The notes: a model not told the origin generated them from the letters alone. Counted from the first letter of the stretch, positions 1 to 64,000 are shown. The stretch: DNA of 64,000 nt from an uncultured Candidatus Saccharibacteria bacterium (GCA_964490125.1 CAZBAJ010000001.1:3573-67572), one strand, 5' to 3'. A program made the numbers and translations.

Positions 1-218
1 AAGACACCGGCTCGCCGGAGGTCCAAATAGCCTTGCTTACGCATAAAATCGACACTTTGTCGGAGCATTTAAAAGTCCACAAAAAAGATAATTCTTCTAG
101 GCGGGGGCTTTTGCAAATGGTGGGTAAGAGGCGCAGGCTAATGACTTATTTAAAAAAGAAAGATGCTGACAGGTTTGAAAAAACCACCAAAAAGGGCAAA
201 AAAGAACCCAAAAAATAA
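1..218 (+). CDS. rpsO: 30S ribosomal protein S15 (5' end cut by window edge)
   Basis: C-terminal S15 signature [34 protein letters not shown]; conserved rpsO-pnp synteny. Confidence 0.8.
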
Positions 219-245
219 ACGGGTGCAAGTGTCTTCCACAAAAGT

Positions 246-2498
246 ATGACTAACATTATAAAAAAAGAAATTGACTTTGCGGGCAAAAAGCTTGTGTTAG
301 AAACAGGTCAATTGGCTATTCAGGCTGACTTGGCGGTTAAGGCAAGTTTTGGCGACACAGTAGTTTTGGCAACCGCCGTTAGTGGCGCACCCAACCCGGA
401 TATAGATTTTTTCCCGCTCACTATTAATTACGAAGAAAAACTCTACGCCAGTGGACAAATAAAGTCTTCCAGGTTTGTAAAAAGGGACGGTAGACCCACG
501 GATGACGCGGTAATTGTCAAGCGACTTATTGACCATGCCGTTCGTCCGCTTTTTCCCGGTGATTATATGGATGAGGTTCAGGTTACCTGTACCGTTTTAT
601 CTTTAGACCCACACAGCGACCCCGAGTTTTTAAGCATGATTGCCGTTTCTGCCTGTCTGCATGCGTCAAAGATTCCTTGGCGTGGTCCCATGACTTCTGC
701 TCGGGTGGGTTTTGTGGACGGGGCTTATGTTTTGTGTCCGCCGGTGTATGAAACCAAACCGGATACCAAAATAGACATGATGGTTTCTTTTGCCGGTGAG
801 GATAGAAAATACCTTGCCATGGAGGCAGAAATCGACATATTGCCGGAGGAAAAAGTTTTAGGCGCTATCGATTTTGCCCGCGATAATTTAGAACCTGTGG
901 TTGCGCTAATTAACGACTTTGCTGAAGTGGTTAATCCAAACGGAGAAAAGTATGTTTATGTTTCCAAAAAGGTTGACCCAGAAATGCTTAACGAGGTTAA
1001 AGCCTTAATAAAGGATAGAGTGGCGGAAATGATGGATCAGGCATTTGACAAATTAAAGATAAAAGAGCGACAAGAATTGCTAAAAGCGGAGTTATTTGAA
1101 AAATTTGCGGGTAAGTATAAAAAGAGCGACTTGGCAAGAGCATTTGACGAGGTGGAGAAACACATCTTGCAAGAAACTATATTAGATAAAAATAAGCGCC
1201 CGGATGGTCGTGGACCTTTGGAAATTCGTCCGTTGGAGGCAAGCGTGGGCGTTTTACCAAGAACCCACGGGAGCGCGCTATTTTTTAGAGGTGTCACGCA
1301 AACTTTGACTGTGGCAACTTTAGGGTCAACTTCTTTAGAATTGTTTATTCAAAATATGTACGGCGAGCGCACAAAGAGGTTTATCCATTATTATAATTTT
1401 CCACCGTTTTCCGTTGGAGAAACTGGTAGGACGGGTAGTCCGGGTTCCAGGGAAATTGGTCATGGAATGCTGGCGGAAAAAGCTTTAAGACCGGTAATTC
1501 CGGAGCAGGATGAGTTTCCGTACATGATAATTTTAGTGTCAGAAACTTTGTCGTCCAGCGGATCCAGCTCTATGGCGTCAACCTGCAGTTCTACCTTAGC
1601 TTTAATGGATGCCGGCGTACCTATTAAAGACATTGTTGGTGGCGTAGGCGTAGGTCTTATTACCAACGATGATTTTACCAAGCATGTTATTTTAACGGAC
1701 TTGGCTTATATGGAAGACGCGTTTGGGTTTTTGGACTTTAAGATGACAGGCACTCGCACAGGCGTTACAGCAATCCAAAGTGATATGAAGTTGCCAGGAA
1801 TTCCTATGCACTTATTGCCAAAGATTTTTGAACAGTCGCGCGAGGCTAGGTTAAAAGTAATAGATTTATTGGAGCAGACCATTGCCAAACCACGGCAAGA
1901 AGTTAGCAAGTACGCTCCAAAAGTCATGTCGGTAAAAATTGACCCGGCAAAGATTGGTATGGTTATTGGTTCCGGTGGTAAGACTATAAAAGAGATTGAA
2001 GCAAAAACGGGTTGTGTTTTGGGTATTGAGGACGACGGTAACATTGCGGTTTCTGGTAATGATGAAGAAAAAGTAAAACTGGCTACAGAAATGATTTTAG
2101 GTATTGTTAAGGAGGTTGAGGTGGGAGAAATTTATGACGGCACGGTGCGGGAGGTTGTGGATTTTGGTGCCTTTGTAAACATTTTACCGGGTAAAGATGG
2201 TTTGTTACATGTTAGCGAGATGTCCGGCGAGTTTATAAGTGACCCCAGGTCGGTAATTAAAGAAGGCGATCCGGTTAAAGTTAAAGTTATTGGCGTTGGT
2301 ATGGACGGTAAAATTTCTCTTTCCAAAAAAGCTCTAGAACCGGGTTATGTGCCAAGTGAGCGACCAAGCGGGGGCGGTCGCAGGTCTTCTTCCTTTACTA
2401 GATATCCTGATGACGGACGCAGGTCTACAAATAGACCTCCACGCGATTTTGGCGGTGACCGCGACCGCCCCCGTCGCCCAAGATCTTTTAGCAGGTAG
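246..2498 (+). CDS. pnp: polynucleotide phosphorylase with C-terminal Arg/Gly/Asp-rich tail
   Basis: two RNase PH-like domains, KH (GKTIKEIE) and S1 domain; follows rpsO. Confidence 0.95.
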   Translation: MTNIIKKEIDFAGKKLVLETGQLAIQADLAVKASFGDTVVLATAVSGAPNPDIDFFPLTINYEEKLYASGQIKSSRFVKRDGRPTDDAVIVKRLIDHAVRPLFPGDYMDEVQVTCTVLSLDPHSDPEFLSMIAVSACLHASKIPWRGPMTSARVGFVDGAYVLCPPVYETKPDTKIDMMVSFAGEDRKYLAMEAEIDILPEEKVLGAIDFARDNLEPVVALINDFAEVVNPNGEKYVYVSKKVDPEMLNEVKALIKDRVAEMMDQAFDKLKIKERQELLKAELFEKFAGKYKKSDLARAFDEVEKHILQETILDKNKRPDGRGPLEIRPLEASVGVLPRTHGSALFFRGVTQTLTVATLGSTSLELFIQNMYGERTKRFIHYYNFPPFSVGETGRTGSPGSREIGHGMLAEKALRPVIPEQDEFPYMIILVSETLSSSGSSSMASTCSSTLALMDAGVPIKDIVGGVGVGLITNDDFTKHVILTDLAYMEDAFGFLDFKMTGTRTGVTAIQSDMKLPGIPMHLLPKIFEQSREARLKVIDLLEQTIAKPRQEVSKYAPKVMSVKIDPAKIGMVIGSGGKTIKEIEAKTGCVLGIEDDGNIAVSGNDEEKVKLATEMILGIVKEVEVGEIYDGTVREVVDFGAFVNILPGKDGLLHVSEMSGEFISDPRSVIKEGDPVKVKVIGVGMDGKISLSKKALEPGYVPSERPSGGGRRSSSFTRYPDDGRRSTNRPPRDFGGDRDRPRRPRSFSR

Positions 2499-2518
2499 GG
2501 ACAGATTTACCCTTTGTG

Positions 2519-2554
2519 TTGTTATAAAGTAATCAGTCCTCTATAATCAAGTCA
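2519..2554 (+). promoter_or_regulatory. promoter TTGTTA-17-TATAAT placing TSS at the ATG of the Lon-like gene (leaderless)
   Basis: -35 2519-2524, -10 2542-2547, ATG 2554 (6 nt after -10). Confidence 0.45.
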
Positions 2555-3678
2555 TGCCAGAAATAAAATTAGCTAAGTCCGACAAAAGCGTTATGTTCGA
2601 TAAGTCCATCCTCACAAGTCAGCCACAAAAATTTGAATTTGCAGAACTAGACGCGCTAGCCCAAAAAGTCGCCAAAGTTGAGGGCATGCCAAAAGAGTTA
2701 CGGGAGCGCATAGACAAAATGCTGAATCGGCTTAACCGCATGGCGCAAACCGGTGGTTACGCGGAGCAGTTTGACAATATTTCTCGGTATGTGGACACCG
2801 TGTCGTCAATTCCTTGGGTGGTTACAACTAAAGATCAACTGGACTTGGCAGAAACAAAAAAGTTGTTGGACAAAAATCACTTTGGCATGGAAACTACCAA
2901 AGAAAGAATTTTAGAATATTTGGCGACGATGAAACTGATGCAACGCCAGGGGGAGGACGCGGTGGCGCGCTCGCCAATTTTGCTGTTTGTAGGGCTCCAG
3001 GGTATTGGTAAAACTACTTTGGCAATTTCCATTGCAGAGGCGATGGGTCGCAAGTTTGTGCGTATCGCTATGGGCGCTATAGGTTCCGTTTTGGAGTTGC
3101 GTGGACGAAGTAAAGTGTATCCGGAGGCAGAACCGGGGCAAATTATTAAAGCGCTTATTAAAACCCAAGTGAAAAATCCGCTAATTTTGCTTGACGAAAT
3201 TGAAAAAGCTTCCGGCGAATCGGGTTTGCGGGCTGATGTTATGGCAACGCTTTTGGAAATTTTGGATCCCGCGCAAAACATCGAGTTTAGAGATCATTAT
3301 GTGGACTTTCCCGTCGACCTTAGCGATGTCATGTTTATTTGTTCTGCTAACAATTTAGGTACACTCTCCACCGCGCTTATGGACAGGATGGAGATCATCA
3401 AGCTTACTTCGTACACCGATCCGGAAAAAATTGCTATCGCTAGGGATTATTTATTTCCTAAAGTCGTTGCTAAATCAGGGCTTCAACCGGAGGAGCTTAA
3501 AATTGACCCGGATTTGTGGCCAAATATTGTACGACCATTTGGGTTTGATTCCGGCATTAGAAGTTTAAATCGTACGCTTGACGCTATTTGTAGAAAAGTC
3601 GCCAAAGAGATTGTGGAAGGCAAGTCGACTAGTGTTACTATAAACGCGTCAAACCTAAAGGAATATTTGCCAAAATAG
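2554..3678 (+). CDS. Lon-family AAA+ ATPase module lacking N-terminal LON domain and C-terminal S16 peptidase domain
   Basis: collinear with the Lon central region (ELRERI helical region, Walker A GLQGIGKTTLAISIA, LLDEIEK Walker B, sensor-2 region); only 374 aa and no Ser-Lys peptidase domain. Confidence 0.8.
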   Translation: MPEIKLAKSDKSVMFDKSILTSQPQKFEFAELDALAQKVAKVEGMPKELRERIDKMLNRLNRMAQTGGYAEQFDNISRYVDTVSSIPWVVTTKDQLDLAETKKLLDKNHFGMETTKERILEYLATMKLMQRQGEDAVARSPILLFVGLQGIGKTTLAISIAEAMGRKFVRIAMGAIGSVLELRGRSKVYPEAEPGQIIKALIKTQVKNPLILLDEIEKASGESGLRADVMATLLEILDPAQNIEFRDHYVDFPVDLSDVMFICSANNLGTLSTALMDRMEIIKLTSYTDPEKIAIARDYLFPKVVAKSGLQPEELKIDPDLWPNIVRPFGFDSGIRSLNRTLDAICRKVAKEIVEGKSTSVTINASNLKEYLPK

Positions 3679-3704
3679 GCCCAGGTCGATTGGTAATTAA
3701 ATCA

Positions 3705-4370
3705 ATGGATAAAGAGTTTTTACTTAAAGAAATTGAGAAGAGTATTAAAAGTTGCACCAAGTGTCGACTTTATAAAACCGCCACAAATGCCGTACCCGGT
3801 GAGGGAAATCCCAATAGCCAACTTGTATTTATAGGTGAGGCGCCAGGAGAAACCGAAGATCAAACCGGTCGACCTTTTGTGGGGCGGGCGGGGCGACTTT
3901 TGGAAACCTTACTTGCAAAAATCGGTTACAAGCGGGAAGATGTTTGGATTGGCAATATTATTAAGCACCGCCCGCCCCAAAACCGCGATCCGCTCCCCGA
4001 CGAAATCCTAGCCTGTCAACCTTACCTTGCCGAGCAACTAAAAATCATGTCGCCCAAACTTATTGTTACACTTGGTCGCTTTGCCTTGTCACACTTTTAT
4101 AGTGATGGTAAAATATCCCGTGATAAAGGAAATTTGATTCAAACTGCCAAGTTTAGCGTTTTTCCCGTTTATCACCCGGCGGCTGCTTTAAGAAGTCCAC
4201 AAATGTATAAAGACCTAGAAAACGATTTTTTAAAAATTCCGGCGGTTTTGGCAAATTTAGCCCTTACAAAAAATCTAAAACAGGGTAAACTAAATATGTC
4301 GACAAATTTGGAGAAAGGGAACAAGCAACCGTACGACAACGAGAAAGACGGTCAACAAAGACTTATATAG
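3705..4370 (+). CDS. uracil-DNA glycosylase, family 4
   Basis: CTKCRLYKTATNAVPGEGNPNSQLVFIGEAPGETED...GRAGRLL motif set typical of family-4 UDG; ATG at 3705 preferred over upstream TTG at 3690. Confidence 0.85.
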   Translation: MDKEFLLKEIEKSIKSCTKCRLYKTATNAVPGEGNPNSQLVFIGEAPGETEDQTGRPFVGRAGRLLETLLAKIGYKREDVWIGNIIKHRPPQNRDPLPDEILACQPYLAEQLKIMSPKLIVTLGRFALSHFYSDGKISRDKGNLIQTAKFSVFPVYHPAAALRSPQMYKDLENDFLKIPAVLANLALTKNLKQGKLNMSTNLEKGNKQPYDNEKDGQQRLI

Positions 4371-4372
4371 CT

Positions 4373-6070
4373 ATGCAATTATACGACTCTAATGCCGGCA
4401 AGCCCGCGCTTAAAATAATAACCTTAAGTGGTACAGAAAATGTCACCAAAAATTTAACCGTTTATGATTGTGGCGACGATATTATCGCGGTTGATTGTGG
4501 GATAGGCTTTCCCGATTCCGATATGCGTGGTGTGGATCTAGTTTTGCCGGATTTTACCTATCTAAAAGAAAACTCCCACCGATTTAAAGCGCTGTTTATA
4601 ACCCACGGACATGAGGATCATTTGGGCGCGGTACCTTACCTATTGCAGGAAGTTAATGTACCAATTTATTCGTCCCAACTTGTTTTGGGTTTTCTAACGG
4701 ACAGACTTAAAGAAAAATTTGACGAAAAACTTACCGGCATTTCTCTAAACACGCTTGACCCTACTACCAAAGATGTCCAGATTGGCAATTTTAAGGTGTC
4801 GGCTTTTAGAATTAACCACAGCGTTCCGCGTTCCATGGGTTTAGCTATTACTACGCCTCAAGGCACGGTTTTGCACATGGCGGACTATAAAATTGACTGG
4901 ACGCCGGTATTAGACCAGCCTATTGACCTTGGAAAAATTGCCCGCTACGGGGATGACGGGGTTTTGTGTTTACTGTCTGACTGTTTGGGGGCGACTACGG
5001 AAGGCTACTCAAAGTCGGAACAAACTCTAAACGATACTTTTGGCGATCTTTTTGAAGAAAAAGAAGGCAGGCAAATGCTTATAACCACCATCTCGTCAAA
5101 CATTTCCAGAATGCACCAAATTATTGTCGCTGCGCTAAAGCATAATCGTAAAATCGTTTTAGCAGGTCGGTCCATAGACCAAAGTATGCGGGTTGCTATG
5201 AATTTAGGTTATGTTAATTACGACAAGGATATTTTTGTGTCCGATAAAGACGCGTCAAGCTTTGCCAAAAATGAATTGGTATATATTATTGCCGGCTGTT
5301 ACGGTCAACAGGGTTCCGCGTTGGATAGGGTAGCTCGTAATCAGCACGACAATATACAGTTGCAGAAAGATGCGGTGGTAATTTTTTCCGCTGACCCCAG
5401 TCCGCCAAGTGTAAGAGAAGATGTTGAGCGACTTATTGATACGCTGACTCTTGAAGGCGCGGAGGTTATTTACGGCGCTATTCAGGAAAATTTGCATGTT
5501 TCTGGTCATGGCCCGCGCGGGGATTTAATTACTGTTGCCAGTGTTGCCCGGCCAAAATATTTTATTCCTATTGGCGGAACCGTTTCTAAAATGCGTGCTT
5601 ACACCAACATGGTAGAGGCCTTAGGTTACACAGAAAAATCGGTTTTTGAATCGCGTGAGGGCGAGTCCGTAATCTTTGAAAACGGTCAAGCTAAAAAAGG
5701 TCCCACAATAGAAACAGAGCTTATTATGGTAGGACAAAATGGGGAAGGTGAAATCCACGAAACTGTTGTAAAAGACCGCCAACGACTAGCTAACGACGGT
5801 GTTTTTGTGGTCATTCTGCCGGTGTCCAAAGATAAAAAGAAGTTGGTGGGCAAAGTAGAGGCGGTTACTAGAGGCTTTGTGTTTGTAAAGGAGTCTAAAG
5901 AACTTTTGGACAAGTCGACCCAGTTTGTAACAAAAGCCTTTGAAAAACACATAGCCAAAAGCGACGATTGGGGTCACTTGCGTTTTAAACTAGAGCGGGA
6001 AATCCAACAATATCTCCAAAAAGAAACCGGTGCCACACCATTGGTACTAGTCCACTCGATTGTGGTTTAG
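4373..6070 (+). CDS. rnj: ribonuclease J (metallo-beta-lactamase / beta-CASP)
   Basis: HGHEDHLGAVPYLL metal-binding motif, beta-CASP region, length about 565 aa. Confidence 0.9.
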   Translation: MQLYDSNAGKPALKIITLSGTENVTKNLTVYDCGDDIIAVDCGIGFPDSDMRGVDLVLPDFTYLKENSHRFKALFITHGHEDHLGAVPYLLQEVNVPIYSSQLVLGFLTDRLKEKFDEKLTGISLNTLDPTTKDVQIGNFKVSAFRINHSVPRSMGLAITTPQGTVLHMADYKIDWTPVLDQPIDLGKIARYGDDGVLCLLSDCLGATTEGYSKSEQTLNDTFGDLFEEKEGRQMLITTISSNISRMHQIIVAALKHNRKIVLAGRSIDQSMRVAMNLGYVNYDKDIFVSDKDASSFAKNELVYIIAGCYGQQGSALDRVARNQHDNIQLQKDAVVIFSADPSPPSVREDVERLIDTLTLEGAEVIYGAIQENLHVSGHGPRGDLITVASVARPKYFIPIGGTVSKMRAYTNMVEALGYTEKSVFESREGESVIFENGQAKKGPTIETELIMVGQNGEGEIHETVVKDRQRLANDGVFVVILPVSKDKKKLVGKVEAVTRGFVFVKESKELLDKSTQFVTKAFEKHIAKSDDWGHLRFKLEREIQQYLQKETGATPLVLVHSIVV

Positions 6071-6086
6071 AGTTACTCCCAGAAAA

Positions 6087-6103
6087 TGGTATTATATCCG
6101 TAA
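6087..6103 (+). promoter_or_regulatory. extended -10 TGgTATTAT immediately upstream of ftsK ATG (leaderless candidate)
   Basis: TG 6087-88, TATTAT 6090-6095, ATG 6103. Confidence 0.45.
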
Positions 6104-8367
6104 TGCCTAGAGGACGAAAAAAGTCGTTAAAATTTAAGCTAAAAGCGGATACCTTTAAATCCATTGTAGGGATCTTTTTTATTTTCTTTTCCGCCCTATC
6201 GTATGTGGCGTTTGTTCTGCCCGACTACTCCGTCAACAGTACCATTAACGCCGTTTATCGAAGATTTTTTGGTTACAGCGCGTATTTAATTCCGCTCCTC
6301 TTTTTATTTTCCGGTTTATTATTAGTAGGTTTTAGGTGGCGACTTTTGCAGGCGCGGATTTTTATTGGCATTTTGGCGGTAGCAATTTCGTCGTCCGCCT
6401 TACTGCATGTATTTTATTCCGGCAAAGAGGCGTACAAGGTGGCAGTTAGGGGCGACGGTGGGGGACTTATCGGCTATAAACTTTCTCAAGGGCTTTCCGA
6501 TGCCATTAGCACCTACGGCGCCTTTTTTGTTTTTGGCTTTATTTTGCTTGCCGGTGTGCTACTGCTTAGCGACATTTCCACCGAACGGGTAATTGAGTTT
6601 GTTAATAATCTGGTCGACAAAATAAAAGGTGTTAAAATGCCAAATTTAGGATTAAAGTTGCCCGCTTTAGCCAAAACCGCAATCTCCACCGTACCCGCTA
6701 CTATTATAGAGGCCGACGCAGTGGTTATAAATGAGGAACCAAAATCAGTCGCGTCTAAAGAAGTCGCACAAGAAACAAGCCCAGTGGAGATTTTACCCCC
6801 GCCGTCCGAACCCGCGTCGCAAAAACTAAACGGAGCTTTAATAACAACGGACAAGGGTAAAACGGAGCTTACCACTTTAGCCCCAACGGAAAAAGATCCA
6901 AGCAGTCTGCCTTATTCCAATAAGGTTTGGGAATACCCGCCCCACGACCTGTTGGTAGAAGCGCCTCATACCACCTTTGACACCAACGAAGTCAAACGCC
7001 GACAAAAAACCATAGAGGAAACCCTAAAAAGTTTTGGCATTCGCGTGGATCAGGCAGGCTACAATGTTGGACCAACCGTTACCCAGTACGCCTACAGTGT
7101 TCCGCCAGGCACCCGGATTGCCAAAATTAACAATTTGCAGGTAGATCTTGCCATGGCGCTTGAGTCCCCAACTGGTTCCGTGCGGTTAGAAATTCCTATT
7201 CCCGGGCGCAATGCTATTGGTGTGGAAGTCCCTAATTTAATAAAAAGTTTTGTCTATTTTAAGGATATTTTGGACAGCGACCAAATGAAGGCCATGAAGT
7301 CCAAAATCTCCGTGGGCCTGGGCAAAGATGTTGGTGGTATGGTGCGTACTTACGACATAGCCAAAATGCCTCACTTGTTAGTGGCGGGTGCTACGGGTTC
7401 GGGCAAATCAGTATTTTTGCACTCTATTTTGTTTTCCATTTTGTATCGGGCTAGTCCGCAAGAAGTCAAATTTATTTTAATCGACCCCAAAAGAGTAGAG
7501 CTACTTAATTATAATGGTATTCCACATTTAATTTCCCCGGTCATTACCGACATGGAAAAAGCCCCCAGTGCCTTTAGATGGGCGGTTAACGAGATGACCC
7601 GGAGGTATCAATTGTTTGAAAAAGCCCGCGCCCGCAACATAGACTCCTATAATGAAAAATCGGGTTTTCAGGCGCTACCGCACATTATTATAATGGTAGA
7701 CGAGCTGGCCGACTTAATGGTAGTAGATCCGGCATCGGTGGAGCACAGCATTGTGCGACTAAGTCAGCTTTCCCGCGCTACGGGTATTCATATGATTTTA
7801 ACCGTCCAACGCCCGTCCACAGATATTTTAACAGGTGTTATTAAAGCTAATATTCCTTGTCGCGCTGCGTTTAATGTTACTTCCCAAGTAGACTCGCGGG
7901 TTATTATTGACCAAGCCGGCGCAGAAAAATTAGTGGGTAGAGGGGATATGCTTTTTGTTCCGCCCGATGTCGCAAAGCCTATTAGAATTCAGGGTTGTTG
8001 GATTAGCGATGGGGAAATTGGCAAACTGGTGGACTGGTTAAGAAATACCGGCTTTATTCCGGATTATAAAGAAGAAGTTTTGGATACTCCGGATGAAGAA
8101 AAAAAGTCCGGGGCTACAATAGACGGTAAAGAGGTAGACGAAAGATACGAAGAAGCTAAAGATGTGGTTATAACTACCGGCAAAGCGTCCACCTCCTTTT
8201 TACAACGCCGGCTGTCTCTTGGTTACGCTAGGGCTGCCAGAATTATGGATCAACTTCAGGAAAATGGCGTAATTTCCGCGCAGGAAGCGGGTAGAGATCG
8301 CCAAGTTTTAATATCGTCAAACGGAAATAACAGGGATTTAGATTTTATTGACAATCTACCCGAGTAA
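6103..8367 (+). CDS. ftsK: DNA translocase FtsK/SpoIIIE
   Basis: N-terminal TM helices, GATGSGKSVFLHSIL Walker A, C-terminal gamma (wHTH) domain. Confidence 0.9.
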   Translation: MPRGRKKSLKFKLKADTFKSIVGIFFIFFSALSYVAFVLPDYSVNSTINAVYRRFFGYSAYLIPLLFLFSGLLLVGFRWRLLQARIFIGILAVAISSSALLHVFYSGKEAYKVAVRGDGGGLIGYKLSQGLSDAISTYGAFFVFGFILLAGVLLLSDISTERVIEFVNNLVDKIKGVKMPNLGLKLPALAKTAISTVPATIIEADAVVINEEPKSVASKEVAQETSPVEILPPPSEPASQKLNGALITTDKGKTELTTLAPTEKDPSSLPYSNKVWEYPPHDLLVEAPHTTFDTNEVKRRQKTIEETLKSFGIRVDQAGYNVGPTVTQYAYSVPPGTRIAKINNLQVDLAMALESPTGSVRLEIPIPGRNAIGVEVPNLIKSFVYFKDILDSDQMKAMKSKISVGLGKDVGGMVRTYDIAKMPHLLVAGATGSGKSVFLHSILFSILYRASPQEVKFILIDPKRVELLNYNGIPHLISPVITDMEKAPSAFRWAVNEMTRRYQLFEKARARNIDSYNEKSGFQALPHIIIMVDELADLMVVDPASVEHSIVRLSQLSRATGIHMILTVQRPSTDILTGVIKANIPCRAAFNVTSQVDSRVIIDQAGAEKLVGRGDMLFVPPDVAKPIRIQGCWISDGEIGKLVDWLRNTGFIPDYKEEVLDTPDEEKKSGATIDGKEVDERYEEAKDVVITTGKASTSFLQRRLSLGYARAARIMDQLQENGVISAQEAGRDRQVLISSNGNNRDLDFIDNLPE

Positions 8368-8389
8368 TGAAATACTCAAACTACTGCCT

Positions 8390-8659
8390 ATGGATATTCA
8401 ACTTGCCTTTGTAATATTGGTCGCTTTGCTTACTGGTTCTGCCATTGTGGTTAGTGTGTATGTAATTTTTGTTTTAAAAGATTTCCGTTTAACTATTCAA
8501 AAAGCTAATTCAATTTTGGACGACGCCCAGCAGGTTACGGATTCCGTTAAACGCCCGGTTAGTAGCATTATGAGTTTGGTGGACGGGGCAGTGCGGGGAA
8601 TTAAAGCAGCAAAGAGTGTTAAATCCATTGTTAGTTTGTGGGATAAGGAGGAAAAATAA
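8390..8659 (+). CDS. small membrane protein, DUF948-like
   Basis: single TM helix followed by a coiled region; ATG at 8390 chosen because ORF-track TTG start at 8348 overlaps ftsK. Confidence 0.5.
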   Translation: MDIQLAFVILVALLTGSAIVVSVYVIFVLKDFRLTIQKANSILDDAQQVTDSVKRPVSSIMSLVDGAVRGIKAAKSVKSIVSLWDKEEK

Positions 8660-9124
8660 ATGTGTAACGACAATAAAAATTCATCGGCGGTTAGTTTTGG
8701 TTTGGGTGCTTTAATTGGGGCCGGTGCGGGAGTATTTTTGTCGACTAAAAAAGGCAGAAAAATGGTAAAACAGGCGTGGAAGCAAGTAGAGCCGTATGTT
8801 GGCGACGCGGTAGACACGGCAAAAGATGAGTTTGAGGAAGTAAAAGGCAAAGCTAAAATTAAAGTGGAAGAATTAAAAGTAAAAGCGGAAGATTTTAGAC
8901 TAAAAGCAGAAGACACAGCGCAGGATTTAAAGCACAGGGCGGACGACGCACTTAGGGACTTTGAATCCAGAACGGAAAATTTTAAAGACCGCGCCGAGGA
9001 TTTTAAATCTAAGGCGGAGGATGAAGTAGATAGAAAAATTTCCCAAATTAGGGACATTGCGGACGAAAAGTTACCACCTTCGTTCAAGAAACCCGTAAAA
9101 CGAACCTTCTTCAAAGGTGTTTAA
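8660..9124 (+). CDS. YtxH-like membrane-anchored coiled protein
   Basis: N-terminal GxxxG-rich helix (GLGALIGAGAGVFL) followed by charged coiled repeats; paired with preceding DUF948-like gene. Confidence 0.55.
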   Translation: MCNDNKNSSAVSFGLGALIGAGAGVFLSTKKGRKMVKQAWKQVEPYVGDAVDTAKDEFEEVKGKAKIKVEELKVKAEDFRLKAEDTAQDLKHRADDALRDFESRTENFKDRAEDFKSKAEDEVDRKISQIRDIADEKLPPSFKKPVKRTFFKGV

Positions 9125-9180
9125 GAGTGGGTATTTCTAATTTTTATTTTATCAGTACATATTCCAAGACAGCTTTTCAG

Positions 9181-9197
9181 TGTGTATAATGTTCCCA
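9181..9197 (+). promoter_or_regulatory. TGTGTATAAT -10 element 6 nt upstream of AKR ATG (leaderless candidate)
   Basis: TATAAT 9185-9190, ATG 9197. Confidence 0.45.
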
Positions 9198-10066
9198 TGG
9201 AAATACCTACAAAGAAATTGAAGTGTGGTTTTGAAATGCCTGTTTACGGTTTGGGAACTTGGCAGATGGGCGGAAGAAAGGAAGCCGATCCACTAAACGA
9301 CGATAAAGCCGACATCGATGCGATTAGATACGCAATAGATCGTGGGGTTACCCACTTGGATACGGCAGAAAATTACGCAGCGGGTCATTCGGAAGAATTG
9401 TTGGGGCAGGCAATAAAGGGTTACGACCGTGATAAATTGTTTATTGTTTCCAAAGTCGGTAGAACAAAACTTAAACACAACGATTTAATCCAGTCAGCTG
9501 AAGAAAGTTTAAAGAGAATAGGTACTGCTTACCTCGATCTTTTTTTGATCCACGCGCCTAGTTTGGAAATACCCATTCAGGAAAGTATGAAAGCTATGAA
9601 TGAGTTGTTAAAAAGAGGCTTGGTTAGAAATATCGGCGTGAGCAATTTTACTGTAGAAAGATTTGTCGAAGCCCAAAAATGTTCCGAGTCTAAGATTGTA
9701 GCTAACCAGCTACATTTAAACCTTAAATATAGGGAAGCGGAAAGAAAGGGACTGTTGAGATATTGTCAGGAAAACGATGTTATGTTTATTGCGTGGAGAC
9801 CTTTGCAGAAGGGGGTTCTTTTAGCTGAAACGCCCGCTATTTTGAAGGATATGTGCGACAAATACAATAAAACACCAAGTCAGATAGCCATAAATTGGCT
9901 AATTAGCCAGAACAATGTTGTGACTTTATCTAAGACAAGAGATAAAAGTCATCTGGACGAGAATCTTGGAGCTTTTGGTTGGGAGATGGATAAATCCGAT
10001 GTTGAGAAATTAAGGACGGAGTTTCCGAATCAAGAGGATGTTTCCGACGCCGTCCCTCTGGTTTAG
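9197..10066 (+). CDS. aldo/keto reductase
   Basis: YGLGTW...G...HLDTAENY AKR signature; ATG at 9197 (ORF-track GTG at 9182 lies inside the -10 box). Confidence 0.85.
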   Translation: MEIPTKKLKCGFEMPVYGLGTWQMGGRKEADPLNDDKADIDAIRYAIDRGVTHLDTAENYAAGHSEELLGQAIKGYDRDKLFIVSKVGRTKLKHNDLIQSAEESLKRIGTAYLDLFLIHAPSLEIPIQESMKAMNELLKRGLVRNIGVSNFTVERFVEAQKCSESKIVANQLHLNLKYREAERKGLLRYCQENDVMFIAWRPLQKGVLLAETPAILKDMCDKYNKTPSQIAINWLISQNNVVTLSKTRDKSHLDENLGAFGWEMDKSDVEKLRTEFPNQEDVSDAVPLV

Positions 10067-10196
10067 TACCCCACCCTTTTGGCACTTTCTGGTTTTTTGT
10101 CCAGCTGTTAACGCCGTTACAACAAGGTTAAACGCCCCTCTGGACAAATATAAAATTGGACTTTACATTTGTCCAAGTAAGGTATAAACTGCCAGT

Positions 10197-11336
10197 ATGA
10201 TAGCAAGAACCTTAGCTAAAGAACTTATAAACAAAGCAGAGAAGTACCCGGTGATTTCTGTAACAGGACCCAGACAGTCAGGCAAAACAACGCTAATTAA
10301 AAGCCTGTATCCGGGTTATTTGTATGCCAATTTAGAATATCCCGACATTAGGGAATTTGCCAAAACAGATCCCAGAAGATTTTTAAATCAGGCTAAAACC
10401 ATGATTGTGGACGAAGTGCAGTATGTACCTGATTTACTTGCATACATGCAGGGAAATGTAGATGAGGACAAAGACAGACAGTATGTAATTTCCGGCTCCC
10501 AGAACCTATTACTTTCCGCAAAAGTCTCCGAGTCTCTTGCCGGTAGGGTGTTTGTAGCCAACCTGTTGCCACTTACGCTAAACGAGTTAGCAAGCGTGAA
10601 CCTAACTGAACCCGATTTAGTGTCCCAGTTATTTAAAGGTTTCTACCCCAAGATTTACGACGAAAATTTGGACCCAGTGATGTGGTATCGAAATTATATT
10701 TTGACTTATTTGGAACGCGATGTTAGGGACATAAAGACTGTGGATAGCTTGTCCTCGTTTAGAAATTTTATGGCTTTGTTGGCAGGTAGAACGGGGCAGA
10801 TTTTGAACATGGCTTCATTAGCAAGCGACGCTGGAATAAGTGCACCCACAGCAAAAGCGTGGATTTCTATACTGGAGGCAAGTTACATAATTAGGATACT
10901 TCCGCCATATTATAACAATTGGAATAAGAGGGTAGTTAAAGCACCCAAAGTCCATTTTGTTGATACCGGATTAGTATGCGCTCTGCTTGGCATAAAAAGC
11001 ACCGTAGAATTGGCACACCACCCGCTAATCGGAAGTATTTTTGAATCCTATGTATTTTCTGAATATGTAAAACGAAAAGCCAATTTTGAACTAACCGCCG
11101 ATCTATATTTTTGGAAAGACAAATCTAATAAAGAGGTTGATATATTGTTGGAAGCTGGAAATATAACAGAAGCTATTGAAGTAAAATACGGTCAGACCAT
11201 AGCTTTGGAATATTTTGCTAACCTAGAAAGTTATAGATTTTTATCCGAGACGCCTGTGAAGACCAGCGTTGTGTACGGCGGGCAGGGAATACACGAACGA
11301 GGCAACCATGTAGTTTGCGGGTGGCGGGAATTTTAG
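10197..11336 (+). CDS. AAA+ ATPase with DUF4143-type C-terminal domain (COG1373 family)
   Basis: Walker A GPRQSGKTTL near N-terminus, architecture of the widespread ATPase/DUF4143 family. Confidence 0.8.
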   Translation: MIARTLAKELINKAEKYPVISVTGPRQSGKTTLIKSLYPGYLYANLEYPDIREFAKTDPRRFLNQAKTMIVDEVQYVPDLLAYMQGNVDEDKDRQYVISGSQNLLLSAKVSESLAGRVFVANLLPLTLNELASVNLTEPDLVSQLFKGFYPKIYDENLDPVMWYRNYILTYLERDVRDIKTVDSLSSFRNFMALLAGRTGQILNMASLASDAGISAPTAKAWISILEASYIIRILPPYYNNWNKRVVKAPKVHFVDTGLVCALLGIKSTVELAHHPLIGSIFESYVFSEYVKRKANFELTADLYFWKDKSNKEVDILLEAGNITEAIEVKYGQTIALEYFANLESYRFLSETPVKTSVVYGGQGIHERGNHVVCGWREF

Positions 11337-11372
11337 AGGCGCCTTAATTTGTTTTCATGCTATTATTAAAAA

Positions 11373-12005
11373 ATGCCGTTATTCAATAAATCCGTTACTT
11401 CCATTGGCGGGGATGCTAAAGCCGACAGTACTAAAAAGCAGGACCAAAGCGGGAAGAGCTTTTTTTTGGAAATGATGGAAACTTTGGTTAGCTCCGTCAT
11501 TGTTATTCTTGTTATTTACTCTACAGTCGCCTTTCCGGAAATGGTGGTGGGTTCTAGTATGGAACCCAATTTTTACACCGGCGAGCGGATTTTGGTGGAA
11601 AAAGTCACGCGGTTTTTTAAGTCGTACAAAAGAGGCGACATTGTTGTACTTCACCCGCCCGGAAATGATAATATAGACTACATCAAGCGGATTGTGGGTA
11701 TGCCCGGGGATGTGGTAAAAATTGTGGACTGTAAGGTATACATAAAATCCGGTGAGGAAAGTTTTTTGTACGAGGAAGATTATTTGTCCGACGGGATTTG
11801 TACCATAGGTGGGGTTAAAATAAAGGATGGGCGGTCGTTTAAGATTGAAGACGGCAATTATTTGGTTTTAGGTGACAACCGCGAGAAATCTTTGGACTCG
11901 CGGGCGTTTGGGTTGGTACCCAAAGAGAGGATTTTAGGCAAGGTGGTTTACAGGTTTTGGCCACCTGCAAAAGCGGGTTTTGTTAATGTTGACAGCAAAA
12001 ATTAA
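11373..12005 (+). CDS. lepB: signal peptidase I
   Basis: GSSMEPNF (Ser box), YIKRIVGMPGD, GDNREKSLDSR boxes. Confidence 0.85.
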   Translation: MPLFNKSVTSIGGDAKADSTKKQDQSGKSFFLEMMETLVSSVIVILVIYSTVAFPEMVVGSSMEPNFYTGERILVEKVTRFFKSYKRGDIVVLHPPGNDNIDYIKRIVGMPGDVVKIVDCKVYIKSGEESFLYEEDYLSDGICTIGGVKIKDGRSFKIEDGNYLVLGDNREKSLDSRAFGLVPKERILGKVVYRFWPPAKAGFVNVDSKN

Positions 12006-12068
12006 GTATGATAAGCTACCCGCCAGCGCACGGGGAAGTCGTGCTTATTTCTTTTTAACTAAATAATA

Positions 12069-15000
12069 ATGAGATACGATTTTTCAAAACGAAGAGAAGT
12101 TTTGCCTCTAAAAGATTTAACAGGTGTACAAACTAAATCTTACCAGTGGCTTTTGCAAGAAGGTTTGGACGAGGTTTTGAATGAAGTTGGCACTATTGAA
12201 GACTATTCCGGGCGGGGTTGGGTGTTGCAATTACACAGTCCTACCTTTGAAAAACCCAGTATCACTAAAGACAACGCCTTTTTTACCGGTCGCACTTACG
12301 ACATGCCTTGGTATTTAAAGGCTACCCTAAAAGATACCATTGAGAAAAAAGAAAAAACCCAAAACATTTATATGGGCGACATTCCCGTAATGACCGAACG
12401 CGGTACTTTTATTATAAATGGTGTGGAGCGGGTAGTGGTCAGCCAGTTGACTAGATCGGAAGGTGTGTTGTTTACCAGTGAGGTTTCCCCCATTACCGGA
12501 GCGACGCTTGGGGGCGCCAAAGTTTTGCCTAAAAATGGCGTTTGGCTAGAAATTGAAACTTCCCGAACAGGCATTATTAGCGTAAAAATCGATAGGCGCA
12601 GAAAACTTGCCATTACTTCTTTACTCCGGATTTACGGTTTGACTACTAATGACCAAATTAAAGAGGCATTTAAAGATGTGGACAATGATCCGGAATTAAG
12701 CTACATAGACGCAACTTTAGCAAGAGATCCTTCCGGCGATTACGACCAAGCCTGCTTGGAGGTATATAAAAAGATGCGACCGGGTGAGCCGTTGGTGTTG
12801 GATAATGCTAAAGCTTTGGTCCACTCCATGTTTTTTAACCCGCGCAGATATTCGCTTGGTAAGGTAGGTCGGTTTAAATTTAACCAAAAACTTAATTTGG
12901 ACACGCCCAATGACAACAAGCACTGGCTAATGTTCCAAGAGGACTTGCTTAAAATTATTGCTCGGGTAATTGAAATCAATAATGGGGTTGCGGTGTCGGA
13001 CGACATTGACCACTTAGCCAATAGGAGGGTTAAGTCCATGGGAGAGCTTCTGCAAAATCAAATTAGAATTGGCTTTTTGCAACTTGAGCGCAATGTTAAG
13101 GAGCGTATGAGCCTGCATCCCAGGGACGAGATGCCGGAGCCGTCCGTGCTTATTTCTACTAGAATCGTAGCATCCAAAGTCCACAGTTTTTTTGCTACTG
13201 GTCAACTTTCCCAACAGCACGACCAACAAAATCCATTGACTTCATTGGATCACACCAGGCGTTTGTCATTAATGGGTCCCGGCGGACTTACTAAAGAGCG
13301 GGCAAGCATGGCGGTTAGAGATGTTCACTACACGCATTACGGCAAAATTTGCCCTGTTAGATCGCCGGAAGGTCCAAACATTGGACTTATTACTTATATG
13401 ACGCAGTATGCGGTGGTTAACGACTATGGATTTTTGGAAACACCTTACAGAAAAGTTGTCAATGAAAACGGCAAAATGCGTGTGACGGATGAAGTTGTGT
13501 ATTTGGCGGCCTATGACGAGGATAAAGTTAATATTGCTGACGCGTCCGCCACCCTGGATGAAAAAGGTTATGTTTTGGATGAGCGCGTATCTATGCGTAA
13601 AGGCGACAAGTTTTTAATTAGAGGCGTTGACAACATGGAGTACATGGATCTTATTCCAAGACAAATTGTAGGTATTTCCGCGGGGCTTATTCCCTTTTTG
13701 TCGCACGACGATGTGAACAGGTCTTTGGTGGCAACCCAGCAGATGTCTCAAGCCGTGCCGTTAGTAAAACCGGAGGCTCCTATTGTAGGTACGGGTACAG
13801 AGGAATCCGTTGCGCTAAATACCGGCTATGTTATTACTGCCGACGCAGATGGTGAGGTCACCTTTGCGGACGCTTCTAAAATCGTTGTTCAATACGGCAA
13901 AGATAAAAAATCAAAAGCGGAATATAAGTTGTCAAAATTTATAAAGTCCAATCAAGATACCTGCATTAACCAGACGGTAAAGGTGACAACCGGTCAAAAA
14001 GTTAAAAAAGGCGATGTTTTGGCGGAAGGACCTGGTATTGTGGACAAAGAAGTTGCCATTGGAACTAATGTAAAAGCCGCCTATATGATTTGGCGTGGTT
14101 ATGAGTACGAAGACGGCATTGTAATTTCAGATCGGTTAGTGAAAGAGGATATTCTAACCTCAATTCACATTTCCGATTACAATGTGTCCGTTTTAGAAAC
14201 TAAACTAGGACCGGAGGAAATTACCAGAGATATTCCAAATGTGTCGGAGGACGCTTTAAGAAATCTTGGGGAGGACGGAGTTGTGGCAATAGGTTCTAAA
14301 GTAAGGTCGGGTGACATTTTAGTAGGTAAAGTTGCTCCCAAAGGTGAAACCGACCTTTCTGCGGAAGAACGACTTTTGCGCGCTATTTTTGGTGAAAAAG
14401 CCAAAGAGGTTAGGGACAATTCCTTAAGCGTTCCTCATGGCGAGCGGGGTGTGGTAATAGGCATTAAGCGCGTCACCCGGGAAGATAATAAAGAGCTACC
14501 AAGTGGAGTAATAGAAGAAATTACCGTTTATGTTGCCCAGCAAAGAAAAATAGAAGTGGGCGACAAGTTGGCAGGCCGACATGGAAACAAGGGCGTAATT
14601 TCCGCCATTGTGCCGGAAATAGACATGCCACATATGGAAAACGGCGAGCCCGTGGATATAATTTTTGCTTCTGACACAGTGCTAAAAAGAATGAATGTGG
14701 GTCAGATTTTGGAAGCGCCGTTAGGTTACGCGGGCAGAGTGTTAGGTAAAAAATACACTGTGCCAGTTTTCCAAAGTCCTTCGGAAGAAGATTACCAAAA
14801 GGAGTTAACCGAAGCTGGTATTCCTCTAACTGGTAAGGTAAAACTCATTGATGGTCGGACTGGCGAATATTTTGAACATCCGGTATTGGTTGGTGAAACC
14901 TACATTTTAAAGCTGTATCACATGGCAGAAGATAAGATGCACGCGCGGTCTACTGGTCCGTACTCGCTTATTACGCAACAGCCGTTGGGAGGAAAAGCGC

Positions 15001-15344
15001 AATTTGGCGGACAGAGATTTGGAGAAATGGAAGTTTGGGCGTTGGAGGCTTACGGGGCTGCAAATGTCCTGCAGGAAATGCTTACCATTAAGTCGGACGA
15101 CTTTGTAGGCAGAACTCAAGCTTACAGGTCTATTTTGCAGGGTATGTCTATTCCAACCTCTAACATTCCGGAGTCGTTTAAATTATTAGTACGAGAGTTA
15201 AACGGTTTAGGGTTGGGGCTTTTGCCCATTGGCGCGCAAAAACTGGAGACGCCAGAGGCAGAAAGCGTAGTCCCGCAAAATGCCGAGCTAGAAAAAGAAA
15301 TTAAAGAACAAACCCAAAATTTTGTGGTGGAGGAGGACAACTAA
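12069..15344 (+). CDS. rpoB: DNA-directed RNA polymerase subunit beta
   Basis: full-length collinear similarity to RpoB conserved blocks. Confidence 0.97.
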   Translation: MRYDFSKRREVLPLKDLTGVQTKSYQWLLQEGLDEVLNEVGTIEDYSGRGWVLQLHSPTFEKPSITKDNAFFTGRTYDMPWYLKATLKDTIEKKEKTQNIYMGDIPVMTERGTFIINGVERVVVSQLTRSEGVLFTSEVSPITGATLGGAKVLPKNGVWLEIETSRTGIISVKIDRRRKLAITSLLRIYGLTTNDQIKEAFKDVDNDPELSYIDATLARDPSGDYDQACLEVYKKMRPGEPLVLDNAKALVHSMFFNPRRYSLGKVGRFKFNQKLNLDTPNDNKHWLMFQEDLLKIIARVIEINNGVAVSDDIDHLANRRVKSMGELLQNQIRIGFLQLERNVKERMSLHPRDEMPEPSVLISTRIVASKVHSFFATGQLSQQHDQQNPLTSLDHTRRLSLMGPGGLTKERASMAVRDVHYTHYGKICPVRSPEGPNIGLITYMTQYAVVNDYGFLETPYRKVVNENGKMRVTDEVVYLAAYDEDKVNIADASATLDEKGYVLDERVSMRKGDKFLIRGVDNMEYMDLIPRQIVGISAGLIPFLSHDDVNRSLVATQQMSQAVPLVKPEAPIVGTGTEESVALNTGYVITADADGEVTFADASKIVVQYGKDKKSKAEYKLSKFIKSNQDTCINQTVKVTTGQKVKKGDVLAEGPGIVDKEVAIGTNVKAAYMIWRGYEYEDGIVISDRLVKEDILTSIHISDYNVSVLETKLGPEEITRDIPNVSEDALRNLGEDGVVAIGSKVRSGDILVGKVAPKGETDLSAEERLLRAIFGEKAKEVRDNSLSVPHGERGVVIGIKRVTREDNKELPSGVIEEITVYVAQQRKIEVGDKLAGRHGNKGVISAIVPEIDMPHMENGEPVDIIFASDTVLKRMNVGQILEAPLGYAGRVLGKKYTVPVFQSPSEEDYQKELTEAGIPLTGKVKLIDGRTGEYFEHPVLVGETYILKLYHMAEDKMHARSTGPYSLITQQPLGGKAQFGGQRFGEMEVWALEAYGAANVLQEMLTIKSDDFVGRTQAYRSILQGMSIPTSNIPESFKLLVRELNGLGLGLLPIGAQKLETPEAESVVPQNAELEKEIKEQTQNFVVEEDN

Positions 15345-18300
15345 TGAGACAAATTGGAGATCTTGCTGATTTTTCGTCGCTAAAAATTTACCTGGCTTCT
15401 GCTAAAGACATTTTGGAATGGTCTTATGGCGAAGTTATAAAGCCGGAAACCATTAATTATAGAACCTTTAAGCCAGAAAAAGACGGTTTGTTTGACGAAC
15501 GCATTTTTGGACCGTCAAAAGATTTTGAATGTTATTGCGGTAAATACAAACGAATTAGGTACAAAGGCGTAATTTGCGACAAATGCGGTGTGGAGGTTAC
15601 TTCATCCAGAGTGCGACGGGAAAGAATGGGGCATATTAAACTGGCAAGTCCGGTTGCCCATGTGTGGTTTTTTAGGGGTATTCCGTCCAAAATGGCATTG
15701 GTGCTGGATATTTCACCCAGAAATATTGAATCCATTGTCTATTTTTCATCGTTTATTGTGACGGAGGTTTTAGACGAGAAAAAGGCTCACGCCATTGATA
15801 AAGTCGCAAAAGATTTAGAAAAAGCTAAAGAAGCAGTTTCCAAAGAATACGAGGAGCAAATTAAGGACTTGGAAAAAGACTTTGGTTCCAAGGTTCGTGA
15901 CGGTAACAAAGGTTTTTCCGTAGAGGAAGCCGAGCATAAATTTAAAGATAAAGTCAACCATATTAGAGCTAAACAAGGAGAAAAGTTGGGCGAATTGGAG
16001 AGCGAGTACGGCATCATGCAACGCAAATTAGAAAGTATCGAATTGTTTAGCGTTTTGTCGGATAATGAATATGTTAATTTGGCTGACTATATAGACGACT
16101 TTTGTAAAGTAGACATTGGCGCCGAGGCTTTGCAAAAAATTTTAACCGACTTGGATTTAAACGCGTTGGCGCTTGAATTAAAAGAGATCGTTCAGAATTC
16201 CAAGGGTCAAAAAGCCCAAAAAGCTATAAAAAGACTACGCGCGGTAGAAGGTTTTAGACGGGCGACTCTTGAACCCTCACGGATGATTTTAAGCGTTTTG
16301 CCCGTAATTCCGCCGGATTTGCGACCTATGGTTCAGTTAGAAGGCGGGCGGTTTGCTACCTCCGATCTTAACGATTTGTACAGAAGAGTCATAAATAGAA
16401 ACAACCGACTTAAAAGACTTTTGGACTTGGGCGCGCCGGAAATTATCGTTAGAAACGAAAAACGCATGTTGCAAGAGGCGGTTGACGCATTATTGGACTC
16501 CTCTAAACAGCGCTCAACTGTAAGAACGGCGGTAAAAGGTAATAAAAAGCAGTTAAGATCCTTGGCCGACATGTTAAAAGGCAAGCAAGGTCGCTTTAGA
16601 CAAAACTTGTTGGGTAAGCGTGTAGACTATTCTGCAAGGTCAGTTATTGTTAACGGACCAGAACTTAAGCTTAACGAATGTGGTATTCCCAAAAACATGG
16701 CGTTGGAACTGTTTAAACCATTTGTTTTAAGGGAAGTTTTAGCCAGAGGTTTGGCGCCCAATGTCAAAAGCGCCAGGTATGTGTTGGAGCAAGAAGGCCC
16801 AGAAATTTGGGAAATTTTAGAAGGCTTGGTTAAAGATCACCCAGTACTATTAAATAGAGCCCCAACCTTGTGGCGACTTGGTATTCAGGCATTTTACCCC
16901 AAATTAGTGGAGGGTAATGCTATTAGACTGCACCTGTGCGTATGTCCTGGTTACAACGCCGACTTTGATGGCGACCAGATGGCTGTCCATTTGCCTCTTT
17001 CTGCCAAGGCGGTGGAGGAAGCCAAAACTCTAATGCTGTCCATTAACAATTTACGCCGTCCTGCGGACGGATCCCCGTCGTCCGTGCCAATTAAAATTAT
17101 GTTGTTCGGCGTGTACTACATAACTTGTATAGATGAAAAATTGCCGATGCCGGAAAAAGTCTTTTCCAGTCCACAAGAAGTATTATTTTTGTTGGAATCT
17201 ACGGGCGAGGTTGCCATGCGTCAAAAATTAAAAGTTAGAATAAACGGGGAAATTGTTGAAACTACGCCAGGCAGAATAATTTTTAACAACTATATTCCGG
17301 AACATTTTAGGTTTGTTAACGACACAATGGATAAAAAGAAGGTCCACGCCGTTTTGCAAAGATCTTTTGACAACGAGCCTTTAGAAGTTACCGCTAAACT
17401 AATTGACGACATAAAAGACATGGGTTTTAAATACGGCACCATGTTAGGTCACTCTACCGCTCTTTCCGATGTCGTCGTTCCACCGGCCAGAAAAACTTTA
17501 ATAGACAGCGCCCAAGAAGAAGTTGTGGAAATAAACCATAACTACAGGCGTGGACTTATTACGGAAGCAGAAGCCAAAAGATTAAGGGAAGAAGTTTGGA
17601 ATAGAACGACCTCGCAAATTGATGAGAAAGTTTGGGAGGGTTTAACCGAGGACAACCCGCTTAAAATGGAGATTGTTTCCGGTTCCAGCAGAGCCTCACG
17701 GGACCAAATTAAACAGGTTGGTGGTATCCGCGGGCTTATTGCCGATACTCAAAGCAGGATTGTGGATTTGCCGATTTTAGGCAATTATAAACTTGGACTT
17801 TCCGGCATGGAGTACTTTTTAAGCGGTCGGGGTGCAAGAAAAGGTTTGGTAGACAAGGCATTAAAGACTGCGGACGCGGGTTATATGACCAGAAGACTTG
17901 TAGATGTGGCACAAGATGTGGTAGTTAGACAGCTTGATTGCGGAACGACTAAAGGTAGAGAAGTGTTGGTGGGTGAAAAAACCTCGTTATCATCTTTTGC
18001 CGATAGGATGGCTGGTAGATATTTAGCGCAAACAATTAAAGTGGGCGACAAAGTCATTGCGGAGAAAGATGCTTATTTGGATAGAGATTTACTTAAAAAA
18101 ATCGAGGACGCCAAAGTCGAAAAAATAATTATAAGAAGTCCTATGACTTGTGAAACCAAGCGGGGCGTGTGTCAACGATGCTACGGATTGGATGTGATGT
18201 CTGCAGAGTTAGTTAAGGTTGGTACGGCGGTTGGAGTGCAGGCGGCCCAGGCCATAGGAGAGCCGGGAACTCAGCTTACTATGAAGACCTTCCAGACTGG

Positions 18301-19027
18301 TGGTGTGGCAACGGTTAAAGATATTACCCAAGGTTTGCCCAGAGTAGAAGAAGTTTTTGAAGCCAGGGCGCCAAAGAACATGTCGCTTATGGCAGATATT
18401 ACCGGTACGGTAAGTATTTCTAAGGCGGGAGATGAACGCAAGATTGTTATTTTGCCTGCCGACAAGGACGAGCTGGCCGCCGAGTACATGGTTGACCCCA
18501 TGTCGGAAATTATTGTTAAGGACGGTCAATTAGTAGCAAAAGGGGAAAAGCTGACTTCCGGTCACCTTGATTTAACGGAGCTTATGCGGGCAACCGGTGT
18601 TGCGGCAACCAGAAAATATATTATTGACGAAATTCAAAAAGTCTACTCGTCTCAAGGCGTGGTTATTAACGATAAGCACATAGAAACCATTGCCAGGCAA
18701 ATGTTTAACCATGTTCGTATTGATGATCCGGGGGACACAGCCTTTTTAGAAGGTGAGATAGCCACTAAAGCGGCTTTTGAAGAAGGTAACGAACGCGTTT
18801 TGGCAGAAGGCGGAACACCTGCAACAGCAAAGATTACCCTTTTGGGTATTACCAAGGCCAGCCTTAACACGGATAGCTTCCTTTCCGCGGCGTCGTTTAT
18901 CCAAACCAGTAGCGTCTTGACCGATGCTGCAAGCTCTGGTAAGGTGGATAGGCTCATTGGACTGAAGGAGAATGTTATTATAGGTAGATTAATTCCCACA
19001 GGCGATAGAGCAAAAATGGAGGAATAA
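15344..19027 (+). CDS. rpoC: DNA-directed RNA polymerase subunit beta'
   Basis: zinc-finger CX2C..CX2C, NADFDGD catalytic motif, trigger loop/bridge helix regions. Confidence 0.97.
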   Translation: MRQIGDLADFSSLKIYLASAKDILEWSYGEVIKPETINYRTFKPEKDGLFDERIFGPSKDFECYCGKYKRIRYKGVICDKCGVEVTSSRVRRERMGHIKLASPVAHVWFFRGIPSKMALVLDISPRNIESIVYFSSFIVTEVLDEKKAHAIDKVAKDLEKAKEAVSKEYEEQIKDLEKDFGSKVRDGNKGFSVEEAEHKFKDKVNHIRAKQGEKLGELESEYGIMQRKLESIELFSVLSDNEYVNLADYIDDFCKVDIGAEALQKILTDLDLNALALELKEIVQNSKGQKAQKAIKRLRAVEGFRRATLEPSRMILSVLPVIPPDLRPMVQLEGGRFATSDLNDLYRRVINRNNRLKRLLDLGAPEIIVRNEKRMLQEAVDALLDSSKQRSTVRTAVKGNKKQLRSLADMLKGKQGRFRQNLLGKRVDYSARSVIVNGPELKLNECGIPKNMALELFKPFVLREVLARGLAPNVKSARYVLEQEGPEIWEILEGLVKDHPVLLNRAPTLWRLGIQAFYPKLVEGNAIRLHLCVCPGYNADFDGDQMAVHLPLSAKAVEEAKTLMLSINNLRRPADGSPSSVPIKIMLFGVYYITCIDEKLPMPEKVFSSPQEVLFLLESTGEVAMRQKLKVRINGEIVETTPGRIIFNNYIPEHFRFVNDTMDKKKVHAVLQRSFDNEPLEVTAKLIDDIKDMGFKYGTMLGHSTALSDVVVPPARKTLIDSAQEEVVEINHNYRRGLITEAEAKRLREEVWNRTTSQIDEKVWEGLTEDNPLKMEIVSGSSRASRDQIKQVGGIRGLIADTQSRIVDLPILGNYKLGLSGMEYFLSGRGARKGLVDKALKTADAGYMTRRLVDVAQDVVVRQLDCGTTKGREVLVGEKTSLSSFADRMAGRYLAQTIKVGDKVIAEKDAYLDRDLLKKIEDAKVEKIIIRSPMTCETKRGVCQRCYGLDVMSAELVKVGTAVGVQAAQAIGEPGTQLTMKTFQTGGVATVKDITQGLPRVEEVFEARAPKNMSLMADITGTVSISKAGDERKIVILPADKDELAAEYMVDPMSEIIVKDGQLVAKGEKLTSGHLDLTELMRATGVAATRKYIIDEIQKVYSSQGVVINDKHIETIARQMFNHVRIDDPGDTAFLEGEIATKAAFEEGNERVLAEGGTPATAKITLLGITKASLNTDSFLSAASFIQTSSVLTDAASSGKVDRLIGLKENVIIGRLIPTGDRAKMEE

Positions 19028-19030
19028 GCT

Positions 19031-19465
19031 ATGCCAACGGTTAATCAGTTGTTAAGAAAAGGCAGAAAAACTAAATTAAAAAAGGCTAAAACACCGGCGC
19101 TTAAGGCGTTTTTTAACTCCAAGCGACGCGTTTCTACCCAGTTTCCGTCGCCCTTTAAAAAGGGTGTGTGTTTGCAAGTTAAAACGCAAACGCCAAAAAA
19201 GCCAAATTCTGCTTTGCGCAAGGTTGCCAGGGTGCGACTTTCTAATGGTCGCGAGCTTACTGCTTATATTCCTGGGGAAGGTCATTCTTTGCAGGAACAC
19301 TCCGTAGTTTTAGTCCGAGGCGGTAGAGTTAAAGACTTACCTGGTATAAAATTTACTATTGTTAGGGGTAAGTACGACTTAATGGGAGTGGAAAAACGCA
19401 GTACATCAAGATCCATTTATGGTCGCAAAAAAGAACTTAAAGCAGGAGGCATGTTAAAGAAGTGA
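19031..19465 (+). CDS. rpsL: 30S ribosomal protein S12
   Basis: [22 protein letters not shown] signatures. Confidence 0.97.
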
Positions 19466-19472
19466 TGATTAT

Positions 19473-19520
19473 GAGGTCATCGGTTCTCAATTTAGTAAAA
19501 TATGAGAACCTGCGGTCCTC
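19473..19520 (+). promoter_or_regulatory. intercistronic rpsL-rpsG RNA hairpin (candidate S7 translational operator)
   Basis: perfect 8-bp stem GGTTCTCA (19482-89) / TGAGAACC (19503-10), 13-nt loop, extended by GAGG/CCTC outer pairs. Confidence 0.4.
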
Positions 19521-19533
19521 TAATTAATAAATT

Positions 19534-19998
19534 ATGAGATCAGGACCAATTAAAAAAATTCAAAAGCCGGGCGACTCTGTTTACAAGTCCAAACTTGTGG
19601 CTAGAGTTGTAAGCATTGTTATGCGTGCGGGTAAAAAAAGTACCGCAGAAGATATTGTGTACGGTGTTATTTCCAAGCTTAATGCCGACAAAAAACAAGC
19701 CTTGGAGATGTTTGAGACCGCTATTAAAAATGTCATGCCTAAACTGGAGGTTAGAAGCAGGCGGATGGGCGGAGCAACTTATCAGGTTCCGCAACCTGTA
19801 CGGTACGAAAGATCCGAGGCATTAGCTGTAAGATGGCTTATTGGCGCCGCCAGGAAAAAGAAGGGTAAACCCATGGAAGAAAAATTGCTAGAAGAAATTA
19901 AAAACGCCCATCAGGGTATTGGCGATGCCATTAAAAAGCGCGACGATGTCCACAAAATGGCCGAAGCCAACAAAGCATTTTCTCATTTTAAATTTTAA
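19534..19998 (+). CDS. rpsG: 30S ribosomal protein S7
   Basis: S7 family motifs; str-operon position. Confidence 0.95.
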
Positions 19999-20006
19999 CT
20001 TGTCCT

Positions 20007-22091
20007 ATGGCTGTAGATCCTACTATTAAAAAAGAATATCCGTTAGATAAGATAAGAAACATTGGGATTATTGCCCACATTGACGCGGGAAAGACCACTA
20101 CTACCGAGCGGGTTTTGTATTACACCCACAAGTCGCACAAAATTGGTGAAGTGCATGAAGGCGTGGCTCAAATGGACTGGATGGCGCAGGAACGAGAGCG
20201 GGGAATTACCATTACCTCCGCCGCTACTACCTGTTTTTGGAACGACCACCGGATTAACATTATCGATACTCCAGGGCATGTGGATTTCACCGCGGAAGTA
20301 GAAAGATCCCTTAGAGTTTTGGACGGCGGTGTAATTTTGTTTGACGGTTCGCAGGGTGTTGAGCCCCAGTCAGAAACCGTCTACCGTCAAGCAGAAAAGT
20401 ACCATGTACCCCTGCTCTTTTTTGTCAACAAGCTGGATAAAGTGGGTGGGGATTTTTACATGACTTTGGAGTCTATTTCCCAACGGTTAACTAATAAAGC
20501 GGTAGCGCTTCAACTCCCCATTGGAGTTGAAGGCGATTTTAAAGCCGTCATAGATTTATTGGAGAAAAAAGCTTACCAGTTTGCGGGAAAACTTGGGGAA
20601 GAGATTACAGAAGTACCAATTCCGCAGGACATGCAGGAAAAAGTAGAAAAATACCGCAAAATCTTGGTGGAAAAAGTGGCGGAGTCAAGTGACGCGTTAA
20701 TGGAAAAATACCTTGGCGGAGAAGAGCTATCCGTGGAAGAAATTAAAACAGGCATTAGGATTCTTACTATTTCCTCCAACCTGTATCCTATTTTCGGCGG
20801 AGCGTCGCTTGCCAACATAGGTGTACAAAAACTGTTGGACGGGGTGGTAGCTTACCTTCCGTCGCCTCAAGATATAAAAACGGTAAATGCCCACAGCCTT
20901 ACGGGTGAGGAGCAGAAGCTTGCTATTGACGAGTCAGGCGATTTTGCGTCGCTGGCATTTAAAGTCCAAACGGATCCGTATGTCGGTAGACTTACATATT
21001 TTAGAGTTTATTCAGGAAAGGTGATAGCGGGGTCGTACATCTATAACTCCACCAAAGGTAAAAAAGAGCGACTTAGCCGGATTTTGCTTATGCATGCTAA
21101 CCATCGCGAGGAGGTTAAAGAGGTTAAAGCGGGAGAAATTGCCGCCGGTGTTGGACTTGCGGAAACGGTTACGGGCGATACTTTGTGCGACGAAAAAAGT
21201 CCGGTATTGTTGGAAGCCATAAGTTTTGCTGAACCCGTTATAGGTCTTGTGGTGGAACCTAAAACTAAAACCGACCGTGACAAGCTTGGCGAGTCGCTTA
21301 AAAAGTTTTTGGAGGAAGATCCCACGCTTAAACTTAAAACGGACGCAGAAACATCACAAACCGTATTATATGGTATGGGAGAGTTGCATTTAGAAATTAT
21401 TGTCGACAGATTAAAACGCGAATTTGGCGTGGAAGTTAATACCGGCAAACCGCAAGTAGCCTACCGTGAAACTGTTAGAAAAACAGTGGAGAAAGAAGGT
21501 AAGTATATTAGACAATCGGGTGGACGCGGTCAATACGGGCATGTCTTTATTAAAATGGAGCCTATGGAGCGGGGTAACGGTGTGGAATTTGTTAATAAAA
21601 TTGTAGGTGGTTCTATTCCTAGAGAGTACATTCCGGCGGTGGAAAAAGGTATTAAAGAGGCTTCGGAAACCGGTATTTTGGCAGGCTATCCGGTGGTAGA
21701 CATCAGGGTTAGTTTGTTTGACGGATCTTTCCACGAGGTCGACTCGTCTGAAATTGCCTTTAAGATTGCGGCCAGTGAGGCTTTTAAAGACGCCCAGCGC
21801 GCTGCAGACCCTTATTTATTGGAGCCAATTATGAAGGTTGAAGTTATAACTTCGGAGGAATTTATGGGCGATGTTATAGGCAATTTATCCAGTAAGCGCG
21901 GGCAAATAGAAGGTAGTGAGATGCGTGGTAATGCTAGGGTAATAAGCGCGCAAGTGCCTCTTTCCGAAATGTTTGGTTACGCTACAGATTTGCGCGGTAT
22001 GACGCAGGGTCGGGCAAGTTTCACCATGGAACCCAGCCACTACGCCGAGGTTCCCGCAAGCGTGGCCGCGTTAATTGTTAAGAAGCCTTAG
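20007..22091 (+). CDS. fusA: elongation factor G
   Basis: G-domain [17 protein letters not shown], domains II-V. Confidence 0.97.
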
Positions 22092-22255
22092 TTCCCAAAC
22101 CGTCTTGTCCACAGGACGAAAACACAGTATTTTTGTCCTACAAACCCGTTTTTGAGGACAAATTTGGTGAAAACCTACGGGGGTGTTGCTTTTTGTATAA
22201 GAATTTGCTTAACTATGCAAGCTAAAGTCAATAAAATTTTAAAGAAAGGACTTTT

Positions 22256-23434
22256 ATGCCAGAATATGTAAGAACTAAACCACATGTAAATGTTGGAACC
22301 ATGGGTCATGTTGACCATGGAAAAACCACTTTAACCGCAGCTATTACCAAGGTATTAGCTGGCAAGGGAGGCGCCCAGTTTAGAGCGTACGACTCTATTG
22401 ATAGCGCGCCAGAAGAAAAAGCCAGAGGTATTACCATTAACATTGCTCATATTGAGTATGAGACAGAAAAGCGTCACTACGCGCATATTGACATGCCGGG
22501 TCATGCGGACTATATCAAGAACATGATTACCGGTGCCGCTCAAACCGACGGTGCTATTTTGGTAGTTTCCGCACCCGATGGTCCAATGCCTCAAACCAGA
22601 GAGCATATTTTGTTAGCCAAGCAGGTGGGTGTTCCCGCAATTGTCGTGTTTTTAAATAAGTGCGACATGGTGCAGGACAAGGAGATTTTGGACTTGGTAG
22701 AAATGGAAGTAAGAGAGCTATTAACCAAGTACGGTTTTGATGGTGATAAGGCGCCAGTTATTAAAGGTTCCGCGGCTAAAGCGCTGGAAGGCGATCCAGA
22801 ATCTATAAAAGCCGTAGAAGAATTGATGAAAGCCGTTGACGAGTATGTACCTACATCGGTAAGGGAGATTGACAAGCCGTTCTTAATGCCCGTAGAGGAT
22901 GTTTTCTCTATTAAGGGCAGAGGTACAGTAGCTACAGGGAAAATTGAGCGGGGTATTATTAAAGTAAACGAAGAGATTGAAATTGTAGGTATTAGAGAAA
23001 CCAAAAAGACCGTAGTTACCGGAGTTGAAATGTTTAAGAAAAGTTTGGGAGAGGGTCAGGCGGGCGACAATGTTGGAATCTTGCTTAGAGGTATTGAGCG
23101 GGACGACATTGAACGCGGACAGGTATTAGCCAAGCCCGGTACGGTTAAACCTCACTATGAGTTTGAGGCCGAGTGCTTGATTCTAACCAAAGAAGAGGGC
23201 GGACGGCACAAGGCGTTCTTTACAGGTTATAGGCCGCAATTTTACTTAAGAACTACCGATGTGACTGGTGATATTACTTTGCCGGAAGGTGTGGAAATGG
23301 TTATGCCTGGTGACAACGCTAAGTTTAAAGTCAAACTTATTACCCCGGTAGCTATAGAAGAAGGTTTAAGGTTTGCTATTAGAGAAGGCGGACATACTGT
23401 GGGTGCAGGAGTTGTGACAAAGGTTATTGCTTAA
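22256..23434 (+). CDS. tuf: elongation factor Tu
   Basis: [22 protein letters not shown] motifs. Confidence 0.97.
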
Positions 23435-23441
23435 GGATAAA

Positions 23442-23765
23442 ATGGCCGTAAAAGAAGTTAAGAAACAGAATATTAAGATTCGTCTTAACTCGTACGACCA
23501 TAGGATTATAGACTTAAGTTGTGGCAAGATTGTTGATGTGGCTGTAAGAACCGGGGCCCAAGTTACGGGACCGGTTCCTTTGCCCACTAGAATTGAAAAG
23601 TACACAGTTATCAGAGGGCCTCATATTGATAAAAGGTCAAGGGAGCAGTTTGAGATGAGGACTCACAAAAGGTTGCTGGAAGTGGTTGATCCCACGCCAG
23701 CCACCATAGATGCTTTGTCACACCTTAGCCTACCAGCCGGGGTGGGGATTAGCATTAAAGTTTAG
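23442..23765 (+). CDS. rpsJ: 30S ribosomal protein S10
   Basis: [13 protein letters not shown]... S10 signature; ATG 23442 with AAGGA SD; tuf stop at 23434. Confidence 0.95.
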
Positions 23766-23839
23766 TGAGTATTCTGTCCAAATACATGTTGACTAAGAAA
23801 ACAACAAATCAAAGGTAGGTGAATCTGGGAAGAAGTCTA

Positions 23840-23866
23840 AAGGCGCCCAGAGGGCGCCTTTTTGTT
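23840..23866 (+). terminator. intrinsic terminator-like hairpin between rpsJ and rplC
   Basis: AGGCGCCC-AGAG-GGCGCCT stem-loop followed by TTTTTGTT. Confidence 0.55.
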
Positions 23867-23955
23867 ATGTCTAGGATCAAAAATTGGAATTGACTGGAAT
23901 TGATTAGTACAAAGCGCAAAAAAAACACAAAGATAATGAGGTAAAAAGAGAACAA

Positions 23956-24414
23956 ATGATAAGAAAGAATGTAGATATGGTTAACACACTAACGGGAAAA
24001 AAACTAAATATGTCGCAAATGTTTGCAGGTAACGGTAAAGTGTTGCCTGTGACTTATGTAGCTTTGGATGAAGCTTTTAAGGACAAGTTGGAGGACGATT
24101 TTGTAGGCAAGTCGGTGGTAGTGGTTGGTTATTCTAAAGGCGGGGGTTTTGCCGGTGGAATGAAGCGTTGGGGTTTTAAAGGCGGACCGGCGACTAGAGG
24201 TCAATCTACTTCGCCTAGGCAAAGTGGTTCCATTGGTTCACAGACGCCGGGTAGAGTAAGAAAGGGCAAAAAAATGGCAGGTCATTTAGGTAACAAACAA
24301 GTAACGGTAAAAGGACTAAAAATTGTAGGATTGGAAAAAGAAGCTTTTAAAATAATGGTTTCCGGACCTGTTCCAGGTGCTAGAAACAGTAAAGTTAAAA
24401 TAGGAGTGCTTTAA
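23956..24414 (+). CDS. rplC: 50S ribosomal protein L3 (short form)
   Basis: GKKLNMSQMF..., KGGGFAGGMKRWGFKGGPATRGQS, GHLGNKQVTV motifs; start could be 23977. Confidence 0.9.
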   Translation: MIRKNVDMVNTLTGKKLNMSQMFAGNGKVLPVTYVALDEAFKDKLEDDFVGKSVVVVGYSKGGGFAGGMKRWGFKGGPATRGQSTSPRQSGSIGSQTPGRVRKGKKMAGHLGNKQVTVKGLKIVGLEKEAFKIMVSGPVPGARNSKVKIGVL

Positions 24415-24415
24415 T

Positions 24416-25246
24416 ATGGCAATGGTGGTAAAAAAGACGGAGGAAAATAATGACAAAAAGATGGAGTCTAAAATTAAGGTCAGTAAAGAGGTAGCTAAAA
24501 AAACTCCTCGTAAACCAGAACCTAAGACTACAAATAATGAAAATAACAAAGGTACTAACAAGGGCAAAGTTGTAGGCAGTCAACCAAGTAAGGACAAAGA
24601 CTCAAAGAATGTTGACAAAATCAACAAGGAAATTGCAGTAGGCTTGACACAAATTACCCAAACCGACTCTTTTGGTAAAGTTTTTAATGCTGACCCTAAC
24701 CCCGCGCTACTTTCACAATATATTAGGGTTTATCAGTCCAACCAGAGGCAAGGCAATGCCAAAGCAAAAACCAGGGGGGAAGTTTCTGGCTCGGGTAAAA
24801 AGCCTTGGAAACAAAAAGGCACCGGTAGATCTAGGGTGGGAAGCATCAGAACCCCGGTTTGGCGACACGGCGGGGTTTCTCATGGTCCGGTGCCCAAAGA
24901 TTGGGCGCTAAATTTGCCCAAAAAAATGAAATCACAAGCCTTTTTTGTCGCCCTCTCTCAAAAGGTTAGCAAGTCACAAGTTTATATGGTGGATAAAATT
25001 GACTTGCAAGAGGGCAGGACTAAAGAACTCTTGGCTCTAACTAAAGCTTGGAATTTTAAGGGAAGCGTATTAATAGTAATCGCTACGGCAAATTACCCCT
25101 TAGTTAGCGCGTCAGCCAATCTACAAACCATTAAAGTTACAACCTGGGATAATTTAAATGCGTATCAACTAGTCGCCCACAGCTATGTAATTTTTGAAAA
25201 AGAAGCTCTGGAAAAAGTAAAGGAAAAATATGCCAAGAATAACTAA
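24416..25246 (+). CDS. rplD: 50S ribosomal protein L4 with about 70-aa Lys-rich N-terminal extension
   Basis: L4 core KPWKQKGTGRSR...; low-complexity K/N-rich N-terminus. Confidence 0.9.
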   Translation: MAMVVKKTEENNDKKMESKIKVSKEVAKKTPRKPEPKTTNNENNKGTNKGKVVGSQPSKDKDSKNVDKINKEIAVGLTQITQTDSFGKVFNADPNPALLSQYIRVYQSNQRQGNAKAKTRGEVSGSGKKPWKQKGTGRSRVGSIRTPVWRHGGVSHGPVPKDWALNLPKKMKSQAFFVALSQKVSKSQVYMVDKIDLQEGRTKELLALTKAWNFKGSVLIVIATANYPLVSASANLQTIKVTTWDNLNAYQLVAHSYVIFEKEALEKVKEKYAKNN

Positions 25247-25637
25247 AGTTTTGCAAAATTTAATATCGACGGAAAAGACGACCAAAGCAAAAGAAGGTCA
25301 AAATGTGTATGTGTTTAAGGTTTTAGGTAGCGCATCCCAGGGTTTAGTAGCAAAGGAAGTTGCTCAAAACTACAAAGTGGAAGTGGAAAATGTTAATTTA
25401 ATGATTGTGCCTGGCAAAAAGCGTAGACTTAGAAAAACTCAAAGGTTTACTAGAACCCCAAAATGGAAAAAGGCGTTAGTGCAACTAAAAGAAGGTCAAA
25501 AAATTGAAGAAGTTAAGGATTCAAAAATCTCTAAGGAAGTTAAGGAAAGTAAAAATACTAAAGACACTAAAGATGCTAAGGATATTAAGAAAGACCAGAC
25601 CGTAAAGGCAGATCAAGATAAGGAGGAGAGCAAATGA
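25230..25637 (+). CDS. rplW: 50S ribosomal protein L23 with Lys-rich C-terminal extension
   Basis: L23 core; position between rplD and rplB. Confidence 0.9.
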   Translation: MPRITKVLQNLISTEKTTKAKEGQNVYVFKVLGSASQGLVAKEVAQNYKVEVENVNLMIVPGKKRRLRKTQRFTRTPKWKKALVQLKEGQKIEEVKDSKISKEVKESKNTKDTKDAKDIKKDQTVKADQDKEESK

Positions 25638-26461
25638 TTAAAAGCTATAAACCCACAAGTGAAGGTATGCGAACCAGAAGGACGCTCATTAGCGATGTAA
25701 CCAAAGCCCGTCCCCAAAAGTCGCTCATTAAAATTTTAACCGGACCCGCAGGTAGAAATAATGGCAGAATTTCTTCCCGCCACAGACAACGAGGTCACAA
25801 AAAGTTTTATAGAGTTGTTGACTTTAAACGCGGTAAATACGACATCCCCGCAACGGTTACAGCTTTAGAATATGACCCAAACAGAGGTCCTACCATAGCC
25901 TTACTATCTTACGCCGACGGTGAAAAAAGCTACATTTTAGCGCCGGAAGGCTTGCAGGTAGGGCAAAAAGTTATCTCTTCCAAAAATTCCGTGGAAATGC
26001 TACCGGGAAACGCCACCACGCTTGTGAATCTGCCGTTAAGCGCGGAAGTTCACAATGTAGAACTTAACATTGGCGCAGGCGGTCAACTTATAAGAGGAGC
26101 GGGTTCTTACGGCATAGTAATGGCAAAAGAAGGAAAATATGTTAATATTAAGCTCCCGAGCGGGGAAGTAAAAAAGTTTGCCCAGGATTGCATGGCTACA
26201 ATTGGGGTATTATCTAACGGCGATTTGCGAAATAGGGTTTTAGGTAAGGCTGGAATTGGTAGACATTTAGGCATGCGACCTCATATTAGGGGTGTTGCTG
26301 TAGCTAATCCCACAGATCATCCTCACGGCGGTTCTTATAAAGATAAAGGTGTAGGTGCGCCTTCTCCAAAGTCGCCATGGGGTTGGAAGACCAAAGGTAA
26401 AAAGACCAGAAGCAGAACCGTAGGTTTAAAGTATTTAGTTAGCGGTAAAAAGGCAAAGTAA
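25634..26461 (+). CDS. rplB: 50S ribosomal protein L2
   Basis: L2 signatures incl. [13 protein letters not shown]..., HPHGGG. Confidence 0.95.
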
Positions 26462-26463
26462 GT

Positions 26464-26757
26464 ATGTCAAGATCACTAAAAAAAGGACCGTATTTGGATC
26501 CAAGATTAATGGAAAAAGTTAAAAAAGCAGTAGATGCGGGCGACAGAAAGCCCATTAAAACCTGGGCGCGTAGAAGTACTATCAGCCCGGAAATGGTGGG
26601 TTTAACTTTTGAAGTCCATAACGGCAAGCAATTTTTGCCGGTGCTTTGTAGCGAGTCCATGGTAGGTCATAAATTAGGGGAATTTTCCTTCACCAGAAGG
26701 TTCCCGGGTCATTCGTCCAAAAAAGGAAAGGAAACAAGTGCAAAAGAGAGTAAATAA
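26464..26757 (+). CDS. rpsS: 30S ribosomal protein S19
   Basis: SRSLKKGPY..., GHKLGEF motif. Confidence 0.95.
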
Positions 26758-27091
26758 TCCAAAATGTGTTTATAAGTATGCCAAAATCTCACCAAAAAAG
26801 GTGATGCCGGTGTTGACTGCGGTAAGAAAAAAATCCGTTGCTGACGCGGTAAATTTCTTGACTTTTGATACTACTAAAGCTTCCAAAATGGTCTTAAAAG
26901 CATTATCTTCTGCCATAGCAAACGCCAAGCAAAAAGGATTAGCAGAAGAAGGATTAGTTATTCACAAAGCTACTGTTGATACAGCGCCAACCGCCAAAAG
27001 AGGTCACCCTGGTTCAAGGTCGCACTATTCTAGAATTTTAAAACGGAGTTCACATATTACCATGGAAGTTGGGCAAAAGGAGGGTAAGTAA
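26738..27091 (+). CDS. rplV: 50S ribosomal protein L22
   Basis: AKISPKKV...VADAVNFL L22 N-terminal signature; overlaps rpsS end. Confidence 0.9.
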
Positions 27092-27723
27092 TGGGTCATA
27101 AAATAAATCCTACCGGTTTTAGAATGGGCATTAATAAGGACTGGACTTCCCGCTGGTATTTAAGCAAAAAAGCGGTTGCGCCCGCCTTACTAGAAGATTT
27201 TACTATCAGAAAATTTCTTACCAAGAGATTTGAAACGGCGGGAGTAAAGTGCATAGAAATTGACAGGTCATTAAACGATGTAGCGGTTACGGCAAGAGTT
27301 TCTAAACCTGGCGTGGTTATTGGTAGGGGTGGTGCAGGCGTGGACGAGGTTAGAGATGAGCTTAAAAAAATCACCAAAGTAAAAACCAGCTTGACGGTGG
27401 AAGAGGTAAAAAACGCTGAAACCGATGCTCAATTGGTGGCGGATTATATTACCAGACAATTAAAAAGAAGACTACCTTACAGACGGGTTATGACCTCCGC
27501 AATAAATTCTGCCATGGAACGCGGAGTTAAGGGGATTAAAATTAGGCTGGCCGGGTTGTTAGGCGGACCTATGAGTATCGCCAGAACAGAAACTTTGGCG
27601 CAAGGTTCTGTGCCGTCTCAAACTATAAGGGCAGACATTGATTTTGCAAAAATGGATTGTCTTATGCCGTACGGCAAAGTTGGCATAAAAGTTTGGATTT
27701 TTAAAGGACTAAAGGAGATTTAA
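27091..27723 (+). CDS. rpsC: 30S ribosomal protein S3
   Basis: GHKINPTGFR, KH domain GRGGAG. Confidence 0.95.
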   Translation: MGHKINPTGFRMGINKDWTSRWYLSKKAVAPALLEDFTIRKFLTKRFETAGVKCIEIDRSLNDVAVTARVSKPGVVIGRGGAGVDEVRDELKKITKVKTSLTVEEVKNAETDAQLVADYITRQLKRRLPYRRVMTSAINSAMERGVKGIKIRLAGLLGGPMSIARTETLAQGSVPSQTIRADIDFAKMDCLMPYGKVGIKVWIFKGLKEI

Positions 27724-27725
27724 TT

Positions 27726-28136
27726 ATGTTAATGCCTAAAAAAGTTAAATACCGTAAGCAAATGCGGGGCATAAACAAGGGCATGGCGCTTAGGGGTTTT
27801 ACCATTGCGTACGGGGATTACGCCATAAAAGCTATGGACAGGGGTTTATTGACATCCAGACAGATTGAAGCGGCCAGAAAAGCCGTGTCTCACGCCACAA
27901 AAAGGGGCGGTAAGCTTTGGATAAGGGTTTTTCCCGATAAAGCCGTTGCCAAAAAAGCCAATGAAACCAGAATGGGAAGTGGAAAATCCCCCACCGATCA
28001 TTACGCGTGTATTATAAAACCTGGCAAAATTATTTTTGAAATTGGCGGAACCACGCAAGAAGTCGCAGAAAAAGCTTTATGGACAGCAGGCAGAAAATTG
28101 CCAATTAGGACTAAATTTATTAAGGAGGGCGAGTAA
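27726..28136 (+). CDS. rplP: 50S ribosomal protein L16
   Basis: MLMPKKVKYRKQ..RG L16 signature. Confidence 0.95.
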   Translation: MLMPKKVKYRKQMRGINKGMALRGFTIAYGDYAIKAMDRGLLTSRQIEAARKAVSHATKRGGKLWIRVFPDKAVAKKANETRMGSGKSPTDHYACIIKPGKIIFEIGGTTQEVAEKALWTAGRKLPIRTKFIKEGE

Positions 28137-28372
28137 TGAGTGTTAAAAAATTTATAGGTCAAGTAGTGTCGACAAAAATGGTTGGTACGGTGGTAGTGGC
28201 GGTTGACGCGTCAAAAAGACACCCTGTCTACCGGAAAATGATTAAAATCACAAAAAGAATTAAAGCACACACTACTGACAAATATGCCGTGGGCGATTTA
28301 GTGGAAATACAGGAAACCAAACCGTTTTCTAAAGAAGTAGCATTTAAAGTTGTAGGAAAGGTTACAAAATAA
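28136..28372 (+). CDS. rpsQ: 30S ribosomal protein S17
   Basis: GQVVSTKMVGTVVVAV...RHPVYRK signature; directly abuts rplP with no rpmC between. Confidence 0.9.
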   Translation: MSVKKFIGQVVSTKMVGTVVVAVDASKRHPVYRKMIKITKRIKAHTTDKYAVGDLVEIQETKPFSKEVAFKVVGKVTK

Positions 28373-28378
28373 CAAATT

Positions 28379-28747
28379 ATGTTGCAAAGAGGTAGCACAC
28401 TTAAAGTGGCAGACAATAGCGGAGCCAAACTTCTAAAAGTTATTGGGACTTTGGGTAACTCCAGGCTTAAATTTATGGGTATTGGGGACACGGCAGTGTG
28501 CGCGGTAAAAGGTGCCAGTTCAACCGGCGTTGTAAAAGATCATTCAATAGTAAAAGCGTTAATTGTGCGGACTAAAAAAGAAATTAGGAGACAAGACGGT
28601 AGCTATGTAAGGTTTGATGATAACGCTGGAGTGGTAATTAATAACGACGACAACATGGTAGCCACAAGAATTTTTGGTCCTATTGCTAGGGAAATTAGGG
28701 ACGCGGGTTATTTAAAAGTTGCTTCATTGGCTAAGGAGGTTTGGTAA
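28379..28747 (+). CDS. rplN: 50S ribosomal protein L14
   Basis: MLQRGSTLKVADNSGAK L14 N-terminus. Confidence 0.95.
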   Translation: MLQRGSTLKVADNSGAKLLKVIGTLGNSRLKFMGIGDTAVCAVKGASSTGVVKDHSIVKALIVRTKKEIRRQDGSYVRFDDNAGVVINNDDNMVATRIFGPIAREIRDAGYLKVASLAKEVW

Positions 28748-28801
28748 GTTTGACAGGTTTGGTAAATAGACCGTAAAAAACTACCAATTAAGGTTAAATC
28801 T

Positions 28802-29113
28802 ATGAAAATAAGAAAGGGCGACAAAGTAAAAGTTATAGTGGGAAAAGACGCCGGTAAACAAGGTAAGGTTTTACTTACCCTAAAAGATAGGGAAAAAATT
28901 GTGGTAGAAGGCGTAAATATTGTCAGCAGACATGTTAAACCGGGCAAAGTTTCTAAAGAAGGTGGCATTATTAAAATAGAAAAGCCCATTGCAGTAAGTG
29001 ATGTCATGCTGGTTTGTCAAAAATGCGGAAAGCCGGTGCGGGTCGGGTTTTCTATTGCGGGTGAAAAAAAGTATCGGGTGTGTAAAAAGTGCGGGGAGGT
29101 CTTTACGTCATGA
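28802..29113 (+). CDS. rplX: 50S ribosomal protein L24
   Basis: MKIRKGDKVKVIVGKDAGKQGKV KOW motif. Confidence 0.9.
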   Translation: MKIRKGDKVKVIVGKDAGKQGKVLLTLKDREKIVVEGVNIVSRHVKPGKVSKEGGIIKIEKPIAVSDVMLVCQKCGKPVRVGFSIAGEKKYRVCKKCGEVFTS

Positions 29114-29652
29114 GCGATTTACATAAAAACTATACCGACAAAGTAGTCGGACAACTTAAAAAAGATTTACAGCTGGAAAATGCCATGCAGGTGCCGGCAG
29201 TAAAAAAGATAGTTATTAACGCCGGAATAGGTAGTATTAAGGACTCAAAAGAGGCGCTGGAAACTTTTGTAGCGGAACTTACCGCGTTAAGCGGACAAAA
29301 ACCGTCGCCCAGAAAAGCCAGATTAAGCGAAGCGGGTTTTAAAATAAGAAAAGGGGAAACTGTGGCTTATACAGTTACTCTGCGGGGAAAAGCCATGTGG
29401 GCGTTTTTAGACAAGCTAAATAATGTGGTTTTGCCAAGAAGCAGGGGTTTTTGGGGATTAAATAAAGATGCTTTTGACGGTCAAGGGAATTATTCACTAG
29501 GTATTAAAGAGCATACGGTGTTTCCGGAAGTCAACCCTAATACTGTTAAAGCAATAAGATCCATGCAAGTTACCGTCTGTACAAATGCCAAAGATGACAA
29601 CAAGGCTTACGCTCTGCTAAAATCTCTGGGCTTTCCGTTTAAGAAGGACTAA
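29110..29652 (+). CDS. rplE: 50S ribosomal protein L5
   Basis: L5 core; ATG 29110 overlaps rplX stop by 4 nt (ATGA). Confidence 0.9.
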
Positions 29653-29653
29653 T

Positions 29654-29839
29654 ATGGCAAGAAAATCGTGGCTAGAAAGAATGAAACGAGAACCAAAATT
29701 TGGAGTCCAAACCTATAATAGGTGCGGTATTTGTGGCAAACCAAGGGCGTATATGCGCAAATTTGGGATTTGCAGAATTTGTTTTAGGGAACTTGCCCAC
29801 AAGGGCGAAATTCCCGGAATAAGAAAGAGTAGCTGGTAA
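29654..29839 (+). CDS. rpsZ: 30S ribosomal protein S14 type Z (zinc-binding)
   Basis: 61 aa, [25 protein letters not shown] CxxC..CxxC. Confidence 0.9.
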
Positions 29840-30246
29840 TGAGTACAGATAATTTATCTAATTTATTAAGCACGGTAAAGAACGCCTCTATGGCGGGTCG
29901 ACCGTTTTTTGAGACTGCCTATTTTAAACAGGGTAAAGAGATTTTGGAAGTTCTTAAAACTGCCGGACTTGTTGCGGATGTAAAAGTCTTTAAGCAGGAG
30001 GATACGGGTTTTAAGGGTTTGCATGTTGATATGGTTGTTGACGCCTCGGGATTGGTTAAGCGGTTGGAGATAGTAAGACTTTCTAAGCCGGGTCATAGAG
30101 TTTACCAAAGCTGCAAAAACTTTTTAAAGGTAAAAGCAGGACTTGGTATTTTAGTAGTTTCTACTTCCCGTGGAGTAATGGGTGGGGAAGAAGCTAAAAA
30201 AAGAAAGTTAGGTGGGGAACTTATTTGTAAGGCGTATTTTAATTAA
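29839..30246 (+). CDS. rpsH: 30S ribosomal protein S8
   Basis: S8 family core, spc-operon position. Confidence 0.95.
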   Translation: MSTDNLSNLLSTVKNASMAGRPFFETAYFKQGKEILEVLKTAGLVADVKVFKQEDTGFKGLHVDMVVDASGLVKRLEIVRLSKPGHRVYQSCKNFLKVKAGLGILVVSTSRGVMGGEEAKKRKLGGELICKAYFN

Positions 30247-30254
30247 GGTTTATT

Positions 30255-30806
30255 ATGTCAAGAATTGGTAAAAGAACATTACTAGTACCGGAGGGCGTTG
30301 AGGTTAATGCTACCGGTAGAGATGTTAAAGTTAAGGGTCCAAAGGGTGAGCTTAGTGTAGTTTTGCCTATGGGCATTATGGTAAAGGTTGACGGGGGTTC
30401 GCTGACGACAAACTTAATGGACGAAAGCAAGGCTAAATTACTATCACCCTCCTGGGGATTAGCAAACGCTTTAGTTAATAACGCTTTGCAAGGAGTTAAA
30501 ACCGGTTTTACTAAAAAGTTAGAGCTAAGTGGAGTTGGTTACCGGGCTAAAAAGACTGACAAGGGAATTTCTATGACTTTGGGTTTTTCTCATCCGGTGG
30601 AGTTTGATTTGCCAAAAGGTATAGAGGTTAATGTAGAAGATAACACTCAACTTACGGTGTCCGGTATAGATAAGCAGTTGGTAGGGTTAGTTTCCGCCCA
30701 AATTAGAAAGCTTAAAAAGCCGGAGCCTTATAAAGGCAAAGGAATTAAGTATTCAACCGAGGTTGTTAGAAGAAAACCTGGTAAAGCAGGAAAGGCGCAA
30801 AAATGA
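30255..30806 (+). CDS. rplF: 50S ribosomal protein L6
   Basis: MSRIGKRTLLVPEGVEV L6 N-terminus, two-domain length. Confidence 0.95.
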   Translation: MSRIGKRTLLVPEGVEVNATGRDVKVKGPKGELSVVLPMGIMVKVDGGSLTTNLMDESKAKLLSPSWGLANALVNNALQGVKTGFTKKLELSGVGYRAKKTDKGISMTLGFSHPVEFDLPKGIEVNVEDNTQLTVSGIDKQLVGLVSAQIRKLKKPEPYKGKGIKYSTEVVRRKPGKAGKAQK

Positions 30807-31165
30807 TCTCAAAAGTGATAGCCAGAAAATCAAATAGAGAGCGACGCAAAGTGCGGATCAGGAAAAAGATCCAAGGTACAGCTTTGTCGCCCAGACTTAC
30901 ACTTTTTAGGTCAAACAGGTATATTTATGGACAAATTATTGACGACACTGCGGGCAAAACATTAGTTGCCAACAGCGCGGAAGTCACGGATTTGCACAAG
31001 GGCGTAAAAAAATTGGACGCATCCAAAAAGTGCGGTCAAGCGTTGGCAGAAAAAGCCGTCAAAGCAAAAATTAAGAAAGTAGTGTTTGACAGAAATGGTT
31101 ACATTTACACGGGTAGAGTAGCAAAATTTGCAGAAGGCGCCCGCGAGGGAGGTTTAGAATTTTAA
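30803..31165 (+). CDS. rplR: 50S ribosomal protein L18
   Basis: RLTLFRSNRYIYGQIIDD L18 signature. Confidence 0.9.
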   Translation: MISKVIARKSNRERRKVRIRKKIQGTALSPRLTLFRSNRYIYGQIIDDTAGKTLVANSAEVTDLHKGVKKLDASKKCGQALAEKAVKAKIKKVVFDRNGYIYTGRVAKFAEGAREGGLEF

Positions 31166-31166
31166 T

Positions 31167-31718
31167 ATGAGACCACAATCAGACGGTTTTGAAGAAAAAA
31201 TAATAGAGATTAAGCGGGTTTCCAAAAAAACTAAAGGTGGAAACAAAATCAGGTTTACTGCCTTGGCGGTGGTGGGCGACAAAATAGGCAAGGTGGGTTA
31301 CGCAATGGCAAAAGCGCTAGATGTTACTACCGCAATTTCCAAAGCATTAGCACGGGCTAGGCGTGATGTTATTGCCATAACCTTAGCAGACAATACTATT
31401 CCGCACGAGGTTACCCAGTCGTACAAGTCGTCTTCGGTAAAAATGATGCCTGCACCCAAAGGTTCCGGTATTATTGCTGGTGGCGCGGTTAGAGAAGTTT
31501 TGGCGCTCTGTGGTGTTAAGGATGTGTCGGCAAAAATGCTTGGTTCTAACAATAAGCATGGTGCGGTAATTTGCACAGTCAACGCGCTCAAGAAGTTAGA
31601 AAAGAAGATTGTTAAAGTTTCTAATGTGGACAACAAAGCAGACGGGTCGACGGAAATTAAAAGTGCTAAGGAAGTTAAAGAAGTTAAAGTAAACCAAGGA
31701 GAAGGCGATGTTAAGTAG
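31167..31718 (+). CDS. rpsE: 30S ribosomal protein S5 with about 30-aa C-terminal extension
   Basis: S5 dsRBD and C-domain motifs. Confidence 0.95.
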   Translation: MRPQSDGFEEKIIEIKRVSKKTKGGNKIRFTALAVVGDKIGKVGYAMAKALDVTTAISKALARARRDVIAITLADNTIPHEVTQSYKSSSVKMMPAPKGSGIIAGGAVREVLALCGVKDVSAKMLGSNNKHGAVICTVNALKKLEKKIVKVSNVDNKADGSTEIKSAKEVKEVKVNQGEGDVK

Positions 31719-32136
31719 TTTACCAAAAATTTATGGGAATAAGTCCGCCAAAAAGCGCGTTGGACGGGGTGGTGGTAGTGGAAAAGGCTTTCACACTACG
31801 GGAACAGGTCATAAAGGTCAAAATGCTAGGCGTGGTCACGGGATTCCGGTGGGTTTTGAGGGCGGTCAGGTACCGTTGTACAAAAAACTACCTAAGATCC
31901 GGGGTTTTAAAAGGTCGTACAAACAAAAACCCGCAATAGTTAATCTTAACGCGCTTGGAGCCTTTAAAGCTGGGGATCAGGTAAACCCCCAAACGCTACT
32001 GGAGAAAAAACTTATCACAAAAAAAGATCTTACCAGAGAGATTAAAATTTTAGGTGAGGGAAGTTTAACAACCAAGCTTGAGTTTAGCGGAGTCAGTTTT
32101 TCCAAGTCGGCGCAAAAAACCATAGAAAATGCTTAA
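31708..32136 (+). CDS. rplO: 50S ribosomal protein L15
   Basis: GRGGGSGKG...; follows rpsE directly (no rpmD). Confidence 0.9.
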   Translation: MLSSLPKIYGNKSAKKRVGRGGGSGKGFHTTGTGHKGQNARRGHGIPVGFEGGQVPLYKKLPKIRGFKRSYKQKPAIVNLNALGAFKAGDQVNPQTLLEKKLITKKDLTREIKILGEGSLTTKLEFSGVSFSKSAQKTIENA

Positions 32137-33373
32137 AAAGAAACTTATTTTTACCTTTTTTATTATTGTCCTGTTTAGGATTTTGGCAAACATTCCTGTA
32201 CCGGGTGTTGATATTACAGCCATTAGGGCATATCTTTCTGGTAACGCGGTTTTTGGCATGTTAAACCTGTTTTCCGGCGGTGGCTTTTCTAACTTCTCCT
32301 TAATGACCCTAGGCCTTGGACCCTACATCAACGCCTCTATTATTATGCAGATTTTTACCGTCGTCATACCAAAATTAGAGGAACTTTCTAAAGAGGGTGA
32401 GTTTGGACGGGAAAAAATCAATCAGTATACTAAAATTTTAACCATTCCAATCTCGCTTTTGCAGTCGTACGGCATGTACTTTTTACTTATGAAACAAAAC
32501 ATTATTACTCCCTTGCCGGTATTAAATTTAATCGTATTTATGCTTACGCTTATGGGCGGAGCAATGCTGTTAGTTTGGCTGGGCGACTTACTAACAGAAA
32601 ACGGCATTGGTAACGGAATTTCCATGCTTATTTTTGTAGGTATTGTAGAGCGACTTCCTGCCGGCCTTTCACAATTTTACCTCATGTTAAATCCCGACAC
32701 CTTTTTAAGATCCTTACTCTTTTTGGCAGGTGCGATGGCGCTTATTTTAGGTATTGTTATGGTTAACGAGGCGGTAAGAAACATTCCGGTGGAATATGGT
32801 AGACGGGAAAGTTACAGCCAGAAAAATCCGGGGGGTGTGACTTCGTCGCTGCCTATTAAAGTCAACCAAGCGGGAGTTATACCAATAATTTTTGCAGTGT
32901 CCGTGGTTATGCTCCCGCAACTTATTGCCACACCTTTAGCTGCTTCCGGTAATGCTCTTGCAGTTCAGATTGGGAACTTTCTCCAATACAGTTTTACCAC
33001 CACATCCTTTGCCTATAACGCATTTTATTTTCTTCTGGTACTTGGTTTTACCTATTTTTATACTTCTTTCCAGTTTGACCCGGTAAAAATTGCGGACGAC
33101 ATTAAAAAGCGTGGAGGTTTTATTCCCGGCGTGCGACCGGGCAAAAACACTACGGATTATCTCCGCAAGATTATTAACCGAATTACTTTGGGTGGCGCGG
33201 TTTTTCTTGGTTCCATAGCAATTTTGCCAAATTTAGCTGGTAGTTATTTTGGTTTTGGTAATTTAGCCATTGGCGGGAGTGGGCTTTTAATTGTAGTTTC
33301 AGTTGTGTTGGAGACCGCCCGTCAGATAAAATCTGTTAAAGCCACAAAGAGTTACGAAAACTTTTTAAATTAG
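32129..33373 (+). CDS. secY: preprotein translocase subunit SecY
   Basis: 10 TM topology, conserved SecY blocks. Confidence 0.95.
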   Translation: MLKKKLIFTFFIIVLFRILANIPVPGVDITAIRAYLSGNAVFGMLNLFSGGGFSNFSLMTLGLGPYINASIIMQIFTVVIPKLEELSKEGEFGREKINQYTKILTIPISLLQSYGMYFLLMKQNIITPLPVLNLIVFMLTLMGGAMLLVWLGDLLTENGIGNGISMLIFVGIVERLPAGLSQFYLMLNPDTFLRSLLFLAGAMALILGIVMVNEAVRNIPVEYGRRESYSQKNPGGVTSSLPIKVNQAGVIPIIFAVSVVMLPQLIATPLAASGNALAVQIGNFLQYSFTTTSFAYNAFYFLLVLGFTYFYTSFQFDPVKIADDIKKRGGFIPGVRPGKNTTDYLRKIINRITLGGAVFLGSIAILPNLAGSYFGFGNLAIGGSGLLIVVSVVLETARQIKSVKATKSYENFLN

Positions 33374-33388
33374 TTTAAGAAAGGATAT

Positions 33389-33652
33389 ATGTTCGACAAA
33401 TTAAAAGACCTTAACAATTTAAGAAAAGCCCAAGCGGAAATAAAAAAGGAGTTGGAGCAAATCTATGTAGAGGCAGAAAAAGCCGGTATTAAAATTTTGG
33501 TGCGGGGTGACAAGCGGGTAGAAAAGCTAGAAATTGACGGAGTTGAAAACAAAACCCTGCGCGATTTAATAAACGACACTATGAAGGATGTGGACAAAAA
33601 GGTAGAAAAGCAAATGCGTGGTCACATGGCGGATTTGGGTTTGGATATTTAA
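33389..33652 (+). CDS. YbaB/EbfC-family nucleoid-associated protein
   Basis: 87 aa; N-terminal NLRKAQAEIKKELEQ helix and tail collinear with YbaB/EbfC. Confidence 0.65.
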   Translation: MFDKLKDLNNLRKAQAEIKKELEQIYVEAEKAGIKILVRGDKRVEKLEIDGVENKTLRDLINDTMKDVDKKVEKQMRGHMADLGLDI

Positions 33653-33673
33653 CTTCTAAAACGAGATTTAGTT

Positions 33674-33689
33674 TATAATAGATACGCCA
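33674..33689 (+). promoter_or_regulatory. TATAAT box 9 nt upstream of the first methyltransferase ATG
   Basis: TATAAT 33674-33679; ATG 33689. Confidence 0.35.
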
Positions 33690-34966
33690 TGTACAAGAAA
33701 TCTCCTGTCATACCTTTGTTTGATGATGTCAAAATAGATCAATCGTGGTCTTTTTCTGAAAAAACAAGAAAAGAAACTGCCTATATTACCCACGGTTATC
33801 ACAGATACCCTGCAAAATTTATCCCACAAATTGTTGCCAGGCTAGCGGAAGAATATACCAAATTGGACGACCTGATTGTTGACCCCTTTGGAGGTTGTGG
33901 GACAACGCTAGTGGAATCAAAAATCATGGGTAGAAATTCCATTGGAGTGGATATTAACCCCGTAGCAGTTTTAATTACCAAGGCAAAAATTACCCCACTA
34001 GAGCCAACAAAAATAGAGAAAGAGTTTTGTCTACTTAAAGATAAGATTGACGCATACAATTTGGAAAAAGAAGTAAAAGCTCCAGAACATGAGAGAATTG
34101 ATTATTGGTTTAAGCCAGAGAATAAGCGCAAACTAGCCTTTATTTTTGCCACAATTACCAAAATAACTGATCAAGATGTCCGTGACTTTTTTATCTGTGC
34201 ATTTTCTAATATATTAAAAAGTTGCTCTATTTGGTTACAAAAAAGCAATAAGCCAACACGAGACTTACACAAAAAACCTGTCGAACCTACTCTAACATTT
34301 TACAGGCAAGTTAAGGCTATGTTGCGCGGTAACGCTCGATTCTATGAACTATTGCAACAAACCAATCGTCTAGAAACATCCAGTAAGGTCTTTTGTACCG
34401 ATGCCAGAACTATTCCTACCAAAGATGGAACCGTCGATCTAATTGTTACCTCCCCGCCCTATGTTACCTCTTATGAATACGCGGATCTTCATCAACTAAC
34501 CGCTTTGTGGCTTGAACACACTAAGGATCTAAGCGATTTTAGAAAAAGATTTATTGGTACTTCTTACCATAATAAAAAGGATTTAGTTCTAAACAGTTCT
34601 ATTGCGGAAAGTATCAGAACGGATTTATTAAAAAAGGACAGAAAAACTGCTGAAGAGGTGTCAACATATTTTAGCGAAATGAACCAAGTCTTTATTGAGA
34701 TGAAACGAATTCTTAAAAAAGGTGGCAAAACTTGTATTGTGGTAGGTAATACGAGCCTTAAGGGTGTTGAGGTGCTAAACGCCGAAGTTTTTGCCGAACA
34801 ATTACAAAACTTAGGGTTAAAAATTGTAGATATTATCAAGCGGGAGATCCCTTCAAAAAATCTTCCATCGGTTAGGGATGCGAATACTGGAAAATTTGCT
34901 AAAATAGGTCAAGAGAATAAAGTTTCCGCCTACCCAACTGAATTCATCCTAATAATGGAGAGATAA
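33689..34966 (+). CDS. DNA methyltransferase (amino-MTase, probable N4-cytosine or N6-adenine), alpha-like motif order
   Basis: AdoMet motif I DPFGGCGTT at about aa 65 preceded by HRYPAKFIPQIV (HPTQKP-like); catalytic motif IV TSPPY at about aa 265. Confidence 0.75.
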   Translation: MYKKSPVIPLFDDVKIDQSWSFSEKTRKETAYITHGYHRYPAKFIPQIVARLAEEYTKLDDLIVDPFGGCGTTLVESKIMGRNSIGVDINPVAVLITKAKITPLEPTKIEKEFCLLKDKIDAYNLEKEVKAPEHERIDYWFKPENKRKLAFIFATITKITDQDVRDFFICAFSNILKSCSIWLQKSNKPTRDLHKKPVEPTLTFYRQVKAMLRGNARFYELLQQTNRLETSSKVFCTDARTIPTKDGTVDLIVTSPPYVTSYEYADLHQLTALWLEHTKDLSDFRKRFIGTSYHNKKDLVLNSSIAESIRTDLLKKDRKTAEEVSTYFSEMNQVFIEMKRILKKGGKTCIVVGNTSLKGVEVLNAEVFAEQLQNLGLKIVDIIKREIPSKNLPSVRDANTGKFAKIGQENKVSAYPTEFILIMER

Positions 34967-34969
34967 AAC

Positions 34970-35665
34970 ATGATTAATTATAGCCAAAATTTTCAAGAAA
35001 TTGTGGTTCCACTCGTGAATCAATTTGCAGAAAAATACGGATACGATCAAGTGCATAAGTATTTTTTCGACATACTTGATGACACAAAAGATAGATATCA
35101 ATTAGCTTGTCAAAAAGACAAAGGTCAAAGTTGGAGAAATGAAAGCGGAACAATGTTAGAAAATATGGTCATATATTTTATACAAGAAGAGGTTAAAAAA
35201 ATGGGTTATGACTTAGTGTCCGACGAACAGATAAAAAAGGCGTCTCAAGGTGATGGAATAATGAGTAAGGTGTACCGTAATATAGTCGTCCGTTATGGGG
35301 ATTACTTAGTTATTCCTGATGGAGATATTGTTATTTATAAACCTAGTGATGGGAATGTGGTAGCTATCATCTCTTGTAAAAACTCTTTGCGGGAGCGGTA
35401 TGCTCAATCTCTATACTGGAAACTCAAACTTTCGCTAGATCCAATAACAAAACCAATCAAGATGTATTTTATAACGATAGACAAAGAGAAAGGCAAAAAA
35501 CCTGAATTGGATATTAACAGCAAAAACGGTCGCCCTACAAAATCAAGAATTTTATTGGAACATGAGATGGACGGTGTCTATGTTGGTAGAGAGTTAAAGG
35601 ATACCAGCGATAAAATAAAAGAATTCAATAAATTTATCGATGATTTGAGAAAGCTACTGAAATAA
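34970..35665 (+). CDS. hypothetical protein, candidate restriction endonuclease of the cassette
   Basis: 4 nt after MTase stop; weak PD..(S)xK-like stretch VIPDGDIVIYK...ISCK; no recognisable family. Confidence 0.35.
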   Translation: MINYSQNFQEIVVPLVNQFAEKYGYDQVHKYFFDILDDTKDRYQLACQKDKGQSWRNESGTMLENMVIYFIQEEVKKMGYDLVSDEQIKKASQGDGIMSKVYRNIVVRYGDYLVIPDGDIVIYKPSDGNVVAIISCKNSLRERYAQSLYWKLKLSLDPITKPIKMYFITIDKEKGKKPELDINSKNGRPTKSRILLEHEMDGVYVGRELKDTSDKIKEFNKFIDDLRKLLK

Positions 35666-35669
35666 ATCA

Positions 35670-36068
35670 ATGGAGCAACTACTTTTACAACTTGGATTAG
35701 GGATTACCTCAAATGTTATCTACGATCTTATAAAGGATTTTTTCTCTAAAAATCCCAAAGCAGACAAATCGCAACTACAAAATAGATTAGCCTCTTTTCT
35801 TAATATTCAAAACGCCAATGTAGTGGCAGATAGCATCATTACCTTTTTAGCTAAGAATGGGGATATAAGAATTGAGGGAACAAGTATTTATGCGAACGAC
35901 TCTATATCGATGTTTTCATCGCAAAATACAAAATTTACTTTCGGTAACACTAGCTCAAGTACAACAAAAAATACACGAATCGAAATTGGTGGTGGTGCCT
36001 TTATTCAAGGACAGTGCGGTGCGGGTGTGAAACAGAATAAGGATGGAAGTATGGTTTTTTATGCTTAA
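35670..36068 (+). CDS. hypothetical protein (S/T/N-rich C-terminal half)
   Basis: ORF of 132 aa tightly packed between cassette genes; no recognisable motif. Confidence 0.4.
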   Translation: MEQLLLQLGLGITSNVIYDLIKDFFSKNPKADKSQLQNRLASFLNIQNANVVADSIITFLAKNGDIRIEGTSIYANDSISMFSSQNTKFTFGNTSSSTTKNTRIEIGGGAFIQGQCGAGVKQNKDGSMVFYA

Positions 36069-36070
36069 TT

Positions 36071-36742
36071 ATGGAAATTGAATCAACAACACTTTGGGAT
36101 TTTCCCAAACAAAATTATGGAGGTATCCCTCATGGGGATAACAAATACAATGGGGTTACGCCTGCCCAGGTAATATGGAATTTACTGCAGAGATACACTA
36201 AAGAGGGTGATTTAGTTGTGGATCCTATGTGCGGGAGTGGTACAACCATCGATGTTGCTAAAGAATTAAATAGAAAGGTAATTGGTTACGATCTAAATGT
36301 TACAAGGTCCGATGTCATTAAAAACGACTCTCGTAAAATACCTCTTGAAAATAATTCCGTGGATTTTGTTTTTATTGATTCGCCTTATTCCGACAATATT
36401 AATTATTCCGCTAATAAAGAATGTATTGGCAAAATATCCTGTGAGAAAACGGAATTTTATGATGAATTAGAAAAAGTTGCTGAGGAAATCCATAGGATAT
36501 TAAAGCCTGGGAAAGTAATGGGTTGGGTTATTGCAGATCAATGGGTTAAAAAGAAATTTACTCCCGTTGGATTTTTACTGTGGCAAAGGTTAGAAAAATA
36601 TTTTGAACCAGTCGATCTGATTTGTTTAACAAGAAAGAACCAAACCTCTAATACACCTGTCTGGCATGAGAGGGCACGCTTATACAATTTTTATCTGCGT
36701 GGATTTAAATATCTGTTTATTATGAGAAAAGTAAAACAATGA
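36071..36742 (+). CDS. second, compact DNA methyltransferase paralogous to 33689..34966
   Basis: WDF...HG...YTKEGDLVVDPMCGSGTT (motif I) aligns residue-by-residue with WSF...HG...YTKLDDLIVDPFGGCGTT of the first MTase; motif IV-like FIDSPYSDNINY. Confidence 0.65.
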   Translation: MEIESTTLWDFPKQNYGGIPHGDNKYNGVTPAQVIWNLLQRYTKEGDLVVDPMCGSGTTIDVAKELNRKVIGYDLNVTRSDVIKNDSRKIPLENNSVDFVFIDSPYSDNINYSANKECIGKISCEKTEFYDELEKVAEEIHRILKPGKVMGWVIADQWVKKKFTPVGFLLWQRLEKYFEPVDLICLTRKNQTSNTPVWHERARLYNFYLRGFKYLFIMRKVKQ

Positions 36743-37350
36743 AAATTTTATTACTAGGTCCACAAGGTTGCGGAAAAGGAACAATTGGGCAGATGCTTGC
36801 CGAGCGGATGGGGATTCCTTTGCTTTCTGTGGGGGAAATGTTGCGGTCGGTGGAGATGTCGTCCCAGTATTATCAAAAAGTCCAAGAAGACACTAAAAAC
36901 GGCGTTTTGGTGGCGGAAGAAATTGTTGTCGCTCTGCTAAAAGAGGAGCTTGCTAAAGAAAAGTATAAAAATGGGGTTATTTTTGACGGATGGTGCAGGC
37001 GAATGAGTGATCTTGAGGCGTTTGATCCGGGTTTTGATTTTGTAATCGTGCTTGAACTGTCGCGCGAGACCTCTATTAAAAGAATCAGTGGGCGTAGGCT
37101 ATGCCAGGTTGACGGAAAAACCTATAACATTTTAACTTTGCCCAAAGAGGAACTGGCAAAATGTCCAGGCAGGTTAATTCAGCGGGAGGACGACACGGAA
37201 GAAGCGGTAAAAAAGCGGTTAGAAATTTATTACACGCAGACGCAGGAAGTCGTGGATTATTTTGACAAGTTGGGCAGGACAATTCATATTAACGCCGAAC
37301 CTTTGCCGGGTGTCATTTTTACGGATTTGATTAATAAATTAGGAGAATAA
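36739..37350 (+). CDS. adk: adenylate kinase
   Basis: GPQGCGKGT P-loop, LID region. Confidence 0.95.
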   Translation: MKILLLGPQGCGKGTIGQMLAERMGIPLLSVGEMLRSVEMSSQYYQKVQEDTKNGVLVAEEIVVALLKEELAKEKYKNGVIFDGWCRRMSDLEAFDPGFDFVIVLELSRETSIKRISGRRLCQVDGKTYNILTLPKEELAKCPGRLIQREDDTEEAVKKRLEIYYTQTQEVVDYFDKLGRTIHINAEPLPGVIFTDLINKLGE

Positions 37351-37359
37351 CTTAACCTC

Positions 37360-37397
37360 TTGAAATCGACTATAAAAATTGGTATATTCCTTACCTA
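37360..37397 (+). promoter_or_regulatory. promoter TTGAAA-17-TGgTATATT for MazF-like gene, ATG at predicted TSS (leaderless)
   Basis: -35 37360-65, TG 37380-81, -10 37383-88, ATG 37397. Confidence 0.5.
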
Positions 37398-37846
37398 TGG
37401 TAGTTGATATTAAGCTTTTTGACATATGGAATGTATTAAAGAAAAAGATACACCAAAGAATTGATGTTAGGTATTTTAGAGAAGGACAGATTTGGTGGTG
37501 CTACATTGGGCAGAATGTCGGATCCGAAACCTATGGTAAAGGTGATAAATTTATCCGCCCAGTGTTGATTTTTAGAAAACTATCTCCAAATCTATTTTTA
37601 GGAATACCCATTACTAGCAAAGATAGATCTGGTAGTTGGTATAGTTTGTTAACGAGTAAATCTACTAAACAGGTTGCTATGTTATATCAGGCAAGGGTGA
37701 TGGATCGCAAAAGGCTTTCTAATCGAATGATGGAAATATCGGAAAAGGAAATGGAGAGGTTAGAGGTCGACCTTATTAGTCTTTGGTCCAGGGGGAAATA
37801 TTCACCCCGCCTTACGGCGGGGATCAAAGGGTTACCCCTAAAGTAA
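37397..37846 (+). CDS. MazF/PemK-like toxin-fold protein (putative endoribonuclease), no adjacent antitoxin
   Basis: GQIWWCYIGQNVGSE..., LGIPITSKDRS collinear with MazF blocks (G-IWxVDFxPxxGSE ... VPxTS); AT-rich; own promoter. Confidence 0.55.
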   Translation: MVVDIKLFDIWNVLKKKIHQRIDVRYFREGQIWWCYIGQNVGSETYGKGDKFIRPVLIFRKLSPNLFLGIPITSKDRSGSWYSLLTSKSTKQVAMLYQARVMDRKRLSNRMMEISEKEMERLEVDLISLWSRGKYSPRLTAGIKGLPLK

Positions 37847-37887
37847 GAATATTGTATGCTAAGTAGGTGTTTTTGTCAAAATAATTT

Positions 37888-38622
37888 ATGATCCTTATTA
37901 AATCGTCACAAGAAATAGAGGCCATGTTAGAAAGTGGCAAAATTGCCAGAAAAGCCATAGACGAGGCGGTTAAGCAGGCACGGGTTGGAATGACGACTAT
38001 GGAGCTTAACAATTTGGCGGAAAAAGTCATTGTAGACGCCGGGGGTAAGCCGTGTTTTAAAGGCTTTGAGGGCTTTCCCACCGCTACCTGTATAAATATT
38101 AACGAAGGCATTGTCCACGGTCTGCCGGGAAAATATCAAATGAAGTCTGGGGATATAGTAAGCGTAGATTTAGGCGTTTTATACAAAGGTATGTATAGCG
38201 ATGTATCAGAGTCGTTTGAGCTAGAAACCAACCTCCAAAAACGGTTTCTCTACTTTGGTAGAAAAGCATTGGAACTTGCCATCGAGTCCTGCGTCATAGG
38301 CAACCACATTGGGGATATTTCCTACGCCATCCAGTCCACCTTAAAACACGCCGGTTACACAGTTACCAAAGATTTAGCAGGTCATGGCGTGGGTCGGGAG
38401 CTTCATGAGGATCCGTATGTAGAATGCTTTGGTCGACGCGGAAAGGGGCATGAAATCAAGGAAAACATGACTTTTGCTATAGAAGTTATCTACCAAAAAG
38501 GTCGACCAGAATTAAAGTTAGATAAGGACGGCTGGACATTAAAGACCGCGGATGGTAGTCTTGCAGGACTTTTTGAAAAGAGCGTGGCGGTAACAAGGCA
38601 AGGACCACTTGTTTTAACCTGA
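37888..38622 (+). CDS. map: methionine aminopeptidase type I
   Basis: pita-bread fold metal ligands D..D..H..E..E pattern, length 244 aa. Confidence 0.95.
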
Positions 38623-38648
38623 TAAGTCTGGTAAAATCTTGCGGTTGC

Positions 38649-38861
38649 ATGAGTAAAGAGCTAGTTACAAAGGACGGAATAGTTAGGGAAGCCCTTCAGG
38701 GCGGACTTTTCCGTGTAGAGTTGCAGGACGGGACCTTAATTTTAGCGGTACTTTCGGGCAAAACCCGCAAGTTTCACATAAGGATACTTCCAGGCGACAG
38801 AGTCAAAATGGAGTTTTCTCCTCACGACTTAACCAGAGGAAGGATTTCTTACCGACTTTAG
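38649..38861 (+). CDS. infA: translation initiation factor IF-1
   Basis: 70 aa S1-like, [19 protein letters not shown]. Confidence 0.95.
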
Positions 38862-38904
38862 AAGTCGACCAAAAGAATAAGTAGAGGAAAGAAACAAACT
38901 TGAT

Positions 38905-39021
38905 ATGAAAGTTAGAGCGTCAGTTAAAAAAATGTGTAGGGACTGCAAAGTTATAAAGCGCAAAGGCGTTATTAGGGTGGTATGTAAAAGAAACCCTAAG
39001 CATAAGCAGAGGCAAGGTTAA
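38905..39021 (+). CDS. rpmJ: 50S ribosomal protein L36
   Basis: translates to [38 protein letters not shown] (38 aa, C-x2-C...C zinc ribbon); below ORF-track length cutoff. Confidence 0.85.
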
Positions 39022-39023
39022 TT

Positions 39024-39413
39024 ATGGCACGACTTGTTGGGGTGGACATCCCAAATCAAAAGCGACTTGAGGCAAGTTTGCAGTATATTTACGGCGTAGG
39101 CGCAACTTTGGCTAAGAAGATTGTTGCCACCGCCCAAATGAGTCCGAATATTAGAGTGTCACAACTTACGGAAGCCGACTTAGCAAAGTTAAGAAACGCT
39201 ATTACGGAATTAAAAATTCCAGTTGAGGGAGAGTTAAGGCGGGTAGTTGGTCAAAATGTTAGACGGCTTCAGGAAATTAAAAGTTACCGGGGCGATAGAC
39301 ATAAAAAGGGTTTGCCAGTAAGAGGTCAACGGACTAGAACTAACGCGAGAATTAGAAAAGGTAAAAAGAAGACGGTTGGCGGAATTAAGAAGAAATCGGC
39401 AGCCAAGACTTAA
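39024..39413 (+). CDS. rpsM: 30S ribosomal protein S13
   Basis: MARLVGVDIP... S13 signature. Confidence 0.95.
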   Translation: MARLVGVDIPNQKRLEASLQYIYGVGATLAKKIVATAQMSPNIRVSQLTEADLAKLRNAITELKIPVEGELRRVVGQNVRRLQEIKSYRGDRHKKGLPVRGQRTRTNARIRKGKKKTVGGIKKKSAAKT

Positions 39414-39439
39414 CGATGTTAGCAATGATCTAAAAAACT

Positions 39440-39814
39440 ATGGCAAGAAAAGCACAAAAAAAGCAAATACCGCAAAGTGGCAAAGCCTACATTGTAACGG
39501 GGTTTAATAACACTATTGTTACTTTAACGGATCTTAACGGCAACGCGCTTTTTTCCGGCAGTGCTGGAGGCGTAGGTTTTAAGGGGTCCAGAAAACCCAC
39601 CCCGTACGCGGCTACCAAAGCAGTAGAAGAAACAGCCAAACGGGCTTATGATGCAGGTCTTAAAGAAGTTGCGGTTTTTGTAAAAGGCGCAGGAGCGGGA
39701 CGGGTTGCCGGTATTAAAGCCTTAAAGACCGCGGGTTTGCGGGTAACGGCAATTTCCGACATTACGCCAGTACCGCACAATGGTTGTAGGCCAAAGCATA
39801 AGAGGAAGGTTTAA
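39440..39814 (+). CDS. rpsK: 30S ribosomal protein S11
   Basis: S11 family core. Confidence 0.95.
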   Translation: MARKAQKKQIPQSGKAYIVTGFNNTIVTLTDLNGNALFSGSAGGVGFKGSRKPTPYAATKAVEETAKRAYDAGLKEVAVFVKGAGAGRVAGIKALKTAGLRVTAISDITPVPHNGCRPKHKRKV

Positions 39815-39823
39815 GTACTAAAT

Positions 39824-40426
39824 ATGTCAAGATACACAGAAGCAAAATGTAGACTATGTAGACGGGAGGGCGCCAAGCTCTACTTAAAGGGTATTAGGTG
39901 TGAAAGCGAAAAGTGCGCTTTTAATAAACGCCAGCAAGCTCCCGGTCAACACGGTACTTCCCGCAGAAGACTTTCCACCTACGGACTCCAGCTTAGAGAA
40001 AAACAAAAAGCCAAAAGAATTTACGGCATTTTAGAAAAACAATTTGCCAGTTATGTAGCCAAAGCTATGAAGACCAAGGGCGTAACCGGTGAAGAACTTT
40101 TACGCCTGTTAGAATTGCGCTTTGACAATATGGTTTACCGGGCGGGCTTTGCCGTATCACGGGCGCAGGCAAGACAGTATATCCGCAGGAACTTTTTTAC
40201 AATTAACGGAAAAGTGTGTAATATTCCATCCGCGCAGTTAAAGTCAGGGTATACTATTAAGCCGGTCGACTTTAGTAAGCTGTCGCCCAGAGAAGGTTTT
40301 ACCTTACCGGAGTGGCTAACTGCCGATCTTAAACAAAAGTCTATTACTTTAGCCAGACTTCCGGAAACAGAAGATCTGCCTAGCGATTTTAATGTCCAAA
40401 TGATTGTTGAATTTTATTCCAGATAA
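39824..40426 (+). CDS. rpsD: 30S ribosomal protein S4
   Basis: S4 zinc-ribbon region and S4 RNA-binding domain. Confidence 0.95.
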   Translation: MSRYTEAKCRLCRREGAKLYLKGIRCESEKCAFNKRQQAPGQHGTSRRRLSTYGLQLREKQKAKRIYGILEKQFASYVAKAMKTKGVTGEELLRLLELRFDNMVYRAGFAVSRAQARQYIRRNFFTINGKVCNIPSAQLKSGYTIKPVDFSKLSPREGFTLPEWLTADLKQKSITLARLPETEDLPSDFNVQMIVEFYSR

Positions 40427-40436
40427 GGAGGAATTT

Positions 40437-41351
40437 ATGCTAACAGCAAATGATTTAAAAATAGTTAAAGTCCTAGAAGAAGGATCTAGCGGTGTTTTTA
40501 CTTTTGAGCCGTTGCCACTTGGCTTTGGTAATACTTTAGGTAACACGCTCCGTAGAGTGTTGTATACCTCACTTGAGGGTGCAGCGTTAACTCAAGCAAA
40601 AATTACCGGTGTGGTCCATCAATTTTCCACAATTCCGGGTGTAAAAGAGGATGTGGTGGAAGTTTCCTTAAATCTAAAGCAGGTTAGGGTAAAACTGCAC
40701 ACTAAAAATCCGGTAATCGGGTCTATCAGCAAAAAAGGACCTGGGGTTGTTACAGCTGGCGACATTGATTTTCCGTCCGATGCTGAAGTTGTTAATAAAG
40801 ACTTAGTTTTAGCCACGCTTTCCGATTCCAAAGCCAGATTTGAGGCAGAGGTTGTGGTTGAGCCGGGCGTGGGCTATTCTCCGGTAGAGGAACGGGAAAC
40901 CTCTAAAGTAGGGGTAATTTTACTTGACTGCGTGTTCTCTCCTGTTGTTAGGGTTAGTTATTCCGTGGAGCCTGCCAGATTTGGCAAACGGGTAGATTTA
41001 GACAAATTGACGCTAAAAGTAGAGACTGACGGAACACTTTCCCCATGGGAAGCTGTTTCAAAATCCGCCGACCTGTTGACGGAGTTTTTTGGCTTTGTTG
41101 CTAAAGGTGGCATAGAGGTAGAAGATTCTACGGGAGAGGTGGTCGGCGGTTCAAAAGTCGACAAAAAAAGTCTTAATGTAGAGGATTTACCGGTTTCTAA
41201 TAGGGCCATTAATGCGCTTAAAAAGTTTGGGCTTAAGACGCTAAAAGACATAGCGGACATGACAGACAGCCAAATTGCCGACATCAAAAACCTGGGCGAA
41301 AAATCGGTAACCGAGATCATGGAGTTACTTAAAAAGGAAGGTTTTAGATAA
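40437..41351 (+). CDS. rpoA: DNA-directed RNA polymerase subunit alpha
   Basis: NTD dimerisation and CTD (NRAINALKK) motifs; ATG 40437 preceded by AGGAGG. Confidence 0.95.
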   Translation: MLTANDLKIVKVLEEGSSGVFTFEPLPLGFGNTLGNTLRRVLYTSLEGAALTQAKITGVVHQFSTIPGVKEDVVEVSLNLKQVRVKLHTKNPVIGSISKKGPGVVTAGDIDFPSDAEVVNKDLVLATLSDSKARFEAEVVVEPGVGYSPVEERETSKVGVILLDCVFSPVVRVSYSVEPARFGKRVDLDKLTLKVETDGTLSPWEAVSKSADLLTEFFGFVAKGGIEVEDSTGEVVGGSKVDKKSLNVEDLPVSNRAINALKKFGLKTLKDIADMTDSQIADIKNLGEKSVTEIMELLKKEGFR

Positions 41352-41828
41352 ATGAGGCACCGTGTTCTGTCAAAAAGGCTAAAGCGGACAAGTGGGGAGT
41401 TAAAATCCTTGATGGTTAATCAGTCTAAGCAACTTTTTGACCGGGGATCTGTTACTACAACGCTGTCTAAAGCAAAGCTGTTGCGACCTTTTGCGGAAAA
41501 GCTGGTAACTTTGGCAAAAGACCAATCGTTTACTAATGTTAAGCGGGTAAAATCGGTGTTGGCGGACGACGGGGCAGTTAGAACGCTGTTTCAAAATGTC
41601 GCACCAAAGTTTTTGCAAAGACCGGGCGGTTATACCAGAATTATTAAATTAGGTAATCGCGGTGGGGATAACGCCCCCTTGGGTCGACTTGAATTTGTGG
41701 AGGATGTTAAGGTAAAAGCCCAAAAACTAGACAAAAAAGAGGCAAAAGCGGGCAAGTCCAAGGACAAAGTTAAGAAAGCGGTTGGTAAAAAATCCGCAGA
41801 AAAAGTAAAAAAAGATGCAAAAAACTAA
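41352..41828 (+). CDS. rplQ: 50S ribosomal protein L17 with Lys-rich C-terminal extension
   Basis: MRHRVLSKRLKRTSGE L17 N-terminus. Confidence 0.9.
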   Translation: MRHRVLSKRLKRTSGELKSLMVNQSKQLFDRGSVTTTLSKAKLLRPFAEKLVTLAKDQSFTNVKRVKSVLADDGAVRTLFQNVAPKFLQRPGGYTRIIKLGNRGGDNAPLGRLEFVEDVKVKAQKLDKKEAKAGKSKDKVKKAVGKKSAEKVKKDAKN

Positions 41829-42243
41829 GTTTGACACAATTAAAGAGCTTAAACCCGTGTGGCATTTAATTGACGCTAAAGATATGGTGTTGGGTAGACT
41901 TGCTAAGCAGGTGGCGGACATATTAAACGGAAAAAACAGCGCACATTATTCCCCCAACCAATATTGTCAAGCCAAAGTTGTAGTTATAAATTCCGACAAA
42001 GTTGCGGTAACGGGTAAAAAGTTAACCGACAAACAGTACATTTGGCATACGGGTTTTCCCAAGGGTTTGCGGTTCCAAAGTCTTAAAGACGCCATGACAA
42101 AAGATTCTACTAAAGTTATCGAACGCGCGGTTAAAGGAATGTTACCTAAAAACCGGTTGCAAAAAAATAAAATGGCGGGGTTGTTTGTGTTTAAGGACGA
42201 AAACCACACTCATCAGGCAAATTTTGGAAAGGCTAGTAAATGA
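41815..42243 (+). CDS. rplM: 50S ribosomal protein L13
   Basis: WHLIDAKDMVLGRLA L13 signature. Confidence 0.9.
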   Translation: MQKTKFDTIKELKPVWHLIDAKDMVLGRLAKQVADILNGKNSAHYSPNQYCQAKVVVINSDKVAVTGKKLTDKQYIWHTGFPKGLRFQSLKDAMTKDSTKVIERAVKGMLPKNRLQKNKMAGLFVFKDENHTHQANFGKASK

Positions 42244-42671
42244 CTGCGGTAAAAACAAATAAAGACCAAAAAGATCAAGAAATTATTATTGCAACAGGTC
42301 GACGCAAGACAGCAGTTGCCTCCGTGTTTTTAAAAGTTGGTAAAGGCAAATTTACCGTAAACGATAAGCCAATTGATGAGTATTTTCCGCTTGAGCAAGA
42401 TAAAAACAGGTGGTTAAAGCCGTTTTTTGTGGCGGGTATTTCTAACCCAGAGCAGTCCTACGGCGCTACTATAAAAGTATTTGGGTCCGGCGGTACTGGT
42501 CAAATTGGGGCGGTAAGTTTGGCTTTAGCAAAAGCGTTGTGCAAACTTATGCCGGAAATGCGGTCACCGTTAAGAAAACAAGATCTATTAACTAGGGATT
42601 CCAGGATGGTAGAAAGAAAAAAGCCCTACTTGCGTAAGGCTCGTAAAGCTCCTCAATATTCCAAGCGTTAA
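42240..42671 (+). CDS. rpsI: 30S ribosomal protein S9
   Basis: GRRKTAVA...GGGxxGQ...PQYSKR C-terminus. Confidence 0.95.
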   Translation: MTAVKTNKDQKDQEIIIATGRRKTAVASVFLKVGKGKFTVNDKPIDEYFPLEQDKNRWLKPFFVAGISNPEQSYGATIKVFGSGGTGQIGAVSLALAKALCKLMPEMRSPLRKQDLLTRDSRMVERKKPYLRKARKAPQYSKR

Positions 42672-42676
42672 TACTT
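42619..42676 (+). repeat. direct repeat copy 1 (3' end of rpsI), partner at 44813..44870
   Basis: 58 nt, 54/58 identical to 44813..44870; all 4 differences are synonymous third-position changes. Confidence 0.85.
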
Positions 42677-42747
42677 AATGGTTGGTCTATCTTTAGAAAA
42701 ACTACTTACAAGCTAATATTATAGCATTAAAAATCAAAATTCTAGAC

Positions 42748-42783
42748 TTGTTTTTAGTTTAAAGCCTTTTATACTTTAATTCA
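42748..42783 (+). promoter_or_regulatory. promoter TTGTTT-16-TATACT for HelD-like gene, leaderless geometry
   Basis: -35 42748-53, -10 42770-75, ATG 42783; AT-rich junction DNA. Confidence 0.45.
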
Positions 42784-44795
42784 TGACCTACAAGGAAATA
42801 TATTCCTTTGAAAATAAGGTGCTTAAAGGTTTTATAGGTAGCATAGAAGAATTTATTAAAAATGAGGCTTTTGAGTTAGATAACATCTTAAAACAATATG
42901 AGAAGGAGTTTAGAAAGGTGAATGAAGGCTGGAATAATGAGGATAGAGCAGAAGCCATCTATTTAGCGAACGAACTGTTAAGACGAAACCTGTTTCAAGC
43001 TCGAACTTCTTATCTAGGTGCATTACGCACTACTGAAAATTCGCCATATTTTGCTCACATAGATATACTACACCAACCATCAGGAATGTTGGAGACCTTT
43101 TATTTAGGTAAGGTCGCTTATACTTCAAAAGATAAGGAAATAGCTATTACTGATTGGCGAAGCCCCGTAGCCTCACTGTATTACACTTACGCTTTTCCTA
43201 CCAAAAATGCAGAATACTCCGTTGTTGTAGATAAAGACCCCGTAGAGATAGAAAAATATGTCTGCGAGCTTGTGCTTAGAAGAGCAATAGACATTGAAAA
43301 CAAAAGGCTTGTTAATGTTTTTGATAGTGGGAATAAATTTATGCTTTCTAAAATTGAACAAAAAGCAGGCGGTTTGCTCGAGGATATTATTGAAACCATC
43401 CAGCTAGATCAAGATCTGATTATTCGCCTACCTTTATATAATAATATTATTGTCCAAGGTGTTGCAGGAAGCGGTAAAACAACCCTAGCTTTACACAGAG
43501 TTTCGTATCTTTTTTATAACTATGCCCGTTTACTTAAACCACAAAACACCTTGTTTCTGTCATCCTCAAAAACGCTTATAAACTATTTAGCCAAAAGCCT
43601 TCCTGGAATGGGTATAACTGATATTAATTGTTATTCCTTACGAGACTTTTTACTTAAAACTTTAGTAGAAAACGGTATTAAAGTTAAACCTCGTGCTCAA
43701 ATTCAGCCTATCGGAGACTTGGCTGAGTTTACAGATAAGTTTGATAACTTTTTGGATGCTACTGAGGTTAGATTGTTAGAAGATTTGGATTCAAGCTTAT
43801 TTGATAGATTTGCACTTAAAACTTACAACCTGAAACGCGCAAGGTCCCGCCTGACTTCAAAATCTTATATGGAAAAACTTGATACACTATCCAATGATTT
43901 AGCCGAGATGAATAAAGAGTTAAGATTGTATGATGACCCTGCAACGCAGTACGATGAGGCACGCATTCACGGTGTTAAAAAAACCATTAAGGTACTTAAA
44001 AACCAGCTCGATCCTGCTAAATTGTACAGCAATTTTTGTCTTTACGATTTGAGTTTAAATCACTTGTCTGCCTTATATCTATTGGCGGATAGATTAGGCG
44101 CCATTTCTTATAAGGATTACGATTTGGTCTTTGTGGATGAAGCTCAAGATTTTAATCCTCTACATTTAAGATGTATAAAAACACTCTCATCTAGGAATGT
44201 CTTTAATTTTTTTGGCGACTTAAATCAGGCAATTTACAGTAAAGATCACATTAAATCGTGGGACTGCATTTCTGATATGTATGGTATCAATAAATTGCAA
44301 CAATTTAGTCTTACCAGAAGCTACCGTTCAACTAAGAGCATAGTTTCTAAAGCCACGGATATATTAAGAGCAAAAGGAATTACTGATAATCTTCCTGAAC
44401 CCGTTTCTCGTACCGGAGAACCGACAATTGAACAAAGATTTGATCGTTTAGATAGCATGATGGCGACTCTTGTCGATGCTGTAAAACAGGTAAGAAAACA
44501 CAGAGCTAAGTCTATTGGCATCATCTGCTCGTCACAAAGTCAGGCTGATATTGTCAGCAGGCATTTTAGAGCTAAGGGGATGCAGTATTTTAGTATCACC
44601 GAAGGTTTCGACGATTACTCCAAATACGGCATTTTTATCGTAGCACCAAGCCTGGTTAAAGGGTTAGAATTTGACACCGTTTTTATTTTAGATGCCGGGG
44701 GCGGTGAGTTTGCTGATGTTGACGAGGGTCATTTTCGTAAATTTGTGGCAATGACGCGTGCAATGAGTAGCTTATACATATATAGCCTAAATTAA
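42783..44795 (+). CDS. UvrD-like SF1 helicase, HelD / helicase IV-like
   Basis: N-terminal domain with YFAHIDI and ITDWRSPVASLYY (HelD-type DWRAPIA.LYY motif); Walker A GVAGSGKTTLALHR; VFVDEAQDF; C-terminal RSYRST, VKGLEFD, MTRA motifs. Confidence 0.8.
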   Translation: MTYKEIYSFENKVLKGFIGSIEEFIKNEAFELDNILKQYEKEFRKVNEGWNNEDRAEAIYLANELLRRNLFQARTSYLGALRTTENSPYFAHIDILHQPSGMLETFYLGKVAYTSKDKEIAITDWRSPVASLYYTYAFPTKNAEYSVVVDKDPVEIEKYVCELVLRRAIDIENKRLVNVFDSGNKFMLSKIEQKAGGLLEDIIETIQLDQDLIIRLPLYNNIIVQGVAGSGKTTLALHRVSYLFYNYARLLKPQNTLFLSSSKTLINYLAKSLPGMGITDINCYSLRDFLLKTLVENGIKVKPRAQIQPIGDLAEFTDKFDNFLDATEVRLLEDLDSSLFDRFALKTYNLKRARSRLTSKSYMEKLDTLSNDLAEMNKELRLYDDPATQYDEARIHGVKKTIKVLKNQLDPAKLYSNFCLYDLSLNHLSALYLLADRLGAISYKDYDLVFVDEAQDFNPLHLRCIKTLSSRNVFNFFGDLNQAIYSKDHIKSWDCISDMYGINKLQQFSLTRSYRSTKSIVSKATDILRAKGITDNLPEPVSRTGEPTIEQRFDRLDSMMATLVDAVKQVRKHRAKSIGIICSSQSQADIVSRHFRAKGMQYFSITEGFDDYSKYGIFIVAPSLVKGLEFDTVFILDAGGGEFADVDEGHFRKFVAMTRAMSSLYIYSLN

Positions 44796-44812
44796 CTAAA
44801 CGCTTCTAATAC

Positions 44813-44870
44813 AAAAGCCCTACTTGCGTAAGGCTCGTAAAGCGCCCCAATACTCCAAGCGTTAACACTT
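44813..44870 (+). repeat. direct repeat copy 2 (degenerate duplicate of rpsI 3' end encoding KPYLRKARKAPQYSKR*)
   Basis: see copy 1; lies 18 nt after helicase stop. Confidence 0.85.
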
Positions 44871-44878
44871 ACCCAGAT

Positions 44879-45172
44879 TTAAATTAGCTTTTGCGACGAT
44901 AACATTCGCGTAAGCTCTTGTCTTAATTGGGAGAAACATTTTTCCAGCTCAATAACCCTTTGGTTGAGCAATATTCTATTGTCATTAGACATTTCCGTGA
45001 AACTGACATTAAACTCATTAGCAATCTGTGCTAAGACCCTAACTGTGGGAATAGCTCGACCTGTTTCGTACGCGGAAACGCTTTTTCCGGAGATGCCTAC
45101 TTTTTGTCCAAAGCGCTCCTGCGATAAATTTAGACTACACCTTAAATACTTAAGTTGATCACAAACATGCAT
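44879..45172 (-). CDS. XRE-family helix-turn-helix transcriptional regulator
   Basis: LSQERFGQKVGISGKSVSAYETGRAIPTVRVLAQIANEFNVS Cro/C1-type HTH. Confidence 0.75.
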   Translation of the reverse strand: MHVCDQLKYLRCSLNLSQERFGQKVGISGKSVSAYETGRAIPTVRVLAQIANEFNVSFTEMSNDNRILLNQRVIELEKCFSQLRQELTRMLSSQKLI

Positions 45173-45292
45173 ATTAACCTTTCCGGACAGGAAATTCTAT
45201 TGAAACTAGATGTCAAGATGTTGTCACATCTCTTAGGATTAATTATATTGCATACACACTTGTTATTTCAATATGAAAGGAGGTGAAAAAAT

Positions 45293-45877
45293 ATGACAAC
45301 CAGAAAATATGCAATAGGTCTTATGTCGTTAGCAATAGTGGCGGTTGGACTTATGGGTGTGGCGTATGCAGCTTTTACTGACCAGTCTAAGTTTACAGGT
45401 TCTAGGTTTAGCATAGCTAGTGCGGATATAAAGCTTCTCAACGACTTAGCAGGTGGTACAGGTGTGTCAAATCTTGTGGATACAAAACCGGTGCCTTCTT
45501 ACGATAATATTTCTCCGGGTTGGGTTTCTGACTATCTTGTTAAGTTGTACAACAATGGGACGCAGGCGGTAACTCTTACATCTAGCATGGATTATCTTAC
45601 GACAAATGATCCGTCAACCATTAGAGAGGTTTTGTATATGGAGCCGTATGACTGGAATGATGCAGATAACGACGGAGTGTTGGATGACGGGGAACAGGGT
45701 GTTTCTTGGGGCAGAAAGGCGTTTACGGCGTGGAAGACTACCGGGTTTAACTTTGGGCAACTAGACGCGGGAGTTGTTAAGCCGTTGATTATGAGATTTT
45801 CCGTGGGGAATGTTACTAACGCTAAGATGGGCGCGGTTGGAATCTTTGATTTTATGTTTGATTCGGTTGGCATTTAG
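45293..45877 (+). CDS. secreted TasA/camelysin-like protein with SipW-cognate-class signal peptide
   Basis: signal peptide then AYAAFTDQSKFTGSRFSIASADIKL resembling the AAF[ND]D...F..G motif of TasA/CalY; strong SD AAAGGAGGTGA; followed by sipW-like gene. Confidence 0.6.
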   Translation: MTTRKYAIGLMSLAIVAVGLMGVAYAAFTDQSKFTGSRFSIASADIKLLNDLAGGTGVSNLVDTKPVPSYDNISPGWVSDYLVKLYNNGTQAVTLTSSMDYLTTNDPSTIREVLYMEPYDWNDADNDGVLDDGEQGVSWGRKAFTAWKTTGFNFGQLDAGVVKPLIMRFSVGNVTNAKMGAVGIFDFMFDSVGI

Positions 45878-45908
45878 TTTGGTAGTTGGAGGTTACGCAA
45901 GGCGAATA

Positions 45909-45936
45909 GTTGTTTCCGGAACAACCTCTGCAGAGG
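45909..45936 (+). promoter_or_regulatory. two adjacent GC-rich hairpins between TasA-like gene and sipW-like gene (possible attenuator/processing site)
   Basis: GTTGTTTCCGGAACAAC imperfect palindrome and CCTCTGCAGAGG perfect 12-nt palindrome; no T-run. Confidence 0.3.
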
Positions 45937-46002
45937 CAAAGTCGTCAATTTGCTTACGCAGACCTGCCCGCTTTGTTTTAAGCCCTGAAGCAATCTACAA
46001 AT

Positions 46003-46554
46003 ATGTCTAAATTGTTTTTAAAAACTTTTGTTGGATTAGTCGTATTGGGTGGATTGGTTTATTACAGCGTGCAAAATAATGTCCGACTATTTTTTGTTGT
46101 TACGGGTTCCATGGAACCTGTGATTCCTACAAAGTCGATTATTTTATCTAGAAAAATTTCTGGAGACACCGTAAAAGCAGGTGCGGTTATTGTTTTTAAC
46201 GATCAAGCTACTAAACATGTTACGGCGCACAGAGTTAAGGAGGTTATAGCGGAAGGTTTTGTAACCAAAGGCGATGCCAACGAGTATCAGGATCGTAGTT
46301 TAGTCCAGCCAGCTGAATTGTTGGGGCGGGTATTTTTTGTCGTCCCTATTGTTGACGCTGTAAGCGTTTTCACCCAAGTCGGACTATTAATACTGATCTT
46401 TATGCTAGGTGTTTTAGTACGGAGATTTTTGGTATGCTTAAAGCATGGTTTTTCCTGTCCGACCGCAACACTTAACGCGCTTTTTAGACTTAGTGTTTTT
46501 AGGCGCCCCAAGGCGACTTTTTGTAATAGGTCGACGGGTTTTGGCGCTTACTAA
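46003..46554 (+). CDS. signal peptidase I, archaeal/ER type (SipW-like)
   Basis: VVTGSMEP (Ser), AHRV (His), KGDAN boxes of SipW-type peptidases; N- and C-terminal TM helices. Confidence 0.8.
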   Translation: MSKLFLKTFVGLVVLGGLVYYSVQNNVRLFFVVTGSMEPVIPTKSIILSRKISGDTVKAGAVIVFNDQATKHVTAHRVKEVIAEGFVTKGDANEYQDRSLVQPAELLGRVFFVVPIVDAVSVFTQVGLLILIFMLGVLVRRFLVCLKHGFSCPTATLNALFRLSVFRRPKATFCNRSTGFGAY

Positions 46555-49000
46555 TTATGAGACTTCGTTTAGCCTGCATCTGCGGTTGATTTTAACGCCG
46601 TTGTACGGGGATTATACCAAAGCCGGTAGAGTCATTGGTTTGGTTTTTAGGTTGCTGGCAATTTTTTACGGCCTCTTTGTTTTATTGTTTTTGGGTTTGG
46701 TAGTTTTGGTGTCGCCGTTGCTTTGGTATTTTGCTTTGTTTGGCGTATTTTATGTATTTAGATTGTGGGCGGTACTGGGTTTTATAGCGTTTTTTGCCTT
46801 GTGGTGGAAGTATACGCAAAATAAACCGACAAAGTTGGGAGAATATCGTCCGTGGGTAGCTGATGTCGTCCAAAATATTAAAATTAGGGGGAATTTAGAG
46901 GTTAGGGATTTTATTACTTCCCCGGTGCTTGCGGACTTTTTTAGTCGGTTGGAACTTACCAAAACCGATTTTGCTAACGAGCTTACCAAACTTTACTCCT
47001 ATGAGGAGTGCGTTAGACAAATATCTACTTGGGAAATTAAAGCCAAAGACTACTTACCAAAATTTGAGTCACTTTTTATAGAACCGGAGCAGGTGTTTTT
47101 GGCAGTTTTGTCGACCTTACCTAATTTAGAAAGATTTATGGCTAAGTACAATTTAATACTTAGCGACTTTGAAGGTTGCGCCAAGTGGTTAATAGAGCGG
47201 CGCGACGATAAGGAACGGGCGCATGTTTGGCAGGACTATTACAAACTGCCGGTAATGGGCGGAATTGGTAAGGGATTAACGGGCAGAGTAACGCCGGATC
47301 TGGACTCGGTGTCCACGGATTTTACCCAGTTAGTCAAAAAGGGTTTGGTAGAAAAAACCTATTGGCGTAAAGAGGAAATCAAGCGCGTAGCGGATCTTTT
47401 GGGTGGGTCTAACAGGAATGTGTTGATTGTAGGCGCACCCGGTGCCGGCAAAACCGGCATTGTTAAAGGCATTGCTTGGAGCGTAATTAGAGGAACGCAG
47501 TTTGACCAGTTAAAGTTTAAACGGATTGTAAGTTTAGAGGTCGGCAAGGTTCTGGCGGGAACAAAAAGCGCCGGAGATGTGGCGGACAAGCTTAAAAAAG
47601 CGGTGGAGGACGCTTTGGGCGCGGGTGATGTTATAATTTTTGTGGACGACATTCACACGCTTATTGCCGGTTCCGCGGTTGAGGATACCAAAACCAGCTC
47701 TGCCTACACTGTTCTTACTAATTATCTGGCGGATGGTCGGTTGCAATTTATTGGCGCCACCAACATAGAAAATTATCGTAAATATATAGAACCAAACGGT
47801 TCGTTTGCTCAGCTGTTTCAAATTGTCGAGGTCCCCCCGTCGTCCAAAGAAGAAACCTTAGAAATAATAAAAGTTAAAGCGGAAATTTTGGAGCAACAGT
47901 TTAAAGTCAAAACTTCCTTTACTGCGCTTACCAAAATTGTGGAGCTGGGTGACAAGCTAATTCACGAGCGGGTTTTTCCGGACAAAGCGGTGGAGATTTT
48001 AAATAGGTGCGTTTCGCAGGTTGCAAAAAGTACGCACTTTGTAACCGTCGATTTGGTTTTGCAAACGCTTTCAGAGATTACGCATATTCCGGTGTCGGCG
48101 GTTACTAACGATGAGTCGCAAAAACTGCTAAATATAGAAATGGAGATGAAAAAGCGGGTTATCGGCCAGGACGACGCCATAAACATGATAGGTTCGGCGC
48201 TTAAACGGGCGCGGGCGGGTATTAGAAACGATAAAAAACCCATGGCAAGCTTTTTGTTTGTGGGAACAACGGGCGTGGGAAAAACGGAAACGGCAAAAAC
48301 CTTGGCGCGGGTGTATTTTGGTGACGAAAAGCTAATGATTCGGCTTGATATGAGTGAGTATCAGCAGGTTGACAGTATTGACAGGCTAATTGGCGCGCCC
48401 AACGGTTCCACTAAAGGTGTGTTGACGGAGGCGGTTAGAAGTCGCCCATTTGCCCTAATTCTGTTGGACGAAATTGAAAAGGCGCACCAAAACATACTGT
48501 TGGCTTTTTTGCAGGTGTTGGACGACGGCAGACTAACGGATTCTTCTGGCACAACGGTTGATTTTACCAATACCATTATAATAGCAACCAGCAATGTGGG
48601 GACCCGGTCAATTCAGGAGGTTTTTGGCAGAAACGGCACTTTTGAGGAAATGAAGGAAGTTGCTACAAAGGATGTCCGGGAGAAATTTGCCCCGGAGTTT
48701 TTAAATAGGTTTAACGGGATTATCGTATACAAGCCGCTTTCTATGGAATCGGTTCAAAAAATTGCGGACATCATGCTTGGTAGTGTAAGAAAAATGGCGG
48801 AGGAAAAAGGCATTAAAGTTAGTTTTAAACCGGAGCTTATGGGGGAACTTTTAAAGCGCGGTTATAGCCCGGAGTGGGGCGCCCGGCCCATGGCGCGGGT
48901 AATAGAAGAAAGCGTTATGAACTATCTGGCCATTAAAATTTTGGCAAAGGAGATTGTGGCAGGCGATTCGGTGGAGTCAGGGACGGAGGTTTTTAGCTAG
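46541..49000 (+). CDS. membrane-anchored Clp/Hsp100-like ATPase with two AAA+ modules
   Basis: N-terminal multi-TM region replaces Clp N-domain; NBD1 LIVGAPGAGKTGIVKGIA..IFVDDIH; NBD2 LFVGTTGVGKTETAKTLA..LLDEIEKAH; sensor EFLNRFNGIIVYKPLS. Start uncertain: no in-frame ATG after sipW stop, so TTG 46541 or 46586 is assumed; ORF-track ATG at 46445 overlaps sipW by 110 nt. Confidence 0.75.
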   Translation: MALTNYETSFSLHLRLILTPLYGDYTKAGRVIGLVFRLLAIFYGLFVLLFLGLVVLVSPLLWYFALFGVFYVFRLWAVLGFIAFFALWWKYTQNKPTKLGEYRPWVADVVQNIKIRGNLEVRDFITSPVLADFFSRLELTKTDFANELTKLYSYEECVRQISTWEIKAKDYLPKFESLFIEPEQVFLAVLSTLPNLERFMAKYNLILSDFEGCAKWLIERRDDKERAHVWQDYYKLPVMGGIGKGLTGRVTPDLDSVSTDFTQLVKKGLVEKTYWRKEEIKRVADLLGGSNRNVLIVGAPGAGKTGIVKGIAWSVIRGTQFDQLKFKRIVSLEVGKVLAGTKSAGDVADKLKKAVEDALGAGDVIIFVDDIHTLIAGSAVEDTKTSSAYTVLTNYLADGRLQFIGATNIENYRKYIEPNGSFAQLFQIVEVPPSSKEETLEIIKVKAEILEQQFKVKTSFTALTKIVELGDKLIHERVFPDKAVEILNRCVSQVAKSTHFVTVDLVLQTLSEITHIPVSAVTNDESQKLLNIEMEMKKRVIGQDDAINMIGSALKRARAGIRNDKKPMASFLFVGTTGVGKTETAKTLARVYFGDEKLMIRLDMSEYQQVDSIDRLIGAPNGSTKGVLTEAVRSRPFALILLDEIEKAHQNILLAFLQVLDDGRLTDSSGTTVDFTNTIIIATSNVGTRSIQEVFGRNGTFEEMKEVATKDVREKFAPEFLNRFNGIIVYKPLSMESVQKIADIMLGSVRKMAEEKGIKVSFKPELMGELLKRGYSPEWGARPMARVIEESVMNYLAIKILAKEIVAGDSVESGTEVFS

Positions 49001-49022
49001 TGTTTATTATATAATTACGACT

Positions 49023-49580
49023 ATGGGGGACGAAGCCATGAATACAAAAAACTATATTGAGGAACTTAGAGCAGAAATCGACCAAATCCCCAACGAATCC
49101 ATGCGACTTTGTATGCGGGATTATTTACAAGCGCGGGAGCAAACCAGAGATATTCTAGCATTGGTTCCGGAGGATTTGTTGGACTATAAAGTTGCGCCAG
49201 GTGAAGAAGTCCAATCCCTTAGGGAAAATTTTGCAGAACTTGCACGCGTGGAAGCTAGTTTAATTAGAGGTTTACAAAGTGGACGAAGGGTACACAGTGG
49301 CGGTCACAATGTCCTGCCCGAACTACCCAAGAAAGAAGAGATTTTAAACGCTTATGAAAAATTGGATCGTGAAATGTTTACTTTGCTAAAAAATCCAGCC
49401 TTTGATCCCAAAGATACCTTTATTTATGCTGGAGAAAATGGAACCGAGCAAACTCTTAGGAAAGGCGGATCAGTTTGGTATTTCTTTTATCACGAAATGA
49501 AGGAATTGGGGTCAATAAGGGCAAAGCTGGATGGTGTTGGAATAGAACCGCCAGAATCCTACAAAAAGGCTTGGGGTTAA
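49023..49580 (+). CDS. hypothetical protein (possibly DinB/helical-bundle-like)
   Basis: ORF directly after Clp-like gene; ATG 49023; no confident family assignment. Confidence 0.45.
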   Translation: MGDEAMNTKNYIEELRAEIDQIPNESMRLCMRDYLQAREQTRDILALVPEDLLDYKVAPGEEVQSLRENFAELARVEASLIRGLQSGRRVHSGGHNVLPELPKKEEILNAYEKLDREMFTLLKNPAFDPKDTFIYAGENGTEQTLRKGGSVWYFFYHEMKELGSIRAKLDGVGIEPPESYKKAWG

Positions 49581-49582
49581 TA

Positions 49583-50470
49583 CTACCCATGGATTATTCT
49601 AAACTTTCGGTTTGAGTTAAAAATTCTTACTAATTTTTCAAAATTTTCATCGGGGTTTTGCAGTAGGCGTGCTAGGTTGTCTATTTCTCGTAGGTCGTTT
49701 TCTTTTATTGTTGGGAATACTTTTAAAAAGGCCATATCTACGGTGTTAGTATAAATAGGCTCATTATTCATTAGGCAGTGAAAATCGTAAAAGAGTTCCC
49801 ATGCTATGACGACTAGTCCTTGCGTACCTCCACTATTTTGAAAATAACCCGGATTAACTTTGCCGCTCCTTACCCTAAGCCAAGCATCAGCCGAGAAATC
49901 AAATAAGTCTTTAGGTAAGTCGTAGGGGTCGAATTTAATATAAGGTTCTATGCTGACATCGACATCTATAGATATCCAGCGGCTTTCAACAATATTCCAA
50001 TACTGGGTTATCCAATGATCCCAACTGCACCCCTTCATATCTTCGTATTCGAAATAAGGAGCAAAACCCGATCTGACGCGAGCGGGAATCCCCCTTGTTT
50101 TTAGCATCGATGCCACAAGTATTGCTACATTTCTACAACTAACAATTAAGCTATTTTCTTCTGTACATTCTAAAGTTAGACCCCGTGGGTCTCTCCTAAA
50201 AAGCTCCGAAAGCATCGAAGATGTCGTTGTGAAAACATCGTCCTCTCTGCACCTGTACCAAGGTACTTTTGTCATATCGCCATAGCGCAGGTCTTTGTTG
50301 GTTTGGGTGTTTCCGATTTCCAGAGCGTGTGCGTCGATGACACTTTTTCTAATTAAGTATCCAATTTTCTCTATGTCACTCGTTGGCAAACTCTTTAGAT
50401 AATCGGCATAACAGCCGGGAAAGGTTGCGTGCGAGTATTTTGTGTAGTAATCCAAGATAGTTTGATTCAT
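49583..50470 (-). CDS. transglutaminase-like cysteine-protease-fold protein
   Basis: VSCRNVAILVASMLKTRGIPARVRSGF (Cys), SWDHW (His), downstream Asp: Cys-His-Asp core of transglutaminase-like superfamily. Confidence 0.65.
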   Translation of the reverse strand: MNQTILDYYTKYSHATFPGCYADYLKSLPTSDIEKIGYLIRKSVIDAHALEIGNTQTNKDLRYGDMTKVPWYRCREDDVFTTTSSMLSELFRRDPRGLTLECTEENSLIVSCRNVAILVASMLKTRGIPARVRSGFAPYFEYEDMKGCSWDHWITQYWNIVESRWISIDVDVSIEPYIKFDPYDLPKDLFDFSADAWLRVRSGKVNPGYFQNSGGTQGLVVIAWELFYDFHCLMNNEPIYTNTVDMAFLKVFPTIKENDLREIDNLARLLQNPDENFEKLVRIFNSNRKFRIIHG

Positions 50471-50507
50471 GGGTGAATATTACAACCGAAAAATTTTAAT
50501 TACAACT

Positions 50508-51305
50508 TCATTCAATCGGTAAGAAAATCTCAAAAACTTGTTGGGTTGTGTCTGCGTTTACTTTCCAATATATTTCAAAGTCGGAAACTTTATTTTTCAC
50601 TTTGATTCTGTTGATCCTGCAATATTTTTCCAACTCTTTCCAAAACAGTGAAAGCATTTCTCCAGCACCACTGTGTTTATAAGAAATCACCTTTCCTGGG
50701 CTAAAGGTCATATGTCGTACAACATTCTTAAACTCCGGTTTTATGGCGATATCTTTGTCACTAAAAACGCATATTTTAATGTGGCAATTTTTTGGACGAT
50801 AGCCCTGATCCTCAAAAACAGCCATTGTGGTTAAACCGTCGTGAGGTTTTTCGATCATATTTATTAGCTCGCTACAATACATGCCGATTTTTGAGTAGGC
50901 GCCTATTTTGTCGATGTAGTAAACGCTAAGAGGTTGAAATACCGAAATTTTAGGTTTGATCATGGTCCGATTTGTTTTAAGATTTTCCAAGAAATTATCA
51001 ATATTTTTTAAGTTAAATTCTAGAGTACTCATTTCCTTTAGTATTGTCGGGCGTTTTTCCTTAAATAGTTCAACCAATTTTCCATGATTATTTAGATACT
51101 CCTTTATTTCTTTTAGAGAAATACCTAGCGTTGTGAGTAGTAAAACCATCTGATAATCTAAAATCTGTCTTTGGGAATAATACCGAAACCCCCGCAAGTC
51201 GATCCTTTCCGGTTTTAGGACACCTTTTTGGTCGTAGAATAAAATCGTTCGTTTTGTTGTACAGGCGAGTTTTGCGAACTCGCCCGGTGTTATAAAAGCG
51301 TCCAT
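50508..51305 (-). CDS. MerR-family transcriptional regulator with C-terminal GyrI-like effector-binding domain (BmrR-like)
   Basis: N-terminal MerR HTH (ITPGEFAKLACTTKRTILFYDQKGVL), long coiled linker, about 150-aa C-terminal domain of GyrI-like size. Confidence 0.8.
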   Translation of the reverse strand: MDAFITPGEFAKLACTTKRTILFYDQKGVLKPERIDLRGFRYYSQRQILDYQMVLLLTTLGISLKEIKEYLNNHGKLVELFKEKRPTILKEMSTLEFNLKNIDNFLENLKTNRTMIKPKISVFQPLSVYYIDKIGAYSKIGMYCSELINMIEKPHDGLTTMAVFEDQGYRPKNCHIKICVFSDKDIAIKPEFKNVVRHMTFSPGKVISYKHSGAGEMLSLFWKELEKYCRINRIKVKNKVSDFEIYWKVNADTTQQVFEIFLPIE

Positions 51306-51307
51306 AC

Positions 51308-51345
51308 TTGACTATAACCTCGCGTTACACCTTATTATAGCATCC
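51308..51345 (+). promoter_or_regulatory. MerR-type promoter for the UvrA paralog: TTGACT - 19 bp - TATTAT
   Basis: TTGACT 51308-51313, TATTAT 51333-51338, 19-bp spacer, ATG at 51349; divergent MerR gene starts at 51305. Confidence 0.55.
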
Positions 51346-51348
51346 ATT

Positions 51349-53607
51349 ATGTCTAATATAGTTATAAAAGGAGCGCGCGAGCACAACCTTAAAGGTGTTG
51401 ATATAACGATACCTCGCAACAAGGTTGTGTGTTTTGTGGGTGTGTCGGGTAGCGGAAAGTCCACAATTGCCTTCGATATCGTCGCAAAAGAGGGGCAAAG
51501 GCAATATTTTGAAAGTTTGTCGGCTTATGCCCGCAGGTACTTGCAAAAGAGCAATCGTCCTGATATTGACGATATCAAGGGAATATCTTCCACAGTTATT
51601 ATTAGTCAAGACAGGCTTACCAAGAATCCGCGTTCGACTGTTGGTACTGTGACTGAAACTTACACCTACCTTAGGTTGTTGTACTCTAGAGTAGGTTGGC
51701 CTCCAATGGACTCTTCCAACTATTCGTTTAATCATCCCGACGGTTTTTGTCCAAGATGTAAGGGTCTAGGTAGGGCCATGGATGTGGACATAAATAAATT
51801 AGTCGATGTGAGTTTATCTCTTAACGAGGGGGCTATAAAATATAGCAACTGGCGAGTGAATAGTATGTATTGGAAGATTGTTAGAGAAAGCGGATATTTT
51901 GATATGGACAAAAAGCTTAAAGATTTTAGTGAAAGCGAAATGAACAAGTTGCTCTATTCCAAGAAAGAGACACTGGATGACAGGGTAGGAAACGGTGTAA
52001 TCCACCCAACCTATAAGGGTATAGTAACTCATCTGCTCGGGCGTGGTTCTAGTGCAGTTAGAAGTGTAAACGATGAGGAACTAAGCTATTTTAGTTATAT
52101 AGATTGCCCTTTGTGTCACGGTTGGAGAATAAGTCAAAAAGCTTTGGAGGTTAAGTTAAATGGATTGAATATCGGCGAAGTCGGTAATTTGCCTATCTAC
52201 GATTGTCTAAGTTTTGTGCAAAGTATTAAGCACCCGCATGCCGATGTAATTAAGCCCAGACTGGAACTCCAACTCCAGCATTTAATAAACGTGGGTGTAG
52301 GGTATTTATCACTAAACAGGACTACGGATACTCTGTCGGGTGGAGAGTCGCAAAGAATAAAAATGGCAAGACAGCTCGGTTCCGACTTGACAGAGACAAT
52401 TTATGTTTTGGACGAGCCAACTGCGGGTCTGCATCCTCGCGATGTCGACAAGGTTATTGAGAACTTAAGAAAATTAAAGGACGGCGGAAACACTGTTTTA
52501 ATAGTTGAGCATGATCCGGAGGTTATAAAGTCGGCTGACTACATCATTGAAGTTGGACCTGGCGGTGGAAAAAAGGGTGGAAACATTGTTGCAACGGGTT
52601 CTTTAACCGAGATTAAAGCCAATCCAACATCTATAACAGCCAAGTACATAAATGGCAGTGACAAGATACGGTTGCCTGAAGAATATAGAGAAAGAAACGG
52701 TAATATAAGTATTGCAAATGCTTCAACCCACAACCTAAAAAATATAAGCGTTGACATTCCGACAGGCGTGTTGGTGGCGTTAACCGGTGTTTCAGGTAGT
52801 GGGAAGAGCTCGTTGGTGGAGGAAATTTGTAGGCAGTACCAGCACAAAGTCACGCTTGTTGATCAGAGCGCTGTGGGTGCTAACCAAAGAGGCTGTATTG
52901 CTACCTATACGGGAACCTTTGACATTATCAGAAAGCTCTTTGCTCAAGAAAATAAAGTCAGCGTTAGTTTATTTAGCTACAACAGTAGCGGTGCTTGTGA
53001 AGACTGCAAAGGTTTAGGTCATATGGATGTTGATATGAATTTTTTAGGTGACATCAAGATTAAGTGTCCCAAGTGTAATGGGAAAAGGTATAAGCAGGAA
53101 GTATTGAAGTATTTATATAAAGGTAAGAGCATAGATCGGGTTTTAGAAAGTACAGTTGAGGAAGCGCTAGAGTTTTTTGATCAAAAAGAAATAAAAGTTA
53201 AGCTTGCAATGTTGGCAGAAGTCGGACTAGATTATATAGAAATTGGTCAGTCTTTGGACACCTTATCGGGCGGGGAATCTCAAAGATTAAAGTTAGCCAG
53301 TCGTTTGCAAGCAAAGGGTGAGTTTTATATCTTGGACGAGCCCACTTCCGGCCTTCACCTTGCTGATGTAGAAAAGTTACTCAAACTTTTGAATCGCCTG
53401 GTTGACAATGGGAACACTGTTTTGGTAGTCGAGCATAATTTAAAGATTATTGTGTCCAGCGATTGGGTTATCGATTTAGGACCCGATGGTGGCGATAAAG
53501 GCGGGGAACTGATCGTCCAAGGAACACCAAAAGATATTTTAAGTTGTGACCAGTCGTATACCGCAAAGTATTTAAGGGGAACGGTAAGTTTGGAAAATAA
53601 AGCTTAA
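51349..53607 (+). CDS. UvrA paralog (class II, short; DrrC/UvrA2-like)
   Basis: two ABC ATPase modules (GVSGSGKST twice), four CxxC zinc modules, ABC signature LSGGESQR twice; 752 aa, lacking UvrB-binding/insertion domains. Confidence 0.85.
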   Translation: MSNIVIKGAREHNLKGVDITIPRNKVVCFVGVSGSGKSTIAFDIVAKEGQRQYFESLSAYARRYLQKSNRPDIDDIKGISSTVIISQDRLTKNPRSTVGTVTETYTYLRLLYSRVGWPPMDSSNYSFNHPDGFCPRCKGLGRAMDVDINKLVDVSLSLNEGAIKYSNWRVNSMYWKIVRESGYFDMDKKLKDFSESEMNKLLYSKKETLDDRVGNGVIHPTYKGIVTHLLGRGSSAVRSVNDEELSYFSYIDCPLCHGWRISQKALEVKLNGLNIGEVGNLPIYDCLSFVQSIKHPHADVIKPRLELQLQHLINVGVGYLSLNRTTDTLSGGESQRIKMARQLGSDLTETIYVLDEPTAGLHPRDVDKVIENLRKLKDGGNTVLIVEHDPEVIKSADYIIEVGPGGGKKGGNIVATGSLTEIKANPTSITAKYINGSDKIRLPEEYRERNGNISIANASTHNLKNISVDIPTGVLVALTGVSGSGKSSLVEEICRQYQHKVTLVDQSAVGANQRGCIATYTGTFDIIRKLFAQENKVSVSLFSYNSSGACEDCKGLGHMDVDMNFLGDIKIKCPKCNGKRYKQEVLKYLYKGKSIDRVLESTVEEALEFFDQKEIKVKLAMLAEVGLDYIEIGQSLDTLSGGESQRLKLASRLQAKGEFYILDEPTSGLHLADVEKLLKLLNRLVDNGNTVLVVEHNLKIIVSSDWVIDLGPDGGDKGGELIVQGTPKDILSCDQSYTAKYLRGTVSLENKA

Positions 53608-53674
53608 CCACTAGTTTCGTACTCTCAAAAACCCAGGTCACAATAATGATAAAATTATCTACACTAAGAAAAAT

Positions 53675-54574
53675 TTGGCAGTAATTATGGTCCCAAAAAT
53701 AACCGAACTCCAAGCCAAGTCGATTTTTACCAAATCCGGATTGCCTGGGTCGGATTGGGTAATTAATCCGTACAACGGTTGTTTATTTGGTTGCATGTAT
53801 TGTTACGCGGCGCAAATTGCTAGGTGGAAACATCCTAATGAGCAGTGGGGTACCTATTTAGATGTCAAACTAAAAGCCCCGGAGTTGCTAAAACAAGAGC
53901 TTGCCAAGTTGGAAAAACGCCATAAAACCAAGGATTTTGGCTCGGTATTTTTTAGCTCTGTTACGGATCCGTATGTGGGCGTGGAGGCAAAATACCGGCT
54001 AACCCGGCAGTGTTTAGAGGTTTTGGCGGACTTTGGATACGCGGGTGCGGTTTCGGTTCAGACCAAGTCGCCCCTAGTTACGCGGGATATTGATATGCTT
54101 GCCCGCCTAAAAAATGCTTCTGTAGGTTTTACTATTACTTCTTTGGACGACAAAATCTCCGCTTTTTTGGAGGTAATGGCGCCACCTATAAGTCATCGGT
54201 TGGATGCGTTAAAAAAGTTGCACGACGCAGGGATTTCCACCTACGCATTTGTCGGTCCTATTTTGCCGCATTTTCTCGTCGACCAGCAGATTTTAAAGAT
54301 ACTGTTAGATGAGTTGCAGGAAGTTGGCGTGACCGAGGTTTGGTTTGAGCATATAAATTTAAGTCCAAAAATTAAGGAACGCCTGTACGACTATTTGCGT
54401 AAAAAGGCTCCGGAGTTGATTGAGGTTTTTGACCAAGCTAATACACAGGAGTATCGTAATCAGTTGGACGACTTTATTGTTGCGGAAATGAAATCCCGTG
54501 GGTTGACGCTAGGGCTTAACAAAGTGATCCACCACCGGAGTTTGCCAAAGAAAGACCTTATTAATCTTGCTTGA
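53675..54574 (+). CDS. radical SAM protein, SplB / DNA-repair-photolyase-like (COG1533)
   Basis: CxxxCxxC cluster in PYNGCLFGCMYCYA near N-terminus; about 300 aa TIM-barrel size. Confidence 0.75.
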   Translation: MAVIMVPKITELQAKSIFTKSGLPGSDWVINPYNGCLFGCMYCYAAQIARWKHPNEQWGTYLDVKLKAPELLKQELAKLEKRHKTKDFGSVFFSSVTDPYVGVEAKYRLTRQCLEVLADFGYAGAVSVQTKSPLVTRDIDMLARLKNASVGFTITSLDDKISAFLEVMAPPISHRLDALKKLHDAGISTYAFVGPILPHFLVDQQILKILLDELQEVGVTEVWFEHINLSPKIKERLYDYLRKKAPELIEVFDQANTQEYRNQLDDFIVAEMKSRGLTLGLNKVIHHRSLPKKDLINLA

Positions 54575-54664
54575 TTTTTTCTAGGGGATTTGGTAACATA
54601 CGGCAGATCGAAAGATTAAGAATTCGGTGGCTAAAGGGCTCCTTTACGGAGTCCTTTGTGCATC

Positions 54665-55408
54665 TTAAGGAGTTATTTCCTTTCTCCAACAGATAAAATC
54701 CTTAATATCGAAGATGTCGAAGATGAATAAACCCTCCTTTTTAAGCTCGTTTAGTTCGGCCGAAATTCTTCCAGCCGTCCCAAAAACTACAGCGTTTCTA
54801 TTGCTTTTTAAGATTCTTCTAAGCGGGTCGTAAAAGTCGCTGTCTCCACTCCACAATATAAAATTTTGGGTTTTTCCTTTTTCGCTTTCCAAGAGCATGT
54901 CCACCGCCATCTCGACATCAAAGTTGCATTTTCTCTCCTCGATAAAATATTCTCCCCTTCTGTTCATATCTACAAAACAACCATTTAGGTATTTGATTGT
55001 TGGTGAGGTATATCTTCTAAGTAAGGCTGGGCTTATAAATTGGCGAAGTAACTCTGTTGAAGTCGGTACGATCCTTCTTGCGTCTATTTTTAATCTCATT
55101 ATCTTTACGGGTTTTGTTTGCAATGTGTAACCCAGTCTATTTATGTCATATATTTCTTTTTGCGCGTTAGGGTCGTTTTTAAGGTAGCCGTTGTAAAGGC
55201 TAACCGATTTAACGGTATCGAAAGAGTCCAAGAACTGTTTTAGCCTCTTTAATTCAATATGCCAACCAAGCTTTGTACTCCAAGGTCTTACATTAGCATA
55301 GTCAATATAAACCGCGGTAGGTTGGGCAAACACGGCTTCTAGTTTTGTTATTACATTGGGATGTAAATTAGCAAGCACCTTTATTTTGTCGGTTTTTGGT
55401 GTAAACAT
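54665..55408 (-). CDS. NYN-domain (LabA-like PIN-fold) protein
   Basis: AVYIDYANV..., FDVEMAVDML, WSGDSDFYDP acidic motifs. Confidence 0.7.
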   Translation of the reverse strand: MFTPKTDKIKVLANLHPNVITKLEAVFAQPTAVYIDYANVRPWSTKLGWHIELKRLKQFLDSFDTVKSVSLYNGYLKNDPNAQKEIYDINRLGYTLQTKPVKIMRLKIDARRIVPTSTELLRQFISPALLRRYTSPTIKYLNGCFVDMNRRGEYFIEERKCNFDVEMAVDMLLESEKGKTQNFILWSGDSDFYDPLRRILKSNRNAVVFGTAGRISAELNELKKEGLFIFDIFDIKDFICWRKEITP

Positions 55409-55601
55409 AAATGCTCAGAAGTGTTCAGGTCATACTATCAATATTTGTCCAAAAGTCAATACATATTTATTGTTAGGTACCCATTTATTCGGGCGACTTG
55501 TGAACTAATGCCCTTTCCTTCAATTCAAATAAACGCCTTTCTCTAAACCGTTTTAGTACTATTTTAATGCGCTATATCCCTAGTCGTACTATAATACCCA
55601 C

Positions 55602-56777
55602 ATGTTAATAGAACTCTCCCCCGACCAAGATCTTGCCCGCAAGTTTATTATGGATTGGTACAACTCAAAAAGTCGCCCGCCGTACATTACTTTGGGAGGC
55701 TATGCGGGCACGGGCAAGACCACGCTCATTACTTATTTACGGCGCCAGCTCAAAGTCGACCATAAAAAGCTAAAAGTGGCGTTTTGTGCTTATACGGGCA
55801 AGGCCACGCAGGTTTTAAAACGCAAGCTGGCGGAGCATAACGCTGTGCATTTTGGCGACGAAGTGCGGACGATCCACTCGCTTATTTACAAAGCTATAAC
55901 GGACGAACATGGGTTTATTATTGGTTGGCGACGGCGGGACAGCCTGGACACGGAGCCTAATTTACTAATTGTAGACGAAGCAAGTATGGTTGATCAGGAA
56001 ATTTGGCAGGACTTACTTTCTTACCATGTACCTATTATAGCGGTGGGCGACCATGGTCAGCTTCCCCCCGTGTCGGGTGACTTTAACTTAATGCAAAACC
56101 CGCACTTGAAGTTGGAAAAAATCCATCGCCAGGCGGAGGAAAATCCAATTATTAAACTTTCTGTTATAGCACGGGAAACCGGTTTGATACCGCACGGTGA
56201 CTACGGCGACCATGTTTTTAAAGCAACGCCTGCTGATGCGTCCACCATGCTAGAAAACATTTTTTGTAACTTTTCTTCCGACCAGTTAGTTTTATGCGGT
56301 TATAATTCAACCAGGGTTAAGCTAAACGCCACAATAAGGAACGCCTTGGGTTTTGAAACGCCGGAACCGTACCCGGGTGACAGAGTGATTTGTCTGCGCA
56401 ACAATAGGCAAAAAGAGGTTTACAACGGGATGTTGGGGTACCTAGAGTATATTAATAGGCTGTCTAAAAATAAATACCTAATTGAGGTCGCCATGGATTC
56501 TTATGAAGAAGGTCATACCTATTCCGGAGTTGTTTCCGCGGAGCAGTTTGGCGCGCAAAAAACACTAAATAACATTTTAGGGTACGCAAAAACTAAGGAG
56601 ATGGACTTGTTTGACTTTGGGTACGCGCTTACAGTTCACAAAGCGCAGGGGAGTCAGGCAAAAAAGGTGGTGGTGTTTGAGGAGCGCTTTTCCCGCGACA
56701 CTGAAGAGGACTGGCGCCGTTGGCTGTACACCGCTGTCACCCGCGCGGAGGAGGAACTTTTAATTGTAGGGAATTAA
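55602..56777 (+). CDS. RecD/Dda-like SF1B DNA helicase
   Basis: GGYAGTGKTTL Walker A, LLIVDEASMV Walker B, C-terminal ...VTRAEEELLIV. Confidence 0.8.
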   Translation: MLIELSPDQDLARKFIMDWYNSKSRPPYITLGGYAGTGKTTLITYLRRQLKVDHKKLKVAFCAYTGKATQVLKRKLAEHNAVHFGDEVRTIHSLIYKAITDEHGFIIGWRRRDSLDTEPNLLIVDEASMVDQEIWQDLLSYHVPIIAVGDHGQLPPVSGDFNLMQNPHLKLEKIHRQAEENPIIKLSVIARETGLIPHGDYGDHVFKATPADASTMLENIFCNFSSDQLVLCGYNSTRVKLNATIRNALGFETPEPYPGDRVICLRNNRQKEVYNGMLGYLEYINRLSKNKYLIEVAMDSYEEGHTYSGVVSAEQFGAQKTLNNILGYAKTKEMDLFDFGYALTVHKAQGSQAKKVVVFEERFSRDTEEDWRRWLYTAVTRAEEELLIVGN

Positions 56778-57311
56778 AACGCCTTCGGTTTAAATCCCGG
56801 TTTGTTTAGTATTTTTATACCGTTCCGTTTCTTGGTTATGGCAAATAATCCCTCTTTTTCAATTTCGCCCGCCCGAGCGTTTGTAAGTTTTTCGCTGGCT
56901 AAGGCGCCGTACACTTTGGTATTAATTAATAAATGGCTGTGAGAACTTTTAAAACGGGGGATGATATTTTCAACCAAGTCCACGACATCATTGTAGCTTG
57001 CTGTTTTTACTACTTTTATTACCACAGCATTGACTGGATTGTGCGCTACAACATCATAAATAAAACCGTCAATATCGGTGAGGTTTTTAATAATAATGTC
57101 AAACCTTGTCTTACGAAGTCTTTTCCTATGCTGGAGGTAAAAAATATAGACGGTCTTTAAAGCCAATCTCCTCATCGGGAAAATTCTCTTTGTACAGTTT
57201 TTGAAATTCTCTGTCGATTTGTCGCTCAAGTCGTTTTTCTTCACGGGTATCGGCGATAAGTTGCTTATACTTTGCAAATAACTCATCTTTGGTTAGATTC
57301 TCTATCTTCAT
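56774..57311 (-). pseudogene. hypothetical gene split into two overlapping frames at an A6/T6 tract (possible frameshift or sequencing error)
   Basis: ORFs 57126..57311 (61 aa) and 56774..57286 (170 aa, N-terminal 55 aa look non-protein-like) overlap in different frames around homopolymer 57139..57144. Confidence 0.3.
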
Positions 57312-57339
57312 TCGTAAATTTTAACAAAATTCTTGGAAG

Positions 57340-57801
57340 TTGGTCTATAATAAGGCTATGGAAAGTTTAGTCGACGAATTAAGGTTGGCGCGAACGGCTG
57401 TTATTGAGGCAGTTTCTAAAGTCGCCAGGAATAAACGAGAGGTTGTGTTTTTAGGCGACTGGACATTAAAGGATTTAATCGCGCATTTGACGGGCTGGGC
57501 TAATTATCAGCTTGAGGTTATTAAAGATGTCCAAACAGGCAGGATTCCCAAAGAACCCGGAAGTATTGACGGGTTTAATGAAAAATCTACTAGAAAAAGG
57601 GCGACGCAGTCTTGGGAAAAAACATATTCAGAATTTTTGGACGCTAGCCAAAAACTTATCGACACCTATCAGAAGTTACCAAACGATTTGTGGGATACCT
57701 TGCTTTGGGAAGACAAAAAGACGACTTTGAAAAAGTTTATTAATATTGAGATACGACATTACAAGAAAACACATTTGCCACAAATTTTAAAACTGGTATA
57801 G
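57340..57801 (+). CDS. ClbS/DfsB-family (DUF1706) four-helix-bundle protein
   Basis: WTLKDLIAHLTGW matches the W[ST][VL]KD[VL][IL]AHL..W hallmark of ClbS-like proteins. Confidence 0.6.
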   Translation: MVYNKAMESLVDELRLARTAVIEAVSKVARNKREVVFLGDWTLKDLIAHLTGWANYQLEVIKDVQTGRIPKEPGSIDGFNEKSTRKRATQSWEKTYSEFLDASQKLIDTYQKLPNDLWDTLLWEDKKTTLKKFINIEIRHYKKTHLPQILKLV

Positions 57802-57820
57802 CGTTTTGCAATCCCCGCTA

Positions 57821-58492
57821 TTACTTCAGTATGTATTGGGATTTAACACTATAAACGCAATAAGGTTTCCAGTTAATTTTTAAAACGCAAAGATCGATTT
57901 CAGGCCATTTATTTTCCAGCTTGATAATTTCCCTTTCGTCAAGCCAAATACATTTTTGGAGCTTCATTTTGTCCTTTTGGTTAATCGTAATCGAAGTTTT
58001 ATAAACTCCAAAAGCGTCGTCAAATATAGTATCACCGCTTTTTGTAATAACCGTTTTCATATGTAAAGAGTCGAATGTAAAATCTGTATAAGGGATATGT
58101 AAACCTGTTTCGTCGTAGAAAATTCTGGGCAAGGCATCTTCCAGGCTTTCTCCAAATAACGGCGAGCCACTTGGTAAATTGTAGAAGGTCTGCTGGTTGC
58201 TTTCATGGGGTTTGATCAGAAAATCCTCGCCGCAACTACAAACAAAGCCTACAAAGAACATTTTAAAAGCATCGTCCTTTAGATCCGTTTTTTGAAAAGT
58301 AGACAGAGTGGTTAACCCTTTAGCCGTAATAAAATACTTGTCGTTGTGTTTTTCCACCAAGTCACCTGATATCAGTCGTTTTAAATGAAAAACAATATTG
58401 TCCTCGGCATCGTAGCCACGCGCTAGAGAAGAGAATGTCCGTCCATTTTCGTCGACTAGTCTTTTGATCAGCAGTTTCTGGAGTGTGTGCAT
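57821..58492 (-). CDS. NUDIX hydrolase with N-terminal winged-helix domain
   Basis: Nudix box GSPLFGESLEDALPRIFYDETGL (Gx5Ex7R...ExG); N-terminal 70 aa wHTH-like. Confidence 0.7.
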   Translation of the reverse strand: MHTLQKLLIKRLVDENGRTFSSLARGYDAEDNIVFHLKRLISGDLVEKHNDKYFITAKGLTTLSTFQKTDLKDDAFKMFFVGFVCSCGEDFLIKPHESNQQTFYNLPSGSPLFGESLEDALPRIFYDETGLHIPYTDFTFDSLHMKTVITKSGDTIFDDAFGVYKTSITINQKDKMKLQKCIWLDEREIIKLENKWPEIDLCVLKINWKPYCVYSVKSQYILK

Positions 58493-58571
58493 AAGTGTAG
58501 TTTACTACACTAGAAGGCAGGTTGCGGACAGTATACAATTGCCGTACTAGTAAGATAGAGAGGAGGATACC

Positions 58572-58952
58572 ATGATTATCAAATTGTTTGCTGTGTGTTT
58601 ATTGGTAGGCGACTTTGAGAAGTCGCTTAACTTTTATAAGGATGTTCTGGGATTGAAGGTAAAGTCGCAGGAGGGAGACAGCTTTGCAAATTTTGAGCTT
58701 GAAGGTACGGAACTGGCGATTTTCCAGAAAGATGACGCTACAGCCATGTTCCCCAAAAAATATATGGGTAATGGTGGTGGTTCTGTTTTGGGTTTTCAGG
58801 TTGGGGAACTGGATAAATATTGTCGTGAACTTAGTCAAAAAGGTGTAGAGACAATTGAAGGACCAAAAACCACTCCGTGGGGACAAAAAGTGGCGTATTT
58901 TAGGGATCCGGATAATAATATTTGGGAGGTTTCTGAACCTTTCGAGGAATAA
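58572..58952 (+). CDS. VOC-family protein (glyoxalase/bleomycin-resistance fold)
   Basis: 126 aa, paired beta-alpha-beta-beta-beta modules, ...FRDPDNNIWEV C-terminal motif. Confidence 0.8.
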   Translation: MIIKLFAVCLLVGDFEKSLNFYKDVLGLKVKSQEGDSFANFELEGTELAIFQKDDATAMFPKKYMGNGGGSVLGFQVGELDKYCRELSQKGVETIEGPKTTPWGQKVAYFRDPDNNIWEVSEPFEE

Positions 58953-58954
58953 GT

Positions 58955-59923
58955 GTGATGTTAAACAAAGTCGCTACAATAGAAATCCTGCCAACAATTC
59001 CATTTAATTTTGACGCAACTTTTCACAAACCCGATCACTTTCCCAGCGGAGACAACATCTGTGAGGCGGGCGTCAGGTGGCAAACCTGTTTTTGGCAAAA
59101 TAAACAAGTCGGGCTTAAATTTGTCAACACAGGTACGGCAAAAAAGCCCGTGATACAAGTAGAAGTTTATTACTCCGCCAAACTCTCCCAGCAGTTTTTA
59201 GAGTCGCTCAAGCAGGAACTAAGTTATAGGTTCAATCTGCATTTGGATTTGTCGGACTTTTATGCCAACTTTAAAAACGACCCCGTGTTAAAAGAGCCTA
59301 TTAAAAGGCTTTACGGTATGCGTCCCAGCCACGCGGGATCCCTCTACGAATATTTGGTTATTGGCATTGTGTTGCAAAATACTTTTGTCAGGCGGTCGGT
59401 GCAAATGTTGCAAGCGCTGTTTGAGCATTACGGTAAGTTGCTTGAGTACGACGGCAAGAAGCTGTGGGCGTTTTGGCAACCCGGTAGTTTGGACTCTGTG
59501 ACGGAAGCTGATTTGCGCGCACTTAAATTGGGCTACCGGGCAAAGTCGGTTAAAAAGTTGGACGACGCATTTAGAGCAGGCGTTGTGGATGAGCTTGCCC
59601 TGCGTAGTGCCGATTTGGAAGCCCAAAAGCGCGAGTTGCTTAAGTTGTATGGCGTTGGTCCGGCAACAGTTTGGTATCTGCTGTTTGATGTCTTTCATCA
59701 GTACGACTTTTTTACGCACATTTCGCCTTGGGAGCAAAAGATTTATTCTAAAGTGCTGTTTAACCACGACCCGGAAAATCCTATGGAGGTTGACGAGTTA
59801 ATTAGGTATTTTGACAGGTTCGGGCAGTACCGTCAGCTAGCCGTCCACTATATTTGGGAGGACTTGTGGTGGAAGCGGAAGAACCAAAATGTTCCGTGGC
59901 TGGAAAAACTCATCCGCTTATAA
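58955..59923 (+). CDS. HhH-GPD DNA glycosylase, AlkA-like (3-methyladenine glycosylase II type)
   Basis: N-terminal AlkA-like domain plus helix-hairpin-helix LKLYGVGPATVWYLLF. Confidence 0.7.
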   Translation: MMLNKVATIEILPTIPFNFDATFHKPDHFPSGDNICEAGVRWQTCFWQNKQVGLKFVNTGTAKKPVIQVEVYYSAKLSQQFLESLKQELSYRFNLHLDLSDFYANFKNDPVLKEPIKRLYGMRPSHAGSLYEYLVIGIVLQNTFVRRSVQMLQALFEHYGKLLEYDGKKLWAFWQPGSLDSVTEADLRALKLGYRAKSVKKLDDAFRAGVVDELALRSADLEAQKRELLKLYGVGPATVWYLLFDVFHQYDFFTHISPWEQKIYSKVLFNHDPENPMEVDELIRYFDRFGQYRQLAVHYIWEDLWWKRKNQNVPWLEKLIRL

Positions 59924-59976
59924 AAGTCACACAAAAACAACTAAACCCCCGTAAATTAGAGTTCTAGCCTTATTTC

Positions 59977-59992
59977 TGGTACATTACCCCTA
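59977..59992 (+). promoter_or_regulatory. extended -10 TGgTACATT 6 nt upstream of prfB ATG (leaderless candidate)
   Basis: TG 59977-78, TACATT 59980-85, ATG 59992. Confidence 0.4.
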
Positions 59993-60996
59993 TGGAAGAC
60001 TTGCACGAGCGCCTTACAACGCTTAGAAAAAAACTAAATATTGAGGCAAAAAAGGATGAAATCTCCGCGCTAAAAGAAAAGATGCAGGACGACTCGGTTT
60101 GGCAGGACTGGGAAAAAGGTCAAAAACTTTCTAAGGAGCTTTCTGACTTGCAAAAAGAGGTGGAGGATTTTGAGATGCTGGAGCTTGTTGCGCAAGAGGA
60201 AAATCTCGAGGAATTTGAAAAAGCTTTATGGGAATTGGAAAAAAAGACTTATTTAAGTATGCCGTACGACAAAAGCGGGGCAATTCTTTCTATTCACGCG
60301 GGTCAGGGCGGGACGGAGGCCATGGACTGGACGGAAATGTTGTACAGAATGTACACGCGGTTTTGCGACAATAAAAATTGGAAGCATGAAATTTTGGCAA
60401 TGACGCCGGGTGACGAGGCGGGTTATAAATCGGTAAGTATAGAAATTGACGGTAAATATGTGTACGGGTTTTTAAAAAACGAGTCGGGGGTGCATCGGCT
60501 GGTACGACAGTCGCCCTTTAATGCCAATGACCTGCGTCAAACCTCTTTTGCTCTAGTAGAGGTAATTCCGTTGGTAGACGATTCAATTGCGGATATAGAA
60601 ATTAAGGAGGACGATTTGGAGTGGGATTTTTTTAGAGCAGGCGGACACGGTGGCCAAAATGTTAACAAAGTTTCCACGGCTGTGCGACTTAAACACAAAC
60701 CAACGGGCATTATTATAGAAAACCAAACGGAGCGTTATCAGGGGAAAAATCGGGAAAAGGCGTTGCAGGTATTAAAGTCTAAATTGTACGCACTGCAGTT
60801 GGAGGAAGCTAAAAAGGAAGAAAGAAAAATGAAGGGGGATTATAAAGTACCGGGTTGGGGCAATCAAATCCGTAATTATATTTTACATCCTTACAAGCTA
60901 GTTAAGGATTTACGGACAGATTTAGAATCAACGAATCCGGAGAAAGTTTTGGACGGGGAATTGGATGAGTTTATAGATGCAGAGTTGAAGCTTTAG
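59992..60996 (+). CDS. prfB: peptide chain release factor 2, single uninterrupted ORF
   Basis: SPF tripeptide (QSPFNAND), GGQ motif ([18 protein letters not shown]). Confidence 0.9.
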
Positions 60997-61036
60997 GAAT
61001 TTTTCCAAAAACTATAGACAAATTTTGTACTCAATA

Positions 61037-61050
61037 TATAATAGTCGATA
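61037..61050 (+). promoter_or_regulatory. TATAAT 7 nt upstream of DUF3048 gene ATG (leaderless candidate)
   Basis: TATAAT 61037-61042, ATG 61050. Confidence 0.4.
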
Positions 61051-62309
61051 TGGAGAAGGTAGAAATTAATCCCACTGATCAGGAAAGCGCTCAAATAATA
61101 AATCAGGACGCGGTTCCGGCGCCACATTTTGTCAACCCGCAAGAATTGCAACCGGGAGGCTCGTTTAGCAAAAAGTATATTATTGCCGGTCTTGTGGTGG
61201 GATTGGTGCTGGTTGGGGCATTTTTTGCGCTGTCCTACTTTAAAAATTCAAACTTGTGGGTAAACAGGTCTTCCGTGTTTAAAAATGTGGGCGACGGGGG
61301 AGCCAAGCCCAAAGAAATCGTCAAACCAATTATGAATCCGTTGACCGGCGTAATGTACACAGAAGAAGATTCCGCAAGCTGGAAGGATGTGCGACCTTTA
61401 GGTGTAATGATTAACAATCATCCGGATGCCCGTCCGCAAGCAGGTTTGGTGGACGCGGAATTTACCTATGAAATTGTAGCGGAGGGCGGAATTACCCGCT
61501 TTTTGGCGTTTTACCAGTCGGTTTTGCCGGAAAAAGTTGGACCAATTAGAAGCGCGCGGGAATATTATTTAGTAATGGCAAAAGAAATGGGTGACGCTAT
61601 GTACATGCACCACGGTTTTTCCCCGCAGGCGTTAATTGACATTGATAGCTGGCCGGTACGAAGTTTGCAGAGGGGAAACGCCCCCACTTGGCGGGAAAAT
61701 CCGCGAAATGTGGCGGTAGAACACACTCTCTACGCTAACGCTAAAGAGCTGGTAAAAACCGGTCTAGATTTGGGTTGGACGGGTAAGGCAGAGGATTTTT
61801 ACACCTGGCAGTTTAAGGACGATACGGGTACTTACGGCTCCATGCCGGAAGCAGATAAAATTTCGTACGACTTTTGGTACCAGGGCGACTTTTCTGCCAT
61901 GTGGCAGTATGACAAATCGTCCAACAGCTATTTAAGGTTTATGGGTTTTGACGACGGCGGTAAGGAAATACCCCACAAAGATGAAACAACCGGAAAGCAG
62001 ATTTCCGTATCCAATTTAATAGTCCAATTTGCTACGGAAACTAAGATTGCGGGTGACGAAAAGAATCGGTTGGACTACACTTTAATAGGAAGCGGTAAGG
62101 GTTATGTCTTTTTAGATGGTCGTGCAATTGAAGTTACTTGGAGTAAAGCCGGTAGAGACGCCCGCACCAAATATTATGATACAAACGGCGCGGAAGTTAA
62201 GTTTAATCGTGGCAAGTTTTGGGTAGCAATAATTCCAGATCGAAGTCCAGAAAATTTAAAGTTTAGTTCGTCTACGGCGTCGCCAAGTGCTACGCCTACT
62301 GCCCAGTAA
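61050..62309 (+). CDS. DUF3048-family membrane-anchored protein (YerB-like)
   Basis: N-terminal TM helix then RPLGVMINNHPDARPQAGL..YEIVAEGGITRFLAFY block typical of DUF3048. Confidence 0.75.
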   Translation: MEKVEINPTDQESAQIINQDAVPAPHFVNPQELQPGGSFSKKYIIAGLVVGLVLVGAFFALSYFKNSNLWVNRSSVFKNVGDGGAKPKEIVKPIMNPLTGVMYTEEDSASWKDVRPLGVMINNHPDARPQAGLVDAEFTYEIVAEGGITRFLAFYQSVLPEKVGPIRSAREYYLVMAKEMGDAMYMHHGFSPQALIDIDSWPVRSLQRGNAPTWRENPRNVAVEHTLYANAKELVKTGLDLGWTGKAEDFYTWQFKDDTGTYGSMPEADKISYDFWYQGDFSAMWQYDKSSNSYLRFMGFDDGGKEIPHKDETTGKQISVSNLIVQFATETKIAGDEKNRLDYTLIGSGKGYVFLDGRAIEVTWSKAGRDARTKYYDTNGAEVKFNRGKFWVAIIPDRSPENLKFSSSTASPSATPTAQ

Positions 62310-62347
62310 TTAATTTGGAGCGCCTTACTGCTCGGGCGAAATAAAAT

Positions 62348-62932
62348 ATGCTAGAAAAACTTCTAGTAAGTGGGGTAAGGTTAAAAATTTTGCGCGCAAT
62401 GCTTACGCGTCCCGGTGAGCAAATCCACATTAGGGGATTGGTGCGCGAGGTAGGGACGGAAATTAACGCGGTTAGGCGCGAACTTAGCAATTTGGAGTCG
62501 GTGGGGCTGTTGGTTAGCCGCAAAAGTGGCAATAGAGTTTATTACACTCTAAATACCCATTGTACATATTATCCGGAGCTTCTAGGTCTTACCGCTAAAG
62601 AATATGGGTTGGGCGCAAACATAATTTCCGGCGTCAAGAATTTGGGCGATATTAAGTTTGCGGTGTTGTCACGCGCGTTTGCTGGAAAGCGTCGCAAATC
62701 TTCATCTTTAGATGTCGACCTGTTTGTGGTAGGAAAAGTTAATGTAGACGCTTTGGAGGACATGGTTAAGAAGGAGCAGGAACTGCGCGGTTACGAGATA
62801 AATTACGCGGTTATGGGTGAGGACGAATTTAATTACGCCAAACGCAAGAACGATCAGTTTGTGATTAGAGCGCTGTTGCAAAGCCGAATCATGTTAATCG
62901 GCGACGAGGAAACTTTCTGCTCACTTTCTTAA
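62348..62932 (+). CDS. winged-helix (ArsR-like) transcriptional regulator with C-terminal nucleotidyltransferase-like domain
   Basis: N-terminal wHTH (LKILRAMLTRPGEQIHIRGLVREVG); C-terminal SSLDVDLFVVGKV resembles minimal NTase motif. Confidence 0.5.
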   Translation: MLEKLLVSGVRLKILRAMLTRPGEQIHIRGLVREVGTEINAVRRELSNLESVGLLVSRKSGNRVYYTLNTHCTYYPELLGLTAKEYGLGANIISGVKNLGDIKFAVLSRAFAGKRRKSSSLDVDLFVVGKVNVDALEDMVKKEQELRGYEINYAVMGEDEFNYAKRKNDQFVIRALLQSRIMLIGDEETFCSLS

Positions 62933-62970
62933 CTTAATAGTACTGCCGGGTGTGGGAATGTGTTAAAATT

Positions 62971-63006
62971 TTGGTCGACTTGATTGGTTTGATTGGTTTG
63001 ACTGGT
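62971..63006 (+). repeat. tandem 9-mer (TTGATTGGT x about 4, slightly degenerate) upstream of secD
   Basis: TTGGTCGAC TTGATTGGT TTGATTGGT TTGACTGGT. Confidence 0.6.
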
Positions 63007-63024
63007 GCATTTTGTCAAATTGCT

Positions 63025-64000
63025 ATGAAAAAGGACTTCTTTAAACTTGGCGCAATAGTAGGACTTTTTGTTTTGGCGACTTTGATTTCCTTGCCGGTCG
63101 TGCCGGTTAAAATTCCCCAGCTTGGTATTGATACCACTGTTGGCGGTTATTATGTCCGACTTTTTGGTGACAAATTTACTTTGGACTTGCGGGACATTAA
63201 GCGCGGTTTGGATTTGCAAGGCGGGGTTAAATTGGTTTTGCGTGCTGACATGTCAAAACTGGCGGAAGCGGATAAAGCCAAAGCTCTAGAGTCTTCAAGG
63301 GAAATTATATCAAGACGGGTTGACTTTTTAGGCGTAGCCGAACCTCATATTAATACCGTACGGGCGGGCGAGGATTACAGAATAGAAGTTGAGATTCCGG
63401 GCATTGCTGATATTAAAACCGCAGTAGAGGCAATAGGTCAAACCGCGCAGTTGAGGTTTAAGATTTTGCCTAAAGACTTGGAGTGGAATCAGGATAAGTT
63501 TTTGGACTACTTTCAGAAGCCGGAATTATGGCAGGACACAGGTATCACGGGCGCGGATCTTCAGGGTGCGGAGGTAGTGTTTCCTCAAGGTACGGCTTTA
63601 AAAGACAAAACTACGCCACAAATTGAATTAAGATTTTCTCCGGAAGGTCGTAAAAAGTTTAGTGACTTAGCAAAGGAGAATGTAGAAAGACCTGTTGCGC
63701 TGTTCCTGGATGAAAGTCAGTTTCCCATCTCTATGCCAGTTATTAGCAAGGATTTGGCAAACGGACTAACTGGTGACCCTGTAATAAACGGTACTTTTGA
63801 CATGGCAAGCGCGCGGGCGTTAAGTTTGCAAATTCGTGCGGGGGCATTGCCTGTGCCTATTGAGGTTTTGGAGCAAAAAAATATTGACGCAACTTTGGGT
63901 GCAGAATCAGTGCAAAAAAGTCTTAAGGCAGGAGCAATAGGGCTTGGTGTTGTAATGATTTTTATGATTATTTTGTATGGTGAGCTGGGCCTGATAGCGG
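63025..64000 (+). CDS. secD: protein translocase subunit SecD (3' end beyond window)
   Basis: MKKDFFKLGAIVGLFVLATL TM, GLDLQGGVKLVL SecD signature, C-terminal TM start GLGVVMIFMIILYG; open frame to window end, not in ORF track. Confidence 0.85.
   Translation, partial: MKKDFFKLGAIVGLFVLATLISLPVVPVKIPQLGIDTTVGGYYVRLFGDKFTLDLRDIKRGLDLQGGVKLVLRADMSKLAEADKAKALESSREIISRRVDFLGVAEPHINTVRAGEDYRIEVEIPGIADIKTAVEAIGQTAQLRFKILPKDLEWNQDKFLDYFQKPELWQDTGITGADLQGAEVVFPQGTALKDKTTPQIELRFSPEGRKKFSDLAKENVERPVALFLDESQFPISMPVISKDLANGLTGDPVINGTFDMASARALSLQIRAGALPVPIEVLEQKNIDATLGAESVQKSLKAGAIGLGVVMIFMIILYGELGLIA

Follow-up and report, generated by a model that had tools for sequence, protein, structure and literature searches.

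The variable region that separates clp from prfB in this Patescibacterium is best explained, with a probability of about 0.62, as a mosaic containing a swappable resistance cassette built on a ligand-gated UvrA2 of the DrrC/Ecm16 type. The host is an ultra-small bacterium of the CPR and is closest to WWE3. Apart from this region, the window (the whole stretch of 64 kb that was analysed) holds housekeeping genes, namely rpoBC, a ribosomal protein cluster, clp, and prfB. The region consists of two parts, a strain-specific cassette A and a part B that runs from a radical SAM gene through an Ogg/AlkA-like gene (Table 1). A preliminary description of this DNA had proposed an accessory island of ten ORFs beginning with merR. 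All ten are found at the positions given there, and the accessory character is confirmed by the variation of the region between strains as a recombination mosaic. The left boundary was misplaced, as the strain-specific cassette already starts at 48996 and adds the DinB-like and transglutaminase-like genes.

Table 1. Features of the variable region, with positions counted from the first nucleotide of the window.
Feature	Position	Strand	Description
Variable region	between clp (end 49000) and prfB (start 59992)		two parts, A and B
Part A (cassette A)	48996-53685		DinB-like, transglutaminase-like, merR, and uvrA2 genes; strain-specific, 4.7 kb
DinB-fold gene	49041-49580	+	start uncertain (ATG 49024/49041); listed ORF from TTG 48954, inside clp
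Transglutaminase-like gene (Cys-His-Asp fold)	49583-50470	-	Pfam Transglut_core 24.2 bits (cutoff 23)
merR	50508-51305	-	MerR-family regulator with C-terminal GyrI-like effector domain
PuvrA2	51308-51339	+	-35 TTGACT, 19-nt spacer with MerR-type dyad operator, -10 TATTAT
uvrA2	51349-53607	+	class II UvrA (DrrC/Ecm16-like), 752 aa, both ABC modules intact
Part B	53686-59923		radical SAM gene through Ogg/AlkA-like gene
Radical SAM (rSAM) gene	53687-54574	+	COG1533 group (PA0069/Rv2578c-like), CxxxCxxC motif
NYN (LabA-like) nuclease-fold gene	54665-55408	-	Pfam NYN 52.7 bits; PADLOC NYN 35 bits
Dda/RecD-like SF1B helicase gene	55602-56777	+	391 aa; phrog_325 306 bits; TIGR01448 RecD2 133 bits
Orphan gene	56774-57311	-	broken by +1 frameshift in A-run 57138-57143
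DUF1706/DinB-clan four-helix-bundle gene	57340-57801	+	ClbS/DfsB fold; likely start ATG 57370
wHTH-Nudix gene	57821-58492	-	winged HTH and Nudix-like, degenerate Nudix box
VOC gene	58572-58952	+	glyoxalase-bleomycin-resistance fold; Pfam Glyoxalase 73 bits, Ble-like_N 34 bits
Ogg/AlkA-like HhH-GPD gene	58955-59923	+	TIGR00588 60 bits

The sole fixed functional unit of the region is the merR-uvrA2 pair. In each of the 22 related CPR loci for which DNA upstream of uvrA2 is included, the two genes are divergent neighbours, the UvrA2 proteins of these loci being 57-87% identical. In Bacilli, Clostridia, and Actinobacteria, whose UvrA2 is 40-48% identical, the gene has no such partner. The comparisons were made with relatives, and the contig index contained no exact match to the UvrA2 of the window. 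A conserved third gene was considered and rejected, as no homology is detectable among three kinds of protein encoded near the pair: the transglutaminase-like one, the YobF_C type found between merR and uvrA2 in loci L001 and L002, and a 268-aa protein beside uvrA2 in L020.

The promoter is conserved together with the pair. Its arrangement of TTGACW, a 19-nt spacer with a dyad, and TATTAT is near-invariant and present in each of the 22 loci, and the consensus dyad in the spacer reads TATAACGT-A-ACGTTATA. An extended -10 for merR, read from the minus strand as TGCTATAAT, overlaps this promoter. The window thus offers the target promoter of a MerR sensor, with a 19-20-bp spacer and a dyad operator, at 51308-51339. 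This element occurs in one copy against a chance expectation of 0, and no further MerR operator copies were found elsewhere in the window. As the operator lies solely upstream of uvrA2, nothing in the window places the other genes under this regulator or indicates a wider regulon. Of the 17 dyad positions in the operator core of the window, 4 deviate from the consensus, and the dyad is imperfect; such drift may make regulation weaker here. The earlier proposal that the genes have their own promoters finds no support in scans for consensus promoters and terminators, which did not exceed shuffled sequences (30 promoter-like sites vs 26.7 +/- 4.8 in shuffles).

UvrA2 scores 812 bits against TIGR00630. 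Its residues 1-119 align with 21-139 of 2r6f and residues 122-745 with 282-955, and the roughly 140 residues missing between them comprise Zn module 1 and the UvrB-binding domain. The absence of these two elements defines class II UvrA proteins (PMC9328131), and the protein therefore belongs to this class. The Walker A motifs GVSGSGKST and GVSGSGKSS, two LSGGESQR signatures, and the motifs VLDEPT and ILDEPT are found in the translation and align to UvrA. They are accompanied by a C-terminal Zn DNA-binding module (CEDCKG...CPKCNG), and the arrangement of two ABC modules with a Zn module is complete. The protein scores 655 bits with canonical UvrA, 604 with Ecm16, and 538 with the UvrA2 of D. 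radiodurans (2vf7); being no closer to Ecm16 or D. radiodurans UvrA2 than to canonical UvrA, it can be assigned a drug specificity purely by analogy. Ecm16 confers NER-independent echinomycin resistance (PMC9328131). By the same analogy, UvrA2 is predicted to protect DNA from intercalating drugs, and at least one of the CPR orthologues has been named DrrC by NCBI. Members of the self-resistance subtype lie among the biosynthetic genes for a DNA-binding antibiotic. The neighbours in the window are clp, DinB, transglutaminase-like, rSAM, prfB, and ribosomal genes, and the survey of the 64 kb revealed neither PKS/NRPS domains nor a biosynthetic cluster, which speaks against the producer self-resistance envisaged in the preliminary description.

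The regulator is predicted to be a drug sensor of the BmrR/EcmrR type, judging from its sequence. Its N-terminal wHTH matches MerR_1 with 49.1 bits and MerR with 31.6 bits, as it does in all 20 orthologues. The GyrI-like effector domain is matched in 18 of the 20 (best E 6.9e-12), the window copy scoring 21.1 bits, under the cutoff of 26. The closest solved relative is EcmrR, whose alignment reaches residue 180, followed by BmrR-type proteins. SkgA is also found among the solved relatives.

These features are consistent with the following mode of action. The MerR protein with its GyrI-like domain would bind the dyad that lies between the -35 and -10 boxes of the divergent uvrA2 promoter, in a spacer which at 19 nt is over-long. 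On binding a planar or aromatic xenobiotic, it would distort the DNA in such a way that the -35 and -10 boxes are realigned and uvrA2 is switched on. UvrA2 would recognise drug-distorted DNA and clear the drug by ATP hydrolysis, as in the analogous DrrC and Ecm16. It cannot start UvrABC excision repair because the UvrB-binding domain is missing. The DinB-like and transglutaminase-like genes would be variable passengers of the merR-uvrA2 module. The DinB-fold protein matches Pfam DinB and DinB_2 at about 20 bits, both under the cutoffs, and its homologue in L020 clears the DinB_2 cutoff (29.9 bits). DinB homologues adjoin uvrA2 in L004 and L020, and a homologue of the transglutaminase-like gene lies directly 3' of uvrA2 in L004 (E 7e-25).

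Cassette A is replaced as a whole in the sister strain L132. In blastn comparisons, window positions 45872-48995 match this strain at 94.3% and positions 53686-64000 at 99.2%, and the intervening 48996-53685 has no counterpart. L132 carries in its place a GNAT gene, an ABC ATPase, and two ABC-2 permeases, both of the ABC2_membrane_6 family. The best NCBIfam match of the ATPase is drrA, with 215 bits against a cutoff of 312, and it is to be read only as part of a DrrA-like ABC-2 transporter. One junction of the cassette falls on the stop codon of clp and the other on the start codon of rSAM, and the divergence between the two strains is concentrated beside them. This is an exact exchange of a UvrA2 module for an ABC-2 exporter, with homologous recombination acting at a fixed hot spot. 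Such a replacement was preferred to an integrative element, which was rejected because cassette A has neither flanking repeats nor mobility genes. No tRNA gene, integrase, or flanking repeat was found for the region or the cassette, and the GC contents of cassette A (0.400) and part B (0.421) both fall inside the range of the window (0.369-0.449). Among the traits of genomic islands, the region displays presence/absence polymorphism among close relatives (cassette A replaced in L132, part B mosaic in the more distant relative L133) and lacks an integrase, a tRNA as target, direct repeats at its flanks, and an atypical composition. In L020, the uvrA2 cassette is disrupted by an IS.

Most of the families first proposed for the genes hold at the level of family or fold, including UvrA2 and the ClbS/DfsB fold. 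Not among them is the SplB-like assignment of the radical SAM protein. The cluster motif of this protein is present (CLFGCMYC; PF04055 51.5 bits), and its best matches are rSAM_mob_pairB, PA0069, and Rv2578c, with 126-158 bits and all under the cutoffs. It also matches the PHROG 'DNA repair photolyase' with 38.6 bits. A spore-photoproduct-lyase identity was rejected, since the respective models stay under their cutoffs (TIGR04070 23.6 vs 400, TIGR03886 22 vs 437, PF20903 24 vs 27), and the sequence search found no solved-structure relative. The NYN gene is present in L132 and not in L133. The helicase is kept in L132 (99.5%), L133 (84% aa), and L019 (53%). The orphan gene was correctly described as frameshifted: its A-run has six A in the window versus five in L132, where the ORF is intact and encodes 178 aa. 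A paralog is found in L132 and a 30% homologue in L133; the gene has only one database homologue and no Pfam, NCBIfam, PHROG, or PADLOC match. The VOC protein is 100% identical in L132.

The DUF1706 protein scores 29.0 bits with PF08020 (cutoff 24.2), and its AlphaFold model (pLDDT 91.8) has the ClbS structures 7mtl and 6anr as top Foldseek PDB matches, with TM scores of 0.78-0.80. Membership of the ClbS family is thus predicted from the family model and the modelled fold, although YfiT and MDMPI folds match nearly as well. The resemblance does not extend to the sequence, which is 16-17% identical to ClbS in the structural alignment; ClbS-like proteins tested so far are at least 26.8% identical to ClbS (PMC8907063). 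Neither phmmer nor a 12-sequence profile retrieved ClbS from the PDB (E <= 1 or E <= 10), and no sequence-level match to any solved structure was obtained there. In the wHTH-Nudix protein, the Pfam search found no Nudix domain, and the relation is seen with the PHROG MutT/NUDIX family (phrog_1198, E 6e-6). Compared with the reference GX5EX7REUXEEXGU, the box of the window, GSPLFGESLEDALPRIFYDETGL, has RIFYDE where REUxEE is expected, with RE changed to RI and EE to DE. The homologues in L010 and L046 have canonical boxes (PF00293 47-50 bits). The Ogg/AlkA-like protein is homologous to the Ogg/AlkA N-terminal and HhH-GPD domains, with CacOgg and 4ejy as matches (E 2e-12 over ~210 residues), whereas the canonical catalytic residues are replaced: GVGPA has Ala instead of Lys, and THISPWE has Ser257 instead of Asp. 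Glu260 lies three residues past Ser257, and a Glu or Asp at this place covaries with the loss of the Asp in the subfamily. A glycosylase activity may be retained via this relocated carboxylate, to judge from the alignment.

In the preliminary description, the whole 9.5 kb was taken as one coordinated island, with UvrA2, the ClbS-like protein, VOC, glycosylase, rSAM, and helicase acting together in defence against, or self-resistance to, a DNA-damaging small molecule. Several self-protection-type folds are indeed assembled here (UvrA2, DUF1706/ClbS, VOC, and DinB), and the alternative cassette of L132 is resistance-like too, with its DrrA-type exporter. Homologues of rSAM, wHTH-Nudix, and DinB lie near uvrA2 in L003, L004, L010, L020, and L046, the wHTH-Nudix ones near merR-uvrA2 in L010, L020, and L046. 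The rSAM gene is directly 3' of uvrA2 in L003, L020/L062, and probably L065, and an Ogg-like gene adjoins rSAM in L084. The recurrence of these genes near uvrA2 in a few lineages may reflect a loose functional association. In the comparison with relatives, however, the genes other than merR-uvrA2 are largely dispersed and unlinked. Linkage past merR-uvrA2 is absent in ~18 of the 22 uvrA2 loci, and uvrA2 accompanies rSAM in 2-3 of 80 rSAM loci and is absent in ~77. L132 keeps part B without uvrA2; L133 retains four of the eight part-B genes and lacks rSAM, of which a 138-bp 5' remnant is left, as well as NYN, wHTH-Nudix, and the full-length VOC. Of the co-localisation claimed for the island, only merR-uvrA2 survives. 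The mixed strands, the one pseudogene, the non-canonical catalytic motifs of the Ogg-like and Nudix-like proteins, the absence of biosynthetic genes from the window, and the single operator also make a coordinated island decidedly unlikely. A link to DNA-binding small molecules remains plausible for merR-uvrA2. In the preferred reading, the housekeeping, stress, and nucleic-acid genes of part B are individually mobile and form a mosaic with neither shared regulation nor conserved linkage. The broad island idea fails and should not be carried forward as a functional unit.

Two further readings were weighed. The UvrA2 proteins of D. radiodurans, Xanthomonas, and P. putida have been suggested to sense DNA damage in general or to back up repair; UvrA2 could serve here in the same way against endogenous, UV, or oxidative lesions, with the MerR protein sensing physiological stress. 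Non-producers have class IIa UvrA proteins with minor UV or mutagenesis phenotypes (PMC9328131), some MerR regulators with a GyrI-like domain control stress genes (SkgA being among the solved relatives), and the 57-87% conservation over CPR suggests a core-like role. This is rather unlikely, as a protein without the UvrB-binding domain cannot feed UvrBC, the cassette is dispensable (absent in a near-identical strain and IS-disrupted in L020), and the GyrI-like domains of MerR regulators are typically multidrug sensors. A highly improbable reading is that of an anti-phage defence island, with a MADS-like MerR and ABC ATPase, an NYN nuclease, and a Dda-like or PDC-M16-like helicase. It draws on PADLOC matches of UvrA2 to mad3 (274 bits), MerR to mad1 (25 bits), the helicase to PDC-M16A (145 bits), and NYN (35 bits), on the phage Dda-like helicase and the strain variability of the region, and on the toxin-antitoxin genes that adjoin the helicase homologue in L019. 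The mad3 and mad8 matches, however, reflect generic ABC/UvrA similarity, TIGR00630 reaching 812 bits; the PDC-M16A models, 691-930 aa long, are matched by the helicase over part of their length only; and neither a methyltransferase nor an integrase or any other sign of defence was found in the region. The mandatory components of MADS are mad6, mad7, and mad8 (10.1101/2023.03.30.534895). Both the MADS and the PDC readings were rejected for lack of mandatory components, with no mad6 or mad7 equivalents and a generic mad8 match.

The preferred reading, a swappable UvrA2 resistance cassette, bears on the role of class II UvrA proteins outside producers. The partnership with a MerR protein and a textbook MerR promoter provide a testable hypothesis and a natural inducer reporter. 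The cassette points to an inducible response to xenobiotics that CPR bacteria retain in their reduced genomes, and the exchange of UvrA2 for an exporter in near-identical strains is a way in which such organisms may vary their resistance repertoire. A broader idea can be put forward only tentatively: Patescibacteria of several classes might share a ligand-gated 'DNA de-drugging' module, composed of a MerR/GyrI sensor and a class II UvrA under a near-invariant 19-nt-spacer promoter, which alternates with a DrrAB-like exporter in one WWE3 population. If so, these ultra-small episymbionts would be under recurrent selective pressure from natural products that intercalate into DNA and possibly originate in hosts or in neighbours such as actinomycetes, and the function of UvrA2 in non-producers would be drug eviction under direct chemical sensing.

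The components of the pair, a class II UvrA and a BmrR/EcmrR-type sensor, are both known. The literature search found no description of a MerR/GyrI-UvrA2 pairing or of any UvrA2 from CPR. Among the other genes, the DUF1706 protein resembles ClbS/DfsB in passing the gathering cutoff and in the predicted fold, and differs from them in sequence even when a family profile is used. DrrAB exporters have their likeness not in the window but in the alternative cassette of L132, with its drrA-matching ATPase and two permeases. With the UvrA2 of Deinococcus radiodurans and other non-producer class II UvrA proteins, UvrA2 shares the class II architecture and a host that makes no genotoxin; unlike the D. 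radiodurans protein, to which its sequence match is weaker, it forms a conserved CPR pair with MerR and lies in an accessory cassette. The regulator shares with BmrR/EcmrR the MerR wHTH, the GyrI-like domain, the 19-nt-spacer promoter with a dyad overlapping the -35, and the divergent gene with an overlapping promoter. In contrast to these, its target is a UvrA paralog and not an efflux pump, the operator is family-specific, and the uvrA2 mRNA is short-leader or near-leaderless. UvrA2 itself resembles the class IIa self-resistance proteins DrrC of Streptomyces peucetius and Ecm16 of S. lasalocidi in having two ABC modules with insertion and Zn DNA-binding modules and in lacking Zn module 1 and the UvrB-binding domain (PMC9328131). 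Unlike them, it is found outside a biosynthetic cluster in a reduced-genome Patescibacterium, is equally distant from Ecm16 and canonical UvrA, and stands under a dedicated divergent MerR/GyrI regulator.

The MerR/GyrI regulator and the class II UvrA of the window form a conserved divergent pair with a MerR-type promoter, and this pair is carried by a dispensable, exchangeable cassette. The loci sampled comprised 49 around UvrA2 relatives, taken from GTDB species representatives, and two from assembly look-ups, and each was searched with every protein of the region. The merR/GyrI gene was the divergent neighbour of uvrA2, the gene of the UvrA paralog, in all CPR loci with DNA upstream of uvrA2 (22/22). 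No such regulator was found beside distant UvrA2 genes of Bacilli, Clostridia and Actinobacteria (40-48% identity). The intergenic promoter is near-invariant across all loci: TTGAC(T/A) and TATTAT are separated by 19 nt, and this spacer contains the palindrome TATAACGT-A-ACGTTATA, which overlaps the -35 box at its end. In the window, the opposite strand has an extended -10 element (TGCTATAAT) positioned to serve merR; loci with longer spacers carry a TTGACA for merR beside the uvrA2 start. The probability of a regulatory link from MerR/GyrI to uvrA2 is put at about 0.85. In the window, four positions of the dyad deviate from consensus, and the ACGT cores are among those affected; regulation of uvrA2 by MerR may therefore be weaker in this strain.

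The uvrA2 ATG lies 9 nt 3' of the end of the -10 box in the window. Distances from this box to the start codon were 6-9 nt (window 51334-51351; L009, L012, L013, L018), short enough to suggest that the uvrA2 mRNA is leaderless or near-leaderless. No terminator-like site was found between uvrA2 and the radical SAM gene (rSAM), and read-through from one into the other is possible. Three loci of relatives contain an additional gene between merR and uvrA2, 3' of the MerR-type promoter (L001 9075-9953, L002 9021-9953, L020 2280-3086). The L001 and L002 inserts encode YobF_C (PF27157), that of L020 an unrelated protein of 268 aa; no homology was found between the L001/L002 and L020 inserts, or of these to the transglutaminase-like gene of the window.

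Features of the merR-uvrA2 pair and of two other genes of the region, in window positions
Feature	Position	Strand	Basis or remark
MerR/GyrI regulator	50508-51305	minus	MerR HTH, 49 bits
PuvrA2 promoter/operator	51308-51339		sole copy; no second MerR-type promoter element elsewhere in the 64-kb window
UvrA paralog	51349-53607		class II UvrA by alignment to G. stearothermophilus UvrA
Radical SAM protein	53687-54574		COG1533-like PA0069/Rv2578c/'mobile pair B' group, every match below cutoff
Ogg/AlkA-like protein	58955-59923		homologous to clostridial Ogg and 4ejy, E 2e-12

Both proteins of the pair had been named in the preliminary description, and both assignments held. The HTH of the regulator is clear, and the GyrI-like domain, sub-threshold in the window copy (21.1 vs 26), was detected in 18 of 20 orthologues. 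The nearest solved structures are EcmrR and BmrR-type multidrug sensors. Judged from its alignment, the UvrA paralog is a genuine class II UvrA. Residues 1-119 align to G. stearothermophilus UvrA and the alignment picks up again at chain residue 282, so that the protein has neither Zn module 1 nor a UvrB-binding domain; it retains the two ATPase modules, the insertion domain and the Zn module at the C terminus. Some CPR orthologues already carry the annotation 'DrrC'. In L020 (WWE3 bacterium GW2011_GWC2_44_9), the orthologue, 82-87% identical, is interrupted by a 1.24-kb insertion (4329-5568) holding two transposase-like ORFs of 103 and 278 aa. The same insertion splits uvrA2 in L062 (6773-8012), which implies that the module is pseudogenised in that population.

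The window is a segment of a Patescibacterial (CPR) chromosome. Its first 42 kb contain rpoB/rpoC-sized ORFs and the ribosomal-protein supercluster, its nearest relatives are WWE3, and homologues of the UvrA paralog occur in Shapiro-, Roizman-, Gottesman- and Beckwithbacteria as well as in WWE3. Neither tRNAs nor RNA families were found in the 64 kb (ARAGORN; Rfam scan at gathering threshold), and the usual ribosomal-protein leader models had no match there despite the rpoBC and ribosomal-protein clusters. The region is bordered by a ClpB/C-type ATPase gene (end 49000) and prfB (start 59992). Genes for a UvrD-like helicase and a DinB-fold protein lie outside the ten ORFs, within 42783-44795 and 48954-49580, and a TATAAT stands ~9 nt 5' of a candidate DinB-like ATG at 49024.

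The sister strain L132 (a Logan contig) is collinear with the window and matches it at 99.2% over 53686-64000 and at 94.3% over 45872-48995. The intervening 48996-53685 is a strain-specific cassette: it comprises merR, uvrA2 and the genes of the DinB-like and transglutaminase-like proteins, and has no counterpart in L132. There, a gene for a GNAT acetyltransferase and three genes of an ABC-2 transporter take its place; the transporter ATPase scores highest against the DrrA family, at 215 bits, which is below cutoff. One junction coincides exactly with the stop codon of clp, the other with the start codon of rSAM. Flanking repeats, tRNA genes and an integrase were not found at the cassette, and the composition of the region is unremarkable. 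The two strains differ in patches, most densely beside the cassette, with 24 differences in the 5' half of rSAM versus one in 59087-64000, the last 4.9 kb; this is the signature of replacement by homologous recombination. The short patches to which the differences are confined lie in rSAM (53734-54538), between the NYN and helicase genes (55362-55664, 32 differences), at 57528-57550 and at 58987-59086. In L133, a more distant relative, the Ogg-like gene is 92% identical and its neighbours ~80%. Together with the patches, this points to frequent short-tract recombination. L133 has the ABC cassette and the same flanks as L132 and the window, and retains of the stretch between cassette and prfB just the helicase gene, an orphan homologue, the DUF1706 gene, the Ogg-like gene and a 138-bp rSAM remnant. 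These comparisons show that the clp-prfB interval is a mosaic variable region, with the cassette as an exchangeable unit within it.

NYN, VOC and Dda-like helicase proteins had been proposed. The first two have solid matches (52.7 and 73 bits), and phrog_325 marks the helicase as Dda-like (306 bits). The 'SplB-like' radical SAM protein stands only at superfamily level; every spore-photoproduct-lyase model failed. The ClbS/DfsB-like call is sound for family and fold, the DUF1706 protein scoring above the family cutoff and its confident model (pLDDT 91.8) finding ClbS structures as best PDB matches (TM 0.78-0.80), with YfiT and MDMPI structures close behind. It fails for sequence, since no similarity to ClbS was detectable, family profile included. 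Proteins with demonstrated protection against colibactin were at least 26.8% identical to ClbS (PMC8907063), and a ClbS-like activity of the modelled protein is thus no more than putative. By homology the wHTH protein is a member of the Nudix family: its L010 and L046 homologues have clear NUDIX domains, and PHROG MutT/NUDIX matches it at E 6e-6. Its box is degenerate in the window, RIFYDE replacing REUxEE. The orphan gene, for which none of the libraries searched gave a family match, is indeed frameshifted, with an A6 run at 57138-57143 vs A5 in L132, where the intact ORF has 178 codons. The single extra A may reflect an error of sequencing or assembly, a genuine pseudogene or phase variation by slippage. 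A paralog of this gene lies between secF and recJ in L132. The Ogg/AlkA-like protein has Ala at the Schiff-base Lys position and Ser at the universal HhH-GPD Asp position. In its family, this Asp covaries with the residue three positions downstream (S257/E260 in the window): 27/55 full-length representatives show D...(S/N/other) and ~22/55, the window among them, (S/P/A/G)...(E/D). The pattern fits a subfamily whose catalytic carboxylate has moved better than it fits a dead enzyme.

All ten ORFs that had been described as a DNA-damage and genotoxin defence island (50508-59923) were found with identical coordinates. As a conserved unit the ten genes did not survive comparison: only merR-uvrA2 is constant, and the others are missing from most UvrA2 loci. 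Those found at some loci are rSAM (L003 and L020), the wHTH-Nudix gene (L010, L020 and L046), the DinB-like gene (L004 and L020), the transglutaminase-like gene (L004) and the helicase gene (L019); NYN, orphan, VOC and Ogg-like genes occurred in none of the 49 loci and the two added to them. Reciprocally, rSAM (66-83% identity) served as anchor for 80 metagenomic loci; only two or three of them had an adjacent uvrA2 (L062, L065), and single loci had an Ogg-like (L084) or prfB (L128) neighbour. These data run counter to a coordinated island, which is improbable. A role of UvrA2 as general damage sensor or in stress would agree with the phenotypes that class II UvrA has in non-producers, which are weak and varied; this role is considered unlikely. 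Phage defence is the most remote of the readings, being based on generic PADLOC similarities, with the mandatory MADS components absent.

For the merR-uvrA2 pair, the GyrI-like domain would sense a planar or aromatic xenobiotic, the ligand-bound regulator would then activate uvrA2 via promoter distortion, and UvrA2 would work without UvrBC on drug-distorted DNA, like Ecm16 and DrrC. Drug eviction by UvrA2 is given about even chances. The DrrA-like exporter cassette of the sister strain would at least fit a locus that serves as a slot for xenobiotic-resistance functions. A CPR-wide chemical sensing of DNA intercalators by the pair is a tentative and rather doubtful extension.

The known kinds represented here are UvrA2/DrrC/Ecm16, MerR/GyrI multidrug sensors, VOC, DinB/DUF1706, Nudix, NYN and Dda helicases. 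In the literature searched, no description was found of a fixed MerR/GyrI-UvrA2 pairing with a conserved operator across Patescibacteria, or of the alternation of cassettes at the locus. MerR-activated promoters are characterised by a spacer of 19 bp and a dyad at its centre, as seen in BmrR and EcmrR complexes, and the merR-uvrA2 intergenic DNA likewise has both. Ecm16 confers echinomycin resistance independently of UvrB, UvrC and UvrD and is unable to substitute for UvrA in UV repair (PMC9328131). Class IIa UvrA proteins, which include DrrC and Ecm16, are defined by the absence of Zn module 1 and the UvrB-binding domain (PMC9328131), and the predicted domain make-up of the window UvrA2 agrees with this definition.
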